Source: Elusimicrobiota bacterium (lineage in GTDB: Bacteria > Elusimicrobiota > Elusimicrobia > UBA1565 > JACRDR01). Taken from it: a stretch of DNA of 24,931 bases. The position numbers and the translations under genes were made by a program. The stretch covers positions 1 to 24,931 of the forward strand of contig JBGFSC010000031.1 in NCBI GenBank assembly GCA_041694815.1. Reading direction: 5' to 3'. How positions within the stretch are numbered: the stretch's first letter is position 1; the number at the start of each line of letters is the position of its first letter. Below, piece by piece: positions 1 to 24,931 of the stretch. The notes beneath the pieces were generated by a model. That model did not search any database, was not told the DNA's origin, and saw only the letters and a program-made list of their open reading frames with translations.

Positions 1-134
1 AGTTGATGCAGGACTGTGTTATAATGAGGCATAGGCGTCCTCCGTCGGTAGATTGCTTCCTCGCAGAAACATTCTACCAATGACGAAGGGCGCCTACGCT
101 ATTTTAACCGGACAGGAGTGGACCCAAATATCAT

Positions 135-644
135 TTGAAGCCTCCGGCCCCGCGCCAATACGAGGAGCAATGGCGGCTAAAGGCCGGGACCATCGCCCAG
201 AATGCCGCCAAGTGGGCGCTGACGCTCTCCATCCTCGCGATTCTGGCCACCCAGGCCGGCTCCGTCATTCTGGGCTTCTTGATGACCGAGCCCTCCCTCG
301 CCATGTCCACGAAGCCCGAAGACATCAACTTGATGATCAACCTTATCCACTGGCGACGCTCGCTTATGATCGTGACCGCGTTGAGCATGGCGACCGGAAC
401 CTTGATGACGATTCCCGCCGTGACGCCTCATGGGAAAAAATGGGTTCGTGAACTCGGCGCGAGAATCGGAGCTTGGTTCGGTAAATGGATGGACGCCGCC
501 GCGCATCGAAGCTACATCCGCGCCAAGAGAGCGGAATGGAAAAAGACCTTGTCGACCGCCGCCAAGCCCGTCAGCTCCGCTTCGAGCACTAACGATGGCT
601 CCGCGGAGGACGAGCCAAGCGCGGAAGAAAGGTTTAAGTTATGA
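135..644 (+). CDS. RFK-tail small membrane protein family, paralog 1. Shortest module: no signal peptide, starts at the conserved GPKYH / PPxPxQYE block. Possibly a 5'-decayed copy. TTG start in the track
   Basis: Shares with paralogs 2, 4 and 5 the motifs PAPRQYEEQWRLKAG, two hydrophobic helices, GARIGAWFGK, AHRSYIRAKRAEWKKTLS and a C-terminal SAEERFKL. The in-frame upstream peptide DRSGPKYH matches ALGPKYH of paralog 2 but is cut by a TAA at 105-107. The stop overlaps the ATG of paralog 2 (ATGA). Confidence 0.45.
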   Translation: MKPPAPRQYEEQWRLKAGTIAQNAAKWALTLSILAILATQAGSVILGFLMTEPSLAMSTKPEDINLMINLIHWRRSLMIVTALSMATGTLMTIPAVTPHGKKWVRELGARIGAWFGKWMDAAAHRSYIRAKRAEWKKTLSTAAKPVSSASSTNDGSAEDEPSAEERFKL

Positions 645-1402
645 AAGCGGGAACTAAGTTCCTGGTGGCCTTCTTATGCGCCGCCTTCGGTCTGAGTTCG
701 GCTTACAGCGAGACGGGCGCGCTGGAATGGGAGAAGATGAACTCTGGCCTGCTCTTTGAGCGCAGCGCCAGAACGGAATCCGCTGTTTCCGCGGTAGCGG
801 CGCTCGAGCTGCCATCAACGGTTATCCGACTGAACTCCGACGCACTCGGGCCAAAGTACCACATCGCGCCCCCCGAACCAAAACAATATGAAAAGTCCTG
901 GCGCTTTAAGGGAGAAAGCATAGCGGAGAAGGTGACCAAAATCGGGCTTAAAACCAGCATCGTGGGCTTTGTGGCCTCCTTGATCGCCTTTAACGTCTCA
1001 CCCGTTCTAGTGGATGCCCTCCTATACTCTAGGGATTTTTTTCAAATGCAGCTGGCGGTTACGTTAATACAATTACGGCCGATTCTGCTTCTATCAACCT
1101 GCATGGGCCTTCTAGGAGGCCTCTTTTGGGCCCTGTTCACGCTGACCCCTCCGGGCCGCGATTTTGTGAAAAGCGCAGGAGGCCGGCTCGGCGCCTGGCT
1201 TGGAAGGCGCAAGGATATCAATGCGCATAAAACTTACTTCCGGACGAAAAAAGAGGAATGGACTGAAATGCTGTCAGCTGGACGTGCAAGGCAATTGACC
1301 ACGACGGACCAGGAACTTTTACCTACCGCATCCCCGCCCTCGACAGCGAAGCCCAAGGGGAAAGCTTGGGAGTCCGCAGAGGAAAGATTCAAACTCCGAT
1401 GA
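641..1402 (+). CDS. RFK-tail small membrane protein family, paralog 2. Signal peptide, two TM helices, C-terminal ESAEERFKLR
   Basis: ATG start. N-terminal signal peptide MKAGTKFLVAFLCAAFGLSSAYS. Motifs GLLFE, PPEPKQYEKSWRFKGE, two TM segments, GGRLGAWLGRRKD, AHKTYFRTKKEEWTEMLS, acidic tail, ERFKL near the C-terminus. The stop TGA overlaps the ATG of paralog 3. Confidence 0.7.
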   Translation: MKAGTKFLVAFLCAAFGLSSAYSETGALEWEKMNSGLLFERSARTESAVSAVAALELPSTVIRLNSDALGPKYHIAPPEPKQYEKSWRFKGESIAEKVTKIGLKTSIVGFVASLIAFNVSPVLVDALLYSRDFFQMQLAVTLIQLRPILLLSTCMGLLGGLFWALFTLTPPGRDFVKSAGGRLGAWLGRRKDINAHKTYFRTKKEEWTEMLSAGRARQLTTTDQELLPTASPPSTAKPKGKAWESAEERFKLR

Positions 1403-1824
1403 ACGCTGTTTCGCATTCACCGTTCTCGTCCATCTTAATTGCTTCCACATTCTGTCCTGTAAAGCACGTTTCAGCCGAGGCTGCCCTGGAGATGCTCAAG
1501 CATGACTCCGGCATCCTTTTTGAGCAGACCACCGAACGACGGACGGACTCCCCGACCTGGAACACGCCGACGCTTTCGCTGCCTTACGTTGAAGCAGCGG
1601 CTCTGACGAACAACGTTTTCTCGAAACTACAGGGCCCGCGCCAGGACCCATCGGTCGGCTCTGCAATCGGACAGTCCTTAGGCCAAAAAAAGGACCAACG
1701 CGAATACGCTGCTTACCTAGAAGCAAAAAGACAGGAGTGGTCCCACAGCTTAACGAAACCCGCGAATTTAGAATCCCCCGATCCTGAAAGCGAGGATTCC
1801 GCCCAGGACCGGTTTAAACTTTAA
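1399..1824 (+). CDS. RFK-tail family, paralog 3. Soluble variant lacking the PPxPK/TM core but retaining the LFE box, the Y..K..EW helix and C-terminal DSAQDRFKL
   Basis: ATG at 1399 overlaps the upstream stop (ATGA). Hydrophobic N-terminus MNAVSHSPFSSILIASTFCPV. Motifs SGILFEQ, EYAAYLEAKRQEWSHSL and a C-terminal DRFKL. The track ORF begins 33 nt earlier in the same frame. Confidence 0.6.
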   Translation: MNAVSHSPFSSILIASTFCPVKHVSAEAALEMLKHDSGILFEQTTERRTDSPTWNTPTLSLPYVEAAALTNNVFSKLQGPRQDPSVGSAIGQSLGQKKDQREYAAYLEAKRQEWSHSLTKPANLESPDPESEDSAQDRFKL

Positions 1825-1826
1825 CG

Positions 1827-2426
1827 ATGCCCCGGTCCTTTTTCCTTATGTCATTATGCATCTTACCTGTGTTCAGTGAGGATGCGTCGAGTCCCGAAAA
1901 GCATAAGGCGGGATCGGGCGCGCTTTTCGGCGAGACGGTCCCTACGCCTGCGGCATCCGCCATCACTCGTGAGGAACCGAAGGTGCACCCCCTCGCCCTG
2001 GCGGCGGGGGCGGGAAACCCTGCGGGATCGGTTCCGGAACCTCCTCAACCGAAGCAATTCGAACAAGCTTGGGAGCAAAAAGGCATGCGGCGCGGTCAGC
2101 TCATCGGTTCCGCCATCTTCTTTCCGACGATATTCGGCATGCTTATATCGATGGCCGGAGCCTTTGCGACTTCAAGGGTCGAATTCGTCATAGCGATCCA
2201 ATTCCTCGCGCTGGCCTTCCTTTCCGGATTTATCCCTCTTATGATCGCTCCCTTGATCGGAAGGCGCCTGGGAAAGGCGAAGGATACCCGCGAGTACCGG
2301 CGCTATTTGGAGGAACGCCTGGCATCGTGGTCGCGGCCCCCGAAGGCCGAGGACGGCCCCAAAACCGACGGAACGCAAACGGACGGTGACGATGCCGATT
2401 CCGCCCAGGAGCGATTTAAATTTTGA
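1827..2426 (+). CDS. RFK-tail small membrane protein family, paralog 4
   Basis: Signal peptide MPRSFFLMSLCILPVFS. Motifs SPEKHKAGSGALFGE, PPQPKQFEQAWEQKG, two TM helices, GRRLGKAKDTREYRRYLEERLASW, acidic tail and C-terminal DSAQERFKF. Starts 2 nt after the paralog 3 stop. Confidence 0.7.
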   Translation: MPRSFFLMSLCILPVFSEDASSPEKHKAGSGALFGETVPTPAASAITREEPKVHPLALAAGAGNPAGSVPEPPQPKQFEQAWEQKGMRRGQLIGSAIFFPTIFGMLISMAGAFATSRVEFVIAIQFLALAFLSGFIPLMIAPLIGRRLGKAKDTREYRRYLEERLASWSRPPKAEDGPKTDGTQTDGDDADSAQERFKF

Positions 2427-3064
2427 AAATAATCTTACTGCTACTGACGATGACGTTTCGGCTCCCTTGCTTCGCCGATAGGCTCAGCCCGGAGAAGCTT
2501 AAAATGGAATCGGGCGTTCTTTTCGGCGAGAAGATATGGACGCAAGATGCCTCCGTTAAGGTGACGGCCCCACCGGCCGGCATCGCCGCTCTGGCCGCCG
2601 GACCGGATTCCCCTTCGAAAATGATCGCCGCGCCACCGCAACCGAAACGATTTGAGGAGGCCTGGAGCAAGAAAGGCGCGCGTATCGGGGACGGGATCGG
2701 CTCATGGATGGGCCTCGTCATGCTGGGCGTGTCGCTCGGAGTCACGGGGTTTGCTTTTTATATCGGCGGTCCCACGCCAGTCCTTGAAGGGAACCCGGGA
2801 GCGCCTTTCCTCACCTTAGGCTGTACTTTAATGATAAGCAGCCTGTTCTGCCTCGGCCTCGTCTCCGCGCTACTGCGATTTGCCGGAGGCGATCTTGGGA
2901 AATTATCAGGGAAGTGGAGAGACCATCAGGAGCACAAAGCTTATTTAAAAGCAAAACAGGCCGAGTGGATGCAACGCCTGAAGGAAAAACCAGAGGACAA
3001 CCCACAGGAACGCACCATAGAGGCATCGGAGTCGGACACCGCGCAAAATAGGTTTAAGTTCTAA
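2423..3064 (+). CDS. RFK-tail small membrane protein family, paralog 5. TTG start overlapping the upstream TGA
   Basis: The TTG start yields a good signal peptide MKIILLLLTMTFRLPCFA; the internal ATG would lose it. Motifs SPEKLKMESGVLFGE, PPQPKRFEEAWSKKG, two TM helices, EHKAYLKAKQAEWMQRL, acidic tail and C-terminal DTAQNRFKF. Confidence 0.65.
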   Translation: MKIILLLLTMTFRLPCFADRLSPEKLKMESGVLFGEKIWTQDASVKVTAPPAGIAALAAGPDSPSKMIAAPPQPKRFEEAWSKKGARIGDGIGSWMGLVMLGVSLGVTGFAFYIGGPTPVLEGNPGAPFLTLGCTLMISSLFCLGLVSALLRFAGGDLGKLSGKWRDHQEHKAYLKAKQAEWMQRLKEKPEDNPQERTIEASESDTAQNRFKF

Positions 3065-3751
3065 ATGAAAGCCTGGATAATCGCGTTGCTTACCAATGCC
3101 GTTCTCGCCTCCTCTTATCCTCTAGTCGACGCCGATATTACCGCCTTCGATAGAACGATTACGGAAATGGAGCGCCGCTTTAGCGGTAGGCCCAAAAATG
3201 CTCATGACAAAAAATGGGTCAAGGCCAAGTTATCGCATATGTTTAAAGTCGACCAGCATCTTCGAACATTCGCGATGGAAACGCCTTTAAAGAAATCATA
3301 TTCCGGCGAAGAAAAACGGTACTTCTGGGAGAAATTAGGGCCTCGTTGGAAAATGATCGATCATCGAAACACGACGGACTTAAAGGAGCTGCTGGCGGTC
3401 TACGGATGGATTAAGATTAGCGAATTCGGGGAGGAAGCCGACAATGCGGCCTGGCTGCTGGTCCAACACGCCGATGACGATCTCGCTTTTCAAAAAGAGA
3501 CGCTTATAAAGTTAGCGGCGCTCTATCCCGCGGGTGAAACAAAGCCATCCCACTATGCCTATCTCTACGATAGAGTGGCCATTCATGAAAATCGGCCGCA
3601 GCTATACGGCACTCAAGGGCGATGCGTCGCCGGAACTTGGGAGCCTTTCCCGATCGACAGTCCCGGGGAAGTCGATGAACGCCGCAAGGCGATGGGGCTG
3701 GAACCGCTTTTAGAATATAAGCAACGCTTTCAGGGCGCCTGCGATAGCTAG
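3065..3751 (+). CDS. Secreted hypothetical protein, last gene of the paralog operon
   Basis: ATG is immediately after the TAA of paralog 5. Signal peptide MKAWIIALLTNAVLASS. Contains blocks such as AWLLVQHADDDLAFQKE and YAYLYDRVAIHENRPQLYGTQ; I could not assign a family. Its stop overlaps the convergent mazF stop. Confidence 0.7.
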   Translation: MKAWIIALLTNAVLASSYPLVDADITAFDRTITEMERRFSGRPKNAHDKKWVKAKLSHMFKVDQHLRTFAMETPLKKSYSGEEKRYFWEKLGPRWKMIDHRNTTDLKELLAVYGWIKISEFGEEADNAAWLLVQHADDDLAFQKETLIKLAALYPAGETKPSHYAYLYDRVAIHENRPQLYGTQGRCVAGTWEPFPIDSPGEVDERRKAMGLEPLLEYKQRFQGACDS

Positions 3752-4098
3752 ACGCCGCGCGGATTCAACAACACCAGGAGCTTCTCGATGACTTCCCCTA
3801 AGATCGCCTCTGAAACCCTGCAACAAAACCGGGAATCCCTGGCTTGCCAATCCAAGCTCCTGACCTGATCGGCGAGCGCGACGCCGGAAACCCTCAAGCC
3901 CGGAGGCAATGAAACCTCAAAAGGGTAACCCTTCACCTGGCTTGTAATCGGGCAAAAGATCGCAAGTCCGACCTTTCGATTATACCCTTCGGGAGAAAGC
4001 GTCAGAGCCGGCCTATGGCCAGCCTGCTCGTGCCCCGCTTGAGAAGCAAAGGAAAGCCAAACGACATCGCCGCGTTTCGGGCAATACGGCTGCGGCAT
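3748..4098 (-). CDS. mazF: MazF/PemK-family endoribonuclease toxin
   Basis: The 116 aa product aligns along its length with E. coli MazF: GDVVWLSF..GHEQAGHRPALTLSP, GLAIFCPITSQVKGYPFEV, GVALADQVRSLDWQAR. Confidence 0.85.
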   Translation of the reverse strand: MPQPYCPKRGDVVWLSFASQAGHEQAGHRPALTLSPEGYNRKVGLAIFCPITSQVKGYPFEVSLPPGLRVSGVALADQVRSLDWQARDSRFCCRVSEAILGEVIEKLLVLLNPRGV

Positions 4099-4341
4099 TC
4101 ACCAGGTCTCTTGTCCGGCCCTGCGACCCCAATCCTGTTCGTCGTGACGATTCTTCCGGGTGACGCCTTTGAGCATTCTTGAAAGCGAGTACCTTCGTTC
4201 ACCCTTTGGTTTTACGACGATCTTTCCCTCCACGACGGCCACCTCGACCACCGTGCCCTGATGCAGGCGCACATCTTTGGCAAGCGAGCTTGGGATACGG
4301 AGGGCCAGGCTATTTCCCCATCTTTGAACGGTCGCATTCAT
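4099..4341 (-). CDS. mazE: MazE antitoxin (AbrB/SpoVT swapped-hairpin family)
   Basis: 80 aa. VQRWGNSLALRIPSSLAKDV...GKIVVKP...DWG..W mirrors E. coli MazE (VKRWGNSPAVRIP...IDWGEP..VW). Lies directly upstream of mazF on the same strand. Confidence 0.8.
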   Translation of the reverse strand: MNATVQRWGNSLALRIPSSLAKDVRLHQGTVVEVAVVEGKIVVKPKGERRYSLSRMLKGVTRKNRHDEQDWGRRAGQETW

Positions 4342-4369
4342 GGCAGGCTCCCCAGGAGTATCTACAATG

Positions 4370-4397
4370 AGTATACCTCATTATCCGCAGATGTCAA
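4370..4397 (-). promoter_or_regulatory. Putative mazEF promoter: TTGACA-N16-TATACT with GAGTAT direct repeats
   Basis: The minus strand reads cTCTTGACAtctgcggataatgaggTATACTcattgtagatactcctGGGGAGcctgccATG. The -35 is perfect, the -10 near consensus, and a GGGGAG SD lies 7 nt before the mazE ATG. Confidence 0.5.
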
Positions 4398-4427
4398 GAG
4401 CTTGATTCCTTAACGAGCCCCAACTCG

Positions 4428-4853
4428 TCAACCGCCACCCTTAAGCGGCAAAGCCCTAAGTCGAACAAGCTTCCCCAAATGCTCGAATTCCGGATCCTTA
4501 TGCACCAGCGTGGCGCCTAGTCGCTCAGCGGTCGCAGCGACCCAAGCATCGGCTACGGAAAGCTTATGCCCGGCCTTTATTCGCGCGGCCGCAAGCCCTA
4601 ATGGCTCGTCGCTCTCAACGGTCTCAACGGGAAGCTGCTTGAGCTCGAGTATGCCTTGGCGAGCCGCCGTCTCGCCCTGCTCCTGCTCGAGAACATAGGC
4701 GAACTCCATGATCGACATGAAACTAATAAAGACCCGCCCGTTCTTCCCTTCTCGCCTAAGGATCAACTCCACTTCGGCGGCGCCGGGCTCGTTCTCTTTC
4801 AGGCAGAGCAAAGCCGACGTATCCAGAACGAAGGTTTCAACGGCGGGAGGCAT
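4428..4853 (-). CDS. vapC: PIN-domain ribonuclease toxin (VapC-like)
   Basis: 141 aa beginning FVLDTSALL, with acidic PIN residues spaced as in VapC. The start overlaps the upstream small antitoxin gene by 17 nt. Confidence 0.8.
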   Translation of the reverse strand: MPPAVETFVLDTSALLCLKENEPGAAEVELILRREGKNGRVFISFMSIMEFAYVLEQEQGETAARQGILELKQLPVETVESDEPLGLAAARIKAGHKLSVADAWVAATAERLGATLVHKDPEFEHLGKLVRLRALPLKGGG

Positions 4854-5061
4854 CTTCCCTACGGCTAGCCAACAAGGCCTTTGTTAAGCCCTTGGGAGCC
4901 GATCCGCGGAACGCGGAAATAGGGTCTTTGGCTACCGGGAGCACGTAGATCACCTTACCATCCTCCGCCCACTCCAGGCGCTGATGCGCCTTGAGCTTGA
5001 AGCGCTTGCGGATTCGGGCCGGTATCGCCGTCTGTCCCCGCTCGCTGAGTGTAGTCACCAT
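4837..5061 (-). CDS. vapB: AbrB/MazE/SpoVT-type antitoxin (VapB-like)
   Basis: 74 aa. SERGQTAIPARIRKRFKL is a swapped-hairpin DNA-binding N-terminus. Directly precedes and overlaps vapC. Confidence 0.7.
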   Translation of the reverse strand: MVTTLSERGQTAIPARIRKRFKLKAHQRLEWAEDGKVIYVLPVAKDPISAFRGSAPKGLTKALLASRREDASRR

Positions 5062-5067
5062 AAGCCT

Positions 5068-5096
5068 AGTATAACAGTCGTCCGGAACCGCGTCAA
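5068..5096 (-). promoter_or_regulatory. Putative vapBC promoter TTGACG-N17-TATACT; transcript predicted leaderless
   Basis: The minus strand reads ctacTTGACGcggttccggacgactgtTATACTaggcttATG. Only 6 nt separate the -10 from the vapB ATG. Confidence 0.5.
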
Positions 5097-5153
5097 GTAG
5101 TTTTCAATAAATTACATGTAAATAATAAATATTGGCATGCGGGCACAGTGATT

Positions 5154-5205
5154 GCGTTTCTGCGGATTTTACTTCCAACGTTGGAAGTAAAATTAACAGA
5201 AACGC
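5154..5205. repeat. Nested AT-rich palindrome: 26-bp perfect palindrome TTTTACTTCCAACGTTGGAAGTAAAA (5167..5192) flanked by GCGTTTCTG / CAGAAACGC arms
   Basis: Read directly from the sequence. It sits in the AT-rich gap between the small ORF downstream of valS and the vapBC promoter, at the GC-content transition. Confidence 0.6.
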
Positions 5206-5207
5206 AT

Positions 5208-5378
5208 CTAGGCGCAGCGCCCGCAGCCCTGCGGCGGGCAGGAGGGACCCGGCTCAAAATCCTTAGCGCCTCCGCCTTTCTTTAATCCTGGAACCTTGTC
5301 CGAGACCTTGACCACCTTGCCGAGCTTCTTGTCGAAAACATAGGTTCCCGTCGCCTCGTCCTTCGTATTGGTCGCCAT
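5208..5378 (-). CDS. Small hypothetical protein (56 aa) with C-terminal C-x4-C-x2-C motif, coupled to the valS stop
   Basis: Not in the ORF track (under 60 aa). The minus strand reads TGA(valS stop)cGAGGTGGatATG, an SD 5 nt upstream and a 10-nt gap from valS. Translation: MATNTKDEATGTYVFDKKLGKVVKVSDKVPGLKKGGGAKDFEPGPSCPPQGCGRCA. Lys-rich host-like codon usage (AAG, GAC, GTC, CTC), unlike the R/P/G-rich frame artefacts. Confidence 0.45.
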   Translation of the reverse strand: MATNTKDEATGTYVFDKKLGKVVKVSDKVPGLKKGGGAKDFEPGPSCPPQGCGRCA

Positions 5379-5388
5379 ATCCACCTCG

Positions 5389-8085
5389 TCAATTCAAGCT
5401 GCTTAAAATTTCGCGCAGGCGGCTCTGCTTCTGCTCGAAATCGGCCTGGCGGCGGCGTATCGTCTCCACCTCCGCCTGCGGCGCGCGGGAGACGAAGGCC
5501 TCGTTCGACAATTGATTCTTGCACCGGGCCAATTGGGCGTCGATCTCCCGGGCTTCCTTCTCGAGCCTCGCGCGCTCCTTGTCGAAGTCGATCAAGCCCT
5601 CGAGCGGCACGTAGAAGGTCAGGCCCGCCGCCAAGGCCGTCGCGCTGCGCGCGGGCTTGGCCCCTTCGGCCTCCGACAGGCTTTCGAGCCGCGCCAAATA
5701 TTTTAAATAGGGAGCGTGCTCGAGCACAAGCCCCCCGCGGTCCTTGGGGCCCTCGAAATGCGCCTGGATCTTGAGTCCCGGCGGCACGTTCAGCTGCGAA
5801 CGCAGGGTGCGCAGGGCCACGACCGCTTCCATCACCGCCTCCATCCTGGAAACGTTCTCGCCGTCCTGCCAATCCCTTTCCAAAACGGGGCCGCCAGACT
5901 GGATGAGGAAATCATGCGACTGGCCGGCGAAGGCCTTAAGGGAGGCGTATAACTCCTCCGTGATGAACGGCATGAAGGGGTGCAGCATCTTGAGCGTTCC
6001 CACCAGGACCTCGACCAGGATGGCGCGGGCGGCTTCCTTTTCCTCCCCATCAATGCCGGTCAGCCGAATCTTGGCCAACTCCACGTACCAGTCGCAAAAG
6101 CTGTCCCAAAGGAAGCCGTAAAGCGTATCGGCGGCCGCGGCGAATTCATGCGCGTCCATGTTCTCGCGCACCCGGGCGAGCATACCCTGGTACTGCGCCA
6201 AGACCCATCGATCAGCCAACTCCAGGCAGCAGTGGGACAAAGACTCCAGGCGATAACCGCCTGCCGGCGGCGCCGCCGGCAGATTCATGAGCACGAAGCG
6301 CGTCGAGTTCCAGAGCTTGTTGGCGAAATTGCGCGGGCCGGTGATGGAGTCCTCGGCGAAGGGGATGTCCCGGCCCGGATGGGCCTGCGACAGCAGCGAG
6401 AATCGGAAAGCGTCGGTGCCGTATTTGTCCATCATCACCAAGGGGTCGACGACGTTGCCGAGAGACTTGGACATCTTCTTTCCGGCCTTGTCGCGCACGA
6501 TGCCATGGATGATCCCCGTCGAGAAGGGAACCCCGCCCATGAGCTCCAACCCCATCATCTGCATGCGCGCGACCCAGAGGTAGAGTATCTCGTAGCCGGT
6601 CACCAGGGCCGAGGTCGGGTAAAAATACTCCAGGTCTTTCGTCTTCTCCGGCCAGCCGAACACCGAAAAGGGCCACAGGGCCGAGGAGAACCACGTGTCG
6701 AGCACGTCGGGGTCCTGAAGCAGCGAGGTCCCGCCGCAATCGGGGCATCGTTGGGGCTTTTCCGCGCCGGGGATCCCTTTCAGGTCCGCGGCCTGATGGA
6801 AATCCTTCTCGCTTATTCCAGGATTGCACGAGACGCAATACCAGACGGGAATGCGATGCCCCCACCAGATCTGACGCGAGATGCACCAGTCGCGGATCTC
6901 CTGTAGCCATCGGCGGTACGGGTTCCTCCAGCTCTCCGGAAAAAGCCTGAAATCGCCGCGATCCAGGGCGCGGACGGCCGGCTCGGCCAGCTTGGGCATC
7001 TTCACGAACCACTGCCACGACACGAGCGGCTCGATGGCCTGGTTGCAGCGGTAGCAGACGCCGACGGCGTGTGGGTGCTCCTCGGTCTTCTCGAGGAATC
7101 CCCCGTCGCGCAAGTCCGCGGCCACCTTGTCGCGGGCCTGCTCGCGGGAAAGGCCTGAGTATCCTTCTCCGGCGTCCGCGGTCATCTTCCCGTCGGGACC
7201 GATCACCTTGATGGAAGGCAGCGAGTGCCGCTGCCCGATCTCGAAGTCATTGGGGTCATGGGCCGGGGTCACCTTCACCGCGCCGGTCCCGAAGGAGGGG
7301 TCCACGTGCTCGTCCGCCTTGACGGGGATCGTTCGCCCCGTCAGCGGGAGCTTAAGCGTCTTGCCGACCAGGGCGGCATAGCGAGAATCCTTGGGATTGA
7401 CCGCCACCGCCGTGTCGCCGAGCATCGTCTCGGGACGGGTCGTGGCCACCACCAGTCCCCGGCCGCCGTCGGCCGACGGATAATGGATATGCCAGAGCTT
7501 CCCTTTGCGCTCCTCGTATTCCACCTCGATGTCGGAAAGCGCGGTGCCGCAGCGCACGCACCAGTTGACCATGCGCTCGCCCCGGTAGATGAGCCCCTTT
7601 TCCCAAAGATGCTTGAAGGCGGCCAATACCGCCCGCGCGCGGGGCTCGTCCATGGTGAAGGCCTCGCGATCCCAGTCCAGGGCGCAGCCGAGCCGCTCGA
7701 GCTGCCCCAGGATCGTGCTCTTGCAGGCCAGGGTCCACTCGCGCATGCGCTCCAAAAATTTCTCCCGGCCCAGAGCCTGCCTCGAGCCCTTCTCCGCGCG
7801 CAGCTGCTTCTCCATGACGTTCTGCGTCGCGATGCCGCCGTGGTCGGTGCCCGGGACCCAACAGACCGCATCGCCGTTTAACCGCCGCCAGCGGACCATC
7901 AAGTCCTGGAGGGCGTTGTTGAGGGCATGGCCGATATGCAGCGCGCCCGTCACGTTCGGCGGAGGGATGACCACGACGAAGGGCCGCGCCTCGGCGGAGG
8001 GCTCGGCGTGGAAGAGCCGCGCCCGCCTCCAGGCCGAGACCCATTTCGCCTCGACGGGCCCGGGATTGTAAACCTTCTCTAGCAT
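5389..8085 (-). CDS. valS: Valine--tRNA ligase
   Basis: N-terminus MLEKVYNPGPVEAKW. Class I HIGH motif PPPNVTGALHIGHAL. KMSKS motif (GKKMSKSLGN). Editing domain. C-terminal coiled coil (EAREIDAQLARCKNQLSNEAFVSRAP). The track ORF continues 38 aa upstream to 8199 as R/P-rich text; the ATG at 8085 was chosen. Confidence 0.9.
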   Translation of the reverse strand: MLEKVYNPGPVEAKWVSAWRRARLFHAEPSAEARPFVVVIPPPNVTGALHIGHALNNALQDLMVRWRRLNGDAVCWVPGTDHGGIATQNVMEKQLRAEKGSRQALGREKFLERMREWTLACKSTILGQLERLGCALDWDREAFTMDEPRARAVLAAFKHLWEKGLIYRGERMVNWCVRCGTALSDIEVEYEERKGKLWHIHYPSADGGRGLVVATTRPETMLGDTAVAVNPKDSRYAALVGKTLKLPLTGRTIPVKADEHVDPSFGTGAVKVTPAHDPNDFEIGQRHSLPSIKVIGPDGKMTADAGEGYSGLSREQARDKVAADLRDGGFLEKTEEHPHAVGVCYRCNQAIEPLVSWQWFVKMPKLAEPAVRALDRGDFRLFPESWRNPYRRWLQEIRDWCISRQIWWGHRIPVWYCVSCNPGISEKDFHQAADLKGIPGAEKPQRCPDCGGTSLLQDPDVLDTWFSSALWPFSVFGWPEKTKDLEYFYPTSALVTGYEILYLWVARMQMMGLELMGGVPFSTGIIHGIVRDKAGKKMSKSLGNVVDPLVMMDKYGTDAFRFSLLSQAHPGRDIPFAEDSITGPRNFANKLWNSTRFVLMNLPAAPPAGGYRLESLSHCCLELADRWVLAQYQGMLARVRENMDAHEFAAAADTLYGFLWDSFCDWYVELAKIRLTGIDGEEKEAARAILVEVLVGTLKMLHPFMPFITEELYASLKAFAGQSHDFLIQSGGPVLERDWQDGENVSRMEAVMEAVVALRTLRSQLNVPPGLKIQAHFEGPKDRGGLVLEHAPYLKYLARLESLSEAEGAKPARSATALAAGLTFYVPLEGLIDFDKERARLEKEAREIDAQLARCKNQLSNEAFVSRAPQAEVETIRRRQADFEQKQSRLREILSSLN

Positions 8086-8092
8086 GCTAACC

Positions 8093-8216
8093 GGCGACGA
8101 CCCCGGGCATTGCTTCCGTCGGAACGCGCGGCCTTTGGGGCCGCGCTCTGTCCTCGGCGGCTTTGGGGTGCGCCGCCTGCGGAGGTCCTCCTCCAGCAAT
8201 GCCCAGGGTCGTCGCC
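8093..8216 (-). promoter_or_regulatory. Structured valS leader: 21-bp long-range inverted repeat (8093..8113 / 8196..8216) enclosing further GC hairpins
   Basis: GGCGACGACCCCGGGCATTGC pairs with GCAATGCCCAGGGTCGTCGCC, 20 of 21 Watson-Crick plus one G-U in the mRNA sense. The 3' arm ends 7 nt before the valS ATG. Internal hairpins: GCGCGGCC-TTTGG-GGCCGCGC and GGAGGTCCTCC. Confidence 0.4.
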
Positions 8217-8220
8217 AATC

Positions 8221-9519
8221 TCACAAAAGCTCAGACGCCAGGGCCGCCAGCGGGCTGCGCTCGATCTTGGAGAAGGTCACGTGCCCGAACAGGGGCTGGC
8301 CCTTGAAATGCTCCACCAGGTTGGTGAGCCCGTTGGAGGCGGCGTCCAGGTAATAATTGTCGATCTGATAGGGATCGCCGGTCAAGACGATCTTCGAGCC
8401 CTGCCCGACGCGCGAGATGATGGTCTTGATCTCGTGCGGCGTCAGGTTCTGGGCGTCGTCGATGATGATGTATTGGTTGGGCAGCGTGCGGCCGCGCAAA
8501 AATGTCACGGCCTCGATCTCGATCTTCTTCTGCTCGACGAGCATCTGGATGCTCATCTCGCTTTCCTCGGAATGGGGCCGGTCCATGAGAAACTCGAGGT
8601 TGTCGTAGATGGCTCCCATCCAGCTCTCGAGCTTCTCCTGCTTGGATCCGGGCAAGAACCCGATGTCGTGGCCCACCGCGATCACCGGCCGGGCGATGAG
8701 CATGCGGCGGTAGAGCTTCTCCTCGAGTATCTGCTCGAGGCCCGCGGCCAAGGCCATGAGCGTCTTGCCCGAACCGGGGACCCCGACCAAGGTGACGAGC
8801 TGCACCTCCTTGCGCATCAAAAGCTCCAGGGCGAAGCGCTGCTCGGTGTTGAGCGGCTTGATGCCCCACGGCACGGTGTCGGCCTTCGTTAACGGCACCA
8901 GGGAGCCCAGCTTCTGGTCGTAGCGGGTCAAAGCGGACTTGGAGCCGCCGTCGTTGTCCTTGAGGATCACGAATTCGTTGGGCTTAAGCCCTCCCTCGTT
9001 GACCGCCAGGCGCCGGGTCTTGTAGAAGGAGTCGATCTCGCCCGGGGGCGCGCCCACCTCCTGCCAGCCGCGGTAGAGGTCGGTCACGTCGACCTTTTCC
9101 CTCTCGTAGTCCTGCGTGTCGAGCCCGATGGCCTCGGCCTTGATGCGCAGGTTGATGTCCTTGGAGATGAAAACGATCTTGTCGCCCTCTTTCTTGAGCT
9201 GCTGCGCGACGGCGAGGATCATGTTGTCCTTGCTATGGGACAGGAAGGTCGGCGGCAGGCCGTTGCCGCTCACCATCTCGACCTTGAGAGTGCCCCCATG
9301 CTCCAGGATAACCCCGTCCGATAATTTCCCCTTGGACCTCAGGCCGTCGAGCTTGCGGGCCACCAGCCGCGCCGCGCGGCCGCGCTCGTCGTTGTTGCGC
9401 TTGAAGGTATCGAGCTCCTCGATGACGGGCAACGGCAGCACCACCTTCGAGCCCTCGAAGGCGAAGATGGCGTTGGGGTCGTGGATGACGACGTTGGTGT
9501 CGAGCACGAAGGTTTTCAC
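8221..9519 (-). CDS. PhoH-like ATPase with N-terminal PIN domain (PhoH2/YlaK type)
   Basis: GTG start preceded by GGGAGG-N5 gives MKTFVLDTNVVIHDP, a PIN N-terminus. Walker A GVPGSGKT. PhoH C-terminal block IIIDDAQNLTPHEIKTIISRVGQGSKIVLTGDPYQID. The track ORF extends 213 codons upstream into hemW as GC-frame artefact. Confidence 0.85.
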   Translation of the reverse strand: MKTFVLDTNVVIHDPNAIFAFEGSKVVLPLPVIEELDTFKRNNDERGRAARLVARKLDGLRSKGKLSDGVILEHGGTLKVEMVSGNGLPPTFLSHSKDNMILAVAQQLKKEGDKIVFISKDINLRIKAEAIGLDTQDYEREKVDVTDLYRGWQEVGAPPGEIDSFYKTRRLAVNEGGLKPNEFVILKDNDGGSKSALTRYDQKLGSLVPLTKADTVPWGIKPLNTEQRFALELLMRKEVQLVTLVGVPGSGKTLMALAAGLEQILEEKLYRRMLIARPVIAVGHDIGFLPGSKQEKLESWMGAIYDNLEFLMDRPHSEESEMSIQMLVEQKKIEIEAVTFLRGRTLPNQYIIIDDAQNLTPHEIKTIISRVGQGSKIVLTGDPYQIDNYYLDAASNGLTNLVEHFKGQPLFGHVTFSKIERSPLAALASELL

Positions 9520-9568
9520 GGTTGCCTCCCACAGCGATCGACGCAACCATTTCCTCGAATATTCTCGG

Positions 9569-10672
9569 TCATTGCACGAACTCCTCGAAGACGCGGTTGG
9601 CGAGGTAGAGCCCTTCCCCCGCGAGCTTGACGGTGTCATCCTGCTTGGCGATCCAACCCCGCCGCAAGAGCCGCGCCCATTGCGGCTCGAAGGCTTCCCA
9701 CATCTCGGGCGTGAGCGCCATCCCGTCGATCTGCCGGAGGCCGAGCAGGACGGTCTCGCCCATGCGCCGCAGGGGCGAGAGGGACTCGGACTCGAGGACG
9801 GCGCTCCGGCCCGATTCGATGGCGGCGCAATAGGCCTCCAGGCGGTCCAAGTTCTGCGTGCGCTGGCCGTCCAAATAAGAGGAGGCCCCGCACCCCAGGC
9901 CCAGGTATTCCTCGTTGCGCCAGTAGATCCGGTTGTGGATCGACTCGAAACCGGGCCTGGCGAAATTGGATATCTCGTAATGGTGGTAGCCCAGCGCCTT
10001 GAGCCGCTCGATGGAGCCCTCGAACATATCGCGCACCAGGTCTTCGTCGACCTGGAAGCCGCGCCTGGCCAGTAGTGTGCGGTCCTCGACTTGCAGGCAA
10101 TAAAGCGAGAGATGATCGCAATCGAGCGACAAGACGGACTCCAAGCTGCGCCGGGCATCCTGGGGGCTCTGCCCCGGAAGGCCGACCATAAGGTCGACGT
10201 TCACGGCGAAGCCTCGGGCCTTCGCTGCGGCGTAGACCCTACAGAAATCCTCCCAGCCGTGCCGGCGGCCCAGCGAGCGCAACAGCCGGTCATCGGCGCT
10301 CTGGAGCCCCAGGCTCAAGCGGCCGACGCCGCGACTGCGCAACACGTCCATCTTTTCCTCGCTCAAGCTCTCGGGATTGGCCTCGAAGGTCGATTCGAGA
10401 AAGCCCTCGACGGGGCCGAAGAGCTCCTCGACGCTGCACAAGAGCTCGTCCATCTCTTCAGCCGAGAGTTCGCTCGGCGTGCCCCCGCCCACATAGAGCG
10501 TGTCCACCGGCCTATGGCGCGAGCGCGATTCCGCCGCCAGCGCCCGGAGGTAGCGCCCCGTCCGGTTCCGCTGCCCCGCGAAAGCCGTGAAATCGCAATA
10601 GAAGCACTTGATGGAGCAAAACGGGACGTGGATGTAGAGTCCTCGCAGACCCACGTCGCGGGGCGCGCTCAA
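9569..10672 (-). CDS. hemW: Radical SAM heme chaperone HemW (HemN-like, oxygen-independent coproporphyrinogen oxidase family)
   Basis: [17 protein letters not shown] carries the CxxxCxxC radical SAM motif in the HemW context. GGGTPS. C-terminal HemN_C-like domain. TTG at 10672 overlaps the SPFH stop (TTGA). An alternative GTG at 10654 gives [13 protein letters not shown]. Confidence 0.8.
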
Positions 10673-11415
10673 GACCCCGCGCGCTTGATGAAGGAGGCCA
10701 TGAAATCGATCGGCACCGGGAACAGTGTCGTCGAATTCTTGTCCGCCGCGATCTCGGTTAAGGTCTGCAGGTAGCGCAATTGGATGGCCGCGGGATCCTT
10801 GGACATCACCATCGCGGCCTCCGAGAGCTTCTGGGAGGCCTGGAGCTCGCCTTCGGCGTGGATGATCTTGGCACGGCGCTCGCGCTCGGCCTCCGCCTGG
10901 CGGGCCATGGCCCGCTGCATCTCGACGGGCAGGTCGACGTTCTTGACCTCGACGTTGGAGACCTTCACCCCCCAGGGTTCGGTGTGCTGGTCGAGTATCT
11001 GCTGTAGCTCGAGATTGATCTTGTCGCGATTGGCGAGCAGGTCGTCGAGCTCCATCTTGCCGAGCACGCTGCGCAGCGTCGTCTGGGAGAGTTGGCTCGT
11101 CGCGTAGATGTAGTTTTCCACCTGGAGCACGGCCTTGCCGGGGTCCATGACCCGATAATAGATGACGGCGTTGACCTTGAGGGAGACGTTGTCGCGCGTG
11201 ATGACGTCCTGGGGAGGCACGTCGAAGACGATGGTGCGGAGGCTGACGGTGACCATGCGCTGCAGGGCCGGGATGACCAGGGTGATGCCGGGGCCCCGCG
11301 TTCCGGAAAAGCGTCCGAGCGTGAAGATGACGCCGCGTTCATATTCGTTAAGTATCTTGATGCTGGAGAGGACGATGACGATCAGGAAGATTACGATGGG
11401 GGATAATCCGAGCAT
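10669..11415 (-). CDS. SPFH/band-7 (stomatin/slipin-like) membrane protein
   Basis: ATG preceded by GGAGG-N6. N-terminal [22 protein letters not shown] core [19 protein letters not shown]...[18 protein letters not shown]-terminal coiled coil [21 protein letters not shown]. The track start at 11445 is an upstream TTG. Confidence 0.85.
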
Positions 11416-11470
11416 GTGGGCCTCCGGTTTGAATGATTCTGTCAAAATAAGGGCGGTGTGCGCAAGCCAG

Positions 11471-11545
11471 CGCGAAATACTCGCGAGGAACCTCGAACTC
11501 GTCGCGCGAAGCGCGACGAGTCACGCGCCCGAGGCGCGTAAAAGA
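11471..11545. repeat. Intergenic mosaic palindromic repeat, locus 1: modules D, AACCTCGAA, hairpin A, hairpin C
   Basis: D is CGCGAAATACTCGCGA at 11471..11486, also at 15160..15175. Hairpin A is CTCGTCGCGC-GAA-GCGCGACGAG at 11498..11520, identical at 24787..24809. Hairpin C is ACGCGCC-CGA-GGCGCGT at 11523..11539, present inverted at 24678..24694. Confidence 0.7.
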
Positions 11546-11558
11546 CCGTTTATACATT

Positions 11559-11567
11559 TGGTATAAT
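11559..11567 (+). promoter_or_regulatory. Extended -10 element TGGTATAAT upstream of ispG; no consensus -35
   Basis: TGnTATAAT lies 9 nt before the ispG ATG at 11576, implying a very short or leaderless 5' end. The same element type precedes the dehydrogenase operon. Confidence 0.35.
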
Positions 11568-11575
11568 TGTTTTTT

Positions 11576-13513
11576 ATGCCAACCGAAACCCTCCCATCGA
11601 CGGCCCCGCCGGCCTACTGCTCCGACCCCTTCGGCTACGCCCGGCGCAAAACCCGCGTCGTCCGCGTCGGCAAGGTGCCCGTCGGCGGGAACAACCCCAT
11701 TCGCGTCCAGTCGATGACGACGACCGATACCCTCGACGTCGAGGCGACCGTGGCCCAAACCCTGAAAATGGTGGAGGCCGGCTGCGAAATCGTCCGGATC
11801 ACCGCGCCCACGGTGGGCGACGCGCGGGCGCTCGGCAAGATCAAGGAGCGGCTACTGCGCTTGGGCTGCGACGTTCCGCTCGTCGCCGACATCCATTTCT
11901 CCCCCCAGGCCGCGATGGAAGCCGCCGAGTACGTCGAGAAGGTCCGCATCAACCCCGGCAATTTCGTCGATTCCAAGCGCTTCGCGGTCAAGGAGTACAG
12001 CGACGAGCAGTACGCCGAGGAACTCTCCCGCATCGAGGCGGCCTTCACCCCCCTCGTGGAGAAGCTCAAGCGCCTGGGCCGCGCCCTGAGGATCGGCACC
12101 AACCACGGCTCGCTCTCCGACCGCATCATGAACCGCTACGGCGACACCCCCCTGGGGATGGTCGAGTCGGCCTTGGAGTACGTGCGCATCTGCGAGAAGA
12201 ACGGCTACCGGGACATCATCCTCTCGATGAAGGCCTCCAACCCCAAGGTGATGGTCGCGGCCTACCGCCTGCTCGCCGCGCGGATGGAGGAGCTCGGCAT
12301 GGATTATCCCTTCCATCTGGGCGTGACCGAGGCGGGCGACGGGGAGGACGGGCGGATTAAATCCGCCATCGGCATCGGCAGTCTGCTCGCAGACGGGATC
12401 GGGGATACCATACGGGTTTCGCTGACCGAGGACCCGGAATACGAAATCCCCGTTTGTTATGCTCTCGCCCGGCCGTTCCAACCCACGTCTTTGAGGCAAG
12501 TCACGCGCCCAAAGCGCGTAAATACCCTCCCATACGATCCGTTTTATTATGAGCGCCGTAAGAGCCGTCCCGTGTCCATCGGCCCCTTCCCCGCCGGTGA
12601 CGCGCAGCTCGTGCGCGTCGTCACGGCGTTCAAGGAGAATCCCTCCGCCGAACAGATACTCGCCTTCTTGGAGGAGCAGCTCCGCGCCGCCAAAAACCTC
12701 GAGCCCGAGATCATCGAGTGGCGGGTCCGCGGGGGTTCGGATCTCGAAGCCCTCTCGGCGCTGCGCGCACGGCTGCGCGCCGAAACATCCCGGCTCGCCT
12801 TCGCCGCCCGTTTCGAGCCGCCCGCCCAGCCGCTCGCGCGGGGCGATTTCGACGCGTTGATCCTGGAGGCGCCATCGGCCGAGGAGTTGATGTCCCTGCG
12901 CGCGCGGATGGAGCCGGAAACGCCCGTCCTGCTTTCGCTGCGGGGCGAGGACGCCGGCGCGCTGCTCAAGGAATACAGGCTCCTGGCCTCCAGGCTCAAG
13001 GCCGCCGGCTCCAAGGAGCTCATCCTTTTGCGGGCTCCGGTCCAGGCGGAGGAGCAAGAGCAGGTGCTGGCCTCCTCGGTGCTCATCGGCAGCCTGTTGT
13101 GCGACGGCATCGGCGACTGCGTGCAGGTGGACTCCGCCCTTAAGCCGGCGCGCAACCTGGAGCTCGTCTACAACATACTGCAGGCCGCCGGCGTGCGCGT
13201 CACGAAGACCGAGTTCGTTTCCTGCCCCTCCTGCGGGCGAACCCTGTTCAACCTGCAGACCACCACCGAGCGGATCAAATCGAAGACGGGGCACTTAAAG
13301 GGCGTCAAGATCGCCATCATGGGATGCATCGTCAACGGCCCCGGCGAGATGGCCGACGCCGATTTCGGCTATGTCGGGGGCGCCCCGGACAAGATCAATC
13401 TCTACGTTGGCAAGGAATGCGTGCGCAAGGGTATCCCCGCCGCCGTCGCCGACGAGGCCCTCATCGAGCTCATCAAGTCCCACGGCAAGTGGGTAGAGCC
13501 GCCCTCCGCGTAG
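11576..13513 (+). CDS. ispG: 4-hydroxy-3-methylbut-2-enyl diphosphate synthase IspG/GcpE, long form with central insert domain
   Basis: N-terminal TIM-barrel block VGKVPVGGNNPIRVQSMTTTDT...NPGNF. C-terminal 4Fe-4S block FVSCPSCGRTLFNLQ...IMGCIVNGPGE. About 270 extra residues between them. The track start is a TTG 9 nt upstream. Confidence 0.9.
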   Translation: MPTETLPSTAPPAYCSDPFGYARRKTRVVRVGKVPVGGNNPIRVQSMTTTDTLDVEATVAQTLKMVEAGCEIVRITAPTVGDARALGKIKERLLRLGCDVPLVADIHFSPQAAMEAAEYVEKVRINPGNFVDSKRFAVKEYSDEQYAEELSRIEAAFTPLVEKLKRLGRALRIGTNHGSLSDRIMNRYGDTPLGMVESALEYVRICEKNGYRDIILSMKASNPKVMVAAYRLLAARMEELGMDYPFHLGVTEAGDGEDGRIKSAIGIGSLLADGIGDTIRVSLTEDPEYEIPVCYALARPFQPTSLRQVTRPKRVNTLPYDPFYYERRKSRPVSIGPFPAGDAQLVRVVTAFKENPSAEQILAFLEEQLRAAKNLEPEIIEWRVRGGSDLEALSALRARLRAETSRLAFAARFEPPAQPLARGDFDALILEAPSAEELMSLRARMEPETPVLLSLRGEDAGALLKEYRLLASRLKAAGSKELILLRAPVQAEEQEQVLASSVLIGSLLCDGIGDCVQVDSALKPARNLELVYNILQAAGVRVTKTEFVSCPSCGRTLFNLQTTTERIKSKTGHLKGVKIAIMGCIVNGPGEMADADFGYVGGAPDKINLYVGKECVRKGIPAAVADEALIELIKSHGKWVEPPSA

Positions 13514-13593
13514 CGCGACATCCCCGCGTCATAATTCTTTTACCCTCGCTCCATGCCCCCTGGGGCGCAAGAAAGGTTTAATGTGCCGCCCGC

Positions 13594-14460
13594 ATGAAAA
13601 TAGCCCTGGCCGACAGGATTTTTTCGTCCCCGCTCGAACACGACACCTCCCTTCTCTTCCAGTACATCAACCAGAGGCGCCGCCTCAAGGAGACCACCCG
13701 GCAGCTGCAGGAGGCGCGGCAAAACTGCCTCCGCCACCTCGAGGAGTTGCGTCGCTTAAGGCGCCAAGAGACCGCCGAGCGGGAGCTCATCGCCAACGTT
13801 TCCCACGAGTTCCGCACCCCCGTGGCGGCCATCAAGGGCTTCGCCGAGACCCTGCGCCGCGGAGGCCTGCAGGACCGAAAGAACCGGCTTGAGTTCGTCA
13901 AGACCATCGAAAAACACTCCGACTGGCTGGCCAAGCTCATCGAGAACCTGCTCGTGCTCCATTCGCTCAACTCCAAGAGGCGCGTCTTGTCCCGCCAATC
14001 CGTCGATCTCGCCGGATTCCTGTCGAATTTCGCCGATTCCGTCGCGCCCCTGGCCCGGAAAAAGCAGGTCGCCTTAAAAATATCCGCGGCCGAGGGCCTG
14101 CGCGTCGACTGCGACGCGGACCATCTGGAGCGGGCGCTGCAAAGCCTCTACGAAAACGCCCTCAAATTTACGCCCTCCGGCGGGACGGTGGAAATCTCGG
14201 CCCGTGCGTGCGGGCAGCAGGCCCTCGTCGCGGTCCGCGACGAGGGAAGCGGCATCCCCCCTTCCCTGCTGCCCGATTTCTTCAAGCGCCTTTCCAGGTT
14301 CAAGCACCGGCTCGGCAAGGGAACCGGCCTGGGATTGCGCATCGCCAAGTGCGCCGTCGAGGCCAACGGCGGAAGGATTTGGGTGGAGAAAAATCCAGGC
14401 CGTGGCGTTTCATTCGCGTTTACCGTCGGCCTGCCTTCCCCCAAGTCCCGCCGCAAATAA
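13594..14460 (+). CDS. Soluble sensor histidine kinase (HisKA + HATPase_c), no TM or recognizable sensor domain
   Basis: H-box NVSHEFRTPVAAIKGF. N box LYENALKF. G1/G2 boxes RDEGSGIP and GKGTGLGLRIAK. No adjacent response regulator in the window. Confidence 0.8.
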   Translation: MKIALADRIFSSPLEHDTSLLFQYINQRRRLKETTRQLQEARQNCLRHLEELRRLRRQETAERELIANVSHEFRTPVAAIKGFAETLRRGGLQDRKNRLEFVKTIEKHSDWLAKLIENLLVLHSLNSKRRVLSRQSVDLAGFLSNFADSVAPLARKKQVALKISAAEGLRVDCDADHLERALQSLYENALKFTPSGGTVEISARACGQQALVAVRDEGSGIPPSLLPDFFKRLSRFKHRLGKGTGLGLRIAKCAVEANGGRIWVEKNPGRGVSFAFTVGLPSPKSRRK

Positions 14461-14515
14461 TCCCCATATAAGCTTTACCGTCCGCTCATGCCTTCGCGCG
14501 CTGGCCTCGCCTATA

Positions 14516-15157
14516 ATGCTGCGCATGATGCGCGCGGGACCCGCGGCCCTGATGCTTTCGGCCTGTTTCGCCCTACCGGCGGCGGCCACGGACTCGCTGG
14601 ACTCCATCGCAAAAAAAGTTTCCAAGGCCGCGGCGGCGGCCAAGATCCAGCGCGTCGCGGTGCTCCCCTTCGTCTCCTCCAACGGGCACTTCCCCGAGGA
14701 TGGGCTGGTGCTCTCCGAACGACTGGTCAGCGCCCTCGTGGAGCGGCGGCGCCTGCACGTCGTCGAGCGCGAACTGCTCGCAAGCCTGATGAAGGAACAG
14801 TCCCTCGCGCAAACCGGGATCGTCGGCACGGAAGGCCGCCAGGCCATCGGCCGCATATTGTCGGTGGACGCGGTCGTGACCGGATCCTTCATCAGCTTCG
14901 GGCGAAAGGTCAGGGCCAACGCGCGGCTCATCCGCATCGAAAGCGGCGACATCGTTTTCGCCAAGACGTTCGAGCTGCCGATCGACTGGTTCGATCCGGA
15001 GCCCTCCCCGGGGGCCTCGCTGCTCGGGCTAGCCGACAATGATGCCCTTAGCTGCCGGCAGGCGCAGCTGCGGCTGGAAACATTGGAGCGCTCCCTGATC
15101 GATCTTAAGACGCGGTATTGGACATCTCAGCTGGACTTGATCAACGAACGACAGTAG
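14516..15157 (+). CDS. Lipoprotein with a CsgG/LpoB/FlgO-like (TolB-N-like) fold signature
   Basis: Signal peptide with lipobox MLRMMRAGPAALMLSAC. Motifs RVAVLPF, VVERELLASLMKEQSLAQTG, LSVDAVVTGS and ANARLIRIESG. The track ORF is extended 104 codons upstream across the kinase gene; the ATG after the kinase stop was chosen. Confidence 0.6.
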   Translation: MLRMMRAGPAALMLSACFALPAAATDSLDSIAKKVSKAAAAAKIQRVAVLPFVSSNGHFPEDGLVLSERLVSALVERRRLHVVERELLASLMKEQSLAQTGIVGTEGRQAIGRILSVDAVVTGSFISFGRKVRANARLIRIESGDIVFAKTFELPIDWFDPEPSPGASLLGLADNDALSCRQAQLRLETLERSLIDLKTRYWTSQLDLINERQ

Positions 15158-15159
15158 GC

Positions 15160-15227
15160 CGCGAAATACTCGCGAAGATGGTGCCAGGGATTGACTTTCG
15201 CCTAGGCGAAAGTCAATCCCTGGCACC
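15160..15227. repeat. Intergenic mosaic repeat, locus 2: module D, CTCGCGAAGAT linker, 48-bp perfect palindrome B
   Basis: B is GGTGCCAGGGATTGACTTTCGCCTAGGCGAAAGTCAATCCCTGGCACC at 15180..15227, an exact self reverse complement centred on CCTAGG, identical at 24718..24765. The linker recurs inverted at 24766..24776. Confidence 0.75.
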
Positions 15228-15234
15228 GCATATT

Positions 15235-15243
15235 TGCTATAAT
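15235..15243 (+). promoter_or_regulatory. Extended -10 element TGCTATAAT upstream of the dehydrogenase-rib operon
   Basis: TGnTATAAT lies 17 nt before the ATG at 15261, immediately downstream of palindrome B. Confidence 0.35.
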
Positions 15244-15260
15244 AATCCTTCTAAATTCAA

Positions 15261-16292
15261 ATGAAAGCCCTCCTATATGAGGGACCCCAAAAGGTCCAGC
15301 TCAAAGAGGTCCCCATCCCGCAAATCGGCGACGGGGAGGCCCTGGTAGCGGTGGAGGCCTGCGGGCTCTGCGGCACCGACATAGTCAAGATCATGAACGG
15401 CCGCCATCGCCCACCCCTGCCCCTGGGGCACGAGGTCTCCGGCCGCGTGCACGCCCTAGGAAGCGGGGTCAAGGGCTTTAAGGTCGGCGACCGCGTGATG
15501 GTGGCCCATCACGTCCCCTGCGGCCAATGCCATTTCTGCAGGCGCTTGAGCGAGACGATGTGCGTTCAGTTCAAGGAAAGCAATCTAGACCCCGGCGGGT
15601 TCTCGGAGTACGTCCGCGTCTCCGAACGCCACGTGCGGCATACGATGCTCAAGCTGCCCCGGCAGGTGGACTTTTTCGCCGCCTCGCAGGTCGAGCCGCT
15701 GGCCTGCTGCCTGCGCAATCTCCGCCGCCTGGCCCTGGAGCCGGACGATTGGGCCATAGTCGTCGGCTTGGGCTCCATCGGCCTCATGACGGCGCAGCTG
15801 CTGCGCCTGCGGGGGGTCAACGTGCTGGCCTTCGACCTGGAATCGGCCCGGGTGCGGCTCGCCCAGAAATCGGGAATCGAGCACTCCTATACCGGAAAAG
15901 ACGGGCGGTCGGAGGAGCTCGTGAGGACCTTGACGGGGTACCGGGGAGCCGACGCGCTGATCCTGACGGCCGGCACCCCCTCCTTGGCCGCCGAGAGGCT
16001 CTCCTGGATCCGGGACGGCGGGACCTTGAACATCTTCGCCAGCTTCCATCCCGATCCCCATATGCGCCTGGACTTAAACGCCGTCTACCACCGCGAGCTC
16101 AAGATCGTGGCGAGCTATTCGGCCACGCCCCAGGACCTGCGCGAGGCGCTCGAGCTCATCGGCGATAAAGCGATCGATTTGGCTCCCTATACGGGCCATA
16201 CCTTTGGTCTTTCTAGCTTCCCGGAAGCCCTTCGTCGGGCCCGGGGACGCGAGGTACTCAAGGCCATCCTTACCCCGCGGAGCGCGCGATGA
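15261..16292 (+). CDS. Zinc-dependent medium-chain dehydrogenase/reductase (threonine/sorbitol dehydrogenase-like), paralog 1
   Basis: Catalytic zinc ligands in the ACGLCGTDIVKI block and GHEVSG. Structural zinc cluster CGQCHFCRRLSETMC. Rossmann motif VVGLGSIGL. Confidence 0.85.
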   Translation: MKALLYEGPQKVQLKEVPIPQIGDGEALVAVEACGLCGTDIVKIMNGRHRPPLPLGHEVSGRVHALGSGVKGFKVGDRVMVAHHVPCGQCHFCRRLSETMCVQFKESNLDPGGFSEYVRVSERHVRHTMLKLPRQVDFFAASQVEPLACCLRNLRRLALEPDDWAIVVGLGSIGLMTAQLLRLRGVNVLAFDLESARVRLAQKSGIEHSYTGKDGRSEELVRTLTGYRGADALILTAGTPSLAAERLSWIRDGGTLNIFASFHPDPHMRLDLNAVYHRELKIVASYSATPQDLREALELIGDKAIDLAPYTGHTFGLSSFPEALRRARGREVLKAILTPRSAR

Positions 16293-17311
16293 AGGCCATT
16301 CTCTTTTATGGCCCCCAGCAGATCAAGCTCGTCGACGTTCCTCTCCCCTCGCCCGGCCCGGGGCAGGTGCTGCTTAAGGTCGGAGCGGCATTGACCTGCG
16401 GCACGGATTTTAAGGCCTACCGCCAGGGGCATCGCGTGCTTTTAGGCGATCTGCCAGCTCCATTCGGCCACGAACTGGCCGGCACCGTCGTCGAGGCCGG
16501 CCCCGGCGTGAGCGGGCTTAAGCCCGGCATGCGGGTGGTGGCGGCCAATTCCGCGCCCTGCGACAGCTGTTTTTTCTGCCTCAAGGGGCAAAACCAGCTC
16601 TGCGACCGCCTCAAGCTCCATAACGGAGCCTATGCCGAGTATAATTTGCTTCCGGCGCAGATCGTCAAGCATAATGTCTACCCGTTACCGCCGGAGCTGG
16701 GCTTCAAGGAAGCGGCCCTGGCCGAACCCCTCGCCTGCGCGATCCATGCCGTCGACGTGATGCGCGTCGAGGCTGATGAGCGCGTCGCGATCATCGGCGC
16801 CGGGAACATGTCCCTGCTCTTGATCATGGCCTTAGCGCAGCGGGGCGCCCACATCACCGTGATCGGACGCAGCCCCGCGCGCCTGGCCTTGGCCGCGCGA
16901 GCGGGCGCCCACGCGACGGTGAGCGCGCTGGAGGGTGACGCGTCGCGGGCCGTCCGGGCGCTTTCCCAGGACGTCGGCGCCGACTGCGTTTTCGAGGCGG
17001 TCGGCAAGCCCGACACCTGGGAGCAGGCCGTCTCCCTCGCCCGCAAGGGGGGGCGCGTCTGCCTTTTCGGGGGGTGCTCGATGGGCACCCGCATTCCGGT
17101 CGACGCCCATCGCCTGCATTACGAGCAGCTCTGCCTCCAGGGGGTCTTCCACCACACCCCGAAATATTTCCGGCAGGCCGTGGAGCTTTTGGCCGCCGGC
17201 CGAGTGCGGACGGAACTCCTCATCGCCGACAGCATCCCGCTCGAGGAGATCCCCTCTTACTTCGAGCGGACGCACCGGCAATCGAACCCGAAGGTCGCCG
17301 TCATCCCGTGA
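16289..17311 (+). CDS. Zinc-dependent medium-chain dehydrogenase/reductase, paralog 2
   Basis: ATGA overlap with paralog 1. Motifs LTCGTDFKAY, GHELAGTV, CDSCFFCLKGQNQLC and IIGAGNMSL. Confidence 0.85.
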   Translation: MKAILFYGPQQIKLVDVPLPSPGPGQVLLKVGAALTCGTDFKAYRQGHRVLLGDLPAPFGHELAGTVVEAGPGVSGLKPGMRVVAANSAPCDSCFFCLKGQNQLCDRLKLHNGAYAEYNLLPAQIVKHNVYPLPPELGFKEAALAEPLACAIHAVDVMRVEADERVAIIGAGNMSLLLIMALAQRGAHITVIGRSPARLALAARAGAHATVSALEGDASRAVRALSQDVGADCVFEAVGKPDTWEQAVSLARKGGRVCLFGGCSMGTRIPVDAHRLHYEQLCLQGVFHHTPKYFRQAVELLAAGRVRTELLIADSIPLEEIPSYFERTHRQSNPKVAVIP

Positions 17312-18387
17312 AGAAAACCGAAGACGAATCCTGGCTTAGACGCGCCCTGGCCCTGGCCAGGCGCGGGATTCCCAAGGCCAGCCCCAACCCGCTAGTGGGC
17401 TGCGTACTGGTGAAAAACGGCCGCCGGGTCTCCGAGGGCTGGCATGCCGCCTTCGGGGGGCCGCATGCCGAGGCCGCCGCCATGAGCCGGGCGGGCTCTT
17501 CGGCGCGGGGGTCTACGGCCTACGTCACGCTGGAGCCCTGCGCGGGCGGCGGCGGTAAAAAAACCCCCCCGTGCGCTCCCGCCCTCGTGGCCACCGGGAT
17601 ACGGCGCGTGGTCGCGCCGTGCGAGGACCCGAACCCGAACGTCGCCGGACGCGGCTTTCGGGAGTTGCGCCGCGCGGGGATCCAAGTCTCCGTCGGCTTG
17701 CTCCGCGAGGAGTGCGCGGCCCTCAATCGCCCGTTCTTCGTGCGGATGCGCACCGGCCGGCCCTACGTCATCTTGAAGGCGGCCGCCAGCCTCGATGGGC
17801 GCATCGAAACCTCGCGCAGGCAGTCGCGCTGGATCACCGCCGAAGCGTCCAGGCGGCTGGCCCACCGCATGCGCGCGGAAGTGGACGCGATCCTGGTGGG
17901 GGTCGAGACGGTGCTCCGCGACGACCCGGGCCTGACGGCGCACGGCATGGGCCGCGATCCGCTGCGAGTCGTCCTGGATTCGCGCCTGAGGACTCCCGCC
18001 TCCGCCAAGCTGCTCCGGGGCCGCGCACCGGCGCTGCTGTTCACGTCGCCGCAGGCGCTCTGCCGCCGGCCGCCCGCGGGCGCGTGGGCCCTGCCGGTGC
18101 CTCAAAACGGCGCGGGCTTAGACCTCCATCAGGTGCTGGCCTCCCTGGCCTCCATGGGCGTCGGCACCGTGCTGGTGGAGGGAGGAAGCGCAGTGCACAC
18201 CGCGTTCATCGAGAAGGGCCTCGTCGACGAGCTGCGCCTGTTCCTGGCGCCCATGCTCATCGGCGGCGCCTCGGCCCGCAGCTTTTTCGAGGGGGGCGGT
18301 TTCGCTTCACTCAACCGTGCGCTCCGCTTTAAGCAGTTGCGGGTGCGCAGCCTCGGGGCCGATACGCTCGTCACCGGATACTTATAA
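17308..18387 (+). CDS. ribD: Bifunctional diaminohydroxyphosphoribosylaminopyrimidine deaminase / 5-amino-6-(5-phosphoribosylamino)uracil reductase
   Basis: GTG start overlapping the upstream TGA (GTGA). Deaminase zinc motifs HAEAAAM and the TLEPCA..G block, then the reductase domain (RPYVILKAAASLDGRI ... VLVEGGSAVHTAF). The track ORF is extended 78 codons upstream. Confidence 0.85.
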   Translation: MKKTEDESWLRRALALARRGIPKASPNPLVGCVLVKNGRRVSEGWHAAFGGPHAEAAAMSRAGSSARGSTAYVTLEPCAGGGGKKTPPCAPALVATGIRRVVAPCEDPNPNVAGRGFRELRRAGIQVSVGLLREECAALNRPFFVRMRTGRPYVILKAAASLDGRIETSRRQSRWITAEASRRLAHRMRAEVDAILVGVETVLRDDPGLTAHGMGRDPLRVVLDSRLRTPASAKLLRGRAPALLFTSPQALCRRPPAGAWALPVPQNGAGLDLHQVLASLASMGVGTVLVEGGSAVHTAFIEKGLVDELRLFLAPMLIGGASARSFFEGGGFASLNRALRFKQLRVRSLGADTLVTGYL

Positions 18388-18989
18388 TGTTTACGGGAAT
18401 CGTGCGGGAGCTTGGAAACGTCCACTCCAACAAGAACGGCCGACTGCTGGTTCAGGCCCGGCTCGGGCGCATTCCGATCGGAGGCAGCGTGGCGGTCAAC
18501 GGCGTCTGCCTGACGCTCGCGCGCCGCCTCGGCGCCTCGCTCGAGTTCGAGATGAGCCGCGAGACCCTGCGACGGACGAACCTGGGCTCGCTCCAGAAGC
18601 GTGACGTGGTCAATCTGGAGCCGGCGCTGAAGGCCTCGGACTTCGTCGGCGGGCATTGGGTCAGCGGCCACGTGGACTCCCCGGCCGCGGTGCTCGAAGT
18701 CGATCGGCTCAAGGGCGGTTTCTTGAGGCTTCGGATAAGCCTTCCGCCGGAGCTGCGCCCTCTCGTGGCGCTCAAGGGCTCCATCGCCGTGGATGGGACG
18801 AGCCTGACCGTCACGCGCGTCGGGAAGGGCTATTTCGAGACCGTGCTCGTGCCTCACACCATCCGCCGCACGAATCTCGGCTCGCGCAGGCCGGGGGATA
18901 GGGTGAATCTGGAGGCGGATTTGATGGCGAGGTATTTGATGAACTTATTACGCAACGGCGCAAGCTTGCGCGAGGGACCGTGCGAATGA
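18387..18989 (+). CDS. ribE: Riboflavin synthase alpha subunit
   Basis: MFTGIV.E.G start, two lumazine-binding repeats (GGSVAVNGVCLT / GSIAVDGTSLTV). 200 aa. Confidence 0.85.
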   Translation: MFTGIVRELGNVHSNKNGRLLVQARLGRIPIGGSVAVNGVCLTLARRLGASLEFEMSRETLRRTNLGSLQKRDVVNLEPALKASDFVGGHWVSGHVDSPAAVLEVDRLKGGFLRLRISLPPELRPLVALKGSIAVDGTSLTVTRVGKGYFETVLVPHTIRRTNLGSRRPGDRVNLEADLMARYLMNLLRNGASLREGPCE

Positions 18990-20209
18990 CTAAGTTCAAC
19001 ACCGTCACGGAAGCCGTAGACGCCATCCGCAAAGGGAAGATGGTCGTGCTCGTCGACGACCCGCACCGCGAGAACGAGGGAGACCTCGCGATGGCGGCCG
19101 AGAAGGTGACGGTCGAGGCCGTCAATTTCATGGCCACGCACGGGCGGGGCCTTATCTGCGTGCCCATGCTGCCGGAAAGCCTCGACCGTCTGCGCATCGG
19201 GCCGATGGTCGACGGCGCCCCGGCCTCCGGCTCCGGCCGCGATACGGCCTTCTCCGTGAGCGTCGACGCCAAGCGCGGCACGACCACCGGCATCTCGGCG
19301 CACGACCGCTGCGCCACCATCCACGCCCTCCACGACCCGCGCGCGGTGCCCGAGGATTTCAACCGGCCAGGACACGTCTTCCCGCTCCGCTGCAAGGAGG
19401 GCGGGGTGCTGGTGCGCGCCGGGCACACCGAGGCCATCGTGGACTTAGCCAAGCTCGCCGGGTTGCGCCCCGCCGGTGTGATCTGCGAGATCCTCAACCC
19501 CGACGGGACCATGGCGCGGGTGCCGCAATTGGGCAAGTTCGCGCGGCGCCATGGCCTCAAGATGCTCACCATCCAAAGCCTCATCGAATACCGCCGCGCC
19601 AACGAGAAGCTGGTCCGCAGGCTCGTCTCGGCCAGGCTGCCCACCCGCTACGGCGAATTCGTCCTGCACCTCTACGAGGAACTCCTAAGCGGCAAGCAGC
19701 ATCTCGCCCTGGCCCTTGGTAAGGTCGCCGGCGCCAAGGAGGTGCTCATCCGCGTCCACTCCTCCTGTATCACCGGCGACACGCTGTTCTCCCTGCGCTG
19801 CGATTGCGGCTCGCAGCTGCAGCGGGCGCTGCAACAGATATCGGAGGAAGGCCGGGGCGTGCTGGTCTACCTCAACCAGGAGGGGCGCGGCATTGGGCTC
19901 TTCAACAAGATCCGCTCTTACGTGCTCCAGGACCAGGGCATGGACACGGTCGAGGCCAACAAGGCCCTTGGCTTCGAGGCGGACCTGCGCGAATACGGCA
20001 TCGGCGCGCAGATACTCGCCGACCTTGGCCTGAGCACCTTGAAGATATTAACCAACAACCCGCGCAAGATCGTCGGGATCGAAGGCTACGGCCTACGCGT
20101 GGTGCGCCGCATCCCCATACAGATTCCCTCGACAACCCATACGGAGCGCTATTTCCTGGCCAAGAAGCGCAAGATGGGCCATTGGCTGAGCGTGCGAAAG
20201 GGCTTGTGA
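18986..20209 (+). CDS. ribBA: Bifunctional 3,4-dihydroxy-2-butanone-4-phosphate synthase / GTP cyclohydrolase II
   Basis: DHBP synthase block (VLVDDPHRENEGDL, RAGHTEA), then a GTP cyclohydrolase II domain with Cys triad CITGDTLFSLRCDCG. ATG at 18986 overlaps the ribE stop (ATGA). Confidence 0.9.
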   Translation: MTKFNTVTEAVDAIRKGKMVVLVDDPHRENEGDLAMAAEKVTVEAVNFMATHGRGLICVPMLPESLDRLRIGPMVDGAPASGSGRDTAFSVSVDAKRGTTTGISAHDRCATIHALHDPRAVPEDFNRPGHVFPLRCKEGGVLVRAGHTEAIVDLAKLAGLRPAGVICEILNPDGTMARVPQLGKFARRHGLKMLTIQSLIEYRRANEKLVRRLVSARLPTRYGEFVLHLYEELLSGKQHLALALGKVAGAKEVLIRVHSSCITGDTLFSLRCDCGSQLQRALQQISEEGRGVLVYLNQEGRGIGLFNKIRSYVLQDQGMDTVEANKALGFEADLREYGIGAQILADLGLSTLKILTNNPRKIVGIEGYGLRVVRRIPIQIPSTTHTERYFLAKKRKMGHWLSVRKGL

Positions 20210-20637
20210 AGGGCGCTCGTTTCGCGATCGTCGCCTCCCGCTTTAATTCTGAGATAACCGACCGCCTCCTCCGTAACTGCCTCACGCGCCTGCGCGAGGG
20301 CGGAGTGGGCTCGAGGCACGTGACGGTCGTCCGCGTCCCCGGCGCCTTCGAGATCCCGTGGGCGGCCCAGGCCCTAGCCCGCCGGGGGAAATACCGGGCC
20401 GTCATCTGCCTGGGCGCGGTCTTGAAGGGGCAGACACCCCAAAACGACTACATCTCCGCGTCGACGATCTCGCATCTCCATGACGTCAGCCTGGCCACCG
20501 GCGTTCCCTGCATCCTCGGCATCATCACCCCTAGGACCTACGCCCAGGCCAAGGCGCGCACCCGAGGGTCCTTGGACCGCGGCCGCGAGGCGGCCGAGGC
20601 GGCGTTGGAACTAATGGAAATACGAAAGACCTTATGA
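20206..20637 (+). CDS. ribH: 6,7-dimethyl-8-ribityllumazine synthase
   Basis: ARFAIVASRFN..I.D.L, VVRVPGAFEIP, GAVLKG.T.QNDYIS. GTG overlapping the ribBA TGA. An alternative in-frame TTG at 20182 would add 8 residues. Confidence 0.8.
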   Translation: MKGARFAIVASRFNSEITDRLLRNCLTRLREGGVGSRHVTVVRVPGAFEIPWAAQALARRGKYRAVICLGAVLKGQTPQNDYISASTISHLHDVSLATGVPCILGIITPRTYAQAKARTRGSLDRGREAAEAALELMEIRKTL

Positions 20638-20655
20638 AAACGAATTGTCCCCCCC

Positions 20656-20688
20656 GCTACTCGCCCCCCCGCGGGGGGGGCGAGTAGC
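20656..20688 (+). promoter_or_regulatory. 15-bp GC hairpin (GCTACTCGCCCCCCC-GCG-GGGGGGGCGAGTAGC) ending at the nusB ATG, with an upstream competing C7 tract
   Basis: Read directly. The stem is 20656..20670 / 20674..20688, the loop GCG. The 3' arm carries the only SD-like purine run (GGGGGGGCGAG) for nusB, whose ATG is at 20689. A second C7 run at 20649..20655 could pair with the same G8 run. Confidence 0.55.
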
Positions 20689-24661
<3,973 letters not shown>

Positions 24662-24672
24662 AACAACGGCGG

Positions 24673-24809
24673 CTTTTACGCGCCTCGGGCGCGTGGCTCG
24701 GCGCGCTTTGTTTTCGCGGTGCCAGGGATTGACTTTCGCCTAGGCGAAAGTCAATCCCTGGCACCATCTTCGCGAGAAACCTCGAACTCGTCGCGCGAAG
24801 CGCGACGAG
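24673..24809. repeat. Intergenic mosaic repeat, locus 3: inverted hairpin C, palindrome B, inverted CTCGCGAAGAT linker, AACCTCGAA, hairpin A
   Basis: CTTTTACGCGCCTCGGGCGCGT at 24673..24694 is the reverse complement of 11523..11544. B is at 24718..24765. ATCTTCGCGAG is at 24766..24776. AACCTCGAA is at 24778..24786. Hairpin A is at 24787..24809. Confidence 0.75.
24689..24714 (+). terminator. Possible weak intrinsic terminator after purH
   Basis: GCGCG-tggctcgg-CGCGC stem directly followed by TTTGTTTT. Short stem with an 8-nt loop, so weak. Confidence 0.3.
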
Positions 24810-24904
24810 TCACGCGCTCAAGACTTATATGATGAATGTCGGCAGCTTCTCTGCGATCCTCGCGGAAAGTAAAATGAGGAAACTAATTCGCAGAGGAGAT
24901 TCAA

Positions 24905-24931
24905 ATGACTACCGGGCAAGGATTCGTCGCG
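24905..24931 (+). CDS. 5' end of an unidentified gene, truncated by the window end
   Basis: GAGGAG-N7-ATG, then MTTGQGFVA. Only 9 codons are visible. Confidence 0.3.

Follow-up and report, generated by a model that had tools for sequence, protein, structure and literature searches.

A tandem array of five diverged paralogs from an undescribed and narrowly distributed protein family, possibly of the cell envelope, in an Elusimicrobiota bacterium

Introduction

Glycine-zipper 2TM outer-membrane lipoproteins (SlyB/Pcp, YfgH; PF05433, PF13488) are small exported envelope proteins with a GxxxG-type two-helix hairpin core, which enters the membrane from the periplasmic side and leaves the soluble parts in the periplasm. 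Colicin, T6SS and T7SS immunity-gene arrays consist of tandem, fast-diverging small membrane proteins encoded on islands. Chlamydial Inc proteins, which are type III secretion substrates of the low-GC Chlamydiae, have a bilobed hydrophobic domain and no Sec signal peptide.

Here we analysed a window of 24,931 nucleotides (contig JBGFSC010000031.1, assembly GCA_041694815.1) from an Elusimicrobiota bacterium, in which five homologous + strand genes, P1-P5, fill positions 108-3064. Their products appear to be small exported envelope proteins like the SlyB/Pcp type and have the same GxxxG-type hairpin core; periplasmic-side entry and periplasmic soluble parts would be further points of likeness. 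However, the P1-P5 family has no lipobox, its helices are much more hydrophobic, and its zippers lie at the helix ends and not through the helices. It also adds an N-terminal motif, a PP box, an RRKD helix and an invariant C-terminal peptide, forms a diverging tandem array, and has no Pfam match (the best to PF05433/PF13488, by one of 12 members, has an E-value of 0.25). With the immunity arrays it shares the concentration of variation in the membrane helices and the presence of truncated copies, but it has no sequence relation to such families, and the window contains no cognate toxin or secretion genes. To our knowledge, immunity families show neither an invariant C-terminal peptide nor a conserved N-terminal motif. 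A pair of neighbouring hydrophobic helices joined by a short loop, helical flanks on the same membrane side, and many diverged, often adjacent paralogs recall the Inc proteins, whereas every complete member of the P1-P5 family has a Sec-type signal, the host has about 65% GC and no sequence relation is found.

Five tandem paralogs on one strand

P1 (108..644; ORF 135-644, 169 aa, TTG start) is a 5'-truncated copy that fits positions 66-216 of the family profile. It is followed by P2 (641..1402), which is complete and, at 253 aa, the longest; P3 (1399..1824; 141 aa from its ATG), an internally deleted copy that aligns in two pieces; P4 (1827..2426; 199 aa), complete; and P5 (2423..3064; 213 aa, TTG start), also complete and taken as the reference copy. 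All are + strand ORFs, as is the next gene, P6 (3065..3751; 228 aa). As originally predicted, stop and start codons overlap or abut along P1-P6: ATGA overlaps lie at 641-644 (P1/P2) and 1399-1402 (P2/P3), the P3/P4 junction is TAA-cg-ATG (1822-1829), P4/P5 is a TTGA overlap (2423-2426), and TAA and ATG abut between P5 and P6 (3062-3067). We infer translational coupling from the spacing of P1-P5, which is tight enough for it. Upstream of the P1 ORF, the contig extends for 134 nt only. An extended -10-like element on the + strand, TGTTATAAT (17..25), read directly from the letters, may be the operon promoter. It sits at the very start of the contig, so that any -35 element is off the contig, and it is absent from the promoter scan output because the scan requires both hexamers.

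The copies are 28-35% identical. BLASTP with a database size of 1e8 gave E-values of 4e-24 for P1-P2, 3e-20 for P4-P5, 1e-9 for P2-P5, and 4e-4 to 0.05 for P3 against the other copies. The family profile, run on the six-frame translation of the window, recovered exactly P1-P5 (E 1e-41 to 1e-74), with no other match below E = 1. These scores put the homology of P1-P5 far beyond chance and confirm the predicted five tandem, strongly diverged paralogs. P6 is not a further paralog but a DUF6624 protein (Pfam E 4e-19).

A narrowly distributed family

The family has no match in Pfam, NCBIfam, PHROGs, PADLOC, PDB sequences, PDB folds or BFVD, in line with the earlier view that it is uncharacterised. 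A HMMER scan of 1.84 billion (1.84e9) representatives gave 13 matches to the family, and the relatives were confined to four other NCBI contigs. Seven full-length relatives on these contigs (195-226 aa, E 5e-36 to 2e-11) share the ending RF[KR]L. Five relatives, and thus a second array, lie on one contig of 7,276 nt; the other three carry one known member each. The profile-HMM search built from the copies and the hunt for the same array elsewhere yielded no described family and one further array. Judged from these searches, the family is real, undescribed and very narrowly distributed (about five contigs in searches over billions of public proteins).

Architecture, export and topology

In a complete member, a Sec-type signal peptide is followed by the motif LExxKxxSGxLF, a disordered linker, the PPxPK box and a two-helix hydrophobic hairpin; the GRRKD..E..AYL.AK..EW helix, an acidic tail and an invariant RF[KR][LF] C-terminus complete the chain. 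Every motif quoted in the original prediction is present in the sequences. The claim that each copy has the full architecture was wrong, since P1 is truncated at its 5' end and P3 is internally deleted. Signal-peptide-like N-termini hold for the complete copies and not for P1, the hairpin holds for the complete copies and is absent from P3, and the N-terminal motif and PPxPK box are missing from P1 and P3, respectively.

In the reference copy P5, all on the + strand, the signal-peptide-like segment MKIILLLLTMTFRLPCFA (2423..2476), recognised from the features shared by all members' N-termini, has a likely SPase I site, CFA|D. Motif 1, SPEKLKMESGVLFGE (2486..2530), was located by motif alignment and lies in DNA repeat D3 (1890-1959 / 2486-2555). 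The PP box PPQPKRFEEAWSKKG (2633..2677) starts helix 1 in the motif alignment and the structure model. The hydrophobic helical hairpin (aa 91-151; 2693..2875), delimited by hydrophobicity and the model, has GxxxGxxxG at its entry and an uncharged loop, and motif 3, GGDLGKLSGKWRDHQEHKAYLKAKQAEW (2885..2968; consensus GGxIGxxLGRRKDxxExxAYLxAKxxEW), follows, with aligned counterparts at 1178-1261 in P2 and 1657-1740 in P3. An AlphaFold2 model of P5 from a 12-sequence alignment predicts a hairpin of helices 76-115 and 127-187, with block-mean pLDDT of 80-92, falling to 63-72 across the loop (aa 111-130), and a disordered region at 37-65. Each member has two uncharged runs of 18-30 aa, corresponding to the hairpin helices, which are strongly hydrophobic (Kyte-Doolittle window means about 1.9-2.7). 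The hairpin is flanked by GxxxGxxxG, found in 12/12 family sequences.

The conserved C-terminal peptide of P5, DTAQNRFKF, lies with its stop codon at 3035..3064 (+), in DNA repeat families D1/D2, and has DNA equivalents at 620-645, 1370-1402, 1795-1824 and 2397-2426. The invariant C-terminus that had been predicted is indeed seen as RFK[LF] in the window copies, with one extra Arg following it in P2. The last nine codons are alike at the DNA level in all five window copies, and only there; members on other contigs preserve the RF[KR][LF]-type ending as well, a pattern that speaks for selection acting on the peptide. We also considered that the conserved 3' gene ends double as ribosome-binding sites and rejected this, as they do not do so consistently across copies.

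In each of the ten complete members, a positively charged n-region precedes a hydrophobic core, and the residues at -3 and -1 are small. Asp, Glu, Gly or Ser follow the putative cleavage site, with an acidic stretch in nine of the ten. Export is thus predicted, and it is plausible, as had been proposed from the sequence, that P1-P5 belong to the surface or envelope. The charge around the hairpin, however, opposes a simple topology with both termini outside. The 11 hairpin-bearing members have 49 and 62 Lys+Arg in the 20-residue flanks and 9 in the loops, and by the positive-inside rule such flanks should face the cytoplasm, which a cleaved N-terminal signal peptide forbids. It is therefore conceivable that the hairpin flanks, C-terminal helix and tail are cytoplasmic and that the C-terminal region works there, perhaps as an inhibitory helix of the IF1 kind or a C-terminal recognition tag; the hydrophobic N-terminal segment would then be something other than a conventional, cleaved signal peptide. 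Beyond the charge counts, the conserved GRRKD directly after helix 2 and the intact ORF of P1, which has no signal peptide, agree with this arrangement. So does a profile comparison in which the C-terminal helix weakly matches IF1, the mitochondrial ATPase inhibitor; IF1 residues 16-59 align with the profile segment GxxxGrrkD..e..aYl.ak.ae...L. The match is not significant, however (E 0.04, 16.6 bits, small database, a compositionally biased charged helix), and IF1 is a soluble matrix protein without the signal-plus-hairpin architecture; we take the resemblance as a lead only. The N-termini of the ten complete members, moreover, are typical of N-in signals, which export the chain behind them, and between this signal and the hairpin there is no further hydrophobic segment to bring the chain back to the cytoplasm. 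We thus regard a cytoplasmic C-terminal region as quite unlikely.

Alternatively, P1-P5 might be exported membrane-damaging proteins, namely bacteriocin- or effector-like glycine-zipper pore formers whose hairpin inserts into a target membrane from outside and leaves the cationic flanks on the cis side. A signal peptide, a hydrophobic hairpin with cationic flanks, GxxxGxxxG zippers, rapid diversification and an accessory-island location would all suit such proteins. However, helices this hydrophobic should stay in the producer's inner membrane during Sec export, neither an immunity nor an export gene is evident, structure searches gave no pore-forming toxin match below E = 1, and P3 has no hairpin at all, which together make this reading very unlikely.

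We tentatively favour, at somewhat below an even chance, the proposal that P1-P5 are undescribed small envelope hairpin proteins, displaying a shared docking peptide at their C-termini. A complete member would be made with a Sec-type signal peptide, and its mature chain would open with LExxKxxSGxLF and a disordered Ala/Pro/Ser/Thr linker. Helix 1 would combine the PPxPK-box helix, a GxxxGxxxG zipper and the first hydrophobic helix; after a short uncharged loop, helix 2 would comprise the second hydrophobic helix, GxxxGxxxG-RRKD and the amphipathic helix, before a flexible acidic tail ending in the invariant free C-terminus RF[K/R][L/F]. Entering the membrane from the periplasm, the hairpin would leave both conserved ends on that side, where they could touch partners common to all paralogs, while the variable linker and hairpin would give each copy its individuality. 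The acidic tail with its aromatic-x-hydrophobic free C-terminus resembles a docking peptide for, e.g., a PDZ-type domain, and a scaffold or adaptor role in the envelope would fit; the window encodes no PDZ protein.

Divergence, truncation and module exchange

P1 corresponds to the C-terminal module alone. Its homology to P2 (GPKYHL-KPPAPRQYEE) begins at nt 108, right after an in-frame TAA (105-107); the signal peptide and SPEK box are both absent, and the PP box, hairpin, C-terminal helix, acidic tail and ...EERFKL end are retained (deposited NCBI model P0002). P3, an N-terminal module plus tail, fits only profile positions 4-76 and 156-216: its signal-peptide-like N-terminus, SGILFEQ motif and linker are joined straight to the C-terminal helix, acidic tail and DRFKL, and profile alignment and hydrophobicity reveal no PP box or hydrophobic segment. 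An alternative TTG start at 1366 would extend P3 to 152 aa and add a positively charged n-region. The deposited model of P4, P0003 (113 aa), starts too far downstream and misses the signal peptide, SPEK motif and PP box, and that of P5, P0001 (186 aa), begins at an internal Met.

Residues 1-94 of P2 are 78% identical to P0006, encoded on another contig, and the remainder is unrelated; identity up to the PP box and none beyond it imply that modules were exchanged, with the PP box as the module boundary or recombination breakpoint. The membrane hairpin is the most variable part (mid-module identity 14-47%). By sequence comparison, the array shows birth-and-death evolution with module exchange, and it would evolve through duplication, truncation, internal deletion and exchange at the PP box. 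With two defective copies out of five, the array may be in partial decay. That all window copies are debris, i.e. decaying non-functional duplicates on a mobile island without selected function, would agree with the state of P1 and P3, the shortened deposited annotation of P3, P4 and P5, and the very narrow distribution. We consider this highly improbable, as each of the five has an open reading frame, GC3 is above GC2 in each of them, as expected of coding sequence, and the motifs and exact C-terminus are kept across contigs at 23-30% overall identity (profile E 1e-11 to 1e-19).

Hairpin variability is also what would be expected of an immunity-protein set in which each copy neutralises a different membrane-inserting competitor toxin (e.g. 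glycine-zipper, pore-forming), with specificity in the variable hairpin and localisation by the conserved ends. Tandem diverged copies on an island of foreign composition beside toxin-antitoxin modules, and truncated or deleted copies with module exchange, are likewise conflict-system-like. In addition, a paper on a T7SS LXG effector describes membrane damage in its title and abstract and uses 'glycine zipper' 37 times (PMC12955049). On the other side, the window holds no toxin gene for the array and no secretion-system gene, PADLOC and PHROGs gave no match, an invariant free C-terminal peptide is not a mark of known immunity families, and a single known member on three of the other contigs is at odds with an immunity set; on balance we judge it unlikely.

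The island and its neighbours

GC3 is 0.58-0.77 for P1-P6 and the toxin-antitoxin genes (about 0.6 for the island) and 0.85-0.88 (about 0.87) in ValS, IspG, LigA, PurH, RibBA and the SPFH gene; the host genome has about 65% GC and ordinary housekeeping genes. P1-P5, P6 and two toxin-antitoxin pairs thus share one compositionally foreign island, on which P1-P5 and the DUF6624 gene would form one compact operon.

P6 looks exported, judging by its own signal-peptide-like hydrophobic N-terminus, and carries a nearly invariant Cys pair. DUF6624 is reported to occur frequently together with several graspetide gene-cluster groups and has been proposed as a possible biosynthetic enzyme (PMC13097080). 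P1-P5 could accordingly be imagined as substrates or precursors that P6 processes or modifies, in the manner of several diverged RiPP precursors encoded next to a tailoring protein: the P5 and P6 genes adjoin in one operon, P6 has many invariant polar residues, and Thr/Ser, Asp/Glu and Lys abound in the tails. However, RiPP precursors do not resemble proteins of this size (~200 aa) that carry a signal peptide and membrane helices, and the window, whose contig breaks off shortly before P1, contains no ATP-grasp or other RiPP enzyme. P6 homologs are widespread (518+), those at two other loci have neighbours unrelated to the P1-P5 family, and, among the 120 best matches, no close DUF6624 protein lay on the contigs of other family members. 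P6 is thus probably not a conserved partner of the family, and its action on P1-P5 as substrates has very little probability in our estimate.

The toxin-antitoxin genes, identified as - strand ORFs with domain matches, follow at 3748..5061 and comprise MazF/PemK (3748-4098) with MazE (4099-4341), and PIN/VapC (4428-4853) with an AbrB/MazE-type antitoxin (4837-5061). We regard them as neighbours of the array.

Organization of the gene array

Six tightly packed genes occupy positions 108-3751 of the + strand. Five of them (P1, 135-644, 169 aa, TTG start; P2, 641-1402, 253 aa; P3, 1399-1824, 141 aa; P4, 1827-2426, 199 aa; and P5, 2423-3064, 213 aa, TTG start) had been predicted to be tandem paralogs, and a family-profile scan of the six-frame translation of the whole window indeed recovered exactly these five copies and nothing else at E < 1. 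With a database size of 1e8, the BLASTP E values were 4e-24 for P1/P2, 3e-20 for P4/P5 and 1e-9 for P2/P5, and ranged from 4e-4 to 0.05 for P3 against the other copies. This level of similarity indicates that P1-P5 are homologous far beyond chance. The sixth gene, P6 (3065-3751, 228 aa), is unrelated to them and belongs to DUF6624 by Pfam. The overlapping or abutting junctions reported previously were read at all five boundaries, namely ATGA overlaps at 641-644 (P1/P2) and 1399-1402 (P2/P3), a spacer of 2 nt between P3 and P4, a TTGA overlap at 2423-2426 (P4/P5), and a P5 stop codon that abuts the P6 start codon (3062-3067).

The original prediction had assigned one full architecture to each copy. 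All the boxes that it quoted are present in the aligned copies, and the architecture holds for the complete copies P2, P4 and P5; it does not hold for P1, which is truncated at its 5' end, or for P3, which has neither the PPxPK box (hereafter PP box) nor the hairpin of two hydrophobic helices. Homology of P1 to P2 begins at nt 108, right after an in-frame TAA at 105-107 (GPKYHL-KPPAPRQYEE in P1 aligned with GPKYHI-APPEPKQYEK in P2), no resemblance to the N-terminal module or any other family module was found in the 107 nt 5' of this point, and P1 would carry no signal peptide if translated from the TTG at 135. Only 134 nt of contig precede P1, and an insertion or repeat may have cut P1 and also broken the assembly. 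An extended -10-like element, TGTTATAAT, is found at 17-25, at the contig start. Only profile positions 4-76 and 156-216 align with P3, as two separate pieces, and P3 contains no hydrophobic segment; its PP box and hairpin have thus been lost by internal deletion.

The deposited gene models of P3 (110 aa), P4 (113 aa) and P5 (186 aa) begin at internal Met codons and lack the signal peptide together with motifs kept in relatives from other contigs. Because the deposited starts fall 3' of motifs conserved on those contigs, we consider the longer ORFs of P3, P4 and P5 to be correct. A late start in three of the five deposited models indicates that annotation of this family is systematically too short.

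A rare family with few relatives

The window is a complete NCBI contig (24,931 nt). Among about 15 billion sequences, none of its proteins clusters with another at 90% identity. When 1.84 billion cluster representatives were scanned in full with HMMER, 13 proteins were returned; seven are relatives encoded on other contigs, full-length at 195-226 aa (E 5e-36 to 2e-11). Relatives found in this search are confined to four other NCBI contigs. P0006, P0008, P0009, P0011 and P0014 lie on a single 7,276-nt contig, which with these five therefore represents a second array. P0010, P0012 and P0013 are each the sole known member on a contig, of 24,934, 27,059 and 25,683 nt, respectively. A 761-aa database match, P0015 (E 3e-5), was rejected as a relative because it matches the low-complexity linker alone, in four repeated stretches. 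A word-indexed protein search, whose candidate pre-filter limits recovery, returned only the window proteins with the five-copy alignment and only four proteins (P2 and the relatives P0012, P0006 and P0014) with the 12-sequence alignment of P1-P5 and the seven relatives.

In line with the earlier view that no characterized family is represented here, searches of Pfam, NCBIfam, PADLOC, PHROGs and PDB revealed no membership in one. None of the 12 aligned members matched Pfam or NCBIfam, none matched PDB sequences or solved and viral predicted structures, and P5 gave no tblastn match in plasmid and phage collections. At the DNA level, a degenerate pattern for motif 3 (the GGxIGxxLGRRKDxxExxAYLxAKxxEW helix) that matches three copies in the window hit genome contigs at just three sites, all due to chance and with unrelated translations, so that neither the window's own contig nor the other family contigs were matched there; metagenome and viral collections contained no match to it or to a variable-gap pattern with the C-terminal codons at its end. 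Searches for tRNA and Rfam elements gave no matches. Taken together, the few relatives and the lack of any match in family, structure, plasmid or phage libraries indicate that the family is real, undescribed and extremely rare. It adds to current libraries a protein family absent from them, with corrected gene models. Orphan membrane-protein families are common in metagenome-assembled genomes, and the importance of this one is moderate until a function or partner is found; it bears on no long-standing open question.

Conserved parts and predicted structure

The relatives share one order of parts. A signal-like N-terminal segment is followed by LExxKxxSGxLF (motif 1) and a low-complexity linker with a small ALT-like motif; then come PPxPxxxE...KG, GxxIGxxIG, the two hydrophobic helices and the motif 3 helix, and finally an acidic tail with [ST]A[EQD]xRF[KR][LF] at the extreme C-terminus. 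This ending is present in 12/12 aligned sequences, with one extra Arg in P2. Four conserved motifs and the invariant free C-terminus constitute the family signature, which is well defined; the function of the family is inferred only.

Structure prediction, carried out for P5 with AlphaFold2 on the 12-sequence alignment, gave one long helical hairpin formed by helices 76-115 and 127-187, with block-mean pLDDT values of 80-92 in the helices and 63-72 in the loop, a disordered segment at residues 37-65 and a flexible tail. In every member with a hairpin, two stretches free of charged residues, each about 18-30 residues long, are joined by a short loop. GxxxGxxxG is found in 12/12 sequences, located after helix 2 in 11/12 and before helix 1 in 7/11 hairpin-bearing members, that is, where helix 1 enters and helix 2 leaves the hydrophobic stretch.

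All ten complete members combine a positively charged n-region and a hydrophobic core with small residues at -3 and -1 and with Asp, Glu, Gly or Ser after the likely cleavage site (AYS↓E, VFS↓E, CFA↓D, SLA↓E), and an acidic stretch follows the site in nine of them. Based on these features, the N-termini are predicted to be Sec/SPase I signals. A Cys lies inside the hydrophobic core of the signal peptide in 9/10 complete members (P0012 being the one without it), for example at 2465-2470 in P5; its contexts, including FLCAAF, SLCILP, LPCFA, LFCIGS and IICGLA, contain no canonical lipobox.

In 5/5 window copies, DNA-level conservation covers the final nine codons and ends there. Such conserved 3' ends could in principle serve as Shine-Dalgarno elements for the next gene, but this explanation was rejected because the AGGA-like elements are too irregular and, at 13-22 nt from the next start, too distant. 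Moreover, the same ending is kept on other contigs, including the three single-member contigs. Together, these observations point to selection on the ending as a peptide.

Comparison with known families

By architecture, the nearest kind is that of the glycine-zipper two-helix envelope proteins (SlyB, YfgH), with which the family shares a two-helix hairpin with GxxxG-type zippers, as judged from the AlphaFold2 model and the sequences. However, the SlyB-like lipobox is absent, as the core Cys never has Gly, Ala or Ser at -1 and is followed by SPase I-like sites (by eye), and none of the 12 members reached the gathering score of PF05433 or PF13488 in hmmscan, the sole match being that of the relative P0008 to PF13488 (E 0.25; 11.7 bits, with the cut-off at 25). 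As for phage holins and spanins, the best PHROGs match of all, that of the relative P0010 to an Rz-like spanin (E 0.017), is not significant, and no phage genes are present in the window. No family among the PADLOC anti-phage defence models matched the ten proteins searched at E up to 1. Graspetide and other RiPP precursors consist of a short leader and core with no membrane segments, whereas the proteins of this array are 141-253 aa long and carry a signal peptide and a hydrophobic hairpin; no ATP-grasp ligase or other core RiPP enzyme was found within the 24.9-kb window, although such a gene could lie past the contig end, 134 nt before P1. Homology to IF1 was also rejected, as the match (E 0.04, 16.6 bits) covers one charged helix only and has no Pfam counterpart. 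The family profile aligns weakly with IF1 residues 16-59 over the C-terminal helix of P5 (2885-3020), a resemblance that is probably compositional. Judged by sequence, the family is new; by kind, its members would be exported helical-hairpin envelope proteins in a recombining, island-borne array.

Mosaic evolution and possible function

Residues 1-94 of P2 and P0006 show 78% identity, which rises to 91% in the first 60 columns of the alignment; from the PP box on, it is 35-37%, no more than between any two paralogs. P1 starts at this same boundary, and P3 is an N-terminal module joined to a tail. These cases document duplication, truncation and deletion in the family as well as exchange of modules at the PP box. 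The exchange, together with the second array, suggests that, in this uncultivated bacterium, the family has an envelope or conflict function that evolves rapidly.

In the mechanism that we propose, the N-terminus would be led through the inner membrane by the signal peptide, and the hairpin of hydrophobic helices would hold the protein in a membrane. The two conserved ends, motif 1 on one side and the acidic tail ending in a free RFK[LF] on the other, would remain periplasmic. PDZ class II ligands and the YxF signal of outer-membrane proteins, which is read by DegS, are precedents for docking peptides, and by analogy the acidic flexible tail with its invariant aromatic-x-hydrophobic C-terminus looks like a docking peptide for a peptide-binding domain. 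On this ground, we propose that P1-P5 are membrane-anchored adaptors or scaffolds that share partners via their ends and differ in linker and hairpin, the likeliest of the readings considered though short of an even chance. The C-terminal peptide and motif 1 offer direct experimental handles for partner proteins. It is also conceivable, though improbable, that the array represents a modular envelope system of one uncultivated lineage, in which cassettes for export and the N-terminal motif, the membrane hairpin and the C-terminal docking module would be reshuffled at the PPxPK box, with the truncated P1 and P3 as donors; the hairpins would then vary between copies and provide specificity from within the membrane, for instance against toxins that target membranes or against phages, and all copies would plug into one conserved periplasmic partner via the RFK[L/F] C-terminus.

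The charge distribution conflicts with this proposed topology. Over the 11 hairpin-bearing members, Lys and Arg together number 49 and 62 in the 20 residues on either side of the hairpin and 9 in the loops, so that by the positive-inside rule the flanks are expected to be cytoplasmic, which a cleaved signal peptide forbids. A clear export signal in proteins whose hairpin is flanked by cationic residues makes for an unusual problem of topology, and this conflict gives rise to three alternatives. The topology could be inverted, placing the C-terminal helix in the cytoplasm, which would fit the weak, non-significant resemblance to IF1. The hairpin could instead insert into another membrane from outside, in the manner of SlyB-like outer-membrane hairpins or membrane-damaging toxins; for a toxin, however, the very hydrophobic helices argue for retention in the inner membrane of the producer. 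Finally, the array could encode immunity proteins.

Neighbouring genes and genomic setting

P6 matched PF20329 with an E value of 4.4e-19 (69.1 bits, cut-off 27), and its search returned 518 homologs with the same Pfam domain, revealing a large and widespread family, some members of which are named by their sources as Bdellovibrio, Pseudobdellovibrionaceae, Elusimicrobia and Deltaproteobacteria. The P6 model (pLDDT 95) consists of a helical domain and a small beta-hairpin. About 20 polar or aromatic residues are invariant, including D63, Q64, R67, W115, W130, Q134, H135, D137, D169 and R170, and a Cys pair is near-invariant; no specific solved structural relative was found. P6 looks like an uncharacterized protein that is exported and acts as an enzyme or in binding. 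According to one paper (PMC13097080), DUF6624 is found together with several groups of graspetide gene clusters and may be a biosynthetic enzyme. Since two DUF6624 homologs elsewhere have neighbours unrelated to P1-P5, and no close DUF6624 protein on the other family contigs is among the 120 best of the 518 matches, the linkage of P6 to the array may be incidental. On the JGI/ENA metagenome contig L004, three small genes (163, 176 and 172 aa; 6664-8303) without a Pfam match lie 3' of a DUF6624 homolog; two have signal-peptide-like N-termini, and they are unrelated to the P1-P5 family.

P1-P6 share the first 5.1 kb with two type II toxin-antitoxin pairs on the - strand. The first (3748-4341) comprises MazF/PemK (3748-4098) and MazE (4099-4341); the second (4428-5061) comprises a PIN (VapC-like) toxin (4428-4853) and its partner, an AbrB/MazE-type antitoxin (4837-5061). 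GC3 is 0.58-0.77 in P1-P6 and the toxin-antitoxin genes versus 0.85-0.88 in the ValRS, IspG, LigA, PurH, RibBA and SPFH genes, and this gap marks the first 5.1 kb as an island of foreign composition on a chromosomal contig whose remaining genes are of housekeeping type. The two pairs stand back to back, and the 3' end of MazF overlaps the P6 stop codon by 4 nt. Near the edge of the low-GC3 island, between the antitoxin and ValRS genes, a 42-nt palindrome (5159-5200; 21-nt arms, 86% complementary, no spacer) is followed by a 58-aa ORF without a Pfam match (5208-5384, - strand). Further along the contig, the - strand encodes a PhoH-like ATPase with a PIN_4 domain fused to its N-terminus (8221-10158); the first ~200 codons of this ORF as listed are probably noncoding. 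A long-form IspG/GcpE of 648 aa (11567-13513, + strand) matches Pfam in two stretches.

What the first reader, a model, noticed from the sequence alone, without database searches (positions are those of the whole stretch)
600..3064. Invariant acidic tail ending in [DE]-[ST]-A-[EQ]-[DEN]-R-F-K-[LF]-COOH on every paralog
All five copies end the same way: SAEERFKL, SAEERFKL(R), SAQDRFKL, SAQERFKF, TAQNRFKF. Each ending follows an acidic, low-complexity stretch. A C-terminal hydrophobic-x-hydrophobic ending fits a PDZ-domain ligand of the kind that activates DegS-type envelope proteases. A C-terminal recognition tag for a processing or sorting machine is another reading. With a cleaved signal peptide and two TM helices the tail would be periplasmic. 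This is inference only.
Basis: partly seen in the sequence, partly recalled or inferred. Interest (0 to 1): 0.6.

Follow-up and report, generated by a model that had tools for sequence, protein, structure and literature searches.

The report
Conserved C-terminal RFK[LF] docking tail
Five neighbouring genes in an uncultured Elusimicrobiota genome encode an unannotated family of small membrane proteins that all end in the same peptide (…A-x-x-R-F-K-L/F), which is clearly under selection and most likely serves as a tethered docking tag, but its reader and its side of the membrane remain unknown.

Summary
Five tandem + strand ORFs (135-644, 641-1402, 1399-1824, 1827-2426, 2423-3064) end in SAEERFKL, SAEERFKLR, SAQDRFKL, SAQERFKF and TAQNRFKF. 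No other ORF tail in the window does. Arg is encoded by four different codons, so selection acts on the protein.

A full HMMER scan of 1.84 billion representatives found seven more full-length members. They lie on four other NCBI contigs, and all end in A-[EQD]-x-R-F-[KR]-L. Overall pairwise identity is 28%, against 85% for the last four residues.

The family has no Pfam, NCBIfam, PHROG, PADLOC or PDB match. Its parts are:
- a Sec-type signal peptide;
- a second conserved motif at the mature N-terminus;
- a glycine-zipper-flanked two-helix hydrophobic hairpin;
- a basic juxtamembrane helix;
- a disordered, mostly acidic spacer;
- the terminal peptide.

My best reading is a tethered C-terminal docking peptide. 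A PDZ-type reader, as for MucE (…RWVF) and AlgW/DegS, is the leading candidate but was not tested.

The window holds no PDZ protease. The periplasmic placement also conflicts with the positive-inside rule (K+R 33/8/35 for pre-TM1, loop and post-TM2). The downstream DUF6624 gene is widespread and is not a dedicated partner. This is a real but orphan feature of modest interest.

The parts
135..644 (+). Paralog 1, 169 aa from TTG-135. Homology continues upstream through two in-frame stops, so this is a 5'-degraded copy at the contig start. It has no signal peptide. It has two hydrophobic helices, the G-x3-G-x3-G..D..Y..EW helix and the tail SAEERFKL (618-641).
641..1402 (+). Paralog 2, 253 aa. 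Its ATG overlaps the stop of copy 1 (ATGA). It has a signal peptide (AYS|ETG), the N-terminal motif, the hairpin and a net +2 spacer. The tail is SAEERFKL plus one extra Arg (1373-1399).
1399..1824 (+). Paralog 3, 141 aa from ATG-1399 (ATGA overlap with the stop of copy 2; an alternative TTG lies at 1366). The hydrophobic hairpin is deleted and the signal peptide is weak. The N-terminal motif, juxtamembrane helix and tail SAQDRFKL (1798-1821) are kept.
1827..2426 (+). Paralog 4, 199 aa. It has a signal peptide (VFS|ED), two hydrophobic helices, an acidic spacer (net -6) and the tail SAQERFKF (2400-2423).
2423..3064 (+). Paralog 5, 213 aa from TTG-2423 (TTGA overlap with the stop of copy 4). 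It has a signal peptide (CFA|DR). AF2 predicts helices 76-115 and 127-187 with a disordered tail. The spacer is net -4 and the tail is TAQNRFKF (3038-3061).
3065..3751 (+). DUF6624 protein with a signal peptide. Its start codon directly follows the stop of paralog 5, so it is probably in the same operon. It is listed as a neighbour only. It is not a dedicated partner, because the family is widespread without RFKL-family genes nearby.

Best explanation
The five genes belong to an orphan, lineage-restricted family of small envelope membrane proteins with at least 12 members.

Architecture, in order:
1. A Sec-type signal peptide.
2. A conserved motif [LP]-E-x2-K-x2-S-G-x2-F at the mature N-terminus.
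3. A disordered spacer.
4. PPxP...E...G-x3-G-x3-G leading into a two-helix hydrophobic hairpin.
5. G-x3-G-x3-G-[KR]-x-[KR]-D-x6-Y-x2-A-K-x2-E-W-x3-L, which is one long helix continuing out of the membrane.
6. A 13-32-residue disordered, mostly acidic spacer.
7. The invariant end [ST]-A-[EQD]-x-R-F-[KR]-[LF]-COOH.

Proposed mechanism: the terminal peptide is a short linear docking motif held on a flexible tether. A peptide-binding pocket on another protein reads it together with its free carboxylate. The most likely reader is the PDZ domain of a periplasmic HtrA/DegS/AlgW-type or Prc/CtpA-type protease. The proteins would then act either as MucE-like activators of the protease or as its tagged substrates.

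Shown: the motif, its strict terminal position, protein-level selection, family-wide conservation, the disordered tether, and the absence of any known domain.

Inferred: docking as the function, a PDZ-type reader, and the periplasmic location.
For: - Exact endings, found only on these five ORFs in the window.
- Four different Arg codons, and only 65-89% DNA identity in the tails.
- All seven other full-length members end in A-[EQD]-x-RF[KR]L.
- A(-6), R(-3) and F(-2) are invariant in 12 of 12. Pairwise identity is 28% overall, 66% for the last 8 residues and 85% for the last 4.
- The stop codon follows directly in 11 of 12 members.
- AF2 gives a confident helical hairpin plus juxtamembrane helix (pLDDT 83-92) and a low-confidence tail (about 53).
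- The spacer varies in length (13-32 aa) and in sequence while the tip stays fixed.
- N-termini have short uncharged cores (10-21 aa), basic n-regions and -3/-1 sites in front of acidic mature ends, in 9 of 10 full-length members. With an even number of membrane helices this places the tail outside the cytoplasm.
- Positions 0 and -2 are hydrophobic/aromatic, as in the DegS and AlgW ligands. R(-3) and acidic -4/-5 also match MucE SVRDELRWVF (PMC8545111).
Against: - No PDZ protein or any other candidate reader lies in the window.
- No other locus of the family could be read, so co-occurrence is untested.
- K+R distribution is 33/8/35 for pre-TM1, loop and post-TM2. The G-R-R-K-D cluster after helix 2 also argues, by the positive-inside rule, for a cytoplasmic tail.
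- P0004 has only one strong hydrophobic helix, which would also put its tail inside.
- Copy 2 ends RFKLR, which masks the carboxylate position.
- Invariance reaches back to -6/-7, further than a minimal PDZ contact.
- The few Elusimicrobiota outer-membrane-protein-like C-termini I could sample end in ordinary ...YIF or ...QF, not RFKL. That sample is very small.
Confidence: 0.45

Rival explanations
1. The tail is cytoplasmic. It acts as a tethered recruitment peptide or a degron. Both flanks of the hairpin face the cytoplasm, and the acidic spacer plus terminal peptide recruit a soluble partner to the membrane. The analogues are the chemoreceptor NWETF pentapeptide for CheR/CheB, and the SSB or FtsZ C-terminal peptides. 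Alternatively the tail hands the protein to a cytoplasmic AAA+ protease such as FtsH or ClpXP.
For: - K+R counts of 33/8/35, with a nearly charge-free inter-helix loop.
- An invariant basic cluster directly after helix 2.
- P0004 has a single strong membrane helix.
- Copy 1 as annotated has no signal peptide.
- The layout of disordered acidic linker plus conserved terminal peptide matches these cytoplasmic systems. [quoted passage not shown]
Against: - The N-terminal segments look like cleavable Sec signal peptides, not anchors. Given that and two helices, parity puts the C-terminus outside.
- The motif matches none of the known cytoplasmic consensus peptides (xWxxF, DDDIPF, DIPxFLR, LAA; from my own knowledge).
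- There is no MCP, SSB or FtsZ domain.
Confidence: 0.25
2. The ending is a sorting, secretion or processing signal. A dedicated machine recognises the C-terminal peptide and then exports, cleaves or anchors the protein.
For: - The terminal position is strict, and the termini are conserved around a variable middle across at least 12 paralogs.
- The genes sit in a compositionally foreign segment. GC3 is 0.60-0.77, against 0.83-0.88 in the housekeeping genes.
Against: - No sortase, exosortase, rhombosortase, ABC transporter or other secretion gene is in the window.
- Known C-terminal sorting domains (LPXTG, PEP-CTERM, GlyGly-CTERM) combine a motif with a hydrophobic helix and a basic end. Here the tail is hydrophilic and ends four residues after Arg (sequence; my own knowledge of those families).
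- No NCBIfam sorting-domain model matches.
Confidence: 0.1
3. The tail acts within the family. The acidic spacer and terminal peptide fold back on the basic juxtamembrane helix or on the conserved N-terminal motif, either of the same chain or of a paralog. This would give auto-inhibition or hetero-oligomer assembly of the array products.
For: - The acidic spacer and the basic helix carry complementary charges.
- A second conserved linear motif sits at the other end of the protein.
- Many co-expressed paralogs are encoded with overlapping start and stop codons.
Against: - AF2 does not dock the tail with any confidence (pLDDT about 53).
- Two members have a net basic spacer.
- A strictly terminal position is not needed for such a contact.
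Confidence: 0.1
4. The conservation is at the nucleotide level. It would reflect a ribosome-binding site or translational-coupling signal for the next gene, or gene conversion between tandem copies.
For: - Start and stop codons overlap or abut (ATGA, TTGA, TAA-ATG).
- AGGA-like strings occur in the E/Q-E/D codons of copies 2-4.
- The tail is the best-conserved DNA segment between copies.
Against: - Arg uses AGG, AGA, CGG and CGA, and Leu/Phe uses five different codons.
- The spacing of the purine strings to the next start codon varies from 8 to 18 nt.
- DNA identity is only 65-89%.
- The motif is kept in members on four other contigs.
Confidence: 0.02

Closest known systems
MucE (P. aeruginosa) and outer-membrane-protein C-termini as activators of the PDZ proteases AlgW and DegS
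   Same: MucE is a small, lineage-restricted envelope protein with a signal peptide whose function resides in its extreme C-terminus. It has aromatic/hydrophobic residues at positions 0 and -2. MucE SVRDELRWVF and the family's EPSAEERFKL also share Arg at -3 and acidic residues at -4/-5 (PMC8545111).
   Different: - There is no sequence homology to MucE.
- Here the protein has a two-helix membrane hairpin and occurs as an array of at least five paralogs.
- Position 0 is mostly Leu and position -1 is Lys/Arg.
- Neither a PDZ protease nor an anti-sigma/sigma-E-type module has been shown nearby, or in the genome at all.
- The compartment of the tail is unresolved.
Chemoreceptor C-terminal pentapeptide (NWETF / xWxxF) that tethers CheR and CheB
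   Same: It is a membrane protein with a flexible linker of a few tens of residues ending in a short, conserved, strictly C-terminal peptide that serves as a high-affinity docking site (bioRxiv 10.1101/2024.03.07.583918, PMC10561060).
   Different: The consensus is different, and there is no MCP signalling domain. That tail is cytoplasmic, and here no chemotaxis genes are nearby.
SSB C-terminal tip (…DDDIPF) and the FtsZ C-terminal conserved peptide
   Same: Each has a disordered, acidic or low-complexity linker followed by a short conserved terminal peptide ending in a hydrophobic residue, and that peptide acts as a protein-interaction hub (my own knowledge).
   Different: They are cytoplasmic soluble proteins with unrelated folds and motifs. 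No homology was found.
Glycine-zipper two-helix hairpin envelope proteins (SlyB/Pcp type; Pfam Gly-zipper families)
   Same: They are exported by a signal peptide and have a hydrophobic helical hairpin. Here G-x3-G-x3-G motifs sit at both ends of the hairpin.
   Different: No Pfam Gly-zipper model matches; the best hit is E=0.25 for one member. The family has no lipobox and no beta-sandwich domain. The helices here are as hydrophobic as ordinary inner-membrane helices.

Membership tests
HtrA/DegS/AlgW-activating C-terminal PDZ ligands (OMP YxF, MucE WVF) | The motif sits at the extreme C-terminus with a free carboxylate | tested here: met
   The stop codon directly follows L/F in 11 of 12 members. 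Copy 2 has one extra Arg.
HtrA/DegS/AlgW-activating C-terminal PDZ ligands (OMP YxF, MucE WVF) | Large hydrophobic or aromatic residues at positions 0 and -2 | tested here: met
   Position 0 is L (9) or F (3), and position -2 is F in 12 of 12. The criterion is taken from PMC8545111.
HtrA/DegS/AlgW-activating C-terminal PDZ ligands (OMP YxF, MucE WVF) | The tail lies in the periplasm | tested here: inconclusive
   A signal peptide plus two helices predicts a tail outside the cytoplasm. The K+R distribution of 33/8/35 predicts a tail inside.
HtrA/DegS/AlgW-activating C-terminal PDZ ligands (OMP YxF, MucE WVF) | A cognate PDZ protease (and its substrate) is present and linked to the ligand | not testable with these tools
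   None is encoded in the window. The rest of the genome and the four other family contigs could not be fetched.
Chemoreceptor C-terminal pentapeptide tether | xWxxF consensus on a protein with an MCP signalling domain | tested here: not met
   The tail is RFK[LF] with no Trp. No MCPsignal or any other Pfam domain was found.
C-terminal sorting domains (LPXTG, PEP-CTERM, GlyGly-CTERM and similar) | A signature motif followed by a hydrophobic helix and a basic cluster at the C-terminus | tested here: not met
   The last 25-40 residues are hydrophilic and predicted disordered. There is no NCBIfam hit.
Outer-membrane beta-barrel C-terminal beta-signal | A terminal aromatic residue with alternating hydrophobic residues in the last strand of a beta-barrel | tested here: not met
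   The protein is predicted to be all-helical. Positions -4 and -6 are polar or Ala.
Pfam glycine-zipper families (PF13488, PF05433) | A match to the family model above the gathering score | tested here: not met
   The best hit is E=0.25, for one of 12 members.

The most novel reading that the evidence does not exclude
The array would encode a previously unknown kind of membrane-anchored 'bait' or adaptor. Each paralog would carry two conserved linear motifs, one at the mature N-terminus and the RFK[LF] carboxy-terminus, on long disordered arms on either side of a variable hairpin. An as yet unidentified C-terminus-reading machine would read them. That machine could be a new sorting or processing system, or a dedicated envelope-stress protease circuit with multiple MucE-like inputs, specific to this Elusimicrobiota lineage.
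Probability: 0.12. Interest if true: 0.6.

Novelty: new variant of a known kind. Interest (0 to 1): 0.35.

Why it matters
If the tail is a PDZ or other C-terminus-reader ligand, this would be a second, independent example after MucE of dedicated small envelope proteins whose only conserved 'active site' is their last few residues. Here they are multiplied into an array, which hints at several inputs into one protease or sorting node in a poorly studied phylum.

In practice the family is tiny. The full scan of 1.84 billion representatives of about 15 billion proteins gave thirteen hits: eleven full-length family members (copy 2, the twelfth member, is not listed separately), one fragment and one spurious hit, all on five NCBI contigs.

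The result also corrects the public annotation. Three of the five genes are called with downstream starts that cut off the signal peptide.

Tried and rejected
- **Ribosome-binding site, translational coupling or gene conversion as the cause.** Rejected on synonymous-codon variation and on conservation on other contigs.
- **Integron-cassette or attC-like repeat.** Rejected. The genes abut or overlap, and homology runs along their whole length.
- **DUF6624 as a dedicated partner.**
  - It has more than 518 homologues in many lineages.
  - The two distinct DUF6624 neighbourhoods examined (four loci, L081-L084) hold no family member.
- **Known domains for the family.** No significant or consistent match in Pfam, NCBIfam, PADLOC, PHROGs, PDB sequences or Foldseek against PDB.
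- **Fetching other family loci.** All attempts failed:
  - exact-product look-ups;
  - chimeric-query scans of viral, GTDB-representative and JGI metagenome contigs;
  - a degenerate DNA pattern for the juxtamembrane helix in metagenomes, which gave one random hit.
- **Family members near valS in 54 Elusimicrobiota genomes.** None found.
- **Whether Elusimicrobiota outer-membrane proteins end in RFKL-like signals.** The sample was too small and showed ordinary endings.
- **Literature.** No paper in the searched library holds 'RFKL' together with 'C-terminal'.
- **afdb50 fold library.** It was unavailable.
Full report
**What is in the sequence**

The first 3,064 bases of the window carry five + strand ORFs in tandem: 135-644, 641-1402, 1399 (or 1366)-1824, 1827-2426 and 2423-3064. 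Their products align along their whole length at 25-38% identity.

Among 431 stop-terminated ORF tails in all six frames, only these five end in RFK[LFIMV]. The one other RFKL in the window is internal to the vapB antitoxin.

The conservation is at the amino-acid level. The Arg codons are AGG, AGA, CGG, CGA and AGG. The last codon is TTA, CTC, CTT, TTT or TTC. The tail DNA is only 65-89% identical between copies. This excludes gene conversion. Together with the variable spacing of purine-rich strings to the next start codon, it also excludes a ribosome-binding-site constraint as the cause.

**Is it conserved elsewhere?**

The window is a whole 24,931-bp NCBI contig.

A word-indexed search found only the window's own proteins. 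A full HMMER scan of 1.84 billion cluster representatives found 13 hits:
- four window copies (copy 2 is not listed separately);
- seven other full-length members (P0004, P0006-P0011);
- one fragment (P0012);
- one compositional false hit (P0013).

All seven full-length members end in A-[EQD]-x-R-F-[KR]-L. They lie on four other NCBI contigs. One is a 7,276-bp contig holding P0004, P0006, P0007, P0009 and P0012, which is a second array. The others are 24,934, 25,683 and 27,059 bp. All are singleton clusters.

In the 12-sequence alignment, A(-6), R(-3) and F(-2) are invariant. Mean pairwise identity is 28% overall, 66% in the last eight residues and 85% in the last four.

All pairs but one are 22-40% identical, and there are no ortholog-like pairs between contigs. 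The family therefore looks like an old paralog expansion in one genome or population.

**Organism and setting**

The valS product of the window is at most 67% identical to anything in the GTDB species representatives. The best 54 loci are all Elusimicrobia/Elusimicrobiota MAGs. None of those loci holds a family member. The window genome itself is not in that collection.

Neither JGI metagenome contigs nor viral contigs hold the family. A degenerate pattern that matches 8 of the 12 known members gave one random hit.

The array is followed by a DUF6624 gene (3065-3751), mazEF (3748-4341, - strand) and vapBC (4428-5061, - strand). Housekeeping genes come next: valS, phoH-like, SPFH, ispG, rib genes, nusB, ligA and purH.

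The first 5.1 kb is compositionally foreign. Its GC is 0.55-0.56 against 0.65 for the rest. Its GC3 is 0.58-0.77 against 0.83-0.88. No promoter-like or terminator-like site interrupts the array on the + strand. Starts and stops overlap or abut, so one operon is likely.

**Anatomy of the protein**

Nothing in Pfam, NCBIfam, PADLOC, PHROGs or PDB sequences matches significantly or consistently.

The alignment shows five conserved elements:
- a signal-peptide-like N-terminus;
- [LP]-E-x2-K-x2-S-G-x2-F just after the predicted cleavage site;
- PPxP...E...G-x3-G-x3-G entering the first hydrophobic helix;
- G-x3-G-x3-G-[KR]-x-[KR]-D-x6-Y-x2-A-K-x2-E-W-x3-L leaving the second helix;
- the tail.

AF2 on copy 5 with the 12-sequence alignment gives helices 76-115 and 127-187, with pLDDT 83-92 for the second. 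The last 26 residues score about 53. Foldseek against PDB finds nothing at E<=0.001.

The spacer before the tail is 13-32 residues long. It is net -2 to -6 in 10 of 12 members and +2 in copy 2 and P0004.

Copies 1 and 3 are aberrant. Copy 1 is cut by in-frame stops at the contig start. Copy 3 lacks the hairpin. Even so, both keep the tail.

**Which side of the membrane?**

The two lines of evidence disagree.

- Nine of ten full-length members have a basic n-region, an uncharged core of only 10-21 residues and -3/-1 cleavage sites in front of an acidic mature end. That is a classical Sec signal peptide.
- K+R counts are 33 before helix 1, 8 in the short loop and 35 after helix 2. By the positive-inside rule (established knowledge) this puts both flanks, and hence the tail, in the cytoplasm. 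P0004 also has only one strong helix.

I cannot resolve this with the tools at hand and treat it as roughly even.

**What the tail most likely does**

The features are:
- a strictly terminal, invariant peptide;
- a variable, disordered tether;
- invariance that extends over about seven residues;
- conservation through deep divergence and in otherwise damaged copies.

This is the signature of a short linear docking motif whose carboxylate is part of what is read.

For a periplasmic tail, the best-documented readers are the PDZ domains of HtrA-family and tail-specific proteases. In PMC8545111, positions 0 and -2 determine specificity (YQF for DegS, WVF for AlgW). The activating MucE decapeptide there is SVRDELRWVF. 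The family's EPSAEERFKL shares hydrophobic 0, aromatic -2, Arg -3 and acidic -4/-5.

This is a resemblance, not a test. No PDZ gene is in the window, and the genome is out of reach.

If the tail is cytoplasmic, the nearest analogues are the chemoreceptor pentapeptide tether and the SSB or FtsZ terminal peptides (my own knowledge). Their consensus sequences are not met.

**The neighbour DUF6624**

It has a signal peptide, a confident all-helical model (pLDDT 95) and many invariant polar residues plus a near-invariant Cys pair. Its PDB matches are only generic helical bundles.

It has more than 518 homologues in many lineages. The two distinct neighbourhoods I examined (four loci, L081-L084) have no RFKL-family neighbours. 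It is therefore not a dedicated partner, although a local interaction is not excluded. One paper notes that it co-occurs with some graspetide gene clusters (PMC13097080).

**Verdict**

The general reading as a C-terminal recognition tag is well supported by conservation. The specific PDZ/DegS reading is chemically plausible but untested, and the periplasmic placement is uncertain.

The feature is a new variant of a known kind of device, a tethered C-terminal docking peptide, on an unannotated orphan membrane-protein family of an uncultured Elusimicrobiota bacterium. Interest is modest.

Noticed in passing
window 1-5100 versus 5389-24931: The paralog array, DUF6624 and the two toxin-antitoxin pairs form a compositionally foreign block. 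GC is 0.55-0.56 against 0.65, and GC3 is 0.58-0.77 against 0.83-0.88 in valS, phoH, ispG and ligA. This suggests a horizontally acquired or fast-evolving island at the contig end.
   Followed up: partly
window 5153-5206: A 54-nt palindrome with 27-nt arms, no spacer and 89% complementarity. It lies between the vapB promoter region and the 3' end of valS, right at the GC-content step. It could be a bidirectional terminator or an island boundary.
   Followed up: no
window 1373-1402: Copy 2 ends RFKLR. A CGA codon precedes the TGA stop, and that TGA is also part of the ATGA overlap with the start of copy 3. It looks like a one-codon extension created by a mutation, and so a natural 'carboxylate-masked' variant of the motif.
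   Followed up: partly
window 1-644: Homology of copy 1 to its paralogs (GPKYHLKPPAP...) continues upstream of the TTG-135 start through two in-frame stop codons. The contig therefore starts inside a degraded copy, and the assembly probably broke within the paralog array. A 7,276-bp contig carries a second array, including a 78-aa fragment (P0012) that is 50/65 identical to the N-terminus of copy 2.
   Followed up: partly
window 1399-1824: Copy 3 has lost the entire two-helix hydrophobic hairpin and has only a weak signal peptide. It still keeps the N-terminal motif, the juxtamembrane helix and the tail.
   Followed up: partly
window 710-745, 1480-1515, 1893-1928, 2489-2524 (about 6-20 residues after the predicted signal-peptide cleavage sites): A second family-wide linear motif, [LP]-E-x2-K-x2-S-G-x2-F, sits at the mature N-terminus. 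E and F are invariant in the 11 members that have this region. Both ends of the protein therefore carry conserved short motifs on disordered arms.
   Followed up: partly
window 1366-3064: The public (NCBI) gene calls for copies 3, 4 and 5 are 110, 113 and 186 aa (P0005, P0003, P0001). They start downstream and omit the signal peptide and, for copy 4, the N-terminal half. Family alignment supports the longer ORFs, including the TTG start at 2423.
   Followed up: yes
[not shown]
   Followed up: partly
window 3748-4341 and 4428-5061 (- strand): There are two type II toxin-antitoxin pairs, MazF/MazE and PIN-VapC/AbrB-type VapB. Each has a strong sigma-70-like promoter match just upstream: 4397-4370 (11/12) and 5096-5068 (10/12).
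   Followed up: no
window 14204-15157: An ORF with weak CsgG/FlgO-like domain matches (E 5e-11 and 1e-6) lies directly after, and overlaps, a small histidine kinase gene (13594-14460).
   Followed up: no

What the first reader, a model, noticed from the sequence alone, without database searches (positions are those of the whole stretch)
5208..5378. Unannotated 56-codon ORF translationally coupled to valS, ending in C-x4-C-x2-C
On the minus strand an excellent SD (GAGGTGG) 5 nt before an ATG sits 10 nt after the valS stop. It opens a 56-codon frame with ordinary, Lys-rich composition and host-like GC3. The ORF is missing from the supplied track only because it is under 60 aa. The product is MATNTKDEATGTYVFDKKLGKVVKVSDKVPGLKKGGGAKDFEPGPSCPPQGCGRCA. 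The C-terminal SCPPQGCGRC has three Cys after a Gly-rich linker, suggesting a small metal-binding or redox protein. A leader-plus-core modified peptide is also possible, though no dedicated maturase is adjacent. The Cys codons coincide with a GC-rich imperfect hairpin at 5219..5236.
Basis: seen in the sequence. Interest (0 to 1): 0.6.

Follow-up and report, generated by a model that had tools for sequence, protein, structure and literature searches.

The report
Conserved Elusimicrobia small Cys-triad protein

Summary

**It is a real gene.**
- The large protein collection holds 218 clusters of homologs. Every one that carries a name is an Elusimicrobia/Elusimicrobiota "hypothetical protein".
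- 54 species-level genomes encode it.
- Over the conserved core, pN/pS is about 0.18, with synonymous sites near saturation.

**What is conserved.**
- A beta-hairpin, TGxYxYDxxLGxVVKVS (residues 10-26; AlphaFold pLDDT 80-90).

**Closest relatives.** They sit in the same PhoH-valS-ORF position. They carry an extra N-terminal CxxC…CxxC ribbon that scores just below threshold against the FmdB / Zn_ribbon_8 models. The window's copy is a ribbon-less form.

**What is not supported.**
- The hairpin at 5219..5236 is no better than chance (z = -0.48) and its pairing is not conserved.
- No maturase or other protein partner is conserved next to the gene, which argues against a modified-peptide precursor.

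**Verdict.** Metal binding by the Cys triad is the best guess but is untested. This is a real, uncharacterised, lineage-specific small protein of moderate interest.

The parts
5208..5378 (-). Small protein gene: 56 codons plus a TAG stop. Product: MATNTKDEATGTYVFDKKLGKVVKVSDKVPGLKKGGGAKDFEPGPSCPPQGCGRCA
   Evidence: Searches give the sequence and translation. Core pN/pS is 0.18. GC3 is 0.75 in frame against 0.57 and 0.50 out of frame.
5381..5387 (-). Shine-Dalgarno sequence GAGGTGG. It starts 1 nt after the valS stop and ends 2 nt before the ATG (5 nt from the GAGG core).
   Evidence: Read directly from the sequence. Flagged as SD-like.
5389..8199 (-). valS (valyl-tRNA synthetase), the upstream gene to which the small gene is coupled. 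Its stop TGA is at 5391..5389. The true start is probably near 8085 rather than the TTG at 8199.
   Evidence: Pfam tRNA-synt_1, Anticodon_1 and Val_tRNA-synt_C. It is 68% identical to valS of L010 and L065, both of which are followed by the homologous small gene. The alignment to L065 starts at window residue 37.
5301..5351 (-). Codons for residues 10-26, TGTYVFDKKLGKVVKVS: the conserved beta-hairpin module.
   Evidence: Invariant T10 G11 Y13 L19 G20 V23 K24 V25 S26 in A1. G11 Y13 D16 V23 S26 are at least 90% conserved in A3. AlphaFold2 gives strands 12-16 and 21-26 with pLDDT 80-90.
5214..5240 (-). Codons for C47-x4-C52-x2-C55: the conserved cysteine triad, a putative metal site. The chance-level GC-rich hairpin lies within it.
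   Evidence: C47, C52 and C55 are at least 90% conserved among 79 diverse members. 210 of 232 members have at least 3 Cys in the tail. The hairpin has z = -0.48 and its pairing is not conserved in L010 or L065.
5153..5206 (.). 54-nt near-perfect palindrome starting 2 nt after the stop codon. It probably marks the 3' end of the valS/small-gene transcript (a stem-loop without a T-run).
   Evidence: Arms 5153-5179 and 5180-5206 are 89% complementary. The RNA fold is -37.5 kcal/mol with z = -9.0. It occurs once in the window. It fails the terminator pattern for lack of a T-run. It is absent downstream of the gene in L010 and L065. There is no Rfam match.
5068..5096 (-). Boundary feature: promoter-like site TTGACG-17-TATACT for the next unit (the AbrB/MazE-like antitoxin plus PIN toxin). 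It shows that the small gene is the last gene of the valS unit.
   Evidence: One search gives 10 of 12 matches, with TG before the -10 box. The downstream genes were identified.

Best explanation
The frame encodes a real 56-aa, basic, cytoplasmic small protein. It belongs to an uncharacterised family that has so far been seen only in Elusimicrobiota.

Shown:
- The protein has three parts: an N-terminal beta-hairpin (residues 10-26, TGxYxYDxxLGxVVKVS), a flexible Gly/Lys-rich linker, and a C-terminal triad of cysteines (C47, C52, C55) that is conserved across the family.
- Its nearest relatives occupy the same place after valS. They carry an additional N-terminal CxxC…CxxC ribbon that resembles the FmdB / Zn_ribbon_8 family, so the window's gene is a ribbon-less form.

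Inferred:
- It is translated from the valS mRNA by re-initiation or coupling at the SD that begins 1 nt after the valS stop.
- The transcript ends at the 54-nt stem-loop after its stop codon.
- The Cys triad binds a metal ion: Zn, a soft metal or an Fe-S cluster. With only three thiolates, the site is probably completed by a second copy of the protein or by a partner.
- The invariant hairpin is the surface that docks onto that partner.

The cellular role is not known.
For: Reality of the gene:
- 40 homologs with a single-sequence query.
- 105 representatives at the 50% level with a profile.
- 218 clusters at E <= 1e-4, all named ones from Elusimicrobia.
- 54 species genomes.
- pS 0.66 against pN 0.12 over 26 core codons in 43 distinct DNA sequences.
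- An in-frame GC3 excess.

Architecture:
- Conserved columns.
- The hairpin is predicted at pLDDT 80-90 and the tail is unstructured.
- 90% of members have at least 3 tail Cys. The commonest spacings are C-x4-C-x4-C, C-x8-C-x2-CC and C-x4-C-x2-C, and 108 tails also contain His.

FmdB link:
- Ribbon-bearing relatives such as P0003 and P0109 share the same CPPQGCG tail.
- Their top hit is PF09723 / TIGR02605, at E from 1e-6 to 1e-4, and many carry a precomputed PF09723 annotation.

Synteny and coupling:
- L010 has valS (68% identical) followed by an ATGA overlap.
- L065 and L066 have PhoH, a response regulator, valS and the ORF with a 4-nt overlap.
- The window has PhoH, valS and the ORF.

Transcript end.
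Against: - There is no experimental evidence of expression, metal binding or any phenotype for any member.
- The window's tail has only three Cys and no His, which is one ligand short of a classical tetrahedral Zn site.
- About 7% of family members (17 of 232) have tails with no Cys at all, so the hairpin can function without the triad.
- The FmdB-like ribbon hits are all below the curated thresholds (23-29 bits against 34.4; 16-28 bits against 31.3).
- Homology between the hairpin and the region after the ribbon in canonical FmdB proteins was not tested.
- The loci used for pN/pS were retrieved with the peptide pattern [YF]DKKLGKV, which lies inside the core, so that number is biased towards conservation. 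The independent profile search is not.
- The palindrome lacks a T-run and is not conserved in relatives, so its role as a transcript end is an inference.
Confidence: 0.6

Rival explanations
1. It is a ribosomally synthesised, post-translationally modified peptide precursor. The conserved hairpin would be the leader recognised by a maturase, and the variable Cys-rich tail would be the core, modified by an enzyme encoded elsewhere in the genome.
For: A strongly conserved N-terminal part with a variable Cys-rich C-terminal part is the typical layout of such precursors. Radical SAM genes lie within a few kb in some loci: L004/L055 and L067.
Against: - No maturase-type gene is conserved next to the small gene. 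The immediate neighbours are tRNA-Arg, ThiF, M32 peptidase, Ppnp, valS, BacA or others, depending on lineage.
- The L004 radical SAM gene is found in only 4 of about 65 loci.
- The window has none within the genes scanned.
- Each fetched locus holds a single copy, embedded among housekeeping genes.
- There is no hit to any peptide-precursor model in NCBIfam or Pfam.
- The positions of the three Cys are conserved as in a binding site, not as in a hypervariable core.
Confidence: 0.1
2. It is a thiol-disulfide redox protein or redox sensor rather than a metal binder. The Cys triad would cycle between thiol and disulfide states.
For: The Cys are conserved. For the related FmdB family, Sec-containing CxxU variants led Zhang and Gladyshev to propose a thiol-related redox function (PMC2398784).
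Against: - That proposal concerns the ribbon's CxxC motif, which the window protein lacks.
- The tail is Gly/Pro-rich and predicted to be unstructured, unlike known redox folds.
- His frequently accompanies the Cys in relatives' tails (108 of 232), which is more typical of metal sites.
Confidence: 0.15
3. It is a translation-linked factor, for example a ribosome-, tRNA- or synthetase-associated small protein. Its gene placement would reflect its function.
For: - In most Elusimicrobiales loci the gene lies directly downstream of tRNA-Arg(GCG) on the same strand.
- In several of those loci the ATG is only 6-8 nt after the encoded CCA end.
- In the window's clade the gene is coupled to valS.
- The protein is small, basic (pI 9.2) and Cys-bearing, like several zinc-binding ribosomal proteins (established knowledge, not tested here).
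Against: - The argument rests on gene neighbourhood only.
- A third clade has unrelated neighbours: an unknown 253-aa gene and BacA. L067 and L068 have yet other neighbours.
- There is no similarity to any ribosomal protein model or to any solved structure.
Confidence: 0.1
4. It is not a gene. The frame is a chance ORF, and the region is just the valS 3' untranslated region with its terminator hairpin.
For: The ORF is short. The region is GC-rich and can form a hairpin.
Against: - Hundreds of homologous ORFs with conserved peptide motifs occur in different genomic contexts and at different GC contents.
- Synonymous sites are saturated while non-synonymous change is low.
- The hairpin is at chance level, and its pairing differs in L010 and L065.
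- No terminator pattern was found.
Confidence: 0.02

Closest known systems
FmdB family zinc-ribbon proteins (Pfam PF09723 Zn_ribbon_8; NCBIfam TIGR02605 CxxC_CxxC_SSSS; COG2331)
   Same: Both are small bacterial proteins of unknown function with a degenerate Gly/Ser/Cys-rich C-terminal region. The window protein's nearest relatives (P0003, P0109, P0152 and others) have an N-terminal CxxC…CxxC ribbon whose best database match is this family. They share the hairpin and the CPPQGCG tail with the window protein.
   Different: The window protein has no ribbon at all and gives no hit to the family models. Even the ribbon-bearing relatives score below the curated cut-offs. The hairpin TGxYxYDxxLGxVVKVS and the Cys triad are not part of the FmdB models. 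Whether the hairpin corresponds to the region that follows the ribbon in canonical FmdB proteins is a recollection only and was not tested.
SCIFF / ranthipeptide-type Cys-rich peptide precursors (for example NCBIfam TIGR03973; named from established knowledge)
   Same: Both are short (45-60 aa), lineage-wide conserved peptides with a conserved N-terminal part and several Cys near the C-terminus.
   Different: Those precursors are defined by an adjacent radical SAM/SPASM maturase. No such neighbour is conserved here. There is no sequence match to peptide-precursor models.
Cys/His-rich metal-binding tails of metallochaperones, such as the C-terminal tail of E. coli SlyD (recalled from the literature, not tested)
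   Same: Both have unstructured Gly/Cys/His-rich C-terminal segments, such as …CNGCCGH, …GGGCGCGG and …CGGCCGCCHGHND in relatives.
   Different: The resemblance is in composition only. The window's tail has three Cys and no His. There is no chaperone domain attached and no hydrogenase or urease context.
Generic zinc ribbons (archaeal RNA polymerase subunit P/Rpo12, rubredoxin)
   Same: The ribbon of the relatives aligns weakly to them (E = 1e-4 to 2e-3).
   Different: This concerns only the part that the window protein lacks. Nothing solved matches the hairpin or the tail.

Membership tests
FmdB family / Zn_ribbon_8 (PF09723, TIGR02605) | An N-terminal pair of CxxC motifs about 17 residues apart (the zinc ribbon) | tested here: not met
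   The window protein has no Cys before residue 47. The ribbon is present only in relatives such as P0003 and P0109.
FmdB family / Zn_ribbon_8 (PF09723, TIGR02605) | A score above the curated cut-off of the family models | tested here: not met
   The window protein has no hit even at E <= 0.1-1. Ribbon-bearing relatives score 17-29 bits against 34.4 (Pfam) and 16-28 bits against 31.3 (NCBIfam), which is their top hit but below threshold.
FmdB family / Zn_ribbon_8 (PF09723, TIGR02605) | A degenerate, low-complexity C-terminal region | tested here: met
   A Gly/Lys-rich linker and a variable Gly/Cys/His tail are seen across the family.
Unnamed Elusimicrobiota hairpin-plus-Cys-triad small-protein family (defined here) | The hairpin motif T-G-x-Y-x-[YF]-D-x-x-L-G-x-V-V-K-V-S near the N-terminus | tested here: met
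   Window residues 10-26 match every invariant column of A1 and the columns conserved at 90% or more in A3.
Unnamed Elusimicrobiota hairpin-plus-Cys-triad small-protein family (defined here) | Three conserved Cys in the C-terminal tail | tested here: met
   C47, C52 and C55 align to the Cys columns conserved at 90% or more. The C-x4-C-x2-C spacing is shared by 19 other members.
Unnamed Elusimicrobiota hairpin-plus-Cys-triad small-protein family (defined here) | Occurrence in Elusimicrobiota genomes | tested here: inconclusive
It shares PhoH-valS-ORF synteny and 68% valS identity with an Elusimicrobia MAG. All named family members are Elusimicrobia, apart from three loci in bins labelled Muribaculaceae, Spirochaetes or just 'bacterium'.
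Modified-peptide (RiPP) precursors of the SCIFF / ranthipeptide type | A dedicated maturase (radical SAM/SPASM or other) encoded next to the precursor | tested here: not met
   Gene tables and tblastn of about 65 loci show no conserved enzyme neighbour. The window's neighbours are valS and toxin-antitoxin pairs.
Modified-peptide (RiPP) precursors of the SCIFF / ranthipeptide type | Covalent modification of the core Cys residues | not testable with these tools
   This needs mass spectrometry of the native peptide.
Intrinsic (rho-independent) terminator, for the hairpin at 5219..5236 | A stable GC-rich stem followed by a T-run, more stable than composition predicts | tested here: not met
   z = -0.48 against shuffles. 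No terminator-like site was found in 4800..5600. The pairing is not conserved.

The most novel reading that the evidence does not exclude
The family is a phylum-specific component or accessory of the translation apparatus in Elusimicrobiota: a small basic metal-binding protein that docks through its hairpin onto the ribosome, a tRNA or an aminoacyl-tRNA synthetase. That would explain why its gene is kept directly behind tRNA-Arg(GCG) in most lineages (in some the ATG is 6-8 nt after the CCA end) and is translationally coupled to valS in the window's lineage.
Probability: 0.1. Interest if true: 0.7.

Novelty: new variant of a known kind. Interest (0 to 1): 0.4.

Why it matters
Small proteins under 60-70 aa are routinely missed or left as 'hypothetical'. 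This one is kept under strong protein-level selection across a whole, poorly studied phylum. No curated family model covers it.

It gives a compact, testable object: a 17-residue invariant hairpin plus a three-cysteine site. It also gives a natural series of variants, with and without a zinc ribbon and with different tails.

If the Cys triad binds metal, or the hairpin docks on a core machine, the family would add a lineage-specific component to Elusimicrobia physiology. It might also shed light on the equally uncharacterised FmdB family. If not, it remains one more conserved hypothetical small protein.

Tried and rejected
- **Curated family libraries.** Pfam, NCBIfam, PHROGs and PADLOC scans of the peptide gave no family.
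- **Solved structures.** A PDB sequence search with the family profile gave only insignificant hits. The best was a hairpin in methyl-coenzyme M reductase gamma at E = 0.31. With the ribbon-bearing profile, only generic zinc ribbons matched.
- **RNA families.** An Rfam scan of 4900..5500 gave only sub-threshold miRNA-hairpin matches on the palindrome.
As a functional RNA or terminator it is rejected: z = -0.48, no T-run, pairing not conserved.
- **Exact look-up of the window protein's contig** found nothing.
- **Cluster look-up** gave no names or accessions.
- **Phage link.** tblastn of a non-Cys-tail member (P0139) against phage genomes found no match.
- **ThiF/MoeB or Moco partner.** This was considered because ThiF follows the gene in several loci and some tails end in GG. 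It was rejected because the adjacency is confined to one clade, is often interrupted (by M32 or Ppnp, or ThiF is absent), and the C-termini are not consistently GG.
- **Fold search.** Not run, because outside the 17-residue hairpin the models have low confidence.
- **Literature.** Searches found no description of this family and no established function for FmdB.

Full report
**Observation.**
On the minus strand, valS ends with TGA at 5391..5389. GAGGTGG lies at 5387..5381, an ATG at 5378, and a TAG at 5210..5208. The product is basic (9 Lys, pI 9.2). GC3 is 0.75 in this frame against 0.57 and 0.50 in the other two frames of the same stretch, and valS has GC3 0.85. So the description is accurate.

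The GC-rich hairpin inside the Cys codons folds at -14.9 kcal/mol. However, 57 of 200 dinucleotide-preserving shuffles fold at least as well (z = -0.48). It is what Cys, Gly and Pro codons give in a 63% GC genome.

**Is it a gene?**
- The peptide has no Pfam or NCBIfam family.
- A single-sequence search of the 5.8-billion-protein collection found 40 homologs of about 60-65 aa, with E down to 1e-9. The named ones are 'hypothetical protein' from Elusimicrobia MAGs.
- Their alignment shows invariant T10 G11 Y13 L19 G20 V23 K24 V25 S26, followed by a variable Gly/Cys/His-rich tail.
- An exhaustive profile search of 1.84 billion representatives found 105 clusters at the 50% level with E <= 1e-3.
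- A search with a diverse 79-sequence alignment found 218 clusters at the 90% level with E <= 1e-4. Again, all named ones are Elusimicrobia/Elusimicrobiota, and none has a Pfam domain.
- A scan of species-representative genomes found the gene in 54 genomes. Nearly all are labelled Elusimicrobia. Three bins are labelled Muribaculaceae, Spirochaetes or just 'bacterium', and they carry the same sequence type as gut Elusimicrobiaceae.
- Over 26 core codons in 43 distinct DNA sequences, pS = 0.66 (near saturation) and pN = 0.12, a ratio of 0.18. The caveat is that these loci were retrieved with a peptide pattern inside the core, which inflates conservation. The profile search is free of that bias.

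In the closest relatives the peptide CPPxGCGxC is kept, while the predicted RNA pairings differ.

**Anatomy of the protein.**
- In the 79-member alignment, the columns conserved in at least 90% are G11 (invariant), Y13, D16, V23, S26, C47, C52 and C55.
The commonest spacings are C-x4-C-x4-C (35), C-x8-C-x2-CC (24) and the window's C-x4-C-x2-C (19). His is present in 108 tails, and 17 members have no Cys in the tail.
- AlphaFold2 with the family alignments predicts only a beta-hairpin (strands 12-16 and 21-26). Its pLDDT is about 90 and 80 for the two ten-residue blocks. The rest is unstructured.
- No solved structure is related.

**Relatives with a zinc ribbon.**
Some members are 89-109 aa and begin with a CxxC…CxxC segment (P0003, P0096, P0101, P0109, P0124, P0140, P0141 and others). 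That segment's best match in both Pfam and NCBIfam is the FmdB family: PF09723 Zn_ribbon_8 at 17-29 bits against a cut-off of 34.4, and TIGR02605 at 16-28 bits against 31.3. Many carry a precomputed PF09723 hit.

The ribbon-bearing proteins closest to the window (P0003, P0109, P0150, P0151, P0154) share its tail PSCPPQGCG[RG]C. There are also other ribbon-less proteins with that tail (P0048, P0062). The window protein is therefore a ribbon-less form of an FmdB-like small protein. It does not itself meet the defining features of the FmdB family.

FmdB proteins have no established function. The literature offers only a proposed thiol-redox role based on CxxU selenoprotein variants (PMC2398784) and a Tn-seq indication that the CxxC domain is essential in Burkholderia cenocepacia (PMC8770471).

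**Genomic context.**
- *The window's clade.* The gene follows valS. In L010, valS is 68% identical and the small gene starts with an ATGA overlap. In L065 and L066 (an Elusimicrobia MAG, valS 68% identical) the order is PhoH, response regulator, valS, small gene, with a 4-nt overlap. The window has PhoH-PIN, valS, small gene. Coupling to valS is thus conserved in this clade, and the window's SD plus 10-nt spacing fits it.
- *The main Elusimicrobiales clade.* The order is UDP-glucose dehydrogenase, histidine kinase, tRNA-Arg(GCG), small gene, and then variously ThiF, an M32 peptidase, Ppnp or a convergent gene.
- *A third clade.* An unknown 253-288-aa gene lies upstream and BacA downstream. L067 and L068 differ again.

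No protein-coding neighbour is constant, and no maturase-type enzyme recurs. This is the main argument against a modified-peptide precursor. The window has only valS upstream and toxin-antitoxin pairs downstream, and the rest of it is ordinary housekeeping (ispG, the rib operon, nusB, ligA, purH).

**End of the unit.**
Two nucleotides after the stop codon lies a 54-nt near-perfect palindrome (5153..5206). It is 89% complementary, folds at -37.5 kcal/mol with z = -9.0, and occurs once in the window. It has no T-run and is absent from the relatives. It is followed by a good promoter-like site, TTGACG-17-TATACT at 5096..5068, for the downstream AbrB-like/PIN pair. I infer that it marks the 3' end of the valS/small-gene transcript. 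That is not shown.

**Mechanism.**
Shown: the gene is under purifying selection on the protein, with a hairpin module and a conserved Cys triad.

Inferred: the triad binds a metal, and the hairpin is a docking surface. Three conserved thiolates, frequent accompanying His, a flexible Gly-rich context and kinship with zinc-ribbon proteins make metal binding the most economical reading. With only three ligands in the window's copy, the site may need a second protomer or a partner. I put about 0.95 on 'real conserved protein', about 0.5 on 'metal-binding triad', and 0.6 on the explanation taken as a whole.

Rivals:
- A thiol-redox role, 0.15.
- A modified-peptide precursor with an unlinked maturase, 0.1.
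- A translation-linked factor, suggested by the tRNA-Arg and valS neighbourhoods, 0.1.
- A non-coding chance ORF, 0.02.

**Novelty and interest.**
Members of the family already sit in databases as unnamed hypothetical proteins. No curated model, structure or paper covers them. The family is best described as a new, ribbon-less and lineage-restricted variant of the FmdB-like small Cys proteins. A specialist would find a phylum-wide conserved microprotein worth a follow-up, but not startling. Interest is about 0.4.

Noticed in passing
window 5153-5206: A 54-nt near-perfect palindrome lies immediately after the small gene's stop codon (-37.5 kcal/mol, z = -9). It is AT-richer than its surroundings, has no T-run, occurs once in the window and is absent from relatives. 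It could be a transcript-end stem-loop, an operator, or a remnant of the insertion that brought the toxin-antitoxin genes.
   Followed up: partly
window 15180-15227 and 24718-24765: Two identical 48-nt perfect palindromes (GGTGCCAGGGATTGACTTTCGCCT / AGGCGAAAGTCAATCCCTGGCACC) lie 9.5 kb apart, each just downstream of a plus-strand gene. The flanks are unrelated, so this looks like a REP-like dispersed palindromic element.
   Followed up: partly
L028, L047, L054, L060, L064 (about 4976-4983); tRNA coordinates: In several Elusimicrobiales genomes the small gene's ATG lies only 6-8 nt after the encoded 3' CCA end of tRNA-Arg(GCG). In most other loci of that clade the tRNA is 30-180 nt upstream on the same strand. 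This suggests a tRNA-mRNA co-transcript whose tRNA processing releases a nearly leaderless mRNA.
   Followed up: partly
L030, L033, L044, L053, L057-L059 (upstream of about 5001): In gut Elusimicrobiaceae the gene has no Shine-Dalgarno sequence but has a TATAAT box 6 nt before the ATG (aactgcTATAATaacagtATG). This suggests a leaderless transcript. Overall only 18 of 55 distinct upstream regions have an SD-like motif.
   Followed up: no
window 3748-5061 (minus strand): Two type II toxin-antitoxin pairs lie back to back downstream of the small gene: an AbrB/MazE-like antitoxin (4837-5061) with a PIN toxin (4428-4853), and MazE (4099-4341) with MazF/PemK (3748-4098). They are absent at this position in L010 and L065.
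   Followed up: no
window 8085-8199 (valS 5' end): The mechanical ORF for valS starts at a TTG at 8199 (936 aa). The alignment to the 908-aa valS of L065 begins at window residue 37, and an in-frame Met follows at residue 39. The true start is probably near 8085, which leaves a longer gap to the upstream PhoH-PIN gene (8221-10158).
   Followed up: no
proteins P0119, P0121, P0126, P0128, P0132, P0134, P0139, P0143, P0144: Some profile hits have the N-terminal hairpin motif fused to longer tails without Cys (for example …VWFPKSGVGYFDKPLQTRF…). The hairpin therefore seems to be a module used with other C-terminal parts. There was no match in phage genomes or PHROGs, and their origin is unknown.
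   Followed up: partly
L004, L012, L026, L041 and proteins P0036, P0038, P0045: One tail class carries Gly-Met repeats and ends in an aromatic/acidic terminus (…CGMGGMGGMGGGFGGGF, …GGFDGDF, …GGGEF). From memory it resembles the GGM tail of GroEL and acidic-aromatic docking tails. No test was made.
   Followed up: no

Follow-up and report, generated by a model that had tools for sequence, protein, structure and literature searches.

Three regions of the 24,931-nt stretch of Elusimicrobiota DNA analysed here (the window), namely locus 1 (11471-11544), locus 2 (15160-15229) and locus 3 (24673-24817), are assembled from four short hairpin modules, A, B, C and D, and are probably (we put this at about 0.6) members of a lineage-specific family of selfish, non-autonomous, non-coding elements of the REP/BIME, REPIN or MITE kind in an uncultured member of the phylum. 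We read the family as dispersed and selfish because other contigs carry the modules, because the modules occur in both orientations, because one of them has entered a protein gene in frame, and because locus 1 lies between divergent genes. An earlier note on this DNA had proposed that the three loci share modules A to D, and had likened the arrangement to the shuffled palindromic mosaics of REP, BIME or MITE families. Direct reading, repeat finding and self-blastn of the window bear out both the coordinates and the identities, and the order and orientation of the modules do differ from locus to locus.

Module A, CTCGTCGCGCGAAGCGCGACGAG, lies at 11498-11520 and 24787-24809, with arms CTCGTCGCGC and GCGCGACGAG on either side of GAA in a hairpin of 23-25 nt; with its flanks, the copy at locus 1 is 97.9% identical to 24770-24817 over 48 nt (self-blastn, E 3e-18). 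Module B is a perfect palindrome of 48 nt, made of GGTGCCAGGGATTGACTTTCGCCT followed directly by AGGCGAAAGTCAATCCCTGGCACC, at 15180-15227 and 24718-24765. It belongs to a longer B unit, flanked by CTCGCGAAGAT at one end and by GC at the opposite end, and the two copies of this unit form an inverted pair, 15169-15229 and 24716-24776, that is 100% identical over 61 nt (self-blastn, E 2e-27). Module C, at 11523-11544, is the 17-nt hairpin ACGCGCC-CGA-GGCGCGT with AAAAG after it; an exact reverse complement stands at 24673-24694, and the match between the two extends to 36 nt at 94% (E 2e-9). Module D, CGCGAAATACTCGCGA, is 100% identical over 16 nt at 11471-11486 and 15160-15175. The inversion of C at locus 3 had been recognised in the earlier note with a loop of three or four nucleotides, of which the inversion stands, with an exact inverted copy, and the loop is 3 nt in both places. 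Its start of locus 3 at 24673 is likewise kept, and the end moves from 24809 to about 24817. The repeats are far beyond chance: a pattern search of the window for D with up to 2 mismatches gave 2 matches against 0.03 expected, and A, B and C with up to 3 mismatches gave zero chance matches in 100 dinucleotide-preserving shuffles. Nothing stands out in how often TCGCGA, CCTAGG and GTAG occur in the window.

Locus 1 runs D, GGAACCTCGAA, A, TC, C, AAAAG; locus 2 runs D, AGAT, B, GC; and locus 3 runs CTTTT, inverted C, GGCTCGGCGCGCTTTGTTTTCGC, B, ATCT, TCGCGAG, AAACCTCGAA, A, TCACGCGC. The individual features are as follows (unstranded unless a strand is given).

11471-11486: module D of locus 1, a 15-nt hairpin CGCGA-AATAC-TCGCG (pattern search, folds).
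11487-11522: linker GGAACCTCGAA, module A (11-bp stem with GAA loop, 11497-11521) and TC, locus 1 (repeats, self-blastn, DNA fold z -4.2).
11523-11544: module C with AAAAG, locus 1 (repeats, self-blastn, folds, pattern search).
12499-12522, plus strand: diverged C-like copy AGTCACGCGCCCAAAGCGCGTAAA in ispG, matching C and its flanks at 22 of 24 nt.
15160-15175: module D of locus 2, starting 3 nt past the stop codon (15155-15157) of a CsgG-like ORF.
15169-15229: B unit of locus 2, made of CTCGCGAAGAT, B (15180-15227) and GC (repeats, self-blastn, folds).
24673-24694: inverted C of locus 3, CTTTT followed by ACGCGCC-TCG-GGCGCGT, starting 12 nt past the stop codon of purH.
24695-24717: degenerate inverted half of A, GGCTCGGCGCGC, then TTTGTTTTCGC, a T-rich tail, locus 3 (repeats).
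24716-24776: B unit of locus 3, inverted relative to locus 2, with the palindrome at 24718-24765 (repeats, self-blastn, folds).
24777-24817: linker AAACCTCGAA, A (24787-24809) and TCACGCGC, a truncated left arm of C, locus 3 (repeats, self-blastn).

Short palindromic cores join the modules. At locus 1 the core is CTCGCGAG; loci 2 and 3 have CTCGCGAA or its reverse complement, TTCGCGAG. Because such a core is palindromic, it can be assigned to the end of D, to the start of the B unit or to the start of the linker preceding A. The 8-nt palindrome CTCGCGAG (11480-11487), at which the modules switch, thus takes in the 3' arm of D at locus 1, and the TCGCGAG that ends the B unit of locus 3 (24770-24776) is common to the module that follows. 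Between the modules, the linkers CTCGCGAAGAT, GAACCTCGAA and GCGAAAACAAA turn up repeatedly, in either orientation. The degenerate half of A at 24695-24717 and the third copy of C, in ispG, are additions to the earlier account of these loci. A further hairpin, CCTCGTCGCGGTCCGCGACGAGG, in a histidine-kinase gene at 14222-14246, has 9-nt arms in common with A and was set aside as ordinary coding sequence; the encoded LVAVRDE is presumably the conserved G1-box region of the kinase.

As gene callers sometimes run open reading frames through repeats, the six-frame translations of the three loci were joined as one query and searched against a collection of 5.8 billion proteins. Three matching proteins were found, P0121, P0122 and P0123, all of them unnamed, NCBI-only singletons from other contigs (34,970, 49,531 and 54,589 bp). 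The modules are therefore not restricted to the three places in the window, and the earlier view of a dispersed family holds, with B, C and D-like sequences in ORF calls on three other contigs. P0121 is a strong match (E 3e-8, and E 5e-11 in an independent search of the full library): its N-terminal 64 residues, ending in ETAAFTRLGRVAWHATRAKFGILAKLVPGIDFRLGESQSLAPRKQNATSHAPKARKSS, translate a repeat composite, and a signal peptide comes next, as in a secreted protein. The composite is made of inverted C, a diverged A-like hairpin, a D-like sequence, B, GCGAAAACAAA, half of A, C and AAAAG. From B onward it is arranged as at locus 3, including the junction between B and the half of A seen in the 24695-24717 region. 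Back-threading of the peptide with the closest codons allows an identity to locus 3 of 33 of 33 nt and of at least 105 of 111 nt, and so the composite has been copied, rather than a single hairpin alone. A full-library phmmer search with the 49-residue open frame of locus 3 gave P0121 as the sole related match; four other matches are unrelated tandem-repeat peptides. A compensatory change in the A-like hairpin of P0121 was also considered and discarded, for an 11-bp stem is possible there but is equally allowed by 7-14% of control peptides.

The other two matches are weak by alignment score. In P0122 (E 0.18), RKWCQGLTFAWAKVNPWHRY, located 5' of the signal peptide of a binding-protein gene, corresponds to B and its flanks with the central TAG changed to TGG, and the match draws support beyond its score from the flanks and from its provenance. 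In P0123 (E 3.4), an internal EWCQGLTFAQAKVNPWHH corresponds to B with the central TAG changed to CAG. P0123 is a membrane protein with 16 full-length homologues at 33-45% identity, every named one from Elusimicrobiota. Its residues 337-352 (WCQGLTFAQAKVNPWH) form a private 16-residue in-frame insertion that is absent from all 13 aligned homologues, and the stretch between two invariant anchors counts 61 residues in P0123 versus 44-49 in those 13. An AlphaFold model of the protein (pLDDT 89, pTM 0.90) places the insert in a helix-helix connection, where pLDDT dips to 68. The match is credible despite its score, as the private insertion supports the presence of B independently of the alignment. 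At the protein level, then, B reads as inserted in frame, with the open reading frame of P0123 intact. Together with the C-like copy within ispG, this makes the earlier description of the family as intergenic too narrow.

The simplest reading is that the four contigs come from one genome or species, since P0121, P0122, P0123 and the proteins of the window are alike NCBI-only and unplaced in the contig index, while the proteins of other MAGs are placed, and since the repeats occur in no other genome of the collection. About 7 sites on 4 contigs were seen, those on the other contigs through ORF calls. Five of the seven are intergenic or 5' of genes, the exceptions being B in P0123 and the C-like copy in ispG. 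The true copy number must be above these roughly 7 sites, because a peptide search reveals only copies that are open in the called frame: two of the three frames of canonical B are interrupted by TAG or TGA, and the search caught none of the loci of the window itself.

Scans beyond these contigs gave nothing related. The 23-mer of module A, searched against 185,579 species genomes, gave a single match in a Planctomycetota MAG (L001), which was rejected as a chance GC hairpin after a stop codon with unrelated flanks. Half-site patterns of A and B had no match in JGI metagenomes or in viral contigs, the C pattern had none in viral contigs, and the 161-nt composite of locus 3 including B had no blastn match in plasmids or phages. 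The window is the whole of one contig of an unannotated MAG, and its IspG matches a single NCBI protein at 100%. The next-best IspG sequences are at most 69% identical to that of the window, and all named ones are from Elusimicrobia or Elusimicrobiota. The ispG neighbourhoods of the two nearest relatives (L002, GCA_027452025.1, and L003, an ENA assembly; 68-69% IspG identity) hold no module and no dispersed repeat in 30 kb, and so the family looks lineage-specific. Empty orthologous sites were sought in the same two assemblies, in which the ispG regions are not syntenic with the window.

Locus 1 is located between a minus-strand band-7/HflK-like gene (ATG at about 11416, with GGAGG ahead of it) and the plus-strand ispG (ATG at 11576), in a divergent promoter region rather than at a 3' end. 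Locus 2 is flanked upstream by the stop codon of the CsgG-like ORF and downstream by two dehydrogenase genes, ribD, ribE, ribBA and ribH, and locus 3 lies between purH and the final gene, which is cut off by the end of the contig. The earlier note had placed extended -10 elements next to loci 1 and 2. These are real and enriched, with three TGnTATAAT sequences in the window against 0.11 expected, each just 5' of a gene, of which the two next to the repeats are the following.

11559-11567, plus strand: predicted extended -10 promoter TGGTATAAT of ispG, outside the repeat (pattern match, putative function).
15235-15243, plus strand: predicted extended -10 promoter TGCTATAAT of the dehydrogenase gene (ATG at 15261), outside the repeat (pattern match, putative function).

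Transcription from the first of these would give a near-leaderless ispG mRNA. On the upstream side, the repeats stop 14 nt short of the TG of the extended -10 element at locus 1 and 6 nt short of it at locus 2, and module C at locus 1 ends at the -35 position of the predicted ispG promoter. The repeats thus appear to occupy the place of the -35 box, with which extended -10 promoters can probably dispense.

Several features of the repeats bear on how they may move. B consists of two 24-nt perfectly complementary arms and the composites end in inverted C, which gives them the terminal inverted repeats of MITEs. A possible doublet layout is seen in P0121, with inverted C, B and C; locus 3 has inverted C at its left end but no more than a truncated C at its right end, and at locus 1 C occurs once. 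The search for a consistent target-site duplication at loci 2 and 3 found none, the 61-nt B unit being flanked by ATA and ATA at locus 2 and by TTT and GAA at locus 3, and there is no transposase of any kind, RAYT or IS, among the ORFs of the window. We suppose that an enzyme from another part of the genome copies the hairpins in trans. The candidates would be a single-strand transposase of the HUH/RAYT type with specificity for DNA hairpins, or one encoded by a parent IS with ends matching the arms of B (GGTGCCAGGGATTGAC). New copies would land preferentially beside or within older ones. Composites such as CTCGCGAAGAT, B, GCGAAAACAAA, half of A and C have been copied as units, and the copies would later be reshuffled by recombination at the palindromic junctions (CTCGCGAG or TCGCGA). 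Copies would persist where they do little harm, that is, between genes, against promoters that do not depend on a -35 box, and occasionally in frame in variable protein loops. Effects on transcripts, for example through a protective hairpin at the 3' end or through RNase III cutting within the 22-bp stem of B, would be incidental.

It could be argued instead that the modules are cis-acting RNA elements of the host, kept by selection as 3' stop or protection hairpins or as RNase III sites in the B stem. All four modules do fold as very stable hairpins on either strand, as RNA or as single-stranded DNA (z -2.7 to -11), with stems of 11 bp in A, 7 bp in C, 5 bp in D and 22-23 uninterrupted bp in B (z about -10 as RNA and -11 as DNA). 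Loci 2 and 3 begin 3 and 12 nt past stop codons, and the segment 24687-24716 on the plus strand, built from 24687-24694 and the 24695-24717 segment, is a terminator-like hairpin with a T-run, the only one in the family. Correia and ERIC elements are also known to be cut by RNases (PMC10969869). Set against this, A, B, C and D have no U-tract or T-run, so that apart from 24687-24716 they do not qualify as intrinsic terminators, and terminator-like sites are not enriched in the window (15 found versus 15.2 expected). The composite of P0121 lies 5' of its gene. A primary role in termination or RNA stability is unlikely, given that locus 1 is upstream of both of its genes and of both promoters, that orientation is not conserved, that U-tracts are lacking and that one copy, B in P0123, is translated within a coding gene. 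The terminator that the earlier note had entertained for locus 1 is ruled out by its position between divergently transcribed genes. Secondary effects are possible at loci 2 and 3, through a 3' hairpin after purH and the action of RNase III on the B stem. A search of Rfam 15 gave no match to the modules at the gathering threshold; the matches of B in E-value mode all fall far below threshold and are to generic models of miRNA-precursor hairpins.

Another explanation would dispense with a mobilising enzyme altogether and have the modules spread purely by homologous recombination or gene conversion, with template switching between GC-rich hairpins. The composite junctions common to several loci and the switching of modules at palindromic cores fit this, as do the lack of a target-site duplication and of a transposase in the window. 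The best case for it is the C-like copy that ispG carries only 1 kb away from locus 1, where sequence has been swapped at the same length. This copy has an E-value of 0.015 in an all-versus-all self comparison, and none so good was obtained in 100 shuffles; it is in frame, encodes QVTRPKRVN in a variable, poorly conserved linker between domains, and leaves the length of the protein unchanged in an alignment with seven homologues. It may be a gene-conversion tract or, less likely, a product of chance. Recombination alone is therefore a live rival for part of the pattern, most of all for this tract, but it is rather unlikely to account for the whole. Conversion requires prior homology and does not explain how the modules first arrived at unrelated sites on four contigs, nor the clean 16-codon insertion in a membrane-protein loop, and a 61-nt stretch that is 100% identical at a distance of 9.5 kb speaks for recent copying.

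We have also considered that the modules represent an undescribed mobile hairpin system of Elusimicrobiota, with a non-classical copying enzyme (neither a RAYT nor an IS transposase) or a site-specific recombinase acting at the TCGCGA cores, and with regular in-frame entry into proteins in the manner of Rickettsia palindromic elements. This we think quite unlikely; if true, the modules would supply a free-living, uncultured phylum with new peptide segments and with promoter-proximal structure. An operator array, in which B or all the modules serve a palindrome-binding regulator or a nucleoid protein in control of a regulon, is highly improbable. The perfect dyad symmetry of B and the position of modules beside promoters at loci 1 and 2 and 5' of genes in P0121 and P0122 would suit it, but a 48-bp perfect palindrome far exceeds the length of an operator, the neighbours are unrelated housekeeping genes, one copy lies within a coding region, and the mosaic order and orientation are unlike those of regulon sites. 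That the pattern is an artefact of assembly or binning, through chimeric joins or assembly-made palindromes such as a MAG contig can contain, is scarcely credible, as the three loci are internal with intact genes on both flanks and their sequences recur with point differences on three other contigs.

If the loci do belong to a selfish family of mobile hairpins, a modular family with one unit tolerated in a protein would offer a way into the genome dynamics of a phylum known almost solely from MAGs. Such repeats break assemblies and can be used as strain markers, and they create false N-terminal extensions in gene calls, of which P0121 and P0122 are examples. The general picture of such repeats is unchanged by the finding. 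Most descriptions of small palindromic repeat families concern Proteobacteria, Firmicutes and cyanobacteria, and a full-text literature search combining Elusimicrobia with 'repetitive extragenic palindromic' found no paper.

One close comparison in architecture is with the REP sequences and BIMEs of Escherichia coli and other enterobacteria, reportedly the work of Stern (1984) and Gilson (1984), both cited in PMC3337134. In both cases short GC-rich palindromes are found in the gaps between genes, after stop codons and between operons, and form mosaics of alternating orientation with conserved linkers. The resemblance is one of architecture only: there is no sequence similarity, the window has four hairpin types rather than variants of one REP, one of its units, B, is a 48-nt perfect palindrome, and the host phylum is Elusimicrobiota. 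REPINs are inverted REP doublets that form hairpins (PMC3337134), and the REPIN/RAYT system of Pseudomonas (PMC3337134, PMC3116915) is similar in that the family is specific to a lineage. It may also be similar in its inverted doublets, which fold into one long hairpin; the copy in P0121, in which inverted C modules enclose a central hairpin, may be of this form. REPINs differ in being 70-110 nt long with imperfect REP ends and a variable spacer, whereas the doublet ends in the window are incomplete.

Pneumococcal BOX, RUP and SPRITE elements are found inserted within each other, and RPEs keep the reading frame where they insert (PMC10969869). The former resemble the present family in their modular build (boxA, boxB, boxC) and as nested small repeat families of intergenic regions (PMC10969869), but they are unrelated in sequence and host, longer (about 100 nt or more) and richer in AT. 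The Correia (NEMIS) MITEs of Neisseria (PMC10969869) likewise have terminal inverted repeats that give rise to long double-stranded RNA, often lie just upstream of genes and are potential substrates of RNase III. They are 100-150 nt long, with TA target duplications and internal promoters, whereas no duplication or promoter was found for B. The Rickettsia palindromic elements (RPEs) are said to go back to Ogata in 2000. In these a palindromic repeat inserted in frame adds a loop peptide and leaves the protein intact (PMC10969869), much as B does in P0123. RPEs are mostly intragenic and about 100-150 nt long, whereas the insert seen here is 48 nt, with one clear and one doubtful intragenic case, in a host that is free-living and has a genome that is not reduced. 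By sequence the family is new; its kind is one already known.

The pattern TGNTATAAT, an extended -10 element, occurs three times in the window, compared with 0.11 occurrences expected from shuffling, and all three sites are on the + strand with a gene shortly downstream of each. Locally, this organism's usual promoter seems to be of the extended -10 type. These sites and the other features discussed here are as follows.

17-25, 11559-11567 and 15235-15243, + strand: TGNTATAAT (pattern count against shuffles)
11559-11578, + strand: extended -10 element and ispG start, TGGTATAAT
641-3751: five ORFs in tandem in a lower-GC stretch (52-58% GC)
5153-5206: AT-rich near-perfect palindrome, 54 nt (89%; DNA fold z -8.8)
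14222-14246: hairpin in a histidine-kinase gene, CCTCGTCGCGGTCCGCGACGAGG, with 9-nt arms common to module A
20656-20688: G/C-run hairpin, 33 nt, GCTACTCGCCCCCCCGCGGGGGGGGCGAGTAGC (DNA fold z -5.6)
JAXMCA010000002.1, 1867-2549 and 4937-5597: inverted duplication, 661 bp, 96.5% identical

Only 8 nt separate the TATAAT of the extended -10 element within TGGTATAAT from the ispG ATG (11576), and the ispG mRNA would therefore be leaderless or close to leaderless. The mechanical ORF list starts ispG at a TTG (11567), a position within the promoter.

A start codon is also at issue in P0121, a protein from another contig whose N-terminal residues translate a composite of the hairpin-forming repeat modules. 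The region concerned, residues 1-82, is seen at the protein level: the sole Met of the called ORF is upstream of the entire repeat composite, and module C plus AAAAG is translated as KARKSS, the signal peptide's positively charged n-region. Either the repeat supplies coding sequence or the real start is a non-ATG codon directly after it.

Other hairpins and palindromes also occur in the window. The G/C-run hairpin, unrelated in sequence to modules A-D, occupies the whole gap 3' of a ribH-like ORF and touches the ATG (20689) of the next, which we take by position to be a putative nusB-like gene. The AT-rich palindrome, present once within the window, is flanked on one side by the 3' end of the valyl-tRNA synthetase gene and on the other by a PIN toxin gene (4428-4853). 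A small ORF upstream of this toxin gene looks like an AbrB-type antitoxin. A MazF toxin gene and the PIN toxin gene, together spanning 3748-4853, follow the five-ORF array, in which a similar ...GGTTTAAGTT / GATTTAAA... motif recurs at every junction and no ORF but the last matches a Pfam family (DUF6624).

Two sequences resemble module A itself. The histidine-kinase hairpin is presumably ordinary coding sequence (LVAVRDE) outside the family. In the Planctomycetota locus on JAXMCA010000002.1, the inverted duplication has precisely at its edge a 25-nt hairpin with the same sequence as module A; since the flanks of this hairpin are unrelated to the window's family, the identity probably arose by chance between GC-rich hairpins.

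Follow-up and report, generated by a model that had tools for sequence, protein, structure and literature searches.

A 48-nt perfect palindrome, found twice in the window (the whole stretch of DNA analysed here, a complete 24,931-bp MAG contig), probably represents a family of small, non-autonomous, hairpin-forming palindromic repeats of one Elusimicrobiota lineage, resembling REPINs or TIR-only MITEs. Four kinds of observation, all from sequence comparison, lead to this reading: inverted ends that are conserved around a variable, still-pairing interior; termini shared by long and short versions; identical, recent copies that face opposite ways, each with a one-sided tail; and lineage-specific presence at syntenic sites, with a patchy distribution. 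The family is previously undescribed. The kind of element is known, and such repeats are new for the phylum Elusimicrobiota, for which a full-text literature search returned no report of comparable repeats.

Two identical palindromes in a repeat mosaic

NCBI names of its nearest homologues place the window in the Elusimicrobiota. It carries housekeeping genes: by Pfam, valS, phoH-PIN, a band-7 gene, ispG and genes for a histidine kinase and a CsgG-like lipoprotein, and also two zinc alcohol dehydrogenase genes (ADH1 and ADH2), the rib operon, nusB, ligA and purH. The palindrome GGTGCCAGGGATTGACTTTCGCCTAGGCGAAAGTCAATCCCTGGCACC, first picked out from the sequence alone, is real and exact at both of its positions (Table 1). 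It is its own reverse complement, its 24-nt arms showing 100% complementarity with 0 nt between them. The window holds no third match at three or fewer mismatches, and none is expected (100 dinucleotide-preserving shuffles); nor were degenerate or half copies found there by blastn-short, or further family members by the covariance model described below. The observation is highly non-random.

The sequence-only reading had also reported that the two loci share the linker CTCGCGAAGAT in opposite orientations. They do, and the identical unit is longer than the palindrome, reaching 61 nt (CTCGCGAAGAT, the 48-mer and GC) in an inverted pair. With all 61 nt identical, the 11-nt one-sided tail included, the two copies are, judged by this identity, a very recent duplication. 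They are flanked by AGAT and CGC, and the flanks of other members are unrelated. A check for target-site duplications gave no direct repeat of 2–9 bp flanking the 48-mer, the 61-mer or any member in the relatives. The hairpin claimed for RNA is borne out, with a perfect 22-bp stem and a CUAG loop (the region folds at about −57 kcal/mol, z −9.5); as single-stranded DNA the 48-mer folds at −28 kcal/mol, z −13.

Table 1. Positions of the palindromes, neighbouring modules and promoter elements in the window, and of family members at loci of related genomes
Feature	Position	Strand	Remarks
Palindrome copy 1 (family member win_A)	15180..15227	.	24-nt arms, centre CCTAGG
Palindrome copy 2	24718..24765	.	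identical to copy 1
61-nt unit at copy 1	15169..15229	+	11-nt tail CTCGCGAAGAT, hairpin, GC; tail 5' on + strand
61-nt unit at copy 2, inverted	24716..24776	-	tail 5' on - strand
B module	11471..11544	+	hairpins ACTCGTCGCGC-GAA-GCGCGACGAGT and CGCGCC-CGA-GGCGCG; just upstream of ispG promoter
Partial B	24770..24822	+	94–98% identical to 11481–11533; overlaps copy 2 tail at TCGCGAG
Partial B, inverted	24673..24708	-	with following TTTGTTTTC (to 24717) forms purH terminator-like hairpin and T-run
16-nt piece CGCGAAATACTCGCGA	15160..15175	+	common to B start, 11471–11486
ADH1 extended −10 element TGCTATAAT	15235..15243	+	7 nt after copy 1; kept in palindrome-less relatives
ispG extended −10 element TGGTATAAT	11559..11567	+	14 nt after B module; conserved in relatives
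L018_m	L018 (GCA_016207485.1) 7883–7952		70 nt, 33-nt perfect arms
e1	L005 (GCA_016195065.1) 234–317		one or two mismatches
e2	L005 11558–11613		one or two mismatches; also in Logan raw-run assemblies L006, L007
e3	L005 12257–12315		perfect, 27-nt arms
e4	L005 7314–7811		497 nt, 39-nt perfect termini
e5	L020 2373–2465		93 nt, almost no interior, about five arm mismatches, decayed
e6	L020 16261–16347		decayed

As was claimed, each copy is preceded by a stop codon and followed by a gene start. Copy 1 starts 22 nt past the TAG of the CsgG-like gene, overlaps the −35 region of the ADH1 promoter and ends 33 nt ahead of the ADH1 ATG. Copy 2 starts 56 nt past the purH stop, directly after the terminator-like hairpin and T-run of purH (24687–24717, from a terminator consensus scan), and ends ∼139 nt ahead of the next ATG. 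Extended −10 promoters (TGnTATAAT) with no recognisable −35 stand 10–25 nt upstream of the ADH1 and ispG starts and are conserved across genomes only about 70% identical in protein; their distance from the starts implies very short leaders in this lineage. TGnTATAAT sites are also found in relatives, at 8683–8693 and 3620–3628 of locus L018 and at 6957–6967 and 2391–2399 of locus L019.

The surroundings of both copies contain pieces of a second intergenic repeat, here called B, which is unrelated to the palindrome, is made up of small hairpins and is present in complete, partial and inverted versions. At ispG the B module is extra DNA upstream of the conserved promoter, and relatives have no B there; more generally, the B family was not found at the corresponding loci of relatives. 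The piece CGCGAAATACTCGCGA at copy 1 is itself a small hairpin, CGCGA-AATAC-TCGCG, which abuts and overlaps the copy 1 tail. Partial B lies on both sides of copy 2, which thus stands between two inverted B pieces, and in a formal flank-symmetry test the flanks of copy 2 are symmetric only through these pieces; for copy 1 the same test was not significant. With its B pieces the spacer downstream of purH is a BIME-like mosaic. Since the CTCGCGA of the tail also occurs in B, the 61-nt identity could reflect recombination among mosaic repeats, not transposition.

The same B pieces allow the inverted 61-nt copies to be taken as terminal to a composite transposon or an invertible segment of 9.5 kb (15176–24769) that has inserted into a repeat of type B at CTCGCGAG: joined, the sequence left of copy 1 and that right of copy 2 rebuild B (X-CTCGCGAG-Y), which is intact at 11471–11544, and TCGCGA can be read as a 6-bp duplication. 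TCGCGA is itself palindromic, however, so it may equally be just an extension of the inverted repeat; no recombinase was found nearby (Pfam, window ORFs); and the gene orders CsgG-like, ADH1, ADH2, ribD and rib, nusB, ligA, purH are ancestral in repeat-free relatives. Synteny, with an ancestral gene order inside the segment and across its left border, largely refutes this candidate, and we hold it to be very unlikely.

Other repeats and gene clusters of the window are recorded here in their own right. A 124-nt unit at 8093–8216 (phoH stop to valS start, - strand genes), with 22-nt inverted repeats GGCGACGACCCYGGGCATTGCT that are 95% complementary and with internal hairpins, fills a phoH-valS spacer that measures only 9 nt in locus L143; it resembles a further MITE-like insertion, here within an operon. 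At 20656–20688 a 15-bp G/C hairpin, GCTACTCGCCCCCCC-GCG-GGGGGGGCGAGTAGC, immediately precedes the nusB ATG; in locus L004, ribH and nusB abut with no spacer. An AT-rich, near-perfect 54-nt palindrome at 5153–5206 (27-nt arms, 89% complementary, with a 14-nt perfect core ATTTTACTTCCAAC/GTTGGAAGTAAAAT) lies between valS and a PIN-toxin gene that has an apparent small AbrB/VapB-like antitoxin ORF upstream, and could be a toxin-antitoxin operator or a terminator. A toxin-antitoxin cluster of MazF/PemK-MazE and a PIN-domain gene occupies 3748–4853 (- strand), beside housekeeping genes, and five ORFs at 641–3751 stand in tandem and appear to be paralogues, with 3' ends that are alike (repeat families D1/D6); one matches DUF6624, and the others have no Pfam hit.

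A patchy family in related genomes

The closest available genomes (PurH 69–75% and ADH1 about 72% identical) keep the gene order of the window. The spacer between the csgG-like gene and ADH1 measures 103 nt in the window versus 63 nt and 35 nt in relatives, whose junction keeps the promoter TTTG(C/G)TATAAT (TTTGCTATAAT / TTTGGTATAAT) and has no hairpin. Copy 1 thus counts as added DNA, roughly element-sized, that lies directly upstream of the conserved promoter. Downstream of purH a family member is present both in the window and in L005, a locus of GCA_016195065.1, where the spacer after purH begins GGTGCCTGTCGTTGACTGTTGACTCT-CCGC-AGAGTCAACAGTCAACGACTGACACC; this shared member could reflect long-term vertical retention under selection instead of mobility. 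In L004, the locus of the closest relative, a different, near-perfect 42-nt palindrome, TAGAAAGTCCCGGGCCGACG-aa-CGTCGGCCCGGGAATTTCTA (7396–7437), overlaps the purH stop; it is flanked by an A-tract and a T-tract, as is typical of a bidirectional intrinsic terminator.

Homologous elements of 56–497 nt were found at seven more loci in two related genomes, bringing the family to nine loci and eight distinct sequences in three genomes. A covariance model with a conserved foot and a variable apex, built on five members, recovered all the known ones and added e5 and e6, which were not in its training set (E about 1e-7). The elements stand at differing intergenic sites in differing genomes, in either orientation; no polymorphism of excision or insertion was seen among them. 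In sampled DNA their density is two in 24.9 kb (the window), six in about 40 kb (GCA_016195065.1) and one in 19 kb (GCA_016207485.1), and the covariance model found none in 66 kb from four other Elusimicrobiota assemblies (L004, L017, L019, L142 and L143). The distribution of the family is patchy. The 39-nt termini of e4 and e5, ∼23 kb apart on one contig, are 97% identical, which points to proliferation inside the genome of the relative too.

Among the interpretations first offered for the palindrome, the best fit comes from recent spread and from a minimal mobile element represented by its terminal inverted repeats. They are in keeping with the 61-nt identity in opposite orientations, with copy 1 as extra DNA and with a family in related genomes whose 497-nt and 93-nt members share termini. 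An assembly or chimera artefact of the MAG contig might be suspected, given a metagenome assembly in which copy 2 is 166 nt from the contig end. Both copies, however, are in unique, gene-consistent context, and an artefact is excluded by homologous palindromes in independent NCBI MAGs and in Logan raw-run assemblies (L006 and L007, with e2); we give it practically no weight.

In the long member e4 the interior consists of nested long palindromes (RNA fold −289 kcal/mol, z −13) and contains no notable ORF; e4 could be a gene for a structured RNA, or several elements nested in one another. A nested insertion of known repeats is unsupported, as the interior has no further copies in sampled DNA. 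In GCA_016195065.1, blocks of extra genes break up otherwise conserved adjacencies (L005 221–7876 and L020 13819–16347): nusB and ligA are parted by a block of 7.6 kb that has e1 and e4 at its borders and contains a HigB/HTH pair, an acyltransferase gene and a kinase gene, while ribE and ribBA are parted by one of 2.5 kb with its end at e6, the right arm of which includes the called ribBA start codon.

Wider searches used a 19-mer half-arm query, TGCCAGGGATTGACTTTCG, so as not to miss copies in which one arm is degenerate. An exact scan of 185,579 GTDB genomes and of JGI metagenomes (the source genome not being among them) gave no further palindrome; its only three matches, L001–L003, are single-arm and due to chance. 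Nothing palindromic was found in PLSDB (blastn) or in IMG/VR (16-mer scan). The more than 120 IMG/VR matches to the family termini proved to be a conserved 46-nt phage coding sequence, not palindromes. This sequence, CGGTGCCAGTATGGTGCTCGGTGGTGTGGCGCAGATGCTGGCACCG (loci L023–L101, e.g. L023 1920–1965), has family 9-mers at both ends and is unrelated to the family; it would contaminate any search made with termini only. At two IMG/VR loci, L059 and L113, the ends are only 12 bp. At gathering score, neither the window nor the loci of the relatives matched any Rfam family; the only hits were chance ones below threshold, inside e4.

Conserved foot, arm symmetry and possible function

Common to the members is a foot, GGTG(C/T)C(A/T)G...C(T/A)G(G/A)CACC, whereas the apex and the rest of the arm vary. 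The conserved part amounts to the outermost 8–9 bp, (C)GGTG(C/T)C(A/T)G and its complement, and the distance from foot to foot ranges from about 30 to about 480 nt. TTGACT is present in three of the eight distinct members (win_A, e2 and e3); the others have TTGAAC, TTTACA, TTTCAC or TTAAGT.

This pattern of conservation bears on the proposal that the palindrome binds, as a symmetric duplex, a dimeric regulator or nucleoid protein through TTGACT/AGTCAA half-sites and defines a small regulon. The perfect dyad symmetry, the TTGACT of win_A, e2 and e3 and the placement of copy 1 over the −35 region of the ADH1 promoter would suit an operator. Yet operators need neither 48/48 identity nor mirrored indels, the flanking genes are functionally unrelated, orthologous promoters in relatives do without the site, and feet spaced so variably are incompatible with a dimer site of fixed spacing. 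With TTGACT in just three members and conservation confined to the outermost base pairs, the dimeric site put forward by the sequence-only reading does not hold up, and we consider an operator improbable.

Promoter functions were weighed as well. A sigma-70 promoter built from TTGACT, outward or at the junction, was rejected, there being no −10 hexamer 16–18 nt downstream. The outward end CTGGCAC, which matches the sigma-54 −24 consensus, could with a flanking −12 GC make the elements portable sigma-54 promoters. TGGCAC-CATCT-TCGC, from the hairpin end and the conserved tail, is one example, and on the tail side the 61-nt unit has the spacing GG-N10-GC; in e2 the right flank reads TGACAC-CGGAC-TTGCA. 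The GC is at the right spacing in only four of 13 outward flanks (counted by eye), however, and TTGC occurs once only, beside a broken GG. At copy 1, transcription from the tail side would run antisense into the CsgG-like gene, and the spacing on the right flank is 12 nt, not 10 nt. Portable promoters of this kind seem to us highly improbable. An integron attC site was also rejected. Such sites are imperfect palindromes with R''/R' cores (RYYYAAC / GTTRRRY) and extrahelical bases, located at the cassette 3' end and accompanied by an integrase or an attC array, whereas the stems here are perfect with no bulged bases, the foot GGTGCCAG is unlike the core, and the flanking genes are housekeeping genes in ancestral order.

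The arms are symmetric in a way that extends to their differences between members. Those of win_A and L018_m are identical at 21 of 22 aligned positions and are separated by about 10 nt of indels, mirrored in both arms. When five distinct members are compared over their 19 outer pairs, Watson-Crick pairing holds in 96.8% of cells, and both sides have changed in nine of the 19; the observed pairing and covariation were unmatched in 500 shuffles, and slid controls paired at 22–44%. No G.U intermediates occur within the element (0 G.U among 14 double changes), which suggests symmetry at the DNA level. Four members or their termini are perfect (win_A, L018_m, e3 and the e4 termini). Degenerate, non-palindromic copies elsewhere had been named at the outset as an argument against selection for symmetry; the copies elsewhere have diverged in sequence yet remain palindromic through changes in both arms, with two decayed exceptions (e5 and e6), and this favours maintained symmetry.

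Neighbouring genes are co-directional at five of the nine members, convergent at one and divergent at three (L018_m, e5 and e6). This layout matters for a reading in which the hairpin acts primarily in the transcript, as a terminator without a U-tract, a read-through insulator, a 3'-end stabiliser or an RNase III site, with selection on the RNA stem preserving the palindrome and with the two window copies arising when a useful module was copied by copy-paste recombination. Six members are downstream of a stop codon, four of them starting within 3–22 nt of it; copy 1 is set exactly in the interval from the upstream stop to the extended −10 promoter that follows downstream; stems of 22–33 bp are very stable; and the L004 palindrome at the purH stop indicates that the lineage uses hairpins at such positions. 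Against this, no member is followed by a T-run, and the terminator consensus scan misses both copies; the combination expected of an intrinsic terminator, a G+C-rich stem-loop and then a U/T-tract, is found at neither copy nor at the other members, although the lineage has canonical terminators of hairpin and T-run (24687–24717, and in L004) and purH has a terminator-like hairpin of its own directly ahead of copy 2. The three members between divergent genes lie where no 3' end is expected, the 14 double changes include no G.U pair, and relatives dispense with any hairpin at the csgG-like/ADH1 junction. The bidirectional terminator that had been suggested is thus unsupported as a defining role, for want of T-runs and given the terminator of purH and the divergent members, and a primarily transcript-level function is unlikely. 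It is compatible with the mobile-repeat explanation.

Under the mobile-repeat explanation, the element would, when on single-stranded DNA, fold to a perfect hairpin, and a trans-acting hairpin-specific enzyme would recognise the foot and move or copy the unit. The most plausible enzyme would be an HUH/Y1 transposase of RAYT or IS200/IS605 type, with its gene in another part of the genome. Arm identity, including the mirrored indels, may be kept by hairpin-templated copying, that is, by intrastrand template switching (quasipalindrome correction) or by regeneration of one arm during transposition; perfect symmetry together with mirrored indels makes such DNA-level arm-to-arm copying the best explanation. 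Lying between adjacent genes, the 22-bp stem would, where transcribed, likely block read-through, protect the 3' end or be an RNase III substrate, and an RNA-hairpin role in transcripts is possible for copy 1, for example. Such a role would be a side effect or secondary co-option and would not define the family, given the members in divergent regions, the absent U-tracts and the canonical terminator already ahead of copy 2.

A more radical proposal, to which we attach little credence, is that the elements are self-templating palindromic replicators without GTAG/RAYT logic, which land in or build hairpins and mark or promote the borders of inserted gene blocks in conserved operons. One arm (hairpin and one-sided tail) would be transferred and the other regenerated by fold-back synthesis, so that copies would be born perfect. 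The palindrome between inverted B pieces, and e4 as a nest of palindromes, suggest a preference for other hairpins; e1, e4 and e6 at the edges of the 7.6-kb and 2.5-kb blocks of GCA_016195065.1 suggest the marking of borders. If true, this would be a mechanism of hairpin-dependent mobilisation and recombination not yet described.

Relation to known small repeats

REPINs are hairpin-forming doublets of REP sequences mobilised by RAYT/TnpA-REP, for example in Pseudomonas fluorescens SBW25 (PMC3116915; PMC8266576). They have conserved inverted ends around a less conserved hairpin-forming spacer with compensatory changes, and their excised intermediate is a hairpin with a 5' tail (PMC3116915). The present elements are likewise short, non-coding, intergenic and symmetric, with conserved inverted ends and a less conserved, pairing middle that shows compensatory changes. 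They too have no target-site duplications, have multiple copies per genome and are distributed patchily and partly vertically, and their putative mobile form, a hairpin with a one-sided tail, parallels the 61-nt unit.

There are also differences. Classical REPs have a tetranucleotide that is conserved, usually GTAG, immediately 5' of each palindrome (PMC8266576), whereas no GTAG motif was found at the elements, whose conserved GGTG belongs to a foot, GGTG(C/T)C(A/T)G, inside the stem. In the window copies nothing separates the arms, and small palindromes are not a regular feature of the halves: CAGTC-GTT-GACTG is in e3 and, imperfectly, in e2, with no equivalent in win_A, L018_m or e1. REPs number tens to hundreds per genome; the density here is modest, with 25–40 kb sampled per genome. 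A REPIN system further has a single-copy RAYT (Y1 transposase) gene, typically flanked by repeats, while no transposase or RAYT gene is among the window ORFs (Pfam) or the called genes of the relatives' sampled loci.

The mosaic downstream of purH (24662–24905), made up of inverted partial B, palindrome and direct partial B, recalls the BIMEs of Escherichia coli, as does the recurrence of modules in differing combinations at three loci. Unlike those of BIMEs, the modules are unrelated to PUs and form no tandem arrays, and no IHF or gyrase-binding motifs were identified. The Correia/NEMIS MITEs of Neisseria resemble the family in having TIRs around little or no interior, in long and short versions (here e4 and e5), in positions next to promoters or terminators and in transcripts that would form long RNase III-type stems. 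Correia elements, however, duplicate TA at their target, and here there is no target-site duplication; the perfectly identical arms with mirrored indels are a further difference. Of the features of DDE-type MITEs, TIRs around a short non-coding interior are present (arms of 24–39 nt, perfect) and a target-site duplication is absent. To our knowledge these elements have no related autonomous IS, and no parent IS with the same termini was seen in sampled DNA. In E. coli, intrastrand template switching is described as correcting quasipalindromes; such correction would explain perfect arms and two-arm indels without selection; it is a mutational process, not an element family, and its operation here is inferred.

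Work on small palindromic repeats (REP, REPIN, BIME and MITE) has dealt almost wholly with Proteobacteria and a few other groups in culture. A family in an uncultivated groundwater lineage that does without the canonical GTAG would give such elements a wider range, and hints at a different recognition determinant, the conserved 8–9 bp hairpin foot. Repeats of this sort break metagenome assemblies and may pass for regulatory sites or terminators in annotation. With its Watson-Crick symmetry and mirrored indels, the family would offer a clean natural example of arm-to-arm homogenisation in palindromes.

Follow-up and report, generated by a model that had tools for sequence, protein, structure and literature searches.

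The junction between ribH and nusB raises a simple question: what does a very stable stem-loop do directly in front of the start codon of a housekeeping gene, and how did it come to be there? When only the sequence had been read, the structure was seen as a possible translational attenuator, an RNA thermometer-like element or a phase-variable tract. The window that we refer to is the whole stretch of DNA that was analysed, 24.9 kb in length and derived from an uncultured member of the Elusimicrobiota.

The ribH-nusB junction and its hairpin

The genes of the cluster are arranged in the order ribD-ribE-ribBA-ribH-nusB-ligA-purH, as confirmed with Pfam, where ribH and nusB were recognised as DMRL_synthase (2.4e-44) and NusB (1.7e-34). 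The lumazine synthase gene ribH (20206-20637, + strand) starts with a GTG that overlaps the ribBA stop codon (GTGA) and ends with TGA at 20635-37, and its product is 100% identical to a recorded protein of the same contig, P0121, of 143 aa. Then follows nusB (20689-21096, + strand), with its ATG (20689-91) directly 3' of the stem. After a gap of 2 nt comes ligA (21099-23108, + strand), which in turn overlaps purH (23105-24661, + strand) in an ATGA, and the remaining junctions from ribD to purH are all overlaps or at most 2 nt long. A canonical intrinsic terminator with a U-tract lies 3' of purH (24687-24716, + strand), as seen both in a terminator scan and in the sequence, and this is likely the end of the transcription unit. 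The scan for promoters detected no promoter-like site between the hairpin and nusB, ligA or purH; TATAAT-type promoters are present elsewhere in the window. Despite the complete rib operon, no FMN riboswitch or other Rfam family was found in the whole window, including 17000-17400 upstream of ribD.

The NusB proteins of the relatives align from residue 1 of the window's NusB (MGRRRQSRE...), the NusB domain covers residues 5-128 of the product (Pfam), and on this sequence comparison the true nusB start is the ATG at 20689. The public nusB call on the contig (P0001) is truncated to 113 aa and starts at Met23 (20755); evidently, the start buried in the hairpin was rejected by the gene caller. P0001 omits a conserved N-terminal segment (16 protein letters) encoded within 20689-20757.

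The spacer between the two genes (20638-20688, + strand) is 51 nt long, which is exactly 17 codons, and it is stop-free and in frame with both ribH and nusB. Its AU-rich 5' part (AAACGAATTGT, 20638-20648, + strand) is mostly single-stranded, being unpaired or weakly paired in the minimum free energy (MFE) structure. After this come, all on the + strand, a first C7 run (20649-20655) and the 5' arm of the core hairpin (20656-20670), which is made up of GCTACTCG (20656-63) and a second C7 (20664-70). A GC (20671-72) separates the second C7 from the G8 run (20673-80), and CGAGTAGC (20681-88) completes the 3' arm and abuts the ATG. RNA folding gives a perfect 15-bp stem, 20656-70 with 20674-88, closed by the 3-nt loop GCG (20671-20673), whose last base opens the G8 run. 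The 15-bp C7/G8 hairpin of the sequence-only reading was confirmed by the fold, with the refinement that seven of the eight G pair and the eighth joins the loop. The stem, its adjacency to the ATG and the Shine-Dalgarno (SD)-like G-run in the 3' arm had been described exactly, in coordinates as well as in sequence. The 3' arm (20674-20688, + strand, G7 plus CGAGTAGC) contains the sole SD-like purine run, the G-run at -16 to -9 from the nusB ATG; the SD of the relatives is GGAG-like and located 7-10 nt upstream of the nusB start.

The core hairpin has a predicted stability of -33.7 kcal/mol at 37 °C, and the spacer together with the first 12 nt of nusB has an MFE of -42.5 kcal/mol. In the MFE structure an outer helix is built from the first C7 run and the GGG/GG of nusB codons 2-3 (ATGGGAAGG, 20691-20697), and inside this helix the A and U of the AUG sit in a small internal loop. 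The same pairing was seen also as an inverted repeat, I4, of 20 nt with 90% complementarity. The probability of being unpaired is about 0.0002-0.005 per base in the 3' arm and about 0.002 across positions -15 to -1.

The hairpin is a real feature, not a chance occurrence. A perfect 15-bp stem appeared in none of 300 first-order Markov simulations of the window, where the maximum was 14, and in 1.04 Mb of the relatives' loci there was one perfect hairpin of at least 15 bp. The initiation region of nusB (-35 to +18) folds at -37.1 kcal/mol, as compared to -2.5 to -22.3 kcal/mol for 13 other gene starts in the window; that of ligA is ordinary, -12.2 kcal/mol. Only 0.14% of the 53-nt windows were as stable as the nusB initiation region, and all of these were the hairpin itself or the 48-nt palindromes described below. 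The 101-nt context of the hairpin has a z-score of -4.6, and none of 200 shuffles was equally stable. Taken individually, C7 and G7 runs are no more frequent in the window than expected (7 matches, with 10.6 expected).

The same junction in relatives

For comparison we used 156 loci with ribH upstream of nusB, the window included, which leaves about 155 relatives. The ribH-nusB spacer is -1 to +2 nt in 115 of the 156 loci, and the 51 nt of the window is the second largest. The nearest relatives of both NusB and RibH are Elusimicrobia MAGs, and the closest full-length ones, with 67-70% NusB identity, are the loci L161 (GCA_016207485.1), L162 and L165/L166. L161 has a seven-gene order identical to that of the window, and here the ribH stop and the nusB start overlap by 1 nt (TGATG). 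In L162 the two genes overlap by 8 nt, and in L165 they are 1 nt apart. The RibH C-terminus (...ALELMEIRKTL*) aligns with the C-termini of the relatives, so the extra DNA is 3' of the ribH stop. Since the ribH stop and the nusB start of the relatives overlap or nearly touch, and the RibH C-terminus is homologous, we infer that a lineage-specific insertion brought the hairpin, 51-52 nt in all, into a stop/start junction that had been coupled ancestrally; it is seen in one genome only.

No perfect stem longer than 10 bp was found at -60 to +12 of nusB among the relatives; nearly all had 7 bp or less, as compared to 15 bp in the window. A hairpin conserved in front of nusB had been considered on the sequence alone, and the comparison speaks against it: the hairpin is absent from all of the about 155 relatives, including the closest one with identical gene order, which makes it a local oddity. 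The few relatives with longer spacers have sequences unrelated to the spacer of the window. In an Acidobacteriota MAG (L067, nusB start at 4001) the junction holds an unrelated, GC-rich and structured spacer of 115 nt, and a 155-nt region there folds at -67 kcal/mol. This locus with its unrelated structured spacer therefore means that independent insertions at the ribH-nusB junction do occur.

The closest NusB relative of all (77% identity, partial) is found on two contigs, L163 (1-310) and L164 (2-310), from the NCBI assembly GCA_006515825.1 and an ENA assembly. Both contigs open with an identical sequence that starts about 100 nt into nusB, and the ribH-nusB junction is therefore missing from both; one data set may have been assembled twice, or the region may be hard to assemble. 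Exact-protein look-ups with NusB, LigA, RibE, P0001 and P0121 gave no match. Scans of genome and metagenome collections with NusB gave at best 58-60% identity, and protein searches at best 70% full-length and 77% partial identity, none from the same species or genus. No same-species sequence was present in the metagenome, viral and protein collections, and the set of species-representative genomes gave no close relative.

The stem-loop between ribH and nusB and its origin

The explanation that we prefer, and to which we give about an even chance of being right, is that a lineage-specific palindromic insertion broke the ancestral coupling of ribH and nusB and left behind a fixed intercistronic stem-loop that damps the translation of nusB. 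A perfect-palindrome insertion of 51-52 nt would have landed exactly where the ribH stop met the nusB start in the ancestor. Within the polycistronic mRNA the insert is predicted to fold essentially irreversibly into the 15-bp GC-rich stem-loop and the outer helix, and this structure would hold the SD-like G-run and bracket the AUG. The consequence is most likely constitutive and not regulatory: the ancestral termination-reinitiation coupling from ribH to nusB would be abolished, and fresh initiation at nusB would be strongly damped. The proposed decoupling of nusB-ligA-purH from the rib genes thus survives as the most likely effect, although not as a regulated one, with overlapping or nearly touching genes in the relatives as against 51 nt and a stem of -33.7 kcal/mol here.

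Going by the known ribosome footprint, a ribosome that terminates at 20635-37 would reach no further than about 20646-48. It would come up to the base of the outer helix but leave the core untouched, and termination could therefore not open the stem. For the MS2 coat gene, de Smit and van Duin reportedly found that initiation falls steeply with the stability of the structure at the initiation region. The hairpin resembles this model in having its SD-like sequence in the 3' arm and the AUG at its foot, and thermodynamic repression is predicted. Characterised hairpins at initiation regions have stabilities of about -3 to -12 kcal/mol, however, and at -33.7 kcal/mol the stem of the window would be an effectively permanent block, not a tuning device. 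On the sequence and fold of a single contig of one MAG, which might have a peculiarity of the assembly or of the strain, nusB is probably damped. What counts against a full block is that ligA lies downstream of the hairpin without a detected promoter-like site. The ligA gene is normally essential and its loss through a full block would be costly, which leaves a leaky block or independent initiation at ligA. The latter could take place, the predicted stability of the ligA initiation region being only -12.2 kcal/mol.

The closest likeness to a known kind of element is to the REP/BIME palindromes of enterobacteria, for instance in E. coli malE-malF, which also are short GC-rich intergenic palindromes inside an operon near a stop codon, and as with these the window has other repeated palindromes. 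As RNA, REP elements fold into stem-loops that stop 3' exonucleases and shift the expression of the flanking cistrons relative to each other, and intercistronic REP hairpins stabilise the upstream mRNA in malE-malF. By analogy, the hairpin in front of nusB may act as a 3'-to-5' exonuclease barrier or processing point in addition to its probable effect on initiation. The transcript could then have different fates in its rib and nusB-ligA-purH parts. The differences are that REPs are imperfect, present in many copies and associated with RAYT, whereas the hairpin is perfect, seen in one copy in the window, which has no RAYT, and unrelated to the other palindromes.

It is also possible, although we consider it rather unlikely, that the insert is a neutral or slightly deleterious mutational relic that has no selected role, and that its effect on nusB is merely tolerated. 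It could then be the product of template switching or fold-back replication, or one copy of a REP/MITE-like palindromic element. Such an origin agrees with the absence from all relatives, with the lack of mismatches in the palindrome, which suggests a recent event, and with the other repeated perfect palindromes in the intergenic DNA of the window. That the relatives lack the hairpin is equally compatible with an adaptive event and with a recent one that was neutral or mildly deleterious. Against a relic stands that a single copy of the sequence was seen, with no extended similarity to the other palindromes, and that the window holds no RAYT or transposase gene. Furthermore, the ribH stop and the nusB start are preserved and an SD-like G-run was brought in at 8-nt spacing, which one would not expect from random junk, even if survivorship would favour just such cases.

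Perfect palindromes are unusually frequent in the window, with three of at least 15 bp in 25 kb, and two of these are identical 48-mers (GGTGCCAGGGATTGACTTTCGCCT/AGGCGAAAGTCAATCCCTGGCACC) at 15180-15227 and 24718-24765, both intergenic. Their flanks, CTCGCGAAGAT/ATCTTCGCGAG, are in opposite orientation. A TATAAT-type promoter region comes after one of the palindromes, and the other lies 3' of the purH terminator near the end of the contig, and no such palindrome was found in 1.04 Mb of the relatives' loci. They have the look of a shared operator or of a repeat of the REP/MITE-like kind. Another family of repeats, about 55 nt long (11466-11530 and 24766-24820, with a partial copy at 15160-15179), has the sequence …CGCGAAATACTCGCGAGGAACCTCGA-ACTCGTCGCGC-GAA-GCGCGACGAGT-CACGCGC. 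It adjoins promoter-like TATAAT boxes and at one site also the 48-nt palindrome. Identical 25-nt hairpins (11+3+11) with a perfect 11-bp stem are located at 11497-11521 and 24786-24810, and both these and the 48-mers are accompanied by shared flanks. A process that generates or spreads palindromes in the source genome is thus plausible.

The hairpin at nusB itself showed no extended similarity to the other palindromes of the window. Its exact stem and variable-tract pattern was absent from the relatives' loci (1.04 Mb) and present in one copy in the 24.9-kb window, and both the exact stem and the variable-tract pattern GCTACTCGCCCCC-N(2-14)-GGGGGCGAGTAGC had 0 matches in the JGI metagenome and IMG/VR collections. 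No RAYT or transposase was found among the ORFs of the 24.9-kb window. A link to the other palindromes through the heptamer TACTCGC was considered and rejected; the heptamer is enriched (9 against 1.9 expected), and its contexts are unrelated coding sequence except for two known repeats.

Some further observations were made elsewhere in the window. An ORF for a PIN-domain (VapC-like) protein at 4428-4853 (- strand), within the region 3750-5250, and a 27-nt AT-rich near-palindrome at 5153-5206, just downstream of valS (end near 5389), together look like a toxin-antitoxin islet, as judged from sequence features. The motif GGTTTAA occurs on the + strand at 631, 1811, 3051 and 13575, four times as compared to 0.93 expected, a count reached in 1 of 100 shuffles. 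Each copy is located 8-20 nt upstream of an ORF start (641, 1827, 3065 and 13594), and the motif may be a lineage-specific ribosome-binding or leader motif.

Other readings of the spacer and what the insert means

A very stable GC-rich stem-loop directly 3' of a stop codon could also be a transcription terminator or insulator lacking a U-tract, which would end the rib transcript before nusB. Hairpin terminators without U-tracts have been proposed for some high-GC bacteria, but they are contested. We find this improbable here. As noted already from the sequence, the hairpin is not a simple terminator; on the + strand the stem is followed by AUGGGAAGG and no U-tract. Downstream of purH there is a canonical hairpin plus UUUGUUUU in this same genome, and the terminator scan reports that one and not the hairpin between ribH and nusB. 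With no promoter-like site downstream, termination would moreover silence normally essential genes. We also considered a terminator on the minus strand, where a U-rich stretch lies about 12 nt past the core stem, or about 5 nt past the extended 22-bp helix, and rejected it; no convergent gene ends here.

That the insert would be an assembly or library artefact is quite improbable. The suspicion comes from the fact that it is found on one contig of one metagenome-assembled genome, with no second assembly of the species found, and that homopolymer-rich palindromes are prone to sequencing error. The insert is however internal to a 24.9-kb contig, and both flanks are collinear with the relatives and about equally distant from GCA_016207485.1 (RibH 70%, NusB 69%). 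The insert also leaves the ribH stop and the nusB start intact and spans a whole number of codons.

Phase variation, with the G8 and C7 tracts toggling nusB by slipped-strand mispairing, is very improbable. The G8 and the two C7 runs are at the low end of slippage-prone lengths (about 7-8 nt or more) and lie beside the start codon, and in this they are like the contingency tracts of Neisseria, Haemophilus and Campylobacter, homopolymeric runs near start codons. Contingency tracts, however, are located in ORFs or between the -35 and -10 boxes, where a single nucleotide matters, whereas in the window the loop absorbs the changes and the genes are housekeeping genes. The sequence-only reading expected any change in length to alter the register of the stem and the SD spacing. 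Instead, modelled variants of ±1-2 nt keep the register of GCTACTCG and CGAGTAGC, with MFEs of -40.0 to -46.7 kcal/mol and positions -15 to -1 at least 87% paired. In these variants the 3' end of the G-run remains equally far from the AUG, and the SD stays buried. The paired tracts, the second C7 and the G8, are located at the apex of the stem, so changes of ±1-2 nt merely resize the loop, and changes in the first C7 merely shift the outer helix. The lack of enrichment of C7 runs in the window also argues against phase variation, and there is no obvious rationale for switching a housekeeping operon on and off.

A regulated device, whether a translational attenuator, an RNA thermometer or a two-state switch controlling nusB, is highly improbable. 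The SD-like run and the surroundings of the AUG are sequestered, and the extra C7 run could in principle pair with the G8, from which two mutually exclusive folds had been proposed. In the MFE structure the first C7 does not compete for the G8 but pairs with nusB codons 2-3 instead, and the forced fold of the first C7 with the G8 reaches -20.2 kcal/mol as compared to -42.5 kcal/mol for the MFE, which is 22 kcal/mol worse. As regards a thermometer, the core is still folded at high temperature, with -18.9 kcal/mol at 70 °C and -10.0 kcal/mol at 90 °C. The ROSE and fourU thermometers likewise sequester the SD upstream of the start codon, but they have mismatches and melt at 30-45 °C, whereas the stem in the window is perfect and remains folded at 90 °C, and it is not in the 5' UTR of a heat-shock or virulence gene. 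The modelling thus shows a fixed structure and not a switch.

The hairpin corresponds to no Rfam family, has no BoxA nearby and is unconserved in any relative, which also argues against regulation. At the hairpin no Rfam family was found at the gathering score, and a cut-off of E<=10 gives generic hairpin noise far below threshold. In Pseudomonas, a BoxA-mediated autoregulation by Nus factors has been proposed upstream of ribH-nusB (Baniulyte et al. 2017, PMC5725501). That system concerns the same gene pair and shares the idea of a specially controlled nusB, but the BoxA is upstream of ribH and acts on transcription, whereas in the window the hairpin lies between the genes and there is no BoxA in or next to the spacer. 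The BoxA consensus GYTCTTTAANA had no match with up to 2 mismatches within 20100-20700. The nearest BoxA-like match on the + strand is located at 19897-19907 (GCTCTTCAACA, 1 mismatch), inside ribBA and about 300 nt upstream of ribH. On the - strand a match with 2 mismatches occurs at 20046-20056, and the total number of BoxA-like matches in the window is not above chance.

There is very little probability that the hairpin serves for recoding or re-initiation, with NusB made solely by ribosomes arriving from ribH. If thermodynamics allow no fresh initiation at the nusB AUG, NusB would in this case need ribosomes from ribH, and two routes are conceivable. The structure could stimulate passage through a leaky UGA into the 17-codon, linker-like peptide KRIVPPATRPPAGGASS, which would give a RibH-linker-NusB fusion, or a post-termination ribosome could cross the foot of the hairpin to the AUG, brought beside the stop by the fold. 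The outer helix starts about 9 nt after the ribH UGA stop, which is the classical spacing for recoding stimulators. The in-frame and stop-free spacer has a chance probability of about 0.2-0.25 by a rough estimate, and the Pro/Gly content of its peptide is due to the C and G runs. Among the best 120 homologues of either protein there were no RibH-NusB fusions.

The preferred reading, that a palindromic insertion split ribH from nusB, describes a one-genome oddity and not a conserved nusB regulator, and as it stands the hairpin matters little. Intercistronic palindromic hairpins are already known as a kind, and that of the window is a new single-genome example. It did mislead the automated gene calling of nusB, resulting in the 113-aa record. 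If nusB is poorly translated and this is tolerated, the case is ordinary; if read-through or hairpin-bridged re-initiation were true, it would be of real interest. The junction provides a clean natural example of a palindromic insertion that splits a translationally coupled pair otherwise almost invariant across several phyla, and it poses a testable puzzle, namely how a housekeeping gene is translated behind a stem of -34 kcal/mol.
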